A stretch of 49,565 bases of DNA, counting the filler, from Jimgerdemannia flammicorona (lineage: Eukaryota): the NCBI GenBank assembly GCA_003990765.1. It is 2 parts of 2 records of this genome, joined end to end, with 100 filler letters (N's around TTAATTAATTAA, not from the genome) between each part and the next. Parts side by side here need not be neighbours in the genome. Positions count along the whole stretch, not along the records: positions 1 to 24,735 come from RBNJ01000934.1; 1 more part is not named here. The stretch is one strand, 5' to 3'. Under the pieces are notes generated by a model, which did not search any database, was not told the DNA's origin, and worked only from the letters and a program-made list of their open reading frames with translations. The position numbers were made by a program, and so were the translations under genes. Positions 1-49,565 of this stretch are shown one piece after another. Within the stretch, counting starts at the first letter, position 1, and each line of letters starts with the position of its first letter.

Positions 1-394
1 GAGGCTCCCATGGGGGACCCTCCCTGCCCTCCTGCTGAACCCGGCATCGCCTTCCCCAGTCCCAACCAACCATCCAGCCCTGTGGCCATCTTCCCCATCC
101 TGACCCTGTCGGCAAAGGTCGCCCTCCCCCCACCTCTCTGCCTCAGTCCACCTCTCCCTCCACCTCCAGCGCCACCGCCCACCACAGATGGCCCTGGCAT
201 CCCCAAACCATCTCCTTGTTTCCTCCCAACCTGCTGCCAGTCGAAGGCACGGCTGCCCCCCTGGCCGGCCTGCCCACCAGTTTGCTCGTTGCTCACCATG
301 TTGATAGTAGCTTTACACCAAAAACTTCGCAGAAAGTGTTGTCCAAATCTTGTGTCACCTGAATGTTACCGGTGAAAGGATGACCAGAGCCCGG
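1..394 (-). mobile_element. 5' end of a non-LTR retrotransposon (LINE): ~95-nt 5' UTR plus start of ORF1, running off the window
   Basis: ATG at 299 opens a stop-free minus-strand frame to the window edge: MVSNEQTGG..FDWQQVGRK..GGGRATFADRVRMG.., Gly-rich with WxxVxRK and xFAxxV motifs typical of LINE ORF1 N-termini. Similarity of the adjacent LTR to its sibling at 24836-25165 stops abruptly at ~394. Confidence 0.6.
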
Positions 395-1686
395 ACTAAC
401 TTTATTTCAGAGGAAATAAGAGAGATATTTATACAAAATATAATTCAATAGTTGCTAAGATATAAAGCTAAATATAAATTCCAATAACTAAAACTACTAA
501 GTTCTAGGGCTGGCATTATTTAGTGTCACATCAAAATACCAGTGCTGGAACAATTTTGCATCACCTCAGAATACCGGTGCTGGTATTATCCAATGTTACA
601 TGAGAATATCAGTGCTGACATCATCTAGTGTAACAAAGAACTTAGAGTAGAAAGTTCAGGATTATGGAGGCTTTATCATCATCATCACTAAAGGAGATGA
701 GATCCGTGAATTCATCATTTTCACGTGCTTCAATGTTACATGGGATGATGTCATCGATGACATCATCACATTTGGCTGTGGCAGGAAAATCAGAAATAAG
801 GTCTGGAGCTCTCTAGTCTATGAGGTTCTCTTCCATAAAATAAGGAACAAATGTGGGTTCTTGAGAAGATCTAACCCGGATGCTTAGGCCTTGGAATACT
901 GAGATCAATCCTTGCAGGAATTGATCTGGGTTATCCTGAAGGATAGGGTGCCAGAAGTCTTCTACTTCTTCGCTATTGAGGGTGATAGTGGACTGGGCTT
1001 CTGAGCCACTCTGGCTTCTAGTGCATTGATATGGCAGGATGATAGATCTCTGAAATCTGAGACTCTAATATACTCCAAGTTGGGGATTGACTATGATGCA
1101 TACCTGAAGATCTGATGAATCTTCTTAGCTATCCTTGTTTTGTATATATCCATGGGAGTGGCATCTTGTAGCTCTTGGGTGCTGGCCTGTGGGAACTCCT
1201 GGCAGAGGAGGTTTTCTATTTTATACTTCTGCTACATTTGGAGGTATTTGGTAGCAATGGTGATTCTTGTTTCCATTTCGCGGTAGTAGAGGATAAAGTG
1301 ATAAGGGTCTGCAGTACCCAGGTTGACACTAGGAGTCCTTCTTGAGTGGGTCCTCATGGCTCTTCTGATGTCTTGGAACATCCTTTTCTCGACCAAGATA
1401 CCTTGGTGATTCCTTGACCTTGAGGTTTGACAGACAGTAGGCATTTTGTTTGTGGTAAGTCTTTGAGCTATTTTGGGATTGGTGGTTCTTGTTGGTTGCT
1501 GCTACTGCGATTCCTTGATCCTTCTTTTATATTCTTCAGGATTCTTGTGCTGTGGTCACAATGACTCACAGTTGGTCATTATTGCTCATCTTATATGCCA
1601 TATGATCTTCTTGTGCTCTGATCTAGTGGCTTATAAGGAAAGGCTATCTCCTGTACTGATGTCATCATTCTGGAGTCACCATTACA
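395..1686 (-). mobile_element. LTR (family B), 3' end cut off by the LINE
   Basis: Minus strand begins TGTAAT at 1686; TATAAATA at 426-433 and AATAAA near 402-407; ~395-525 is the reverse complement of 24836-24966; ~35-bp repeats at ~510-630. Confidence 0.65.
642..1444 (-). pseudogene. Decayed ~265-codon ORF inside the U3 of LTR-B, unknown product
   Basis: MPTVCQTSRSRNHQGILVEKRMFQDIRRAM.. continues past point-mutation stops and one frameshift near 1050 into ..EEVEDFWHPILQDNPDQFLQGLISVFQGL..DDVIDDIIPCNIEARENDEFTDLISFSDDDDKASIILNFLL*. Confidence 0.5.
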
Positions 1687-2023
1687 ATATATATATATAT
1701 AACAGGATCTTTAAAATATATAAATATAGTTAGCTAAAGTATATCTATTTGTTAATTTTTTTTTTTTTTTTTAAATATATCTTATATAAAATATAATTCT
1801 TCCTACTTAGGCTTCAGTTTTTATAACTATAAAGCTTTTACTATATTCTGATATACTAGAACTTTGTCTTCTATCTTAAAAATCTCTAGAGACTTATAAG
1901 TCTTTTCTGTATTATTCTATTATAGCATCTGTATTTTAATTATATAATTTTTAGTCTTTTTCTTTATTTAATATAATTTTAATATATTTATATCAATATA
2001 CTTTTAGACTATACAAAGTATTC

Positions 2024-5000
2024 TTTTACATAAATGAAATATATACAAGGTGAACTAAATAGACTATATATAGAGTGAACTAAGTAGAATATATGTATAT
2101 ATAGTAACTTAATAAATATAAGTTATGCCTAATTGAATACTAATATAAGCTGAGTTGATGGGTTTGATAAATATAGAAGCATATACTTCTCTGGTCTGCC
2201 ATTTGTATAAAGTGAAGGGACAATCTTTTTATTGTATCTAACTAATAAGAAAGAGTGGTAGGGGTTGTTTAAAACTGATAGCAGAAAAACTAACTAAGTT
2301 TCTGATAGAGTCTATATACTTGATTGAATGTAATATATACTTAGTTGCTAAAGAGATATATAAATGTTCACTGAAACATACTAACTGTTTACTGCTTAGA
2401 GTTGGTATTCAAGAGCAGAAGAGCTGAGACTAAGCTAAATATTATATATAATATCTAAATAGAGACTAAACTCAAAACTAACTAGTAATACTAATTGTAT
2501 GAGTGGTTTCATATGGCTCTGATCACTTTACCAAAGTTTAAACTATATTTATAACTCTAACAAAGTTTCCTTTTACATAAATGAAATATATGCAAAGTGA
2601 ACTAAATAGACTATATAAATATAGAATTAACTAAGTAGAATATATATATAGTGATCTTATGAATATAGGTTATATCTAATTAGGTACTAATATGAGCCAA
2701 GTCAATGAGTTTGATGAATATAGAAGCATATGCTTCCCAGGTCCACTATTCACATAAAGTGAAGAGATCAATACTATGGGTCTGAGATGATCAGGCTCCT
2801 AAATCAGATACTGTCTACTACTATCATTGGCCAAATTCATAGCCTACTGGCAATCGGAAAGGAGAAGAGCAGTTACCATTGTAGTTATTCAAGACAGAAT
2901 ATAGTATAAGTTACAAATATAGTAAAGAAAGACTGTCAATTTCCAATTGCCTAATATGGACAAGATAGTCTACTGAAGCTAGTAAGATAGTATTGCTGAT
3001 GTGGAATAAGTAGCTATGGATACCAATGACCAGAGAAGTGCTAACTAATAGGGATCAGATGGTATTAATAAAAGTTATCTGAGAGAGGAGCTGTGATAGA
3101 CTGAGGGTCAGTAGACTGAGTGGAGAGTATCTGTAATATATTGTCCATTACAGTATAAGGACAATTGAATGTACTAGAAAGCTAAGGAAAATATCACTGA
3201 GTTTACTAGTTTTAATATATAGTAGATATAAAGACCAAAAAGAATAGATATTGACAAAATTCCAATATCTGCAAAAATGAGAGTAACTTATCTGTTATAC
3301 TGAATTAAACTTCATATTATCAGAAGTAGTAAGTTTATCAATCTGTATGAGACCATAGAATACTGTGCAAGTGGCTGCTCAAATAGTTATACCAAATGAT
3401 CACTAAAGTGTTCTGAATTTTCCAAAAATCCTGATGAATAATAGAATAGTGTTCCTATAGTTGAGAGGATGGTGGAGAGTGGGCCTGGATGGACTTAAGA
3501 ATAGTGTTAACAAGGAGAAGTATGGACCATTGCAGTTGGGGGCCATATCAATGGGCTATCTGATAAACAGCAAGATTATAGAAGTAGTTTTTGATAGTAG
3601 TGTGAATTTTCAAGCTATAATATCCAATAGCTCAATAGCTTATCTTATAGTGAGATAATGGTTGTCTTGCTAATATTGTAGATATCCAGGAAATAGTAGA
3701 GGGAGTTGATGCTGGGATATCAGTTATCTGTTTAGGTAAAAGATTGCTAGTAGAGATAAATATTAAATTGATGATAAAGTTATAAAGAGATATAATCAAG
3801 GTAGGTAGCAGATTCTGGGGGTGGAGAGAGAGGAAACCATAGGATAGAGGGTTAGCTAGGTTGGATGCAGAAGAAATATATCAAGCCTGAATATTAAATC
3901 CTGAGTCTAAATAAAGAAGAATGATGTGATATAGTAAATCATTTATAAGAGAGTAGTAATGAACTTAACTACTGATCAATACTTCAATATAGAGTTAGCT
4001 GTCACACTAAATAATGATGTACTGTAAATGAAGAGATGGGCTCCAAAGTACCAATAAGACTCAGATTGTAAATATTTCCTCTAAAAAATATCATAACCTT
4101 TGCCACTAAAGAAGGGGGCCCACTGAATGCTCTACCAGTAATGCCCTAGTAGATCACTAGTACTGAAAGTCCCAGATGTATCAGTAAAGAAACTGCAGTC
4201 AAGTCAGTCAGAATGATAGAGCAGATAATAAGTAGAGAATACCTGACTACTACTGTAAATTGGTAGTGATTATGATGGTGAATAACAGCACTCTATATAT
4301 ATAGAGTGACTTCCAAGAAGCAGTGAAGTAAATAATGCTATCATAAAATACTTTTCCATCAGATAGAATTTGAATAATATATATATATATTAGTGACTAG
4401 CAAGCAACTAGACTTCATAATGTAATCAGGAAAGGAGACAGTAAGGATATCTTGAGCTGACTGAAGTAAGCCACTCAGTGACTAAGGTTAAGATATAAGT
4501 ATGCTTATTATCTGAGAGATAGATTGTCATTGAGGGGACATTAAGATGAGGGAAGTAAATATGAATAGCACTAGACAAAGATCAAATAGGAGAAACATAT
4601 TGAGGAAAAAGAGATTAAGCCAGAAGATGTCCTATATTGCTCTATCAGACCAGTAGATCAGAATTATACAAAATGCATTCTTGACATCTGTCTTCCAGAA
4701 AAATGCTATAGGGCTAATAGTGATGAGTAAAAGTATGACAGCCTGAATAGAGTGATACTGAATAGAGAATTTATCAGAATTAATACTATTTATTGACTGA
4801 TTTGCCTTCAGGAAAAAAAAGGTACTAAATTGTCTGAAATTTGTCTGAATGTTTTTGGGAATAGCTCCTAGAGATATATTGCAAAAGGAACAGAATTTAG
4901 AAGAGATTACCAATAGTGAAGAGAAGGAACCTAAGTACTGACTGGTGACTAATTCATTGTGGATGTTAGTAGAAAGGACATCCTAATACTAATATGCAGA

Positions 5001-7177
5001 TATAAGATTGTCAGATAGAAGTTCTATGAGAAGCTTAGGGTAGGAGTAGTTGCTATATAGATAACTCTTCTAGAGATCAGTAAGATGATATTGAATGAGA
5101 AATTGGTCAGAGTGCAATTTTAGGACTCATGTCCACTCTGTCAACTGATATGAGATAGCAGATTGAGCAGAGATCAGTAGAATGATTAGGTTAGCTATAG
5201 TGAGTAGTATATATTAAAGCAGTATAGAGTCTGTAACAGAAAAGACAGATGTGGACTTGACTTCAGTTATTGTGGGGGCAATCTGTACTGCTGTTAAAAT
5301 TCCTACAGATAGAGCTAGCTATATTATTCTGATATAGTAGGTTATCTGACTTTAGTATAAATATAGATCATTGAAGGGGGGTTTGAATATAGAAGTTAAC
5401 TCTATACCTCTATATCTTATATCAAAAGCATGATACATTATGAGTAGGAGTGGCTTTTATGGTTCTAGAAGCTGTCACTGAACTACCAGCTAACTGTAAT
5501 ATAGTCACTCTACAATTATATACTACTGAGGTTATGGTTAGTTGACTAATAATCATTTCAAAGATATGGTAAACTGCTTCTGGGTTACCAATGTTTAGCT
5601 CTGGAAATGATGCTTTATATATACAGACTTATCAATCAAAGTATTGGAGTGCCACTTAGTTATACCAATTATTGATAGTCTTGATGATAAAAATGGCATA
5701 AGTGAGTAATTGGGAGGTATATATGGTATGAGCAGTAGCCCCCATCATGCCCAGGATAAGAAGAGCTCCTCAAATATTAAAAATGGCTTCCAGTCACAAA
5801 GAAAGATCAAGGTTATGGTCCAGGGGGTGTGTGTCTGATTTTTTATAGCTTATATATAAGATTAATATATTGCTTATCCATTTTATTAGAATTTGATAAT
5901 CACTTACTTCTAATGATGCTAATAGGTCTAGAGAAACCCAATTGTGCCTTAGTGTAATGTCAGAGTTAAACAAAGAAGTTGACTCACTATTGACTATTCT
6001 TATTGAAGTAGATAGTAGATGTAGAGAGAAGGTGACTAGCAGAGAGGACACTAGTAGTGGGCCCATAGGAAATATTGGTAGAATCATGGCTTGATTTGGG
6101 GCAGATTGCTTGGTTAGCTGTGCAACAAGTGTAGATAATAACTTTTTGATGAAGATTGCTTTGGCTTGCTCTGATAGTTGTAGGAGTTTGGGCTATAGAC
6201 TTAGATGGTACATGTCCAACTGTGCTACCAGTACTGATTTTTGGCCATTGACTAGTAGGTTGTACTTACAGCATAGTGCAACCAGATGTTCTTTGCATAG
6301 GGTATATAGATCTGCAAGGTTTGGAATCTGGGGGTGAGCTTGTGGAAGATCTTGAGCTAGAATTAGAGCTATACTTAGTAGACATAGCTAGTATTCCCAA
6401 ACAAATCAAATCAATTCAAATTGAATTAAATTGAGGGTCATTCAAATCGAATTGAATTGGGGATTTTTCAATTTGAATCAAGTTTGAATTGAATCAAATT
6501 TGAATTGAATCAAATTTGAATTGAATTGAGGTTCTAATTTAAATCCTATTTTTCAAAATGTAATTACTTGATGACTACATATTCAAATTCAATGATCTTT
6601 AGCTTGTTCGATTCCCCTATATAAGAGGAATCTAACAAGCTAAAGATCATTGAATTTGAATGTATATTAGTTGAGTTATTACATTTTAAAAGATAGGGTT
6701 CAAATCAGACCTCAAATTGAATTAGCCTTCAATTTGATTTAAATCAAATTGAATTGGACCTTTTGATTTGATAAAATCAAATCAAATTTGAGTCAAATTC
6801 AATTCAATTTGATTCATTGAGAGCACTAAGAGTAGTCCTTGCAACTAAGTACAAATTAGAGGCATTAGGGCCTGTTATGTAAAACTGATGGTAGAAAAAC
6901 TAACTAAGTTACTGGTATAGTCTATATGCTTGATTGAATGTGACATGTACTCAATCACTAAAGGGGCATATAAATTTTTACTGAAATATACTAACTGTTT
7001 GCCACTTAGAGCTGGCATTCAAAGGGCAGAAGAACTAAGACTAAGCTAAATATTGTATATAATATCTGAATAGAGACTAAGCTCAAAACTAACTAATACT
7101 ACTGATTGTATGAGCAGTTTTATATGTAGCTCTAATCACTTTGTCAAAGTTGAACTATCTATGTTTATAACTTTAAT
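2024..7177 (-). mobile_element. Degenerate Ngaro-type tyrosine-recombinase retrotransposon with split direct repeats
   Basis: Repeat order A1 (~6881-7177), ORFs, B1 (~2570-2771), A2 (~2271-2560), B2 (~2024-2224). Decayed motifs: RT WKTDVKNAFCII (~4670-4700); RNase H FTDTSG, EEIFTI..LW..CDS and YISSASNLANPLS (~3840-4200); YR HSYLFHI and ILGNWK..FLYYI (~2915-3020). Confidence 0.75.
6389..6828. mobile_element. Foldback MITE with hAT-like termini, inserted in the Ngaro element
   Basis: Ends TAGTATTCCCAA and TTGAGAGCACTA; the whole element is a near palindrome centred at ~6620 (TTCAAATTCAATGATCTTTAGCTTGTT / AACAAGCTAAAGATCATTGAATTTGAA) with many AATTG/CAAAT subrepeats; no clean TSD. Confidence 0.65.
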
Positions 7178-9163
7178 ATATCTCTATTAAGTAATAGGCT
7201 TTCTTCAGAACTTTCTTCTCTAAACAATAATTTCTGAGAGATAAAATAATACTTTATGATCATATATCTCAGAGAGTAAGTAAAGTGAAATCATTAGTCA
7301 CATACTATAAAGTACATAGTGCTAGGAGGGCATGGGTTTCTTGCTATATAAAACTTACTATTTGATAGTGTCAAAGAACCTAGAGAGTCTAGCCACTGGA
7401 TGAGAGTTGAAATATCTCATTACTTTATCTTATTCTTAAGAAGAGAGGTATAAGATATGTACCAGCACTCTGAATCAGACAGAAGGATGTCAGATGTTTA
7501 GAGAAATAGATACTATTAACTCTGATATCTATAGCCAATAGCTGTGTATACTCTCTGAAGTTGATAAGTACTCATTTCTTTATAAAAGAGATGAGTTAGA
7601 AAATTGGTACATTCCTCAGTAGATACTTAAAGAGAATCAATGTGCTATTTTTCACACAAATATTTATAGTATTGATATATAGATTTAATATATTAATCTA
7701 GATGAGATTTCTAGTTAGTGCTATTAGTATTTTGATATTAGATAAATACTGCTGATCAGTTTAGTGAATATATTCCAATAGTCTATCTATATTACTACTA
7801 ATGATGTTTAGTAAGAGAGAAGGATCAGGAGAGCTATCACTATCTCTATAATCTCAGACTACTAGCTCTGTTACTGCTAAAATAGAATGATAAGAATAAA
7901 GTAGGAGTATCAGTCTCTTATATCTTGTGAAGAGTATAATTGATTATGATCTAAAATAGATTTATATAGACTATAGTGGCTTATCATTAGTGTTAGAAGG
8001 TATCTATTCCTAGAGTATCAGGGGCAGTCTTCTAGTTGTAAAAATATGAAGTTTATATTATTATTTATAAGATAAACAGATCTATATAAATGGGGCTTCA
8101 CTGGTGGAGAAGATAGCAAAAGATGATGAGATTAAGTTGTCAGTTATCAGGATCAGAGTATATATAACTCAGAAAGTCTACCTGAGTATTCTCCAACTCT
8201 GATAGATATTCTGCAAAGGGGCAGATATACTATATTAGACAAATCTGATAGATTTATACTACTATCCATAAAGATAATAGAAGGTACTCTCTTACTTGTT
8301 GATTAAAGCTCATATAGTTATGTGTATTGTCTATACAAATAAGTATTTTGTGGCCCTCTTAGTAAAAGTAATTAATCTGGAGTATGAAGAGAACTGTCTT
8401 TAGTTTATAGTAGTTAATATAAAGATACTATTCCATAGATATCTAGAAACTAGTCATCTGATATATATATAATATAGATGATAGAGATAGAGAATAAGAT
8501 CTTAAAGCCTCAGTCTATATTACTAGTATCAGTATTTACTATTATCTTAGAGACCTCAGAGAGAAGAGAGCAGTTATTTCAGTCTAGAAGTTTATTATAG
8601 AGGTAGCAGATAGTATTATCATATTATTTCAGTTGGTTTGATTATTTATAAGAGATATCTGGATATTGCAAATAAATGACCATATCTGAAAACAGACCAG
8701 AAAAACTACCTAAGTAGTAGAGTTGTAAGGCTAATAGAGAGGCAATCTTATAAATTGAGATAGTAGATATGGATATAAGATAAAGAAAAGAGGCTATCTT
8801 CTTATAAATCTTACAGATCTTATCAGTAGATATGTAGGTACAGCTCTATCTTAGTAATATTGACCAAGAAATTCAGGAAAGTCTATATCTGTTTGAGATC
8901 TCATATATACTTAGTTAGATATAGTAGAATCTCTAGTATTTTTAAATAATTATAGATTATCTTACTATAGAGAAGTACTTTATTATATAAAGAAGTCAGG
9001 AGACAGATGTTATTAATATAATAGGTTAGACAAATACCATAGGATTGAAGTAGTTCAAGAACTGCCATATCATATCTGAGAGACTGAGGAGAAACTAATA
9101 GTATTGCTCTGAACTTCTTATTGATCTATCACTATTGAAAGATAAGAAACTACTAATAATCAG

Positions 9164-9682
9164 TAGTACTCTAAATGAGCTAGTCTATATTGATTTAAAG
9201 TAACTTATAGGTGATATAATTTGAAGAGAATTTGATATATCAATATCAATTATATTGATTTCCAAATTAGACAATTAAATGTTTACATCAATAACTTGAT
9301 AAAATATCATCCAATTTTGATGATTGTAGTCTTATTCAAAAACCTATAACAAGTTCTTTCTAATGATACTAAGAGAATTGAAATTGGATAATATATTGCC
9401 AAGTTATTAAGAAAAATATCTAATTTGCTAATTTTGGAAATATTGATAACTTGGTAATATATTATTTGATTTCAATATTCTTGATATTATTAAGAAGGTC
9501 TCTTTAAGGGCTTTTGAATTATATTACAATTATCAAAATTAGATCAAGTTATTGATGTAAATATTTAATTCTCTAATTTGAAAATCAAAACAATGATATT
9601 GATATATTGAATTCTCTTCAAATTATATATACCACCTATAAGTTTCTTTGAATTGATCTAGATTAGCTTATTTAGAGTACTA
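9164..9682. mobile_element. hAT-type foldback MITE with 8-bp TSD, inserted in the DIRS RT
   Basis: TIR TAGTACTCTAAATGAGCTAGTCTA / TAGATTAGCTTATTTAGAGTACTA; inverted symmetry continues through the interior; flanks ATAATCAG (9156-9163) and GTAATCAG (9683-9690). Confidence 0.85.
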
Positions 9683-10999
9683 GTAATCAGAATAAAGAAG
9701 AATGTGAATATAAGTATCCTTGATATCAATCTTGATGAGAAAGTCTTCTAGTTATACTATATAGCAGAGAGTCTGAATACCTTCTATCTTGAAATGTAAT
9801 TGCTGTATAAACTTATTCAGTAAATATGCATTAAGGTAAGCATGATCTTTATCTATCTGAAAACTGTGAAGATATTAGAAAAAAAGAGCTCTTTCTTAGA
9901 ATAGATCTTAAGGATAGTCTTCTTATTATAGAAGTCAATCTACAAGAGCCTTCTTTATTGAATATACTCTTTTTATATGAGAAGGAGGATTGAATATGTA
10001 GCAGAAGTCAGTAAATTTAAGTCTTGCTATATATTGTATCAATCATCTATTAGTTGATGCCCAGGGCTTTTCAGACTAATTTGAGAACTCAGACTAGTCA
10101 GGCTCTTATCAGAGAGATGTTAGATATCTTTAAAGCAAGTGAGTGGTAGATGGAGAAATCCTTCAGAATTGAGCAATAAGTGTTGTTACACTTAGACCTG
10201 GGGTCCAGCTACAGAACTCTCTCTGGTTACTTAGAGTGTAGTTCTGATAGATTTGTTGAGAGTTATAGAAATCAGAGTACTAGTTATCTCTTGATCTATT
10301 TTCCTACCTATATTTCCTAAAGGTGAATTTACTATAGATAGAGATAGATGAGTTCTGAGTAATAGATAGCTTATTGAAAGCAGTTCAGACTACAAGTCAG
10401 TTTTTTTTTTTTTTTTTTTTTATATATATTTAGCATTATTCTAGAAGTGATAGAGAAAGTCAGGACTAAAAAATATCACAATAATTCTATATGCAGGAAG
10501 GAGAGCAGAAGACCATCTAGCTGTCTTGGTAAGCTTGATATATTAATAGATATAAATACCTTCAGCTTTATAAAACTTGATCCAAAGAGAGTCTTGGGTT
10601 TCTTTATTATGGAGATAATAATAGTATTGTGGATTAGACTATAGTAGTTATCAGTTCCATCACTATAAGATTTGAGAATATGGAGGAAAATTGCAATAGG
10701 ACAGAATATATTATAGATAGTATGTTAGAAGTTAGCAAGGTTCTGATCAGTATCCTTGATGATCTTGATGAAGTTATTAATAAAGACTTCATTAATGGAG
10801 ATTGTTTAAAAGATACTATCCTTTGGTTCTGAGTTCTGGTGGATGAGTTTTCTAAGGCTGGGGAAGGTGAGGTGCATATAATACATTCTGAAGAAACTAT
10901 GTCAGAGAAGGTGGGCAGGACATTGAAGTAGCCAATATCTCTGGTCCTGGCAGTAGTGAGGAATTCATCATTGCTCCTGTCATTATTGGCAAGGGCATT

Positions 11000-11140
11000 A
11001 TATTAGGCATCCCATCAAGTCCAGAGATCTGGCCTCTGATATATATCATATTAGACATCCCATCAAGTCCAGAGATCTGGCCTCTGATGTATATCATATT
11101 AGACATCCCATCAAGTTCAGAGATCTGGCCTCTGATGTAT
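11000..11140. repeat. 48-bp tandem repeat, ~3 copies
   Basis: CATCCCATCAAGT(C/T)CAGAGATCTGGCCTCTGAT starts at 11008, 11056 and 11104. Confidence 0.9.
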
Positions 11141-12620
11141 TAGGGCTGGCAGAGGAAAAGGGCATCAATGACCTGCTATTGTTCATACTTAGATATGATA
11201 GCTAGATCTGGTGGAGTAGGGTGGAGGTAGACCACAACTGCTGCAGTGACCTGTTAAATGAATTCAGTCTGTTCAGCCAAAGTGGCATGTTGTTGGTATT
11301 GTTGTTGAAGTTGTTCATCATTCATAGTAAAAGAAGGTGATTGGTGGGTTGAAAAAAGAAGGTGAACTGCCAAGCTTTCAAAATGGCTAAAGAGACTCTA
11401 CAGGAGTCAAGAGGTTCCTTTAATTGGGACTAATGTCTTACAAGATGCCTCAAACACATATGACTGATGAACATGTAGATTTAACACATAAATCATGTCT
11501 AAGACACTACAAATAAAGCACGCCATTGCCTTAGAGATGGCAGAAACCAACTCTGAAACAGTCCGGAACAAAGCGACGCTTAGTCGTTTATTCGTGACGT
11601 ATAACTGGTACGTTACATCTCTTATTTGTGACGTATTACTCGTAACGCCACTTATTTGTGACGCATCATCCGGAGCGTATCTTTACAACTGACGCCATAC
11701 CGATGTCGCGGTCCATCTTGTATAATAAATGTATGTTTATCATCACACATAAACTGCTCAAACAATATTCACAATCATTGAATCTCCCTTTCGTTGATCT
11801 CAAACATATCTCGTTCTTCGTTTATATTAGTTGGTTCGTGTGCATCTTTATGTGTGGCTAGCGACTAAATATATATGATTGATACTTTAGAGAATCACTC
11901 TGTTTCCAACAGCGTATTGAGTTCTACAACGGAAACATTGCCGTTTCATGGAGTTCGATGAATGAATTCGTGCATCACCGTCTAATCATTAGACTCCTTC
12001 GACATAACATATGTACCGTCGTATGCAAAACACTACCATGAGCTCCGATATATTTTAATTTATTTTACGATCTACGTTATGAAAGGTCGGTGGGTTGAGC
12101 CTATCTTTTATGCCGTTTTAAAGGGGAATTCATTGATTGGCTTGTGAAGTCATTTCACTATATTCATTATATATACATCTGGCACTACGTCTTATCTCAA
12201 CCAGCTGTAATCGGGGTTGGTGCAGTGTTCATTACGCTCTTTTTGGCCATATTTTTCTTTTATTCTGCGGATTACTCTCAAAAATAGCATCTTAACACAC
12301 ATGGTTATACATGCAGTAACAATCACCATAATTTTGTCGAAGCCTGGCGTCCGGACACCATTTCATTGTGATAAACGTCAAACTTGCCCCCCAAGACGAT
12401 TAAAAGGTTATCTACACTGTGGATATTCAAACTTGGCGATTTAACCCGTCAAAAAAATTCCAACACTTAAGAGTGACAAAAAAAAAAAAAAAAAGACTCG
12501 CGCAATCAATGGACTCCCTCGTGCAGGAGCACACATTTTCATGCAAAGCAGTTCTGCATTTTTGACAGAGTATAGCCTGTGAGAAAATTTGCACCGAAAA
12601 TATTGCTGAAATAGCGCTGC

Positions 12621-13491
12621 CTACACCAATTGCTTACTGCGCATTGGCACATATGGCGGAGGAGGTGGTGGCTCAGAATGTACTGGTTTTCGGTAACAGC
12701 AATAAATGATACCGCCGATGGTGAGCACGACGACGACGAGACTCAAAAAAATACCGACGATCATGCCGGTGTTGGTGGTCGCAACGTAAACGATGCTCTG
12801 GGTGTTATTGTTTTCCGTGTCGGCAGCAGCCACACCCATGGTGGTAGTGACGTAGACTGTGAGAACTTGTGTGGTGGCCTGCGGGCAATTGCCGAACGTC
12901 GAGCTGGGTGTCGAAGTTGGCGCGACTGAAGCTGGCAAACTGTAGTTGCCGCATTTTAGGACAGGCCATGTTAAGTCAGTCTGGCCAAGTAGGGAAAACG
13001 GAGGCGAGGCGGGAGTAAGTTGGTGTATATATATGGATCAGAAGACGTGAAGTGATTATGGACATACTCACAGGTGGAATGCTGTAGCAATAAAGACATA
13101 AGTTGACATTGTTGACCCACGCTTAGGCGCAGGCCCCCGTCGTAGGACAGGGGGCGATATTATTCTTGCAGATATTGATAACGTTGGCAGGTACAGGAGT
13201 CGTCGGGAAATGGTAGGTGTCGAAGTCGTCATATTGGCCCGGGTTGCCGCATGCCAAAATAGCGTATCGGTGGACATCCTGGAAAGGGCAAGAAAGACTG
13301 TAAGTAAGTTGGTTAATCGTACGTTAGACACGGTTAAATGTTATGCGGATACTCACGGAAGTCAATCCAGCGCAGTAAAAACATGTCGCGGCGTTTATAA
13401 GCCAATTTCTATAATAATCACAGTTACCGACGGCGCCGGTGCCAACAATCTTGCAAGCGTTTTGGTATCCGTTACAGGAGGCAACGCTCAT
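12621..13491 (-). pseudogene. Paralog 1 of the Cys-repeat single-TM protein, premature stop at codon 97
   Basis: Exons 13491-13357, 13278-13072, 12980-12621; introns GTGAGT..CAG of 78 and 91 bp; would give 233 aa, but CAA>TAA at 13123-13125; TM MIVGIFLSLVVVVLTIGGIIY, tail PPPPPPYVPMRSKQLV. Confidence 0.8.
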
Positions 13492-15153
13492 GGTGAATAT
13501 TGGAAAGGTGTGGCAAAGATTCCTTGCAACATGAGTTCGTTTTAAATTTTTCCCATAAACCCCCGATCCACGGTACGATAAACAGTGTCCAGGGTACGCA
13601 ATACTCATTTCAACGCCGACCTCTTGAGCTCTTTGAGTCGATAACGTAACATTCGTTATTTTACAGATTCTGTTTGTTTCAAGCTTCAACGGAAATTCCT
13701 ATTTCTTACCGTTGTGTTCATTCAAGGCACGGTGCACACCTAAAGAATGTCCCGTGTAACTTCCGCTTTTGCTATGCATGGTCGGGAATCTAAAAATGGG
13801 TATCGCTTCCTAAATTCAACCTGGGCCCTCTACAATGCCAACGACGGTCACAGAGAATCTAAGCTGGCGAGCTCAGAACATCCCTTTCCGCTATGCCACG
13901 TTTCAGCTTGTATATTGTTATTATTGTTATTCAAATGCCTATCTATTATACGAGTCCTTGTGTCACGTAATAAGTGCTTCCAAAATATTCCCATACAAAA
14001 GTGCCCAAGATGGAATTTTCGATACTCAAAAGCATCCAAATTCCCAGAGCCCCTGCAGGATGCTGACCATGTCGGATGTGCCGGTTGAGTTATTGTTTCT
14101 TCGACAAACGGTCAATAGGTGCCCGGGTTAGTGTAAATAAAGGAATCTATCAAATCTGGCAATCGTTCCCTCAATCTCGCATTGGCCCACACATTGATGT
14201 TCGAAAAAGCTCTGACGTTGGGCGTCAATCAAATCTTGCATAACTTGTCATTTTTCCTACTCTCACGCTATCATTAATGACAAGTTCATTGACACCACAC
14301 TGCGCTTTTAACAGACAGATGAGCGAGTTTTTCACACTACCACGCCAGGATACAGATTGCAGGTTGTACAATGGAAGGTAGTGCCGTTTCATACAACCTT
14401 GCTCTTTTTGACTATTTCCGATGAATTAGACTCTTTGACGTAAAAAATTTCCGTCAAATGCAAAACAAGCGACTGGTTACATCATGGGTTCCGATGTAAT
14501 TACAATATATGTGAATGGAATAACGTAATTGGTCAGCGTGCTGACTTGGTACGGGTGAGCCTATCTCAGTATGGCGCTGTCACTGACTGAAATAGGTCTG
14601 CCAGCCGATCACAACCTTGCGGGCTCTGATCTCTACGCATATATTCATTGTGTGTAGGTGTATTTTATCACATTTCTAGTCGTTTCAGATGGGATTGATT
14701 GAGAGTTGGTGACAACATTTGGGTATATTCATTATATATTCTGGCACTATGTCTCATCTCGAAAAGCTGTTGTCGGAGTTGGGGCGGTGTTCATTACGCT
14801 CTTCATCGCCATATCTTGTCACGCATGGTCATCATTACAGTAACGATCGTTGTGATGATGCCGTCGAAGCATGGCGTCTGGGCAATTTTTTTTTTGCGAT
14901 AATTCCCTAAGGCAATTAAGAGGTTATCTACACTATAGTTATTCAAACTTGATTATTGACCATTCAAAAATATTCCAACACTTAAGAACGAAAACGTTCG
15001 CACAATTAATGAACTCTCTTGTGCAGGAGCACAAATTTTATGTTTAACAGTTTTATGTTTAACAGTTCTGCAGTTTTGACAGAGTATTGAGTTGTGGCAG
15101 TTCCATAACCTTTGCGAACGTTCGCACCAAACGTAATGCTGAAATAGTGCTGC

Positions 15154-16098
15154 CTACACCAATTGCTTGCTGCGACTTGGCGTATACGGTGGAGGTGATG
15201 GTGACGGTGACGGTGACGGTCGTTGAATATAGTAAACAACACAGATGACGATAGCCACGGCGGCGACGACACCTACGACAATACCGATGATCATGCCGGT
15301 ATTGTTATTGGTGGTGATGTAAACGTTCTGGTTGTTATTGTTATTATTCGTGTCGCCGTTGGGCACACCCTTGGTGGCGGTGGGCGTTATGTAGACGATG
15401 AGAATTGATGTGGCCTGCGGGCTGTTTCCAGGATTTTGAGCGCTTAGCGTGTAGTCGATGGACGTGGTGGGCGTGGTGGACGTGATGGACGTGATGGACG
15501 TGATAGAGCTGGGCGTTTGAACGGGCGCGATTTGACCGGGCAAGCTGTAGTTGCCGCATTTTAGGACAGCCCACGTTAAATCAGTCTGGCCATGTACGGG
15601 AAACGGAGGCGAGGGGGGAGTGAGTTGATGAAGCATATAGATCAGAATATATGATGAATTGATTTTAGACATACTCACAGGTGGAATACTGTAGCAATAA
15701 AGACATAAGTTGACATTGGTGACCCACGCTTGCGCGCAGGGCCCCGTCGCAGGACAGGGGGCGATGTTATTCTTGCAGATGTTGATAACGTCGGCGGGTA
15801 CAGGAGTCGTCGAGAAATGGTAGGTGGCGAAGTCGTCATATTGGCTCGGGTTGCCGCATGCCAAGATAGCGTATTGGTGGACATCCTGGAAAGGGCAAGA
15901 AAGACTGTAAGCAAGTTGGTTAATTGTACGTTAGACATGGTTAAATGTTATGCGGATACTCACGGAAGTCAATCCAGCGCAGTAAAAACATGTCGCGGTG
16001 TTTATAAGCCAAGTTCTATAATAATCACAGTTACCGACGGCGCCGGTGCCAACAATCTTGCAAGCGTTTTGGTATCCGTTACAGGAGGTAACGCTCAT
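15154..16098 (-). CDS. Paralog 2, intact 257-aa membrane protein: two 6-Cys repeats, Ser/Thr/Asn stalk, TM helix, PPxY tail
   Basis: Exons 16098-15964, 15885-15679, 15585-15154; phase-0 GTGAGT..CAG introns of 78 and 93 bp; start context TTCACCATG; no internal stop; ends MIIGIVVGVVAAVAIVICVVYY-IQRPSPSPSPSPPPYTPSRSKQLV. Confidence 0.85.
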
Positions 16099-16689
16099 GG
16101 TGAATATTGAAAAGGTGTGACGAAGAATCTTGGGACGTGAGTTCGTTTTAAATTTTTCCAACAGGAAATGTGTACTACTGTCAAATGCGGTCATAATCCC
16201 GATCCACAGTTCAATAAACCATCTCAACGCTGACCTCTTGAGCTATTTGAGTTGATAACGTAACATTCGTTATTCTACAGATTCTATTTGTTTCAAGCCT
16301 CAACGGAAATTCCTATTTCTTGCCGTTGCGGTCATTCAAGCTCGGTGCACGCCTAAAGAATGTCCCGTGTTACTTCCGCTTTTGCTCTGCTTGGCCGGGA
16401 ATCTAAAAATGGATATCGCATTCTAAATTTCACCTGAGCACGTTAGGCGCCAATCAAATCTGGAGGAGGCTAAACATTACTTATCATTTTCACTGACGTC
16501 GCACACCCTTTAAACAGACAGATGAGCGAGTTTTTCATGCGGCCTTGCTCCTTTTGACTATTTCCGACGAATTAGACTCCATTCGACATGAAAAATGTAC
16601 CGTCCTATGCAAAACGAGGGACTGGTTGTATCATGGGTTTAATATATATTACGATCTACCTTGTATGGAATAATGATAATGTACTGGTC

Positions 16690-17238
16690 CCTCACCATGC
16701 TGAAATCTCCTAACGTCCTTTTCACATGGTTGGATCCCTACATGGTCATATGGCTGGGCATGTGACTTAAAGATCATCCAGCCACGTTACATAAAAAAAC
16801 ACGATCCAAAAAAACACCATGATGCTATAGACCACCCCCTACTTGAGGCAAAATTCATCAATAATATACTGTTTAAATAAATACTGGTACAACATTTCTG
16901 AGCACAAGCATAACTTGTGCCATATAGTATTAAGCAACATGAAATTCACGAAATAGTTCTTGCAAAATTGCATGTCCTCGCGAAATCGCACACCTTCACG
17001 AAATTGCCACGTCACGAAATTGCCAAACCACGTTCTATCTCAGAAGCATGCTGTCGTGAAATCACCACGTCCTGTCTTAGAAGTATACATCCGTCACGAA
17101 CTCACCACGCCTTGTCTTAGAAGTATACATCCAGTTGTATAGTAACTGAATAAAAATTGGTTTGTACTCGGTAACATCAACTAAATTTAACATACACAAA
17201 TAGGCAGGTGGAACTGAATTTCGCGCCGGCATAGTAAA
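16690..17238. mobile_element. ~550-bp insertion unique to the third repeat unit, possibly a non-autonomous DNA transposon
   Basis: The previous unit reads GTAATTGGTCAGCGTGCTG (~14525); here TGGTC appears at both 16685-16689 and 17239-17243 around unrelated sequence with internal repeats (CACGAAATTGCC, CTTAGAAGTATACATCC x2). Terminal inverted similarity is weak. Confidence 0.4.
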
Positions 17239-17882
17239 TGGTCAGCGTGCTGAATAGACACGGTATGGCGCTGGCACTAATTGAAATAGGTCTGCTGGCT
17301 GTTCACAGCCTTGCGGGCTCTGATCTCTACGGCTATATTCAATATTTATAGGTATAATGTATCCGTTTCAGATGGGAATCCATTAGTTGCCACGTAGTGA
17401 GTTTTTGACGACATTTGAATGTATTCATTATATATATTCATGTTTTTCTTTACTTAGATTCTGCGAATTACGCTTAAAGGCCGAAGAATCTTAACGCGCT
17501 TGGTCACCCATGCAGTGACGAGCATTACAATGTGGTCGTCGAAGCATGGCGTCCGGACAAAATTATATTCAAAATTTCTCTCAAGAGAATTAATGTGTCA
17601 TCTACACTACCATTATCCAAACTTGATGATATGACCTTAAAAAAAAATTCAACACTTAGAGAGCGAAGAAACTCACATAATAAATAATCTACCTTGTGCA
17701 GTAGCACACATTTTTATGTAAAGCAGCTCTGCAATTTTGACAGGGTATCGAGTTGTTGCAGTTTCATGCCTGCGAGAACATTCGCACCAAACGTAACGCT
17801 GAAATTGCACCGCTTACATTTATTGCTTGCTGCGTTTTGACGTATACCGTGGAAAATGTGATTCAGGATATTGGGAACAACA

Positions 17883-18635
17883 TTAAATTTTACCGCCAAT
17901 GATGGCTAAGGCGACGATGACACCCACGACAATACCGACGATCATGGTGGGTTTGGTGTTGGTGTTGTTAGAAAAATTCTGGTTGTTGTTGTTCGTGTTG
18001 CCGCTGCTCACACCTTTGGTGGTTGACATGTAGACCGTGGTCTTGCTGAACGCCGGAGTTGGCGCAATTTGACCCGGCAAGCTGTAGTTTCCGCATTGCA
18101 GGACAGCCCACGTTAAGTCAGTCTGGCCAAGTACGGGAAACGGAGGCGAGGCGGGAATGAGTTGATGAAGTATATAGAGCAGAAGACGTGATGACGTGAT
18201 TTGGGACATACTCACAGGTGGAATACTGTAACAATAAAGACATAAGTTGACATTGGTGACCCACGCTTGCGCGCAGGGCCCCGTCGTAGGACAGGGGGAG
18301 ATATTATTCTTGCAGATGTTAATAACGTCGGCGGGTACGGGAGTTGTCGAGAAATGGTAGGTGTCGAAGTCGTCATATTGGCCCGGGGCGCCGCATGCCA
18401 AGATAGCGTATCGGTGGACATCCTGGAAAGGGCAAGAAAGACTGTAAGCAAGTTGGTTAATTGTACGTTAGACACGGTTAAATGTTATGCGGATACTTAC
18501 GGAAGTCAATCCAGCGCAGTAAAAACATGTAGCGGCGTTTATAAGCCAACTTCTATAATAGTCACAGTTACCGACTTCGCGGGTGCCAACAATCTTGCAA
18601 GCGTTTTGGTATCCGTCGCAGGAGGTAACGCTCAT
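17883..18635 (-). CDS. Paralog 3, 193 aa, stop right after the TM helix (no cytosolic tail)
   Basis: Exons 18635-18501, 18422-18216, 18122-17883; introns 78 bp (GTAAGT) and 93 bp; ends ALAIIGGKI*; the same frame continues as relic tail CCSQYPESHFPRYTSKRSKQ*. Confidence 0.75.
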
Positions 18636-19666
18636 GGTGAATATTGAAAAGGTGTGGCGAAGATTCCTTGGGCGTGAGTTCGTTTTTAAATTTTTCCAAC
18701 AGGAAATGTGTGCCAACGTCAACCGTCAAATGCGGAAATAAACCCGATCCACGGTGCAATAAACAGCGTCCAGGTATGCAATACTCATTTCAACGCCTCT
18801 TGAGCTATTTGAGTCGATAACGTAACATTCGTTATTTTACAGATTCACGGAAATCCCTATTTCTTGCCGTTGCCGTCATTCAAAAGAATGGCGCGAATTT
18901 CTCGGTAACTTCCGCTTTTGCTCTGCATGGTCGGGAGTCTAAAAATGGATAAATTCCACCATCAAATCTGGCGAGCTCAGATCATCCCTTTACTGCGTCT
19001 CATTTTATGTGGACCCACATACCATGTTTCTGGGGAAATTTTCTGGGTGTTAGTCAGGACAAACTATTTTTAGATAATCGAGCACTTAGTAAACCCACAC
19101 ACAATTGACAGTCTATTGCCAAATGCTTGTTGTTCCGCCTATCTCATATACGAAACTGACGGAGACATTACTAACGCCTCCTAAATATTCCCATGCACAA
19201 TTTGGAATTTTCGGCACTCAAACCATCCAAGACACCAGAGCCCCGGCCCATGTCGGCTGGGTCATTGTTTCTTCGGCAAACGGTCATTAAGTACGTAAAC
19301 AGAGGAAGCTGTCAAATTTAGCAATTACGCCTACACTATAGACATCTGCCATTACTCAACTCGCATTGGATTTTTTTACGGCGCCCACACATCGATGCCC
19401 GAAATAGCGCAGGGTTTCCTTGCATTACAACATTTAGAGGTTGAATGTTGCCCGCTATAAATAATATGAGGAATATCTCCCGAAATTTATTCAATGCAAC
19501 AACATCTATTTTTTCACTATCTGTTCCACAGGGCCTGGTAATCTCGTCCAGTCTTTGCGCAATTGCCTGTGTTCAATCGAGTTATTTTATTCTTCTGATA
19601 TTAGTACACGCGGGTGCGCAGATATATCATCAGTCATGTGATTATGTAGCATAGGTCGAAGACGAC

Positions 19667-20360
19667 GTGAGGACGTATGCAGATCCATGTTCTAAAAGGT
19701 CAGGAGCTATGCCATTCAAGAACATTGCACCAAAGCACATCCATGTTGTCGTTGTGTGGCCAACCAATACGCGCGAGATATACTGCACGAAAACGTACTA
19801 CAAAACGACAAAGGGGTTTGAATGGATAGTTACGTACGTCGCAATTGCAATGGACAACCTCAAGCAAAAACTTTGTGCAGATGCTTCATCTTCCCCGTCG
19901 GTATTCAAACGACAAAAACACACATTGAAAGCTCAACGGCAACTGCAACGGCAACGGCAACGGCAACGATAACGGCAATGTCGACGACTACAAAAGCAAT
20001 GACACTGGATCAAAGTTAGAATATATTCTTGCCGACGACATGCTGATCCATGTCATGTGGACAGACGCTGCGGAAGTGGGACAGAACATAATTGTAGAGG
20101 CTTCTAAGTGCATTCGCTTTATGTGTTTTGGACTACGCTATGATTTTTGAGCCAGACTTTCGTTGCTGTGGGACCATACTGACGCGTGTATACATAATCT
20201 TTTTCTAATACAAAACCATTCTCTTCTGAACCTTCAACAAATGCCAAGTCGCTTTTCGTAATCAGCACGGATAATTATATTGACATGGAGCGGTTTCGGG
20301 CGGACTTTGTCAAACTGTCGACGGAGCGAGGCGACGACGTCTTAAATAATTATCGGCAGG
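19667..20360 (+). pseudogene. Crinkler (CRN)-like effector remnant
   Basis: PKHIHVVVVWP matches the CRN HVLVxxP junction motif, followed by EIYCTKTYYKTTKGFEWIVT..NLKQKLC, a frameshift into RCFIFPVG, and later KPFSS..AKSLFVISTDNYIDMERF, recalled as resembling fungal CRN architectures. No intact N-terminus found. Confidence 0.6.
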
Positions 20361-20539
20361 TCCGTTGGAAATGGCACAACCGTATACAGTCGTCGAACCC
20401 GAAACACCACCCACATACATGCATTCGTTTGCACGTTAATACATATTACATAGCAAGTGCATCTGGCTTCGAATTACATCACAGACCAATCGCTGCGAGT
20501 TCATATTGTGACCATCGCATCGCCGAAGCATCACATTTG

Positions 20540-21250
20540 TTGGCAGCGAGATCGTTTTCTGCAAGGCCTATAATTAAGAGCTCTCAACGTATAGTATTTG
20601 ACTGACGTGCTTTTGTTGTCCCAAATGCAAGTCAACTGAACCAAAACTCCAATCCAGGGGACACGATCTGGTGGCGACACATGCTCGTGAAACTCTTCGC
20701 TAAGCTGACGGCGACCGAGCGACATTTCGACATTGTTCGCAGACTTCCTGTAACCAACTCCTGTCAACGTCGTGCAATGGCAAGATGCATAAGCTACCAA
20801 TAAATCGCTTGTTTAATCCGATGTGGGCAATGAGTTCGATTTGTGCAAGATCTGCAATTAACAGCACTCGACGCAATATTATTCGACTGACGTATCCTTT
20901 TATTTCCCCAAAGACAAGTCAACAGAACCGAAGGCAACACTTTCCGAGGGCGACATCTCTGCTATCAAACACTTCTCGAAGCCTACAGGCCTGTCACCAA
21001 TTCTTGTCAACGACGTGCAATACTCGTACGCAGAACAACAAAAGGTATGCTGAGCTTCTACCAAGTTGATAGCGACGAGTCCGATTTGTGCAATATCTAC
21101 GATTAACAGAACCCGACGCAATATTATTTTATTCACTTGTTTATTCCTCCCCTTTTATTGTCCCAAAGGCAAGTCAACTGAACAAAGCCAACTCAAACCG
21201 ACATGTTCTGGGGGCGACTCCATCTTCCACTGGTTGGAGGCTACGACTTC
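20540..21250. repeat. Three degenerate ~255-290-bp tandem units
   Basis: Anchor CCC(A/C)AA..CAAGTCAAC at ~20628, ~20914 and ~21170, each preceded by ATTAA..CAACG/CGACG..TATT. Confidence 0.65.
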
Positions 21251-21387
21251 TTGAAATTTTATGTCATCTATTTATCTATTTATTTTATTATACATATATC
21301 AACTCCTTACCAAAAATAATAATGTTTCTTATAAACTGTTCTGGTATCAGCTATATATAGCGACCTGGTCCGATTGCGTTGAATCGT

Positions 21388-21429
21388 TGTAGGTGGCGCT
21401 ATACTAATAGACTGGTGCCAAGAAGTAGT

Positions 21430-21460
<31 letters not shown>

Positions 21461-22650
21461 CATCTTCTGTTGGGACATATGTTCTAGTGCCCATTGAGGA
21501 TATTTCAGACCGTAACCTCTTCAAGCTCGCAGACATTGTTTTGAGGTAGGTCGCGTGGAAATTAGCAGGGTGCACTATAGTGACTACACTTGATACGTAT
21601 ATTTTGTTGACTACAAGCTCGGGGCGTCGTTTTACACACACACGCCACCATTCTTCACACTTTGCTGCCCACGTCTTGCACTTCTCAGATACAGTTGGCC
21701 AAGCACCTACGTATCCTACTCCTGCATTGCCCTGGGAATGACCCCTTGGTTTACCAGATTCCTTTTGGAATGACCCTCCGCCATCCAGCGATAATTCTTC
21801 GCGTCGTAAATTTTCACCCTGGGGCAAGTCATCGCCCAGCATGAGACAGAAACTGCGTTAGGAGGAGGGGAGGAGGCGGAGGTGGGTCAGTCAGATTGTG
21901 ATTGAGTAGGAAAACGACAGGGTTCACATTCGGATGGGCATATGGTGGCGATTTAGCGACAAAATTGAATGGATACGAGTGACCCAGCGACCATGGCACC
22001 CACTCACCAAACACGAGGCGCCGGACGCGCAATTGGAATAAATTTGATGCCATGGTCGCAGGGTCGCTCGTATCCATTCTATTTTGTGGGGATCAAATAA
22101 AATAATAGACTTGGATCAGTAAGCCTGAGTGAAAAACGAGTTGCTAAATCGCCACCATATGCCCATCCGAATCTGACTGACCCGCCTCCGCCTCTCCCCC
22201 CCGCCTAACGTAGTTTCTGTCTCATGCTGGGCGACGACTTGCCCCAGGTGAAAATTTACTACCAGAAAACGATTTACGGCTAAGCGCTGAATTGCGGAGG
22301 GTCATTCCAAAAGGAATCCGGTAATGCAAGTGATCATTTCCAGGTAATGCAGGAGTACAATACTTAGCCAATTGTATGTGAGAAGTTCAAGACGTGGGCA
22401 GCAAAGTGGGAAGTATGGTGGCGTGTGTGAGAAAAAACGACGCCCCGAGCCTGTTGTAGTGCACCCGCTAATTTCCACACGACCCGAGCTTGAAGAGGTT
22501 TACGATTTTAAATATCTACAAATGCTTCGCAAAACCTGTAAAATGGCGCTAGAACGTAACTATGTCCCAATAAAGCCAAAAAAAAAAACAAAATGGTAAA
22601 GAGGAACCCACTACATCTTGGCACCGGTCAATTTTTATAGCGCCGCCTAC
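21388..22650. repeat. Long imperfect inverted repeat (arms ~21388-21960 and ~22140-22650, spacer ~180 bp)
   Basis: ATTCGGATGGGCATATGGTGGCGATTTAGC vs GCTAAATCGCCACCATATGCCCATCCGAAT; GGGGCAAGTCATCGCCCAGCATGAGACAGAAACT vs AGTTTCTGTCTCATGCTGGGCGACGACTTGCCCC; outer ends GTAGGTGGCGCTATA vs TATAGCGCCGCCTAC. Confidence 0.9.
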
Positions 22651-23249
22651 ACACTACAAACCAAGCACACCCTTTGCGCTCAAAATATATATGGAAGACG
22701 CCAATTTATCAATACTAGTTTTGACTCCCTTGCGCGCGGTTGTGGGTTTCACGTATTTTGGGTGTCATCTCCTTGGCGCGCTTGAACTAAATTTCAATGT
22801 CACGAACAATATGTTAAAATACCTTTGAATCTGTCTGTTTTTAATCTTAAGCTTAGAATAAAAAAGTGAAGGAGAGAGGTGTATGTAGAACAATATGCAA
22901 CTCATGCATGAGTTTTAACAGTAAATTGGCATGTTGGTACATAATAAATTATTCAGACAATAAGTTTTTTTTATCTCGGAAAGCAAATAATTGAGTCTAA
23001 TTAAGGTTGTAAGTAAGCTTAAATCAAACAGGATACTAGTTTGGGCACATAAGAAACACGAACTGACAGTTTGCACAATAAATAAATATCCTACAATGCA
23101 CCATCGGTTCCGTGCAAAATAAGATCGGGTTGCAATTTGTTCAGGTGAATATCTCCAACACGAGGAATTTGTGTTGGGATGGCAACCCAATATGCCGGCA
23201 CGTGACTTTACGCCCTAGATCAATATATAGCATTCATCAGGTTATGAGC

Positions 23250-24505
23250 CCTGCTTAGTGGCTAGTAAAACACCTTTAAAAATATATACTATATTAAAAT
23301 GTCAAATGAAAGTTAATTTAGTAATATATATAGATATATAAATATTAATAATATAAGTATATTATATAAGTATAGCTATAGATACTATAGTAATTAGAAA
23401 TATAGTCTTAGCTATTGTTAGTATAAATATAAGCAAGAGATCTATTTTAATCTTTGAGAGAAAAGACTATACTTTTATATAATTAAGCTTTTTAATAAAT
23501 ATATCTTAGTAATATATATAAAGCTACAAGTAGAGATCTGAGACTATAATACTATAAATAATTATTAAGTATTAAGTGAGATTATATTATCTTTACTCTT
23601 TTGAATATATAAATAAAGCTTATAATATATATTATAATAGTATATGAGATATATGAGATCTTATATATTTACTAATAATAAATATCTAATTTTATCTAAA
23701 ATTTCAACTATTTAATTTAAAAATAAAGTTTAAAAAGAATATTTATAATTATATTATTCTTATAAATAAAGTAAATTTACTAGATATATTAATAGACTTT
23801 ATTATAAATAAAGATAAGATTCTGACTATTATGAGAGATCTTTCTAAGATATATCATAATATTATTATAACCATATATAAGAACAGTAGACTTATAGACT
23901 ATAGCTATATAATAATAAGTCTTATTAATATAGAAATATATAAAAGAGATACTAATGGAAATAGCTATAATGAGAAAATCTTTAAAAGCTTCTACAGATA
24001 AGATAAAAAGAATAAGAAAAGATCAATAATAAGATTAAAAGTTTAGTAAACAATAAGCTAAGTATGATAGATATTATTATTATAATAGTAAGTATAAATA
24101 TATATAATATAATTACTATTATTAGAATAAAGATAAGTAGAGCTATAAATATAATTAATATAGAAAAATAAGAATATGGTAATATTAATATATAACTTTA
24201 TAGAAATATCAATTAAATATTTATTATACTATATGATATTCTTTATACTCTTAATTTAAAAAGAAATCTCTTTTCTATAAATAAGATAACTTATATATAA
24301 TTAATAATATTAGTATCAATATTAATTAAAACACTAATAGTGAGTATGATATCTTAATATATAATTTATAATAAAGTAGTAAATTCTTTTTAACAATATA
24401 ATAAAATATAAGTCTACTATTAAGTAAACTCAAAAATATCTAAAGTAATAATAAATAATATTTTTCTATTATAAATATTGAGATAGCAACTCAATATATT
24501 AGTAT
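23250..24505 (+). mobile_element. Heavily decayed Ty1/copia gag-protease remnant
   Basis: DILYTLNLKRNLFSINKIT at ~24235-24290 matches the copia DVLYVPxLxxNLxSVxKL motif; region is extremely AT/TpA rich. Confidence 0.55.
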
Positions 24506-24735
24506 TGTAATGTAGCGGACGCTTACTCTTGAAAGTACGTCGGATTTCTGTATCTTGAAAACTTGACTGTTCTGACTCTCGCAGAGTCTCTTGAAGTTGC
24601 AGGGAAGTGTGGGTGAGTTCGAAGTGTATCTGCCCGCAGGCTTACTAGTTCCTTTGCTATCTCTTTGCTTTGAACTATTTCGATCTGAGGTTTATTCACT
24701 CGAAGATACTGGGTTATTTATACAAGTTTGCTAGC
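24506..24735 (-). mobile_element. 3' end (TATA-R-U5) of a younger LTR, broken at the contig end
   Basis: Minus strand: TGTATAAATA, then AATAAA, ending GCGTCCGCTACATTACA; same layout as LTR-B; CpGs retained. Confidence 0.55.
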
Positions 24736-24835
24736 NNNNNNNNNNNNNNNNNNNNNNNNNNNNNNNNNNNNNNNNNNNNTTAATTAATTAANNNNNNNNN
24801 NNNNNNNNNNNNNNNNNNNNNNNNNNNNNNNNNNN
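24736..24835. other. Assembly gap with artificial six-frame-stop linker
   Basis: 44 N + TTAATTAATTAA (24780-24791) + 44 N. Confidence 0.95.
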
Positions 24836-25165
24836 TACTAAATAATGCCAGCCTTGGAACTTAGTAGTTTTAGTTATTGGAATTTATATTTAGCTTTATA
24901 CCTTAGCAACCATTGAATTATATTTTGTATAAATACCTCTCTTATTTCCTCTGAAATAAAGTTAGTTCTATCTGGTTCACTTACATACTTCCTTGCAAGC
25001 AATCTAAGAGATAACAAGACAGTTAAAGATAAGAAGTTTGAGGACTATAAGACCTTGGGAAGGCACTCCAATAAGAACTTGCTTATAACAACTTGAGTTA
25101 GTCTAAGAGATACACCTTGAAGAGAATCTGGCGTATTTGAAGGACTCAGCGACCACTACGTGACA
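24836..25165 (+). mobile_element. 3' end of an LTR-B copy nested antisense in the 3' end of gypsy copy 1
   Basis: TATAAATA, AATAAA and terminal GTGACA at 25165; first ~130 bp match ~395-525 in reverse complement. Confidence 0.65.
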
Positions 25166-25190
25166 ATAGATAGGTGCAGAGTATTTGGTT

Positions 25191-28100
25191 CTAGTTGTTC
25201 AAGAAATCATATTCCTGAACTAGGTCGGTAGCATTCTGGAGATTGGTCTTAGGTTCTCAGGTTGCATCATGGATCAGATAACCTTTCCATTTGACAAGGT
25301 ACTCAGGGTGGTTCTTGTTGCCACATTTGTTGATGATCTGCTCAACTTCATACTCTTCTTAGTTATTAATAATAACAGGTGTAGGTGATTCAGTGGTCCA
25401 GTTGGGGAATAGCTCATCATTATTCTCATTGTATCACTTGAGATGTTGAACGTTAAAGACTGGGTGAATCTTAATGGTGTCTGGTAGTGCCAATTTGTAG
25501 GAGGTTGGAGAGACTTGTATAATGACTTCAAATGGTCCAATGAACTTGCTGTTCAGCTTTGTAGATGGTCTGTACTTGAGGTTGTCAACTCGGTATCCTC
25601 TGATGTCCAGTAGAACTTTTTCTCCAATATCAAAGGTTTCTTCTTGGTGGTATTGGTTAATATACTGTGACTGTTGTTCTTGAGCTCATGATAAATTCTC
25701 AATTGCAATCTGGCTTAGATTATACATTCGGAGTAGGAATTCTTCAATAGCTTTGACTGTGGAGGGTTCTTCAGTGGTACAGATAAGTGTTAAAGGGGTG
25801 TTTGGGTTTTGTCCAGTGTTGGCGAAGAATGGGGTCATTCCAAGAGAGGCTTGCTTGCTATTGTTATAGGCAAACTCAACTGCAGTAAGGTGTTCATGCC
25901 AGTCATCTTGTTTGTAGGAAACATAGTTCCTTAGTATTTGTTCCAGAGTTCAGTTCATTCTTTCAGTTTAGCCATTAGTTTCTAGGTGAAAGGCTGTGGA
26001 TAGTGCAAGTTTTGTTCCAAGGTGTGCATGGAGGGCTTTCCAAAAATGGCTGGTGAATTTTGGATCTCGGTCACTAACAATGATCTTAGGAAGACCATGA
26101 TAGTGGAAGATGTTGTCAAACAAGAGTGTGGCTATGTCTGGTGCTGTTGCAGTAGTGGTAGTTAGTACAAAGTGGGCTTGTTTGCTGAAATAATCCACAA
26201 AGACAACAATTGCATCTTTCCCATTCTTGATTTGGGGTAGTTGTACAATGAAGTCCATAGAGATTTGTTCCCAATTAGCAGATGGTACTGAGATAGGGTG
26301 AAGTAAGCTAGGTTTTGCTAGTGTTGAGAACTTATTTTGTTGGCAGGCATTACAGGAAGTGATGTAGGTCTTGAGCTAATCTGCCATGCGGGGCCAATAG
26401 AAGTTTCGGGAGATAACTTTGTAAAATTTATCAAATCCTAAATGTCCAGCTGTAGGGGCATCATGACATTCGAATAGGATAGTCCTTCAGAGGTCTCAGT
26501 TGTTTGGGACATACAGTCTATCTTTGTAGTAGATAGAGTTGTCCTTGAGTTGGTATTGATTGTACTGGGTATACTTGTCAGCATCATCACTGTTCAGGAT
26601 TTCTCAGAGTGCTTGAGCTTCCTTATCATCAACACATACTGCAATGACTTGTTCCATGATGGAGTTTGTAACCAAGGTGAGAGTTTGGATAACCTCTTCG
26701 ATTGGTGGTCTGGAGATTGCATTGGCAACAATATTTTCCTTGCCAGGGTGGTACTGGATTTTGTAATCAAAGTTGGTAAGGACTTTCATCCATCTGGCTT
26801 GCTTTCGAGAAAGGGTAGCCTGTGTCTTAATATTGACTAATGATTTGTAGTCAGTCAATATGGTGAAGTGTACTCCTTCTAGGTAGGGTCACCATTTGAT
26901 CAGAGTATCTACAATAGCTAGTATTTCCTTCTTATGAGTTGCATAGTTAATTTCGGCATCATTGAACTTGTGGGAGTGATAGGCAACAGAGTGTCCTTCT
27001 TGCATGAGCACTGCTCCAAGGGCTAGGTCAGAGGCATCAGTAGTGACTTTATAGGGTAGTGCTGGGTTTGCTGCTTGAAGTACTGGAGTGGTTATCAGGG
27101 TATCCTTTAGTGCTTGAAAGGCAGTATCTTGCTCAGGTCCCCAAGTTACAAGATTATTGAAGTCTTTCTCTTGTTTTATGGTCCAGGGTTGTTCTTGTTT
27201 CTTGCTGTACTTGGTTATTTGGGTGAGGGCAGTAGCAATTTTAGCAAAGTTGGCAACAAATTGCCTGTAATAGTTTGCTAATCCCAGGAATGACTAGAGG
27301 TCTTTTAGCTTCTTGGGTCTGGGCCAATCCTTGATTGCAGAGATTTTGCTGGGGTCTACTTTGATTCTATTTGGAGTGACAATGTATTCAAGAAATTGAA
27401 TTTCTTTCAGGAGAAATTTTCACTTGCTGAGTTTTGCAAAGAGTCAGTTTTCTCGGAGTTTCAATAGTACTAGTTCAAGGTATTCAAGATATTCCTCCAG
27501 GGTTTTGCTGAAGACTAGGATGTCATCAATGTAGACAACAACAAATTTGTCCAGGTATGGATGCAGAATGGTATTCATCAGTGTCTGGAAGGTTGCTGGA
27601 GCATTAGTTAAGCCAAAGGGCATAACCAGGAACTCGAAGTATCCATAGCGAGTTCGGAAAGCTGTCTTGTAGATGTCTTCTTCTTTTATAGCAATTTGCC
27701 AATAGCCATTTCGTAGGTCAAAAGAGCTCATGAATTGTGAGTTGGTAAACCTATCGAATATTTCATCGATCCTTGGTAGTGAGCAACAGTTCTTGATGGT
27801 CTGTTCATTGAGATTATAGTAGTCAATACACATTCACAGGTCTCCTCCTTTCTTGACAACAAAGAGGACTGGTGCACCATAGGGTGATACACTGGGTCTG
27901 ATGAATCCTTATTCTAGGAGTTCGTCGATTTCCTTCTTGAGTGCATCAATTTCTCTTGGAGACATGTGGTAGATTGACTTGAAGGCTGGTTTGGCATCTG
28001 GGATAGTCTTGATAGTATGGTTTACTGCTTATTTGAGAGGTAGGCCTTTCGAGAGCTTCTTTGGAAATATGTCCCGGAATTTCTGGAGTAGTGGTCTGAC

Positions 28101-31100
28101 ATGACTGTTAACTTTGGAGAAATCTTCTTCAGAGTTCTTGGGTTCTCCTTTGGATGGATGGATGGAGATGGCGAAGAGAGGGCATTTCTTGGCCAATTTC
28201 TTGAGTTGTAGTTTGTTGATGTGGGTGATCTTTGGTCCAGGTCACTAGAATTAAGTGGGTCCTTTTTGCCTTGCAGTTTGAAGTTGTGGCATCCTTTCTT
28301 GATGGTCAGAGAATGGTTTACCCAATCGATCATAGGGTTCTCTTGTTTTAACCACAGGGTTCCAAGAATGATTTCGTTGTCAGGGAGTGGTACAAATTGA
28401 AGAGTAACATATACTCAGTAGTCACTAATTCGGAAAGGTAGATTGTGGACTTCTTTGCTAATAACATGTGAGGTTCCATCAGCTAGAGCAACTACTTGAG
28501 TTTGCTATACTGGGGAGGTAAAGACCTTGAGTCTATTGGCTATCTCTTCATTGATGAAGTTGCCTGAGGCACTACTGTCTATTATAATCTTGACAGGTGC
28601 TCCATTGACAAAAGCCTTAAGGGTGAGCAGTTTGTCTGATCCAATGGTGGTGATTTCAGTTGTAGGAGCTTTCCTTCTGTTGGTTCTTCTTTGAGCCAGT
28701 TCATTGATACAAGAGAAGTAATCATCAATCATTCAGGAAGAGTACATTCCAATGCCATGAGGGCATCAGCCACTTGGTACATATCCATCTTCAATCTTCT
28801 TGTAGAATTGTTCTTCTTTGCTCATAGTATGTTGGGCTGGGGCCTTGTTCAATGAGCCAAATCCTTTGGATCCTCGGATGGTGGGCAGTAATTCAGGGAC
28901 TTCCTTAACTGTCAGGGTTGACTCAATTTTTTCGAATAGGATCTGGGCGATGCAGAAGCCAATAGGGATCTTGAAGGGTATCCAACTGTGGTTTCGAATG
29001 AGGATAATGATTTTGCCTATGTAATCTTCATCAATGACTCCTCCTTCTACTGAGAGTCCTTTCAGTGCCAGGCTGCTGCAACAGCATATTCTTCCAACAT
29101 GTCCTTTAGGGATTTGGATACTAATTCCTGTGTAGACTTGTTTGACTTCTCGGTTGGAAACTGTAGCTTCTTCAGCTGTATATAGATCATATCCAGCTGC
29201 TTTCTGACTTTCTTTGATTGGGGCCTTAGTAGTTTGTCTTAACTTGACAAAGTCTAGTATTCTGGTGGTCAGGTTGTTGAGGTGGTGTAGTGTGGTAACA
29301 GTTGCTCATATTGCTGTTCGGGGTTTTCAGTTAGGGCAGGCACTGGCCATGTGTCCTGTCTTTCGGCAATAGAAGCATGCTTTGCTTCTTCGAAGTTCAT
29401 TCCTTTTGACTTCAGTAAGTTTCTTAAAGGTACTTGGCTGGGTGGGTTCATGATTTCTGGGTGTCCAAGAGGTGGATGTGGAGAAAGCTCGAGATGCTTC
29501 ATGCTTGGGTTCTTCTTTCTTTGTCCAAGTCTTTTCCTTGTTGTTGAATTGCCTTCAGGGCAGAATTGGTCCAGCTGTTAGAATTCACTTAACCATAGTC
29601 TTGATTCTTGCCAGGCACCATTGTTGGTGATCACAACCAACTGGACAGCCTTGTTCTTGGATTTTTCTAGTAAGCCATTCAGGCAGGACATCGAATAAGT
29701 GGTCTGCTCTTGTACCATTTCATGCTTCATCATTGGCAATGTATCCTAGGCCAATAGTGTTCAGAAGTAACTCGAGTTTTGTACAGAAGGTTTCGAATTC
29801 TTCTTTGCTATATATATTGAATTTGAGGCTGTGGAGTTTTACTTGAGATTCAGCAATCATGGTTTTGCTGCAGTATTGAGCAATCATGAGTTGTTTGAGT
29901 CCAGGGGCTGCAGGGTGGACTCCATATCCTGGGGCATTGTTTGCTGCATTCTGAGCAACTACTGTAGGTCGGGTATCCCATGTGAGGGGTTTTTCAGGAA
30001 GGGTTCACCACCATTCTTCAGTAGGTCTTCGGAAGAATGTAACAACTTGGCGGACATAGGCTGTAGTGGTAGCAAAGAGTTGTTCTAGAGTGTGGTCTTG
30101 ATTGTTTGTCAGAATGTGGTCAGTAACTCGCTCATTAGTCTATTGATTGGCTTCGAAGTTGGTGTCAACTATACTAATGAAGCTTTGGACTTCTTGTATA
30201 GTACCATTAAAGGTAGGTAGACTCAGATTTTTGGTAGGTCAGGTCTGTTCAGCTAAGGCAGTAATGGTTGCTACCATTATGGCTACCTGGGCTGTGAGGT
30301 CAAGAATCTGTTAGTTCACCATATTGTTTACTGGAGGTGGTTGGACTGCTGGTAGTGGTGTTACTAGTACTACTTGAGGTACTGGTGTAGTGTATGATAG
30401 AGTTCTTTGGGTCTGTGTAAGTTGCTGGAGTAGTAGTTGTAGATCTGGAGTAAGGGCTTGATAGATAGCTGTTTGTTGTTATGTAGGTGTATTCTGTCCT
30501 GATGGGAGTGCATCTCTTTTGGTGGTGTATCTGGGATCAAATTCAGTGAGATACTCCTCCTCTTCTTCGGCTTGGTCCTTGTGTAATTGGGTTTGCTTGG
30601 CATCAAAGTAGATAGAATCAGTTGTATATCTTATTTCAGATGGACTTAATTCAAAGTCAAGTCCAGGTTTGGTATTGGTTTCAGATTCAGGTAGGGCTGT
30701 AGCAGGGTCTGCTTCAGGTTCAGGGTTAGGTAGTTGATGAAGGGTTTCTCTTGCTTCTTCTTTAAGAATATGGCAGGCCTTGCTGTTCTGGAACCAGTAG
30801 TATAATGCAGTCTTGGTCCTGGTATGGTGAAAATCAGTAGAGTTGAGCTACTTAGCTATAGAGGCTTGGGCTTTGTGAGGGACTAAGGCTAGAAAGACTG
30901 CTGCTGGTTGTCCTAGGTCACTCGGATTTGTGGAGCTGACAAAACTCTTATTGAGAAGAGTAAAGAAGGCTTCAATAAGACCTTCTTCGTCTTGACTTGC
31001 TGGGTATAGTGCAAGGAGTTCAGTGAATAGGGTTTCGCCTATTTGTTGGTTTAATTGGAGTACTTCTTTCTTTGAATGAAGTTTGTCCCACTTGTTGCAG

Positions 31101-31244
31101 ATGTGGAGGTCAAATTGTCCTTGTACATCAGGTTCAATTCTCTCTAGATTGTCAGATGGTTCGGATAAATTCCAGTTCAGAGGTTGGGCTTTATACCAAC
31201 TTGTAGGAATTCACAGAGCGGTTTGTAGTAGGGTGAGGAAGCAT
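25191..31244 (-). pseudogene. Inactivated gag-pol polyprotein, ~2000 codons
   Basis: ATG 31244; CCHC CFYCRKTGHMASAC (~29336-29380); protease IIDSSASGNFI (~28550-28590); [28 protein letters not shown] (~27430-27960); RNase H TDAS; integrase SMDFI, IVSDRDPKFTS (~25800-26480); chromodomain EYEVEQI..YLVKWKGY (~25191-25365). Stops mostly CGA>TGA, CAA>TAA, TGG>TAG/TGA. Confidence 0.93.
28850..29260 (-). pseudogene. dut: dUTPase domain within the polyprotein (copy 1)
   Basis: All five trimeric dUTPase motifs: AAGYDL, GRICCCSS (GxIxxRSS), GGVIDEDYIG, IAQI, RGSKGFGS; same frame as the zinc knuckle and the protease. Confidence 0.92.
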
Positions 31245-31268
31245 CTTGAAGCAGAATTGGATTATAAA

Positions 31269-31280
31269 CCACTGCTACCA
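31269..31280 (-). promoter_or_regulatory. Primer-binding site, probably initiator tRNA-Met
   Basis: TGGTAGCAGTGG 3 nt inside the LTR end; TGGTAGC is complementary to the GCUACCA 3' end of fungal/animal tRNA-iMet; decayed copy at 38329-38340. Confidence 0.75.
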
Positions 31281-31283
31281 AGT

Positions 31284-33303
31284 TGTAAGAGGGTTGCTTT
31301 TTAGAGTAACTATTATGTAGTTCTGGAAAGGTTTTCTGGATATTCTGGATGTTCTGGAAGACTGTTTTCTTATGGTCAAGATCAATTTTATATAGAGTAC
31401 ATCCTCTACGCTTATTGATTTCAAGATTGGTTTGATGTCTCAACTAAAGTTCTTTTTTCAGACTAGTTCTGGATGTTCAGGATTTTCTGTATTTCAGGAA
31501 GTTCAAGAAACTAAGACCAGCTTAGTTGAATTGACATATTGCTGCAGACAATACCCAATTAAGAAATTTCATAATGGGGTTAGGAGTGGGACCTAACAGG
31601 GAGCAGATTTACTTAAGAGTGGTTTGTAGATTATTGAATAGGTTTATTTACTATTCATGATATTGCTATACTAGGAGTAGTTGTGTAAAGGAATATTGTG
31701 GGGAAGTGTTCAGGAATGTTCTTGTGTGTTTGAGTCTGAGATTCTGAGGTCTGGGGGAGGGGGTATTTATACTAGTGAGGGGCTATCTGGACTATGCTGA
31801 GTATGGATGTAGCACTAAGTGCCTTGCTGAGTCAGAATGCAGTCATATAGTACAAGTGTGATCTGATATATCAAGAGATTGTCTGACTGCTGAGTCAGTT
31901 CACAGTCACGTTGTACAATACTAATCTAACTATACTATGACTGCTAGGCTATTTATGGGTTTAGGTGCTGTCTGGATAGTCCTCAATGACATCACCATCG
32001 ATGACATCATCTCTGATGAAGTAGTCATCTAGGAAGAGTGGTTCACAGATTACTTCTCCTTGTTCACTGAGGTAGTAATACATTGGGACTTCATCTCCGT
32101 CCCACAGGATAGCATCGTCTGTCTCATAGGCTGGATAAGGTATTGGTGGATGAAGGATGGATATATTGTCTTTGCTTTCATTGGATTCACTGTCTGCATA
32201 CCTTCTGTAGGTTACAGCACTATGAGTCACGGGGTTGTAGTAAGCTGGTGGCTGTGGTTCATATTGCTCATACTCAGGTTGGTTCAATCTTGAGGGTTGT
32301 CTGGAGGTACAGGTTGTGTTCTCTGGTCTCTTCATTGTAGTTGAAGTAATCAGGGGTGAATGCGGGTTGGTATTCGTGCCAGTGGTCATTGTCCCAATAA
32401 GTCTCATATGTAGTTATGAACTGTTGTAAGTTCATCGGCAAGGTTGGCAGAGTGATCAGAGTTGGTAGAGATCCTTGGCTAGAGGTCATGTCAGTATCAG
32501 AGGGATCATTATCTTCTGCTTCATCTTCATTGAAGTGGATTATATCGTAGATGTCCTTTATGGTGTATCCAACTTGGGGCATTTGCAGGATGTGATCATT
32601 GGGGTGTGGAAAGGTTCTGTCTGTGGTTTCAATGTACTCGAGGTACTTGTGGTTGAGTTCTTGTATCATATCATCAATTTGCTCATAGGACAGAGTAGCA
32701 ACTATTTCAGCTGTGGTAACTCAGAGGCAGAGAATAATGGTGCTATACTCATAGAAGAGTTCTCGATATTTGTGGGTAATGAGCTTCTGGTGTTGAGACA
32801 TCTCAATAATGTCTATATCATAGTGGTGTTCGATTATGTCTTCCAGGAGGCGGCCGATCTGGTAGTAGCTTGAGATTTGTCCGATTCGGTGGACCTTACT
32901 AAGCATGTTCAGAGTATTTCATTAGGCTTCTATAAAGTAGAGGAGTGCTAAACTATGGATATTCATAAGGGGCAGAGGGGGTATGGCTCCATTGACAATG
33001 GCATTCCAAATGTCAGCACAGATACAGGTATAGATCTCGGTAGTCATGTTTGTGTGTTTGGAAGTTATGGTTGTTGTTTGTTTTGGTTCTCTGATTTGGT
33101 ATGTCTCAGTGCTCGGTATATATGCATTTGATCCTGATTGGTAAGATTCTGTTTGTATAAATCTTGTGTTCTGTGACTTTGTATTGACTCAGCTTTGTGT
33201 GCTGTGACTTCAGTTTGACTCAGCTTCGTGATCAAGCAGGTGATTTCCAGATTTGTTCAGAGATCACATGTAATTTCAGTGGCTTGGAAATTGTGCACTT
33301 ACA
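31284..33303 (-). mobile_element. 5' LTR (family A), 2020 bp
   Basis: Termini TGTAAG..CTTACA; TATAAATA 31764-31771; AATAAA 31643-31648; colinear with the solo LTR at 47282-49279. Confidence 0.9.
31961..33047 (-). pseudogene. LTR-A U3-encoded ORF, ancestral ~365 aa, acidic and Tyr-rich, unknown function
   Basis: MTTEIY..ADIWNAIVNGAIPPLPLMNIHSL..DDVIDGDVIEDYPDST*; joins ORF-track pieces 32721-32906, 32274-32669 and 31961-32407; one 11-bp deletion near 32280 relative to the solo LTR. Confidence 0.75.
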
Positions 33304-33454
33304 ATATAGCTAGTAAATTTATATAAATAATTTAGTATTTAGAGTTAGATCAAAATAGTTTAAAATAAAAAGATAAAGAAACTGGTAAGATATAAATAGT
33401 AAATAAATATCTTATAAGAATAAATAAATAATACTAAATAAATAATAGCTGAAG

Positions 33455-36400
33455 TGTAAGAGGATTGCTTTTTAGGGTAACTATTATATAGTTCTGAAAG
33501 GGTTTTCTGGAAGTTCTAGATATTCTGGAAGACTGTTTTCTTAAGGTTAAGATCAATTTCATATGGAGTACATCCTCTATGCTTATTGATTTCAAGATCA
33601 GGTTAACATCTCAACCAAAGTCCTTTTTCAGACTAGTTCTGGATATTTAGGATTTTCCATATTTCAGAAAGTTTAAGAAACTAAGACCAGCTTAGTTGAA
33701 TTAGCATATCGCTACAGACAATATCCAATTAGGAAATTTTGTAATAGGGTTAGAAGTGGGACCTAATGGGAAGTAGATTTACTTAAGAGTGGTTTGTGGA
33801 TTATTAAATAAGTTTATTTGCTATTCATGATATTACTATACTAGGAGTAGTTGTATAAAGAGATATTGTGGGAAAGTATTCAGAAGTGTTCTTGTATATT
33901 CAAGTCTAAGATTTTGAGATCTGAGAGAGGGGGTATTTATACTAGTGAGGGGCTATCTGGACTATGCTAAATATGGATATAGCACTTAGTGCCTTGCTGA
34001 GTTGAAATGCAGTCACATAGTACAAGAGTGATCTGACATATCAAGAGATCATCTGACTGCTGAGTCAGTTCACAGTCACATCATACAAGGCTAATCTAAC
34101 TATACTATGACTGCTAAGCTATTTATAGGTTTTAGACACTATCTGGTTAGTCTTTGATGATATCACTATTGATGACATTATTGCTGACAAAGTCTGAGCA
34201 GTTTTCTGACTTCTGACATCATCAGTTTTAAGGTGTCATCACTTCTATCTCTTACAAGATTAAGGCTATCCTTGGTGGCAGTGGTTGTATAAGGATAATA
34301 GGTCTTGATTCTCTTTTTTTTTGGTCTGCTGGTACATTTGCAAGGACTGGCCATTCTCATCTAGGGTGAGGGCTCCCAATGTCACAGCTAGGAGTTTGAA
34401 CCTCTTGGAAATGATATTTTCTGTAATCTGAGGCAATTTCTAGTAGTAATATCTGTCATATGGATGACTTGAGATTGGTTTTGATGATGTCAGCTTTCTT
34501 AAGTTCAGATGAAGTGTCCGTCACTCTCTAATGGAGGTGATATAGATAGAGCAAATGGAGTTATTTAAATATGTTTTGCTTCTGCTAAGTAATGAGGTCT
34601 TATATACATAGTTGCAGTATATCTTGGTCTTGAGTTGATAAGTGCAGTTCGTGAACCTTTTGGTAGATGAGATAGGGTTCTTCTTATCTTGATTTGAGTT
34701 TGATACTTTTGGTTTCCTTTTGTAATAGTACAGTATACCAAACTAGTTATAGTGGTTCAGAGTTAGTCTTATGATTATAGTACTTCTTCTAGTATTCTTA
34801 TATCTTGGCAGTAGATTCTCATACTTGCTGGCATATTTTGTGTAACCAGATAATCTCTTCAGTAACTTGTTTTGTAGTCTTACATGTGGTTTCCAAATTA
34901 GTTCTGAGGATGCTATGTGATTTTAGTGGCTTGGAGGTTATACACTTATAACTCTCCCCTTCTTAGCTTTTGATGTCCTCGTTGGGGCCTTCTAATTTGT
35001 TCTGGTGTTGTTATACCATTTGGATGGTTCTTGTGGCTGTATTTGTTAAGGATTTGTTCAACTTTGTATTCTTCTTGGTCATTAATAATGACAGATATAG
35101 GTAGTTCTGTGGTTTGGTTCAGAAATGTGTCTTGGATCTTCTGGAGTAGTGGTCTGATACAGCTGTTAACTTTGGAAAAGTCTTCTTCAGAGTTCTCAAG
35201 TTCTCCTTTGGATGGACAGATGGAGATAGCAAAGAGAGGGTATTTCTTGGCTAATTTCTTGAGTTGTAGCTTGTTGATGTGGGTGATCTTTGATCTAGGG
35301 TCACTAGAGCTGAGTGTATTCTTTTCATCTTGTAGCTTGAAGTTATGGCATCCTTTCTTAATGGTCAGAGAATGGTTTACCCAATCGATCATAGAGTTCT
35401 CTTGTTTCAACCATAGAGTTCTAAGAATGATCTCATTGTCAGGAAGTAGTACAATTTGGAGAATAACATGTACTTGATAGTCACCAATTTGGAAGGGTAG
35501 ATTGCAGACTTCTTTGCTAATAATATGTAAGATTCCGTCAGCTGTGGTGACTGCTTGAGTTTGTTATACTGGAGAGGTGAAGACCTTGAGTCTGTTGACT
35601 GTTTCTTTATTGATGAAGTTGCCTGAGGCACCACTGTCTATCATAATCTTGACAGATGCTCAGTTGACAAAAGCCTTAAGTATAAGCAGTTTGTCTGATC
35701 CAATGGTGGTGATTTCAGTTGTAAGAGCTTTCCTTCTGTTGGTTCTTCTTTGAGTCAGTTCATTGATATAAGAGAAGCAATCATCAATTATTCAGGAAGA
35801 GTATATTCCAATACCATAGAGACATCAGTCACTAGGTACATATCCATCTTTGATTTTCTTGTAGAATTGTTCTTCTTTGCTTATGGTAGGTTGGGCTGGG
35901 GCCTTGTTTGATGAGCCAAATCCTTTAGATCCTCAGATGGTAGGCAGTAGTTCAGGGACTTTCTTGACTGTCAGGATTGACTTGATTTTCTCAAATAGGA
36001 TCTGGGCAATACAGAAACCAATAGGGATCTTGAAGGATATCCAACTATGGTTCTGGATGAGGACAATAATTTTGTCTGTATAATCTTTGTCAATGACTCC
36101 TCCTTCTACTGAGAGTTCTTTCAATGCTAGACTACTGCAACAGCATATTCTTCCAACATGTCCTTTAGGAATTTGGATGCTGATTCCTATATAGACTTGC
36201 TTGACTTCTCAGTTGGAAACTGTAGCTTCTTTGGCTGCATACAGGTCATATCTAGCTGCTTTTTGACTTCATTTAGTTGGGGTCTTGGCAGTTTGTCTTA
36301 ACTTGACAAAGTCTAGTGTTCTGGTGGTCAGGTTGTTGAGGTGGTGCAGAGTGGTAACAGTTGCTCATATTGCTGTTTGGGGTTTTCAGTTAGGGCAGGC

Positions 36401-39040
36401 GCTGGCCATGTGTCCTGTCTTTCAGCAAATAGAAGCATACTCCACTTCTTCAAAGTTCATTTCTTTCTCCTTTAGTGAGTTTCTTGAAGATACTCAGCTA
36501 GGTGGGTTCATGATTTCTGGATGTCCATGAGGTGGATGTGGAGGGAGCTTGGGATACTTCATACTTGGGTTCTTCTTTCTTGGTCTAAGTCTTTTCCTTG
36601 TTGTTGAATTGTCTTTGAGGCAGAATTGGTCCAGCTGTTAGGATTTGCTTAACTATGGTCTTGATTCTTGCTAGGTACTATTGTTAGTGATCACAACCAA
36701 CTAGGTGGCCTTATTCTCAGATTTTTCTAGTAAGCCATTCAGACAGAGTATTGAATAAATGGTCTGCTCTTGTACTATTTTGTACTTTATCATTGGCAAT
36801 ATATCCTAGACTAATAGTGTTCAGGAGTGACTTAAGTTTTGTACAGAAGGTTTCAAATTCTTCTTTACCATATATATCGAATTTGAGGTTGCAGAGTTTT
36901 ACTCAAGATTTGGCAATCATGGTTTCACTATGGTATTGAGCAATCATGAGTTGTTTCAGTCCAGGGGCTGCAGGATGGGCTCCATATCCTGGGGCATTAT
37001 TTGCTGCATTTTGGGCAACTACTGTAGGTTGGGTGTCTCATGTGAGGGGTTTTTCAGAAAGGGTTCACTACCATTCTTTGGCAGGTCCTCAGAAGAATGT
37101 AACAACTCAGCAGACATAGACTGTAGTGATAGCAAAGAGTTGTTCCAGAGTGTGGTCTTGATTGTTTGTCAGAAGGTGGTCAGCAACTCACTCATTTGTC
37201 CATTGATTGGCTTCAAAGTTAGTATCAACTATACTAATGAAGCTTTGGACTTCTTGTGCAGTACCATTGAAGGTAGGTAGGCTCAGATTTTTGGTTAGTT
37301 AGGTCTGTTCGACTAAGGCAGTAATAGTTGCTGCCATTATTGCTACTTTGGCTATAAGGTCTAGAATCTGTTGGTTTGCTATATTGTTTACTGGAGGCAG
37401 TTGGACTGCTGGTAGTGGTATTACTGGTACTACTTGAGGTATTAGTGCAGAGTATGATGGGGTTCTTTGAGTCTGTATAAGTTGCTGAAGTAGTAGTTGT
37501 GAGTCCAGAGTAAGGGCTTGATAGATAGCTGTCTGTTGCTGTATTGGTGTATTTTGTCCTGATGGAGGGGTATCTCTTTTGATAGTGTATCCGAGATCAA
37601 ATTTACTGAGATACTCCTCCTCCTCTTCAGTTTGATCCCTGTGTAATTGGGTTTACTCAGCATCAAAGTAGACAGAATTAGTTGTATATGATTTCAGATA
37701 GACTTAATTCAAAGTCAAGTTCTGGTTTGGTATTGGTTTCAGATTTAGGTAAGGCTGTAGTAGGGCCTGCTTCAGGTTCGGGGTTGGGTAGTTGATAAAG
37801 GGTTTCTCTTTCTTCTTCTTTAAGAATATGGCAGACCTTGCTGTTCTGGAATTGGTAGTATAATGTAGTCTTAGTTCTGGTATGGTGAAAGTCAGTAGAG
37901 TTGAGCCACTTAGCTACAGAGACTTGGGCTTCATAAGGGACTAAGGCTAAAAAGACTACTGCTGGTTGTCCTAGGTTACTTGGATTTGTGGAGCTGACAA
38001 AACTCTTGTTGAGAAGAGTAAAGAAGGCTGCTATAAGACCTTCTTCATATTGACTTGCTGGGTGTAGAGCAAGGAGTTTAGTGAATAGGGTTTCACCTAT
38101 TTGCTGATTTAACTGGAGTACTTCTTTCTTTGAATGAAGTTTGTCCCACTTGTTGCAGGTGTAGAGGTCAAATTGTCCTTATATGTCAGATTCAATTCTC
38201 TCCAGATTGTCAGATGGTTCAGAATAAATTCCAGTTCAGAGGTTGGGCTTTATACCAACTTGTAGAAATTTGCAGAGGGGTTTTGTAGCTGAGTGAGGAA
38301 GCATCTTAAAGCAGAATTGGATTGTAAACCACTACTACCAAGTTGTAAGAGAGTTGCTTTTTAGGGTAACCATTATATAATTCTGGAAGAGTTTTCTGGA
38401 AGTTCTGGATATTCTGGAAGACCATTTTCTTAAGGTCAAGATCAATTTTGTATAGAGTATGTCCTCTATGCTTATTGATTTCAAGATCGGGTTGACATCT
38501 CAACCAAAGTCCTTTTTCGGACTAGTTCTGGATATTCAGGATTTTCCATATTTCAGAAAGTTCAAGAAACTAAGACCAGCTTAGTTGAATTGGTGTATTG
38601 CTGTAGACAATACCCAATTAGGAAATTTCATAATAGAGTTAGGAGTGGGACCTAATGAGAAGTAGATTTACTTAAGAGTGGTTTATAGATTATTAAATAG
38701 ATTTATTCGCTATTTATAATATTACTATACTAGAAGTAGTTGTGAAAAGAGATATTGTGGAGAAGCATTCAGAAGTATTCTTGTGTATTTGAGTCTGAGA
38801 TTCTGAGGTCTGGGGGAGGGGGTATTTATACTAGTAAGGAGCTATCTGGACTATGCTAAATATGGATGTAGCACTTAGTATCTTGCTGAGTCAGAATGCA
38901 GTCACATAGTACAAGAGTAATCTGACATATCAAGAGATCATCTGACTGCTAAGTCAGTTTACAGTCATATCATACAAGGCTAATCTAACTATACTATAAC
39001 TGCTAAGCTATTTATAGGTTTAGGCACTGTCTGGTTAGTC
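33455..39040 (-). mobile_element. Gypsy copy 2, internally deleted: gag-dUTPase-PR fused to a partial chromodomain
   Basis: 3' LTR 33455-34950; PPT AAGAAGGGGAGAG 34952-34964; gag ATG 38304; dUTPase ~35910-36320; RT-RH-IN absent (junction ~35120, IQDTF|LNQTTELP..EEYKVEQI); 5' LTR 38344-39040 cut by a LINE poly(A) tail. Confidence 0.9.
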
Positions 39041-40658
39041 TTTTTTTTTTTTTTTATAGTCTCTTGGACTCCTTTATTTAGCTATCTAATACAATTACAA
39101 AGAACTACAATTCACTACTAATCCTATAACATATACTGAAGTAGAGTCCTTCAGCCCACTCTTTCCTTCCATCACACCCCACTATCATCTAACACCAGAA
39201 ACCCTCAACTCTGCAGTACAATGTCTTGTACTTTCTTTGCTGCCCCCAACTGCTGATGCCTCCCTTGATACCACCAACTCTGTACTACTTCCCACACCAA
39301 CCAATGTCATTGCTCAACCAGGTCCCCAATTCCCATCCAACATTCTCCTTCAAAGACCCATCGCCAGTGGGCTGCCATTAAGACCCACACTCCTAAGATC
39401 TGCCCAACACCTCCCCAAATGTCCCTGACATCTCCCACCAGTCTCCTCCAGATGATGACACTAACAGACTCTCCCAGCCTCCTTTGATCAGAACTCCAAT
39501 ATCCCTCCAACATCTGCCAATACCCCTCCACCCCTGGACAGGTCCCCAAGACATGCTCTGGGGTCTGAACCACTTCTCCAGAAATCTCCGCACACCATTC
39601 ACAATCTCTGCATCCATCAGTCACCATCCACCCTGTCTGATAGTTTAACATTATATTTCTTCTCATGAACCTCCACCAAACTACCCAGTACCGAGGAGGT
39701 ACCACCTTATTCAAGGTGGTGGCCCATCCCCAAATTCCACCCCATTCCCACATCTTGCCAATACCAGCTGTCTGCCATCCTACCGGCCACCGCTCAAGAG
39801 GGCCTGATCTGACCCATTCCATTGCCTCAACCAGAGAATAATCCTTCAGCTCCTTCCCTCCCATCCTAAGCAATTCGAGTTGCCACCACTGCTGCTCGGG
39901 GTCTGCCCCCTTCTATATCACCTCCACCTCTGGCCCCATCAGGCCCATTATAAGCCAGGCCTCAATGATGCCCCACCAGAACCCTTTGAACCACATCCTC
40001 CCTACAGATCCGATCTGAAGTAGCCCTCATAAATCCTTCCTCTCTGCACTCCGGGGGTAGAACCTGATCTCCCAATTGTCCATTGCTAATCTGCCCCAGC
40101 TCTCTTCCCCTAGCTCCACAAGTTGGCGACCCCACCAGCTCCGCAGTGCCTTCAATCTTCGCTGAAAGTCCACCAACCCTAAACCACCATCAGCAATCGG
40201 CAGCACCAATGCATCCCATCCAATCTGCGGCCATCTACCCTTCCAGAGCCACCCTGCACCACCCAACCAGGAAAATCGAGGTGATAACCCAGGTACCACA
40301 GCTTCGGCAGCCAGTATACATTCAGAACCACCACTCTTCCTACTAGAGAAAAGTTTCGACCAGCCCAGCCCATCAACACCCCTTCCCATTTTTGTACCAT
40401 AGAACTCCACCACTCCTTTGGCAGAACCGTCCCGAACACTGAAAACCATATCTCTAAGTATCTGACCGCCTCCCCCTTAGGCACCACTCATCCAAGCCCT
40501 GCTACCCCTAAGCCCGCACTAAGCTCTAAGGTTTCACACTTCCCCCAGTTCAACTTTACACCCACCAACCCTTCATACTGTTCTATTCCCTCTTTCAAAA
40601 TGTCCACGTTCTCTATGCTATCAAGCCCTACTACCATGTCATCAGCAAAGGCCCCGCT
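39041..40658 (-). mobile_element. 5'-truncated Tx1/L1-like LINE (RT C-terminus, zf-RVT, poly(A))
   Basis: GAFADDM, VRYLEIWF, GRVVVLNVYWLPKLWY, LPIADGGLGLVDF, CEWC..QTPEHVLGTCP; T15 tract at 39041-39055. Confidence 0.9.
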
Positions 40659-40659
40659 C

Positions 40660-41847
40660 CTTTCTCCGCTACCTTACCGGTCACAAGGTTTGGTAGGTGA
40701 CCTTCTGAGTCCCCTTTCTCCTAATATTACCCCCTCTACCTCGGGTTGGTTTGCTGTGCCTGTAGGGGCATGGTGGGAGGAGAGCAATGGTGATGAGTTG
40801 CCCCTTTATCGGTGTCAGATTGGTGCTTCCTCCACTTTTTCACAGATTCTGGTGCCTTCAGCTGCATCTGGGGTGTACCCGTTTTGGTGCAGTGCCTTCT
40901 TCCTTTTGCTGTCGCCAACAAGGAGTTGTCTCGGTGTGTCTCGGGCTATGTAGGGAGTCGGCCGACCTTGGGCATCAAGTGCTCAGTATAGGTTACCTGC
41001 AGGTCCTCGGTGCCTGTGGTGGGGCCCTCTGGCTTTGGCGAGCTTCCCAGCGAGCGCGGTTCTGGCATAGGTAACTGCTTTTCGGGTGTTGTCGGGTTGG
41101 GAGGGGAGATGGCCATCACAGATAGGCGGAAGGGCGATTACGGTGAACCAGTAGGGTGCCAGGCTGGGGGTGGTTGTCGGGGCTGAGGCAGGTGCTGCTT
41201 CGGTGGGGCCTTTTGATTGGTGCAGCGCGGTTAGGTGGTAGGTGTCACTCTCGGCTTCTTTTGGCGGGTAGCGGGGTGAGGCCCCAGTCATCAGGGGGGG
41301 TCAGGGGGCCCGAGGCTACCCATTTCAGGCGTCTTGGCTGCACTCAACTAGAACCGGGAGCTGACATGGCAACGTGATCGAGGCCCGCAAGCTTGAGTAG
41401 TGGGGTATTGGGGGTTTCCTCCCGCCTCACATGTAAGTCCTTTACACACCTCAACTGGGAGAACCAGGCCCTACCCACCGTGTTGTGCTTTGATGAGGGT
41501 TTTTTCTTTACCTGTCATTCTCTTTGGGGTGGCAGGGGCTATTCTATTCGGCTCGGGCATGGCCTTGTACATACATTGGGTTCTCAGGCATGCGCTTTCA
41601 GTCGTTGGCATATGGTTGGGTTTCCCCTGGTGGTAGGGAGAGCATGGTGCACAGAATGAGGTGCGGGCTTATCAGCCCTGCTGCGCCTGACATGGTCGAG
41701 CTGCTGGACAATAGCTAGCCTAGGTTAATGGGGGGGCAGTGCTTGGTGGGTGGTGGGGGAGGGTTTTGGCCTATATAGTCTAGGTTCCCTTCCAATAAAA
41801 ATCCGTGGGACATAAGTCCGTAAAACAAAAAAAAAAAAAAAAAAAAA
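40660..41847 (+). mobile_element. Degenerate 3' part of a second LINE-like element with poly(A)
   Basis: GC-rich; weak remnants of LINE ORF2 C-terminal motifs (LSPTRSCLGV, FFFTCHSLW, ALYIHWVLRH); AATAAA near 41794 followed by an A tract ending at 41847. Confidence 0.45.
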
Positions 41848-41849
41848 GA

Positions 41850-42520
41850 TATTATTATTCTGAATATTAATATTATATATAAGTACTATATATTATACTT
41901 GTTTATATCATTATTATTTATTGTAAATACTATTTCAGAAATTGAATATCATCATTATTTTGATCTATATAACTATTATTAGTATGGATAGTATTTATAT
42001 GTATGACTATATTGGCTTTTATTACTATAGTTATTATTATTATTATACTATTATATATATTACTTATAATAATTATTTTTACTACATTTCTCTTTATTTT
42101 TTTGTAGTATTTATATTTATAGTATTTATATTTTCTACAGAAATCAAAGTTATTTTCAAACTTAGTCTAATAGTACTTTTGATCTTATTTATAAGAGCCA
42201 TAGAAGGCTTTCTCATTACTGTTATCTCTGTTAGATATAGATACTCATAAATACTGATCTTATTATTAGCTATATTACTGATTTCATTAGTTATATTAAT
42301 CTTATAAGATTTATCAATTTTATTACTAATTATATATATGTATAAATACTAATTGTATTTTTACTGATACTATTGATCTTTTTGGTATTTTCTATAGTCT
42401 TATTGTTGAAATTTTTATTATTATATATCTTAATAATATGACTTAGATATATAATTCTTAAAACTATATTATCTTTAAGATATATATATATTACTTGATA
42501 TATAAAAATATAAGCAATCA
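41850..42520 (-). mobile_element. Decayed remnant probably related to the copia piece at 23250-24505
   Basis: Minus-strand AATGAGAAAGCCTTC..ATAAGATCAAAAG (~42175-42217) resembles AATGAGAAAATCTTT..ATAAGATAAAAAG at ~23969-24010. Confidence 0.3.
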
Positions 42521-42879
42521 ATAAATAATTCTACTACTCTTCTCTACTCTATATTTCTAATAAAAGATTATAAGTCCTACTTAGTAGCTAAAAAGAAATA
42601 TCTCTCTAAGACTATATATATATTACTTTATATTAAGATATCATAAGAGACAAATTAAGAAGCTAGTATAAATATATTAAATATAGTTATAGTAGATATA
42701 GATACTCTCAGAATAGATATAATAATAATTACAGTCTCTATGATAAGTATAATTATAGTCAAGAGGTCAATCTCAATCTTTGATAGTAAAAATTATACTA
42801 TTTAGATATTCTATATAAGCAATCTCTAGGAAGAATATAGCTTAGTAGAGTATACAAAACTGTAAGTATAGATTCAAGA

Positions 42880-43165
42880 TTATAATATTGTAAATAATTA
42901 CTAGTATCTTAATAATTGTCTTCTATCACTAGAGAGGACTTTATAATTCCCTTAAATACCTAGGTAGGCACCTTTATCATAATTGCCTTCTATCACTTAA
43001 GAGGATTTTGTAATTGTCTTAACTCTAGAGAGAACTTCAGTGATTGCCTCAATACTAAGGAGGATTTTATCTGCTATCTGAGAAAACTTATAATTATCTC
43101 AAACACCTGAGTGGGTATCTTCATAATTATCTCTACTACTAGAGAGAACTTTATTATTGCCATTA
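42880..43165. repeat. Degenerate ~30-40-bp tandem repeats
   Basis: Recurring ATAATTG(T/C)CT..ACTAGAGAG(G/A)ACTTT units. Confidence 0.6.
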
Positions 43166-44769
43166 ATAGACTTTTTTTTTACAATGAAACTATATGTTCT
43201 ATTGCCAGAAGATTATTATAGAGATATCTATTTTGATATTCTGACTCATACCAATATTTATTAGTATAATATATAAACTAGAGATATTCTAGCTACTAAC
43301 TGAGACTCATAATCTTTATTATATAATAATGAATTTATAAGAAACTGAATAGAAAAAGTAATTTATTCAAAATATATAATATATATTTTATATATTATTG
43401 ATAAATAATATAAAACTAATAGAATAGTATATAGTATAAAGTTATATATCTATATATTGAGTTACTATTCCAATATATAAAAACTGAAAAATATTATAAA
43501 ATAAGATAATAGACCACTCTCAGTAAGGCCAAATAGCTATTCTGCTTTTTTATCAATAATTATATCTATATTATTATAAAGAGACTATATGTTCTCTTCT
43601 ATATATAACTCTAAGTTCTCAATTACTTTTACAGAATATCTTCTAAAAATATTACTGATAAATATTAGAGTAATATTATCTTTTAAATAGTCCAGTATAT
43701 AGTTCTTTAGTTTAATAAATATATAAAGTTTAATATAGAAGTAAATGAGTAGATTTAGATAAAGATAAAAAGAATATAACAGTTTATTATATGTATAGTA
43801 ATAAGTTATTGATAATTCTAATAAAATTTACAATAAAATTATCAACAGAAATTATAATAGAATTTTTACAAAAAAAATTGATATAAGTTATATACTATAT
43901 AGTATAACTATATATAGATATATATATATACTTAGTATATTATATTTAGCTATAATTTTACTTTATATAAATATCGTCTATACTGAGTATATTATAACTT
44001 CAGCTCTATTTTTTTTACTTAAGAATAAAGAAGTATTCTTATTAAAGAACTCTTAGATCTAACTTATTAATAATTCTGAGCCTAATCAACTTAAGATATA
44101 AATATATAATCTTTATCTAGTATAAGACCCCAAAAGTAATACTTAGACTATATCTCAGTAATAAATACTTAGAGCTTAATACTTCCTTATAAGAGCTCAG
44201 AACTTAAAGACAATAGTCTATTCAGATTATTTGTAATAAATTAATTTTATTAGTATATAGTATGATGTATAATATGAAATAAAAACAGGAAATAGATATT
44301 TAATTATGATACTTAAATCTGATTTTCTGATTTATTATAGTGTAGAAATTACTTTTACTATAGATATTATATTTAAAATATTATCAATGAAACTGTTGTT
44401 ATTTTTATAAACTTTAGATAGAATTTTATATAAGATTCTATCTGAGATATCTATTTGAAATTTCACATGAAATAACTTATTACTTAGTCTCATATTTAGT
44501 AGCAGAATTAGCAAATATATATAAATAACTTAGTATTTTAGAGTGAATAAATAAAAGTCAGTTCAGCTCAGTTATATATTCTTCTCCTTCTCTTTATATA
44601 AAATCTAGAATCCTACCAACTTACTAAGATCTATGCCTACTACATTATAATTTAGTATCTATTAGCTAATAATTTAAGATGAATTCTCACTTTTAAGCTA
44701 AAAAATGAACAACTACTACTATCCAATTTTGAAGATATATGGATCTTCATATAGACTGTTATATATAGT

Positions 44770-46290
44770 ATTTATCTCTATACCATCTGCTGTTAATTGA
44801 TTGTTTCAGTTATCAGTCTTGTTTCTGTGAACTATTAGTATTGAATAATAGATGCTCTATAAAGGCCTATATTATTAAGTTAATAGTCAGATCACTCCTT
44901 AATTTAAGAGACAATATTATAAAAATTAATCACTAAATATGCTAAACAAACTACTATGCAAATAGACTGCTATATAGACTACCACCTAAAGAAAACAATA
45001 TATAGACTACTGTATAGACCATCATCTGATTTTTGAAGACATTGTTTATCTCTATACTATCTGCTGTCAATTGGTTATTCTAGTTATCAGCCTCATTTCT
45101 GTAAACTATCAGTATTGAATAATAGATGCTTTGCAAAGGACCACATTGTTGAGTTAATAGCCAGATCACTTTTTAGTTCAAGAAATAATATTATAAGAAT
45201 TAATTACTAAATATATTGAATAAACTGCTATATAAATAGATTACTATATAGACCATTATCTGATTTTTGAAGACATTATTCATCTCTATACTATCTGCTA
45301 TTAATTGGTTATTCTGATTGTCAGCCTCATTTCTATGAGCTGTTAGTATTGAAGAATAGACACTCTGTAAAAGACTGTATTATTGAGTTAATAGCTGGAT
45401 CACTCCTTAGTTTGAGAGATAATATTATAAGAATTAATTATTAAATATATTAAACAAACTGCCATATAAATGGACTGCTATATAGACTATCACCCAAAGA
45501 AGATAAACAAACTACTATATAAATAGACTGCTATATAGACTACTATCCAAAGAAAACAATATATAGACTGTAATATGGACAATTGTCACCTAATTTTGAA
45601 AAAGACAAACAGACTGTTATATAGATCACCATTTAAAGAAAACAACATATAGACTATTATATGGACTATTACTAGATTTTTGAAGATATTATTCATCTCT
45701 GTCCCATCTGCTATTAATTGGTTGTTTCAGTTGTCAGTCTCATTTCTATAAACTATTAGTATTGAACAATAGATGCTCTGCAAAGGATAGTATTATTGAG
45801 TTAATAGCTGAGTCACTTCTTAGTTCAAGGGATAATATTATAAGAATTAATTACTAAATATACTAAAAAAAACTGCTATGCAAATAGACTGCTATATGGA
45901 CTTCTATTTAAAGAAGACAAATAAACTACTATATAGACCACTACCTAAAGAAGACAAACAAACTGCTATATAGACCATTGCTACCCAATTTTGAAGAAGA
46001 TAAACAAACTACTATATGGATCACTACTTAAAGAAAACTACTACTATATAGACCATTGCCATCCTGTATTATATAATTTGCCATTATCTGACTTTTGAGA
46101 ATACAACCTATTACCTATACTTGAAAAGTCTAGAGGCCATCCTGTAATATATAATTTGCCACTATCTGACTTTTGAGAATATAACTTATTATCTACAATT
46201 AATGAGCCTGGAAGCTGTCTTGTGATATATAAATACCACCTATTATACAAACTGCTACCCTATTAAAGATATTATATACAAACTGTCATC
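44770..46290. repeat. Complex tandem repeat: four ~235-410-bp units with variable subrepeats, then a 78-bp duplication
   Basis: TCTCTRT..ATCTGCT.T.AATTG recurs at ~44775, ~45049, ~45283 and ~45695; subrepeat AAACTRCTATATRGAC..AAAGAA varies in copy number; TTGCCAYTATCTGACTTTTGAGAATA at 46078 and 46156. Confidence 0.8.
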
Positions 46291-47281
46291 TAACTTTTGA
46301 TGATATTCCAAATTAATTATTTGAAGAATACCATTCATGAAATATCAAACTACTCTTCTTTTAATTGTAGAATTAAAAGACATCATATATAAACAGTTGG
46401 GATACCCTTGCAACACTGGTGGTCAGGAGAGGTCTTGGCCTTGTGGATTTCCCTAAGAGATTGCACTGCTTGCAAGTCTGATGGTTAAAGAGAGCAGCTG
46501 AACTGCAAGGAGGGGGTTGGGTGCCTCTGCTGCAGAAGGTGTGGGAGATGAGAACCTCCCCCTGAGGGTCCTCAGGAGATTTACTCTCTTTGTTAGGGCT
46601 CAATGGAATTCAGTGGCTACAGTTTAAGGGCTTTTGGTGGAGAGTGATCGATGGAGTATACAGAATTGGTCTGCGCTGGCAGAGCAATGAGAGGGAGGTA
46701 TTATGGGACCCTAGTATGTGGCAATGGGATAGACTACTACTGGGGGGTGCTCCACTTGCTGCTTTTGATATTGGGGATAGAGTGGAGTGTCAGCAGGGTC
46801 TTGGCCAGGATCTTTGACTGAGCAGTTGGCAGATGGTCAGGATCGGTGAGGAGTGGGACTGGGTAGATATCTGGTCTTAGAGTGCTGAGGTATGGCAGTG
46901 GCTTCCCCCCAAGTTCTAGGTGGTGTGGTGGCGAATGCTGCAGAGGAATGTCATGCTGAATTTCTGCACTGGGCATCTGGTGGATGGTGGTTGTTTCGAT
47001 TGTGAGGAGTGTTATAATGTAAGGCAAGCTGGGGGTTTGGTGCAGATGCCAGAACATTGGCTGAGAGAGTGTGAGGTTTTGGGAGACTTTTGGGTTGAAA
47101 TAGGAAATAGACTGAGTGTGGAGCATAGGCCAGCAGGTAAGGGGGATCACTGAGAGGACTTGAGATCTCAGCTAGTGGGGGGGGTGGGTGATAGTTGGCT
47201 CACTGTCAGGTGGGTGTTAGCAGTTTGGGTGGGATTAGCAGGATATTGGCTATTTGTATTTGAGGAGGGGTGGTAGATAAG

Positions 47282-49279
47282 TGTAAGAGGGTTGCTTTTT
47301 AGGGTAACCATTACGTAGTTCTGGAAAGGTTTTCTGGATATTCTGGATGTTCTAGAAGACTGTTTTCTTATGGTCAAGATCAATTTCGTATGGAGTACGT
47401 CCTCTATACTTATTGATTTCAAGATTGGGTTGACATCTCAACCAAAGTCCTTTCTCAGACTAGTTCTAGATGTTCAGGATTTTCTGTATTTCAGGAGGTT
47501 CAAGAAACTAAGACCAGCTTAGTTGAATTGGCATATCACTGCAGACAATACCCAATTAGGAAATTTCATGAGAGGGTTAGGAGTGGGACCTAATGGGGAG
47601 CAGATTTACTTAAGAGTGGTTTGTGGATTATTGAATAGATTTATTTGCTATTCATGATATTGCTATACTAGGAGTAGTTGTGTGAAGGGATATTGTGGGG
47701 AAGTATTCAGGAATGTTCTTGTGTGTTCAAGTCTAAGATTCTGAGGTCTGGGGGAGGGGGTATTTATACTAGTGAGGGGCTATCTGGACTATGCTGAATA
47801 TGGATGTAGCACTAAGTGCCTTGCTGAGTTAGAATGCAGTCATGTAGTATAAGTGTGATCTGACATGTCAAGAGATTGTCTGACTACTGAGTCAGTTCAC
47901 AGTCATGTCATACAAGGCTAATCTAACTATACTATGACTGCTAGGCTATTATGGGTTTAGGCACTGTCTGGATAGTCCTCAATGACATCACCATCAATGA
48001 TATCATCTCTGATGAAGTAGTCATCTAGAAAGAGTGGTTTGCGGATTACTACTTCATCTCTATCTTACAGGATAGCATCATCTGTCTCGTAGGCTGGATA
48101 AGGTGTTGGTGGATGAAGGATGGGTGTATTGTCTTCGCTTTCATTGGATTCACTGTCTGCATACCTTCTATAGATTACAGCACTATAAGTTGCAGGATTG
48201 TAGTAAGCTGGTGGCTGTGGTTCATGTCATTTGTACTCAGGTGGTGGAGTGGTTGGTTCAATCTCGAGGGTTGTCTGGAGGTACAGGTTGTGTTCTCTGG
48301 TCTCTTCATTATAGTTGAAGTAATCAGGAGTAAATGCGGGTTAGTATTCGTGCCAGTGGTCATTGTCTCAATAAGTCTTGTATACAGTTATGAACTGTTA
48401 TAAGTTCATCGGCAAGATTGGCGGAGTGATCAGGGTTGGCAGAGATCCTTGGCTAGAGGTCATGTCAGCATCAGAGGGATCATTGTCTTCTGCTTTGTCT
48501 TCATCGAAGTGGATTATATCATAGATGTCCTTCATGGCATATCCAACTTGGGGCATTTGCAGGATATGATCATTGAGGTGTGGGAAGGTTCTGTCTGTGG
48601 TTTCGATATACTCGAGGTACTTGTAGTTGAGTTCTTGTATCATGTCATCGATTTGGCCATAGGACAGAATAGCAACCATTTTGCTGATAGTAACTTGGAG
48701 GCAGAGAATAATGGTACTGTACTCAGAGAAGAGTTCTCAGTGTTTGCAGGCAATGAGCTTCTGGTGTTGAGACATCTGGGTAATGTCTGTATCATGGTGG
48801 TGTTCAACCATGTCTTCCAGGAGGTGGCTGATCTGGTAGTAGCTTGAGATTTGTCCAATTCAGTAGACCTCACTAAGTATGTTCAGAGCATTTCATCGGG
48901 CTTCTACAAAGTAGAGGGGTGCTAGACTATGGATATTCATGAGGGGCAGAGGGGGTATAGCTTGGTTGACAATGGCATTCCAAATGTCAGCATGGATATA
49001 GTTGTAGATCTCAGTGGTCATGTTTGTGTGTTTGAAAGTTATAGTTTGTTGTTTGTTTTGGTTTTCTGTTTCGACACATCTTGGTGCTTGGTATATATAC
49101 ATTTGATCCTGATTGGTAAGATTCCATTTATGTAGATCTTATATTCTGTGACTTCGTATTGACTCAGCTTTGTATACTGTGACTTCGGTTTGACTCAGCT
49201 TTGTGATCAAGCAGGTGATTTCCGGATTTGTTCAGAGGATGATGTATAATTTCAGTGGCTTGGAGGTTGTGTGCTTACA
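47282..49279 (-). mobile_element. Solo LTR (family A), 1998 bp, 5-bp TSD
   Basis: TGTAAG..CTTACA flanked by ATAAG at 47277-47281 and 49280-49284; no PBS or PPT adjacent. Confidence 0.95.
47957..49021 (-). pseudogene. U3-encoded ORF in the solo LTR (355 codons, one frame)
   Basis: ATG 49021 to TAA 47957; interrupted only by stops explicable as C>T/G>A changes; in-frame 33-bp deletion relative to copy 1. Confidence 0.75.
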
Positions 49280-49565
49280 ATAAGTCTGTAGAAGAAGGTT
49301 TTAAGGTGAGAGAAGCTGTTGAGGGATCTGATGACTGGATGGTAGATAGGTTGGGGTCCTTCAGGGGGGTGATAGCAAGGTTTGATAGTGAGGATATGTG
49401 AACAGAGTGGTGGGAGAGTGGGGATTATATTTGATAGAGTAGTGTTTCATCGAGAAGGGGTAGAGGAGAGGGGCCCCTCTAGGGGAATTGGATAAGGGGT
49501 GGGTTCACTGTACTTATGGGATAGATGAGTATAATAAAGGAAGAGTCCAAGTGACTATAAATAAA

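Follow-up and report, generated by a model that had tools for sequence, protein, structure and literature searches.

Positions 15154 to 16098 of a 49,565-nucleotide stretch of the Jimgerdemannia flammicorona assembly GCA_003990765.1 (hereafter the window; filler is included, and runs of N occupy 24736-24779 and 24792-24835, 88 bases in total) raise the question of whether they encode a genuine gene for a new kind of surface protein and on which side of the membrane its cysteine-rich head would lie. A preliminary description had read from these positions, after splicing, a receptor-like protein with a duplicated six-cysteine module, a mucin-like stalk, one transmembrane (TM) helix and a short tail. 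The gene, called copy B here, was modelled as follows.

16098-15154, minus strand: copy B gene, with three exons (16098-15964, 15885-15679 and 15585-15154) and a 257-aa product
15964..16098, minus strand: exon 1, 135 nt, 45 codons beginning at the ATG at 16098-16096, with the first five cysteines of module 1 (from translation and an RNA contig)
15886..15963, minus strand: intron 1, 78 nt, GT..AG, phase 0, five codons past CFYC, absent from the RNA contig
15679..15885, minus strand: exon 2, 207 nt, 69 codons, with the end of module 1 (ACGN), a linker and the first five cysteines of module 2
15586..15678, minus strand: intron 2, 93 nt, GT..AG, phase 0, five codons past CLYC, absent from the RNA contig
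15154..15585, minus strand: exon 3, 143 codons and a TAG stop (15156-15154), with the end of module 2, the stalk, the TM helix and the tail

The exon translations (45, 69 and 143 aa) sum to the 257-aa product. Both introns have GTGAGTAT at the 5′ end and CAG at the 3′ end, GTGAGT opening intron 1 at 15963 and likewise intron 2. The public run X1 was compared over positions 12000-19500, where it gave two contigs, one on copy B and one on copy C, a tandem paralog, but none on a further paralog, A, or on the spacers, which is uninformative. The contig on copy B, 905 letters over 16105-15030, omits exactly 15586-15678 and 15886-15963 and otherwise shows zero differences, with exon-wise pieces at about 16105-15963, 15884-15679 and 15585-15030. 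The label of this run, 'RNA?', is a guess, and processed RNA is shown by its spliced contig. Both predicted GT..AG introns were thus removed at the predicted junctions, and copy B is a genuine gene that is expressed and spliced correctly and encodes a small membrane protein with one TM pass. The contig ends inside a 38-nt stretch that is identical in copies B and C and therefore does not define the 5′ end.

Intron 2 is open in frame in copies B (15586-15678) and C (18123-18215), where it is 93 nt long, and it is 91 nt long in a third copy, A. Its retention would lengthen the loop that separates CxYC from CGN by 31 residues; only the spliced form is present in the RNA contigs.

The only word-indexed protein match was a 216-aa hypothetical protein of J. 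flammicorona (P0005) with the UniRef name 'Mid2 domain-containing'. Word-indexed searches returned this same mis-modelled protein each time, as 1 of 749 and 1 of 96 candidates (exon 1 alignment, longer proteins: 0 of 35). The 128 residues at its C-terminus match exon 3 exactly, residues 1-87 are a +1 frame of exon 2, and exon 1 is left out. The public model starts at an ATG inside intron 1 (15938-15936) and joins exon 3 at another acceptor, 15545. As this ATG is GTG in both paralogs and is spliced out in the RNA contig, the expectation that naive annotation would mis-model the gene is borne out. With the wrong frame and a missing exon in the public model, the family is invisible to proteome-based surveys.

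The spliced product is organized into the following parts.

15850..16083, minus strand: module 1, residues 6-57, interrupted by intron 1 (regular-expression match)
15550..15777, minus strand: module 2, residues 82-126, interrupted by intron 2 (regular-expression match)
15298..15549, minus strand: S/T/N-rich stalk, residues 127-210, with sequons at N126 and N208 (by composition)
15229..15297, minus strand: TM helix, residues 211-233, with a Kyte-Doolittle 19-residue mean of 3.33 (at residue 213)
15157..15228, minus strand: C-terminal tail, 24 residues (234-257), with PPPY at 245-248 (15184-15195) and the end RSKQLV

The pattern proposed earlier, C-x6-C-x(5-10)-C-x(3-5)-W-x6-C-[FL]-Y-C-x14-C-G-N, was matched twice in the spliced protein by a regular expression, at residues 6-57 and 82-126, and the claimed stalk, TM and PPxY-tail architecture is likewise present in the 257-aa translation. 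The cysteines of the copy B protein lie at positions 6, 13, 24, 37, 40 and 55 and at 82, 89, 95, 106, 109 and 124, with C229 in the TM. In both modules, CGN follows CxYC at the x14 distance only once the intron has been removed. At least one match to the cysteine spacing alone occurred in 60 of 200000 shuffles of residues 1-130.

Exons 1 and 2 align to each other in BLASTP with an E-value of 4e-4 and 12 identities in 37 positions. Both BLASTP and MAFFT pair C13 of module 1 (N-A-C-K) with C82 of module 2 (N-I-C-K) rather than C6 with C82, so the correspondence of the C-x6-C element between the repeats is ambiguous; five of the six cysteines align between the modules in either register, leaving only the sixth of ambiguous homology. 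The two modules, now diverged, arose by internal duplication with the intron copied along. From the earlier claim of an 'ancient internal duplication', the duplication with matching intron positions was upheld, but the event is not callable 'ancient' for a family known from a single species.

Downstream of the modules, Ser, Thr and Asn make up 45% of residues 131-204, and the stalk is the most divergent region among the paralogs, with many indels of S/T-rich units. A PPxY motif, which would make the protein a candidate substrate or adaptor of Rsp5/Nedd4 ligases, lies at 245-248 and is present in paralog A too. PPPY.P.RSKQLV is kept between copies A and B, in an exon 3 that is 31% different overall, and this conservation points to a recognised linear motif.

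A local tblastn of the window detected two further copies, A and C, with copy B in the middle and the sole intact one of the three. The array occupies roughly 12.1-19.3 kb, with a repeat unit of ~2.55 kb.

12621..13491, minus strand: paralog A, exon-intron structure as in copy B, with an in-frame TAA at 13125-13123 within module 2
17883..18635, minus strand: paralog C, structure as in copy B, with a TAA at 17885-17883 just past the TM and decayed tail remnants

The TAA of paralog A (13125-13123) is codon 97 and replaces a Gln codon. Paralog C is transcribed, as a 262-letter contig of run X1 covers 17870-18122; nine loose letters of this contig equal the exon 2 end of C, so that intron 2 of C is spliced in the same way. 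Exons 1 and 2 have equal lengths in A, B and C. Divergence among the copies was distributed as follows.

Exon 1: 2-7%
Intron 1: 2.6-3.8%
Exon 2: 6-8%
Intron 2: 13-18%
Exon 3: 25-31%, with many indels

The three copies retain every one of the 12 head cysteines as well as the Trp residues. Over 390 nt of the head in the three paralogs, dN/dS (Nei-Gojobori) was 0.21-0.32 in the frame of the gene versus 0.57-0.92 and 0.97-3.2 in the other frames. The head is under purifying selection, and in this frame only. As a separate observation, intron 1 (15886-15963 in B, 13279-13356 in A and 18423-18500 in C) differs between paralogs at only 2-3 of its 78 bases, while the exons on either side have a dS of 0.13-0.24. 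This low divergence could be due either to gene conversion or to a functional element within the intron.

With premature stops in two of its three copies, the family may be in decay. It could be a young orphan family that is transcribed and was recently constrained but serves no lasting function, its copies disappearing one after another from a repeat-rich region, and the restriction of its relatives to one species and the surroundings of the array would fit such a history. The window has a G+C content of 38% and is gene-poor, Pfam matches having been obtained in 4 of the 23 long ORFs scanned, and it contains a degenerate retroelement.

25968-29305, minus strand: degenerate LTR-retroelement pol region in separate ORFs, with integrase core, RNase H, reverse transcriptase and dUTPase (Pfam)

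Set against this are the low dN/dS of the head, the retained cysteines and Trp residues, the tail motif conserved between A and B, and copy B itself, which is intact, spliced and better covered in the RNA contigs than copy C. We therefore regard a decaying orphan as quite unlikely. Fungal genomes commonly encode lineage-specific cysteine-rich proteins that are secreted or membrane-bound, and only one of the three copies here is unbroken.

We then asked whether the protein has relatives. In all of the database queries, the module was either split by an exon boundary or interrupted by a translated intron, which lowered search sensitivity. In Pfam (hmmscan, E-value up to 10), 0 families were matched by exon 1 and 0 by exon 2, each of which holds split modules, and exon 3 gave only sub-threshold matches in the TM region. 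Among the latter, Mid2 (PF04478) matched residues 70-120 of exon 3, in the stalk and TM, with an E-value of 0.007 and 16.6 bits, below the cut-off of 23.2. The WSC domain (PF01822), which has eight conserved cysteines, was unmatched at E-values up to 10 by the exons or by the read-through of exons 2 and 3 (modules split or interrupted). CFEM (PF05730), hydrophobin, LysM and CBM18 were unmatched at the same limit in four queries, again with modules split or interrupted, and so were Opy2 (PF09463) and the zinc-finger families in the Pfam search.

Beyond Pfam, a 116-aa read-through (exon 2, intron 2 and the start of exon 3) was used. With phmmer, it gave 2 matches at E-values up to 0.001 among 1.84 billion protein representatives; we judged both spurious, as each is a long protein with internal repeats and one of them was aligned within the translated intron. 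The same query had 0 matches among PDB sequences at E-values up to 10. In metagenome contigs, 411 pattern matches for exon 2 and 103 for the exon 1 alignment were obtained, of which 0 were confirmed. The ESM Atlas search with exons 2 and 3 returned no score of at least 0.9; the best score for exon 2 was 0.85, to an unnamed cluster, and those for exon 3 were 0.75-0.76, to mucin-15 and Mid2 clusters, all of which we treat as leads only. AlphaFold2 models were unusable both for the 116-aa read-through (mean pLDDT 38.1) and for an 82-aa read-through of module 2 supplied with an alignment of 9 rows built from pieces of paralogs and modules (pLDDT 38.4). Literature searches on J. flammicorona and on Opy2 contained nothing on this protein among the matches listed. 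The cysteine spacing, described beforehand as lying outside CFEM, WSC, hydrophobin, LysM and CBM18, thus corresponds to no described family at the sensitivity reachable with Pfam, phmmer and PDB. Judged from these searches, the gene appears to be restricted to the lineage of Jimgerdemannia (Endogonales, Mucoromycota), without detectable relatives.

We compared the architecture of copy B with those of known membrane proteins. In Wsc proteins, a cysteine-rich head is followed by an S/T-rich spacer, a single TM and a short tail in the cytoplasm, and copy B has the same order of parts as the Wsc1-type cell-wall integrity sensors (PF01822). It differs from them in having six cysteines per module in another spacing, a duplicated head, no signal peptide and a 24-residue PPxY tail, whereas the Wsc1-type tail is longer and binds Rom2. 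With Mid2/Mtl1 (PF04478) it shares an S/T-rich region followed by a TM, and the weak sub-threshold profile and Atlas matches; the profile match, however, is confined to the stalk and TM, and Mid2 has no cysteine-rich head but does have a signal peptide, which the copy B protein lacks, and a long tail. Opy2 (PF09463), a yeast osmosensing membrane anchor, resembles copy B in its small cysteine-rich domain, which in Opy2 is extracellular, its Ser-rich region and its single TM and is said to lack a cleavable signal sequence, but its cysteine pattern is another one, its Pfam profile was unmatched, and its cytosolic tail is long, so that co-translational targeting is possible for Opy2. By analogy, the copy B protein would at best work like the Wsc/Mid2/Opy2 kind without being a member of it, and may be best regarded as a lineage-restricted variant of a Wsc/Mid2-style architecture.

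Where the head lies relative to the membrane is the main point on which the possible readings differ. The absence of a signal peptide and the nearness of the TM to the C-terminus, neither of which the preliminary description mentioned, bear on it. The N-terminus of the copy B protein reads MSVTSC, and its best N-terminal Kyte-Doolittle 19-residue mean is 0.35; no hydrophobic N-terminal segment was found in the protein with 19-residue windows and thus no signal peptide. The single TM, at residues 211-233 of 257, is followed by only 24 residues, and tail-anchored proteins have their TM within ~30 residues of the C-terminus, so that both features of this class are present. In a tail-anchored protein, the N-terminal domain stays cytosolic. 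Applied to copy B, this would mean post-translational insertion by a GET/EMC-type route, a cytosolic head, perhaps metal-binding, with a cytosolic S/T/N linker, and a PPPY tail in the lumen or outside. The C-terminal TM of tail-anchored proteins acts as the targeting signal for post-translational targeting by GET3, as described in PMC8745461. In addition to the missing N-terminal signal and the very hydrophobic TM of copy B, the transcribed paralog C ends four residues (GGKI) past its hydrophobic stretch, the classic shape of a tail anchor.

The composition of the head is at odds with a cytosolic location. Residues 1-126 contain 12 Cys, 11 Asn, 13 Thr and 9 Tyr but 0 Glu and, with 3 Lys and 1 Arg, only four basic residues of these two types, which is atypical of a cytosolic domain and argues for one of extracellular type. 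Each module has a single CxxC pair and lacks a conserved His, unlike usual zinc knuckles, and zinc-finger families were unmatched at E-values up to 10 (modules split or interrupted). The 15 residues preceding the TM carry no charge, and R236, R252 and K254 follow it, the positive charges being on the C-terminal side. Moreover, the conserved PPPY.P.RSKQLV has no known lumenal reader. Although copy B resembles tail-anchored proteins in lacking a signal peptide and in its single hydrophobic TM near the C-terminus, head composition, charges and conserved PPxY tail thus fit the opposite orientation better, and we consider a tail-anchored protein possible but doubtful.

Our preferred reading, which we hold at about even probability, is an outward-facing head in a surface protein of the Wsc/Mid2/Opy2 style. 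It is preferred because of the head composition, the one CxxC per module, the indel-prone S/T spacer, the positive charges after the TM and the conserved PPxY tail, and the weak likeness of the stalk and TM to Mid2 is in its favour. The preliminary description had proposed a disulfide-rich ectodomain on a surface sensor or adhesin turned over via Rsp5; the gene model, the duplication and the order of parts are supported here, whereas the ectodomain, the sensor or adhesin role and the turnover by Rsp5 stay proposals. Here we infer topology, disulfides, glycosylation, Rsp5 binding and a surface function: the head and spacer would enter the ER lumen and end up at the cell surface, the 12 head cysteines would form disulfides and the spacer would be glycosylated. 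The tail would face the cytosol, where WW domains are located, and an Rsp5/Nedd4-type ligase recruited by PPPY could drive endocytic turnover of the protein. As a signal peptide is absent, the TM would have to serve as an N-out signal-anchor. In this respect, the protein would be like the type I signal-anchor (type III) proteins, such as synaptotagmin II, which are N-out without a signal peptide and have positive residues past the TM; according to PMC2175286, positive residues after the hydrophobic region keep the N-out topology. The N-domain in that paper is 60 residues long. In such proteins the N-domain is short and the TM is followed by a long cytosolic part, whereas 210 residues precede the TM and 24 follow it here.

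Features that count against an outward head are the lack of a signal peptide, or of a conserved signal-peptide exon in the 1.6 kb upstream, the position of the TM 24 residues from the C-terminus, and the premature stops in two of the three copies. Given the length of the ribosome tunnel, such a TM would still be largely inside the ribosome at termination, and co-translational targeting by SRP is therefore unlikely. We know of no precedent for a 210-residue N-domain being translocated by a signal-anchor so near the C-terminus. A bolder version of the outward reading, to which we give a low but real probability, is that the head is a new disulfide-rich fold that reaches the surface without a signal peptide by being pulled across after synthesis by the signal-anchor 24 residues from the C-terminus. 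Since the head could not fold before its disulfides form, it could stay translocation-competent until then. Such a pull-across, if true, would be a topogenesis outside the current scheme of type I, type III and tail-anchored proteins.

If the head faces outward, it would represent a new cysteine-rich surface module in Endogonales, an early-diverging, plant-symbiotic fungal order in which, to our knowledge, almost no surface proteins have been studied. Copy B would then also be a natural test case for a long N-terminal domain crossing the ER membrane without a signal peptide and with a TM near the C-terminus.

If an unseen 5′ exon encoded a signal peptide, copy B would be an ordinary type I membrane protein, in keeping with an architecture otherwise like that of signal-peptide-bearing fungal sensors; the RNA contig, which stops at 16105, is silent on the 5′ end. 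About 40 nt 5′ of the ATG, copies B and C have AACTCAC (ACTCAT in A) followed by CAAG, and the frame is open from CAAG onward to the ATG in copy B. The 1.6 kb preceding each copy was scanned for peptides that start with ATG and contain a hydrophobic window of 9 residues. Copies A and C yielded 0 candidates each, and copy B yielded 2, which have no counterpart in the scans of A and C. The start context of copy B is strong (CACC ATG, with A at -3), the position from CAAG to the ATG shifts by one base between B and C, and an upstream ATG of B is missing in A and C. A hidden signal-peptide exon is, on this evidence, very unlikely.

Several minor features of the upstream region were also recorded. 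The additional in-frame ATG of copy B (16194 region, minus strand) lies 32 codons 5′ of the main start and opens a non-hydrophobic extension; it falls within a stretch that is deleted in A and is not ATG in C. A 1-nt indel upstream of the main ATG was considered as proof of a non-coding leader, and this argument was weakened by a three-way alignment in which B and C have equal length. The upstream AACTCAC, located with CAAG at 16120-16145 and at the same place in A and C, is identical to the putative branch site of intron 2, and the element could be the 3′ end of a 5′-UTR intron.

Follow-up and report, generated by a model that had tools for sequence, protein, structure and literature searches.

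The LTR of a Ty3/gypsy chromovirus in the genome of Jimgerdemannia flammicorona carries a complete sense gene of 365 codons, which lies between the first ~250 nt of the LTR and the motif TATAAATA, and which was later hypermutated like the gag-pol of the same element. The LTRs of retrotransposons are usually treated as non-coding control regions, and to our knowledge proteins encoded in U3 have been found mainly in a few vertebrate retroviruses. The stretch of DNA that was analysed, referred to as the window, is 49,565 nucleotides long, filler included, and consists of two parts of assembly GCA_003990765.1 joined end to end, with positions 24,836 to 49,565 coming from RBNJ01000935.1. The coordinates of all features discussed below are listed in Table 1.

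Table 1. Element parts, LTR copies, reading frames and sequence motifs in the window
Feature	Position	Strand	Remarks
Internal region, element A	25209..31268	-	gag CCHC, dUTPase, PR, RT, RNase H, IN, SH3, chromodomain
Primer-binding site TGGTAGCAGTGG	31269..31280	-	3 nt past LTR end
5' LTR of element A (copy A)	31284..33303	-	2020 bp; full copy with ORF
LTR-internal ORF, copy A	31961..33047	-	Stops at codons 42, 43, 109; 11-bp deletion
3' LTR of deleted element B (variant LTR)	33455..34944	-	Preceded by purine-rich tract
5' LTR remnant of element B (U5, R, promoter part)	38344..39040	-	Truncated by poly(A)-ended element
Target-site duplication ATAAG, left copy	47277..47281	.	Sequence inspection
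Solo LTR (copy S)	47282..49279	-	1998 bp; TGTAAG..CTTACA; ATAAG on both sides
AATAAA, candidate poly(A) signal	47640..47645	-	4/4 copies; 123 nt downstream of TATA box
TATAAATA, candidate LTR core promoter, putative U3/R landmark	47761..47768	-	4/4 copies
TGACTCA	47888..47894	-	Upstream of conserved TATA box; 4/4 LTR copies
LTR-internal ORF, copy S	47957..49021	-	354 codons + stop
PPAY motif	48203..48214	-	Also in copy A; PLAY in P0002
PPEY motif	48233..48244	-	Deleted in copy A by 11-bp loss; PLSEY in P0002
TATATATA, candidate ORF promoter	49092..49099	-	71 nt upstream of ATG
CCAAT	49112-49116	-	Accompanies TATATATA
31-bp tandem duplication	49142..49204	-	2 copies, 90% matches; upstream of ORF
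Target-site duplication ATAAG, right copy	49280..49284	.	Sequence inspection

The LTR family and its copies

The unit at 47282-49279 is a solo LTR. The original prediction held that these 2 kb are the LTR itself, and this was borne out by the 5-bp ATAAG duplication, the TG..CA ends, and the element context. A second full copy, the 5' LTR of element A, is 88% identical to the solo LTR (copies A and S hereafter), and partial copies are present at 33455-34193 (plus 34883-34939) and 38344-39040. The family belongs to a minus-strand chromovirus (Metaviridae, chromodomain clade), as indicated by LTRs with TG..CA ends and a target-site duplication, a primer site, a purine tract, and the order PR-RT-RNase H-IN-chromodomain. 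The Pfam domains of element A follow one another on the minus strand as RVP_2, RVT_1, RT_RNaseH_2, rve, SH3_Tf2-1, and Chromo (E = 2e-12), and its dUTPase is flanked by the gag knuckle on one side and the protease on the other. The primer site is presumably complementary to the 3' end of initiator tRNA-Met. No 3' LTR of element A was found, and Rfam gave no match anywhere in the window. The closest full-length relatives of its RT-RNase H are metagenome proteins with 45-50% identity. Named matches are from plants and show 33-50% identity, with scores inflated by long fused models, and one plant match reaches 55% identity over only one third of the query. The assignment of the chromovirus to a fungus, made in the original prediction, is plausible, as the C-to-T hypermutation spares the non-repeat DNA in the window, and as dUTPase chromoviruses are described from fungi in the excerpts of PMC2864245 used here.

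Element B carries another version of the LTR, in which the body of the ORF is swapped for 689 nt of unrelated sequence (34194-34882). The two LTR versions agree over ~62 nt at the start and ~740 nt at the end and diverge in between. The variant retains the last ~59 nt (~20 codons) of the ORF, which speaks for a loss of the ORF from this variant and against a late insertion of the ORF. Since this ORF-less LTR sits on a deleted, non-autonomous copy, the ORF is not needed in cis. The expectation that every solo LTR would disperse the ORF is supported in that the ORF is part of the LTR itself and goes with its copies, solo ones included; the variant in the window lacks its body.

Contigs from other samples were used to follow the ORF outside the window. 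Contigs of one soil-metagenome run reach every one of the 13 bins into which the ORF was divided, and the summed depth in this run was ~900 for the ORF, ~530 for the internal region, and ~2300 for R-U5, figures that are rough and do not represent a copy number. This points to many LTR copies that contain the ORF segment, and the depth of R-U5, ~2.5x that of the ORF, means that many related LTRs may be without it. In the contigs of run X14, which is RNA only by guess, the depth was 400-1500 at 31422-31682 in U5 and 0-9 over the ORF, with no continuation into gag, and we base no conclusion on these values.

The reading frame inside the LTR

The ORF is contained entirely in the LTR, at LTR positions 259-1323, as is evident from the solo copy and the target-site duplication around it. 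In copy S, the frame is interrupted by eight internal stops (codons 43, 54, 95, 208, 218, 227, 265, and 319; 5 TGA and 3 TAA) in addition to the terminal one, versus 16 and 35 stops in the other two sense frames. Between 48051 and 48050, copy S has also lost 33 bp in frame, a deletion private to it, and the full length of the ORF is 365 codons; the 33 bp are carried by copy A, in agreement with the earlier statement that this indel keeps the frame. Copy A has a frameshifting 11-bp deletion between 32280 and 32279, which the original prediction does not mention and which is private to this copy, as the missing letters are present at loose contig ends from other sources. Its last 105 codons (31964-32278) are open. 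It had been proposed that the copy at 33047-31961 restores the same protein with partly different lesions, and indeed only the stop at codon 43 is common to S and A. At every one of the eight stops of S, and at the two further stops of A, a homologue or a different copy has R, Q, or W. The claim that the frame is broken only by deamination-type stops applies to S, where all stops are TGA or TAA, but copy A is frameshifted as well. Such stops alone are not discriminating, because each of the stop codons can arise by a single transition from CAA, CAG, CGA, or TGG.

The density of stops per 100 codons was 0.8 in copy A (3/362), 2.3 in copy S (8/354), 1.6 in gag-pol (33/2058), and 4.5-10 in the off-frames; the ORF has decayed no more than the element's own gag-pol. 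The correlation of codon frequencies with gag-pol was 0.64-0.66 in frame versus 0.27-0.31 in the shifted frames. The antisense frame in register is stop-poor too, with four stops in S, because the codons TTA, CTA, and TCA are rare, and its translation is a Val/Ile/Phe/Trp-rich mirror of the acidic frame. Copies S and A differ by ~12%, and 188 of the 200 substitutions are transitions. Because the two LTRs of element B differ from each other by 10%, most of the difference between S and A can be attributed to decay after insertion. Among the 100 codons that differ, 37 changes are synonymous, 54 are non-synonymous, and 9 involve a stop, and the differences are distributed over the codon positions as 41/26/51. 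These values fit transition-only neutral decay, as expected of decayed copies, and give no support for selection. Both full copies of the ORF in the window are now dead, and in the source elements of both the ORF was intact.

Among 1.84 billion representatives, only two real relatives of the ORF protein were found, P0002 and P0003, each on a contig of ~1 kb. P0002 is an open relative of 247 aa with 61-66% identity to the LTR ORF protein, and P0003 is an open relative of 128 aa that spans the N-terminus and has the same MTTEIY start. Within the window, both match only the LTR copies S and A. Another candidate, P0004 (E = 1e-5), was rejected as noise; it is a repeat protein, and its Pfam hits have no passing stretch. 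The DNA locus of the homologues did not turn up in scans of metagenome_contigs, and viral_contigs gave no usable locus. The alignment of copy A with P0002 contains 161 identical and 204 positive columns out of 243. Of the replacements, 52% were BLOSUM-positive versus 29 +/- 4% in a neutral simulation, a value reached in 0/500 runs. This test uses the single homologue P0002, and should P0002 turn out to be encoded by the host, the signal would not bear on whether the element makes use of the protein. When neutral drift to 61% identity was simulated, the frame stayed open in 3-4 of 1000 runs. The clustering of the identical columns was not significant (463/5000 shuffles). The ORF is thus an ancestrally functional protein gene. 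The stop matches, codon usage, and conservation with the homologue are in line with the original prediction of an ancestrally open sense ORF in the LTR, upstream of its TATA box.

Candidate promoters and the predicted protein

Two sets of promoter-like signals can be recognized in the LTR. Upstream of the ORF, each copy of the 31-bp tandem duplication contains a TGAGTCA site (49191-49197 and 49160-49166), neither of which has been lost in copy A. At the position where S has TATATATA, copy A has CATATATA. Downstream of the ORF, the candidate core promoter TATAAATA lies 189 nt beyond the stop codon, at LTR position 1512, within the block where the alignment of S and A is best conserved. The candidate poly(A) signal follows at LTR position 1635. 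The location of the ORF in U3, the two promoters, and the U3/R borders are putative assignments read from the positions of these motifs.

The ORF protein was predicted to be acidic and Tyr-rich, which agrees with its composition (Asp+Glu 17%, Lys+Arg 4.9%, Tyr 8.4%). The excess of acidic residues is also seen in the C-terminal half, where 171 residues contain 35 Asp+Glu and 9 Lys+Arg. No membrane segment is predicted. AlphaFold gave five helices within residues 3-127 when the N-terminal part was modelled (pLDDT 58), the full-length model had a pLDDT of 30, and the Atlas model of P0002 scored 0.39. The C-terminal half had no confident structure in the models. The N-terminal half is predicted to be helical, and the C-terminal half, acidic and rich in Tyr and Pro, is apparently disordered. 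Pfam contained no family for the ORF protein, the PDB sequence search gave no match below E = 0.5, and Foldseek against PDB and BFVD returned nothing below E = 0.8, although the low confidence of the query models means that this last result is no evidence either way. The family, which the original prediction did not recognize, thus has no Pfam, PDB, or Foldseek match to a known family. There was also no similarity between the ORF protein and the element's own gag (E = 0.85).

The PPxY motifs, which had been read as recruiting Nedd4/Rsp5 ligases, are present in this LTR family, and loose contig ends show the letters PPPEY in other LTR copies as well. PPEY and PPAY in S, and PPAY in A, sit in the region without confident structure. 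However, the 61%-identical P0002 has PLSEY and PLAY instead. The motifs would thus be accessible but are not conserved among the homologues, and this weakens the reading as ligase-binding sites.

Proposed role and alternative explanations

The explanation that we favour, with somewhat more confidence than doubt when all its parts are taken together, is that of a gene in U3 that serves as an accessory gene of the element, belongs to a self-contained LTR unit, and encodes a host-factor-binding adaptor or regulator. The gene would be separate from gag-pol. Each LTR would form a unit in which two TGAGTCA sites, CCAAT, and TATATATA are followed by an A/C-rich leader and the ATG, and with the AATAAA of the same LTR as its 3' end signal, the message would be ~1.4 kb long. 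The 5', 3', and solo LTRs would all be able to express the ORF, and the copy in the 3' LTR would also be carried in the genomic RNA. The C-terminal half may be built of short conserved motifs, and the product would most likely bind host factors via an acidic-aromatic tail of the activation type or via ligase-binding motifs; an enzyme or a structural protein is unlikely. A stricter version, in which each LTR is an autonomous gene cassette, with upstream sites, TATA, ORF, and poly(A) signal inside 2 kb, that makes the element's regulator or adaptor, and in which the tail activates the downstream LTR promoter in the manner of retroviral transactivators or tethers particles to a host ubiquitin ligase, seems unlikely to us at present.

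An alternative that deserves to be taken seriously, even if we think it will probably turn out to be wrong, is that the ORF is a passenger, acquired by an ancestral LTR from a host gene or from a retrocopy and since then copied but not used by the element, and that its conservation stems from selection on a host gene lineage that would include P0002. This would fit an orphan protein with two relatives only, both on short contigs, an ORF-less LTR variant on a copy that still transposed, and differences between S and A that look neutral. However, the ORF was intact when two independent copies inserted, meaning that it had survived many rounds of replication by an error-prone polymerase. Moreover, the LTR contains a complete set of promoter-like motifs together with a start codon, the codon usage of the ORF matches that of gag-pol, and the codons kept at the end of the variant indicate that the gene was lost there and not that it was never present. 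The possibility that the ORF arose by chance in A/C-rich, non-coding repeat DNA might find some support in the stop-poor antisense frame, but it can be ruled out, as far as the present analysis reaches, in view of the R, Q, or W matches of the stops, the coding periodicity and gag-pol-like codon usage, and the open homologues with their conservative replacements.

The well-formed module of two TGAGTCA sites, CCAAT, and TATATATA shortly before the ATG could also mean that TATATATA is the genomic promoter and that the ORF belongs to a very long R or leader instead of U3, as the first cistron of the full-length RNA, before gag. This arrangement is improbable, as the variant LTR, which lacks the module and the ORF, retains TGACTCA, TATAAATA, and AATAAA, as the block around TATAAATA is the best-conserved part of the LTR, and as translation of gag would require reinitiation after a cistron of 365 codons and a further ~700 nt. 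The modular U3, with two LTR versions that differ in the middle, raises the question whether the ORF came from another mobile element nested in the ancestral LTR. Yet the ORF segment is devoid of terminal repeats and of a target duplication and has no domain resembling a transposase or RT, the right breakpoint of the variant falls inside the ORF and not at the end of an element, and the variant has other sequence at this place and is not an empty site, which makes such an origin highly improbable.

The preferred reading, an accessory gene of the element inside U3, has a close parallel of position in MMTV. There, the sense gene sag, some hundreds of codons long, lies entirely in U3, ahead of the core promoter, so that both LTRs contain it and genomic RNA carries it at the 3' end. 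The present ORF likewise lies wholly in the LTR, in sense orientation and upstream of a core promoter that is recognized by motif only. Sag is a membrane glycoprotein superantigen of a vertebrate retrovirus, whereas the present protein is acidic, largely disordered, and without predicted membrane segment, and the searches, made with a low-confidence model in the case of the fold, found no likeness between the two in sequence or fold. HIV/SIV nef is a 3' accessory gene that reaches into U3, and its product is an adaptor that combines a small folded core with short linear motifs. Nef can serve as a working model for the present protein, although it merely overlaps U3, begins in the internal region, and shows no homology. 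Additional ORFs (aORFs) with unknown or borrowed function are described in LTR retrotransposons of plants and animals (Vicient and Casacuberta 2020, PMC7264820; bdelloid ORF3s, PMC5408684, both as excerpted). These aORFs sit between the LTRs, either ahead of gag or following pol, and wording for an ORF within or overlapping an LTR does not occur in PMC7264820; the present ORF, being wholly inside the LTR, differs from them in this respect. Among fungal Gypsy chromoviruses, the portions of PMC2864245 drawn on here describe a dUTPase in PosPlaTy3 of Postia placenta and in Phanerochaete and Tuber elements; in PosPlaTy3-3, this domain is N-terminal in Pol. Element A resembles these chromoviruses, as far as they are covered there, in having a gag-pol with a dUTPase at the same position and a chromodomain after the integrase, but those portions describe no ORF inside the LTR.

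If our explanation is true, the placement of an accessory gene in U3 arose also outside the retroviruses, solo LTRs, which are usually commoner than complete elements, can carry genes, and annotation pipelines that mask LTRs conceal a class of proteins. Should the LTR act as an autonomous cassette, the element would count as a 'complex' LTR retrotransposon that is not a retrovirus, with solo LTRs that seed the genome with expressible copies of a factor. The host partners of this orphan, motif-rich protein could reveal how such elements handle their host.

LTR unit and parent element

The 2-kb unit that the original prediction had called a Ty3/gypsy LTR belongs, judged from its sequence, to a dUTPase-bearing Ty3/gypsy chromovirus on the minus strand, of which it is the LTR; copy S is a solo LTR. 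On the minus strand the unit runs from TGTAAG to CTTACA with ATAAG on either side, and a full copy of it occurs next to a primer site and chromovirus domains. BLAST against the window placed the unit at four sites: itself, a full copy with 88% identity over 2034 columns (the 5' LTR of the chromovirus, element A), and two partial copies in element B, a deletion derivative. On the minus strand, left of 31284, ACT is followed by TGGTAGCAGTGG, a tRNA-type primer site that we take to match initiator tRNA-Met. The subsequent frames of element A encode a CCHC knuckle, dUTPase, aspartic protease, RT, RNase H, integrase core, Tf2-type SH3 domain and chromodomain, and the nearest RT relatives are metagenome proteins with 45-50% identity.

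Elements B and A lose their similarity at 35122, the counterpart of 28064 in A. What can next be recognised in B is the chromodomain, from its start, so that RT, RNase H and integrase are missing. A purine-rich tract lies ahead of its 3' LTR, and its LTRs share 90% identity. At 39041 an element ending in a poly(A) run truncates the B 5' LTR; this element probably belongs to a non-LTR retroposon family, and its ORFs gave no Pfam match. The 3' tail of this insertion (AATAAAGGAGTCCAAGAGACTATAAA, then an A run) resembles, on the opposite strand, the final 40 nt of the window.

Positions of features in the window and of signals in the LTR (LTR positions are counted from the LTR start, minus strand)
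Feature	Position	Strand	Remarks
Tandem units	12132-18951		Three units of ~2.55 kb, 64-87% identity; CpG undepleted (observed/expected 1.07); long Ser/Thr/Pro-rich ORFs, weak Podoplanin-type matches only; possibly an array of host repeat-protein genes
AT-rich blocks	23001-25000, 42001-46232		GC 0.20-0.28, resembling hypermutated repeat DNA
Copia-type gag fragment	23690-23998		Retrotran_gag_2, E = 3.5e-5; in first AT-rich block
Past the A chromodomain	25209-24400	-	No recognisable 3' LTR; stop-codon-triplet run (simple repeat), AT-rich DNA
LTR, element A	31284-33303	-	Full copy
LTR frame, copy A	33047-31961	-	33 additional in-frame bases relative to S
Element B	33455-39040		Without RT, RNase H, integrase
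Partial LTR copy, B 3'	33455-34193, 34883-34939		Second piece 57 nt
Partial LTR copy, B 5'	38344-39040
Poly(A)-ended element	39041-~42000	-	C-rich on plus strand, GC 0.49-0.53, GC skew to -0.48
Sequence like its tail	49526-49565	+
Tandem repeats	44685-46232		~270 nt; in second AT-rich block
Solo LTR, copy S	47282-49279	-	1998 bp
LTR frame, copy S	49021-47957	-	354 codons
TGAGTCA x2	LTR 83 and 114		Within 31-bp tandem duplication
CCAAT	LTR 164
TATATATA	LTR 181
ATG	LTR 259		Preceded by A/C-rich leader
ORF stop codon	LTR 1321-1323
TGACTCA	LTR 1386
TATAAATA	LTR 1512
AATAAA	LTR 1635
LTR end	LTR 1998

Reading frame in the LTR and its decay

The frame in copy S contains eight internal stops (TGA at codons 43, 54, 95, 218 and 265; TAA at 208, 227 and 319). 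As had been claimed, copy A encodes the same protein with lesions that differ except at codon 43 (stops at 42, 43 and 109), and the 33-bp indel is in frame, the segment being found also in P0002, an open 247-aa database relative. In copy A, an 11-bp deletion shifts the frame, beyond which 105 codons are open up to the common stop codon. These 11 bp are present in contigs of other sources (loose ends at 32277-32279), so the deletion is private to copy A, and the reconstructed intact ORF is 365 codons long. The description of the stops as deamination-type proves nothing by itself, because any stop codon is one transition from a sense codon; what does stand is that at all 10 distinct stop positions other copies or homologues carry a sense codon.

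Stop load, codon usage, homologues and a selection test agree in pointing to a coding frame. The frames of element A contain 1.6 stops per 100 codons (gag 13/694, dUTPase-PR 6/500, RT-RNase H 7/467, IN-chromo 7/397), and the LTR frame contains 3/362 in A and 8/354 in S, versus 16-35 per ~355 in the off-frames. Codon frequencies correlate with those of gag-pol at 0.64-0.66 in frame and at 0.27-0.31 when shifted, and the first codon position is G-rich, like in gag-pol. Among 1.84 billion representatives, a profile search found two genuine relatives, besides one hit regarded as noise. The first relative, P0002, spans residues 115-354 with 61% identity to S, and its residues at the five S stops within this span are Q, W, Q, Q and W; the second, P0003 (128 aa, open), starts with MTTEIY as in the LTR ORF and has W, R and R at S stops. 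When the open parts of A were substituted in simulations to 61% protein identity, 3-4 of 1000 runs stayed stop-free, a figure prone to ascertainment bias as protein databases admit open frames only. The type of replacement is free of this bias: among 243 aligned columns A and P0002 have 161 identical and 204 positive, and 52% of the replacements are BLOSUM62-positive versus 29 ± 4% in neutral runs, of which 0/500 reached 52%. These ORF comparisons involve two copies and two homologues. The antisense frame in register is also stop-poor (4 in S), because TTA, CTA and TCA codons are rare in the sense frame, and its translation is a Val/Ile/Phe/Trp-rich mirror of the acidic frame.

The S and A LTRs differ by 200 substitutions, of which 188 are transitions, chiefly in CpG and CpA context. 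The CpG observed/expected ratio is 1.07 where the window is free of repeats and 0.20-0.26 in the element. The two LTRs of B, identical at insertion, have since diverged by 10% across 701 nt, so that the 12% divergence between S and A is almost all post-insertion decay. Because the lesions of S and A are otherwise distinct and the shared stop at codon 43 is Trp in P0003, the ORF was open in the sources of both copies at insertion. The differing codons (37 synonymous, 54 non-synonymous, 9 stop-involving) look neutral, in line with open-frame sources and later decay. On the element sense strand, the differences are skewed (47 C/T before A versus 20 complementary G/A after T; 45 and 39 in CpG context), which suggests hypermutation in addition to simple CpG decay.

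The encoded protein

The product has no family match in Pfam, no match in a PDB sequence search, no relative in the Atlas and no likeness to the element's own gag, in agreement with the earlier failure to recognise a family. Five helices are predicted with modest confidence for residues 3-127 (pLDDT 58), and no confident structure for the remainder. The C-terminal half, acidic and Tyr-rich as described (171 residues, of which 35 are acidic, 9 basic, 16 Tyr and 22 Pro), consists, in comparison with P0002, of short conserved blocks, including QPAFTPDYFNYNE, AYYNPATYSAV, HPPTPYPAY and PLF.D.YFIRDD, separated by variable acidic linkers. A protein of this make-up would more likely be an adaptor or regulator than an enzyme. 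The proposed PPxY motifs are present in this LTR family as PPEY and PPAY and are not kept in P0002, which has PLSEY and PLAY there, so that a ligase-binding late-domain role would at best be lineage-specific.

Occurrence and proposed expression of the LTR gene

The possibility had been raised that the ORF segment is absent from most LTR copies. In the window it is present in two of four. The B 3' LTR matches the full unit over its first ~62 nt and last ~740 nt; between them, 689 nt with no match elsewhere in the window replace ~1195 nt. Since the final ~59 nt of the ORF are retained, this LTR is apparently a derivative from which the ORF body has been lost. Short contigs from two soil metagenome runs, one organism run and one small run of another organism cover the LTR. 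The richest run covers 13/13 ORF bins, with a summed depth, which is not a copy number, of ~900 versus ~530 in the adjoining internal region and ~2300 in R-U5. LTRs that carry the ORF are thus abundant, and LTRs or relatives lacking it probably occur as well. The small run, which may be RNA, has a depth of 400-1500 over 31422-31682 (U5); depth stays below 10 in 13 of 14 bins over 31857-33074 (most of the ORF) and is 0 in the gag leader next to the LTR. The U5 segment may also belong to a second abundant repeat, or represent a small transcript.

Fungal gypsy elements with a dUTPase, one at the Pol N-terminus, are described in passages of PMC2864245, and rotifer elements with dUTPase and without chromodomain in passages of PMC5408684. 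Additional ORFs of LTR retrotransposons have been described for the internal region, and a plant review (PMC7264820) contains none of four phrases that would place them in the LTR. Searches confined to the open full-text literature turned up MMTV sag and further studies of retroviruses, and no gene located inside the LTR of an LTR retrotransposon. The LTR ORF resembles the MMTV and HIV U3 genes in position but is not a member of either family.

TGACTCA, TATAAATA and AATAAA occur in 4/4 LTR copies within the best-conserved block, on which basis we take TATAAATA as the candidate core promoter of the element and the ORF as located in U3. The claimed U3 location thus holds as far as the ORF lies upstream of this conserved motif, with the U3 border set from motif positions. 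Alternatively, the upstream module (the TGAGTCA pair, CCAAT and TATATATA) could be the genomic promoter and the ORF part of a long R, a reading that we disfavour and against which the variant LTR of B counts. With TATAAATA as the core promoter, the upstream module could drive a ~1.4-kb message that ends at the poly(A) signal of the LTR itself. As in HIV-1, genomic RNA may skip a signal so close to its cap, and the longer ORF message may use it, in which case every LTR, solo copies included, would be an expression unit.
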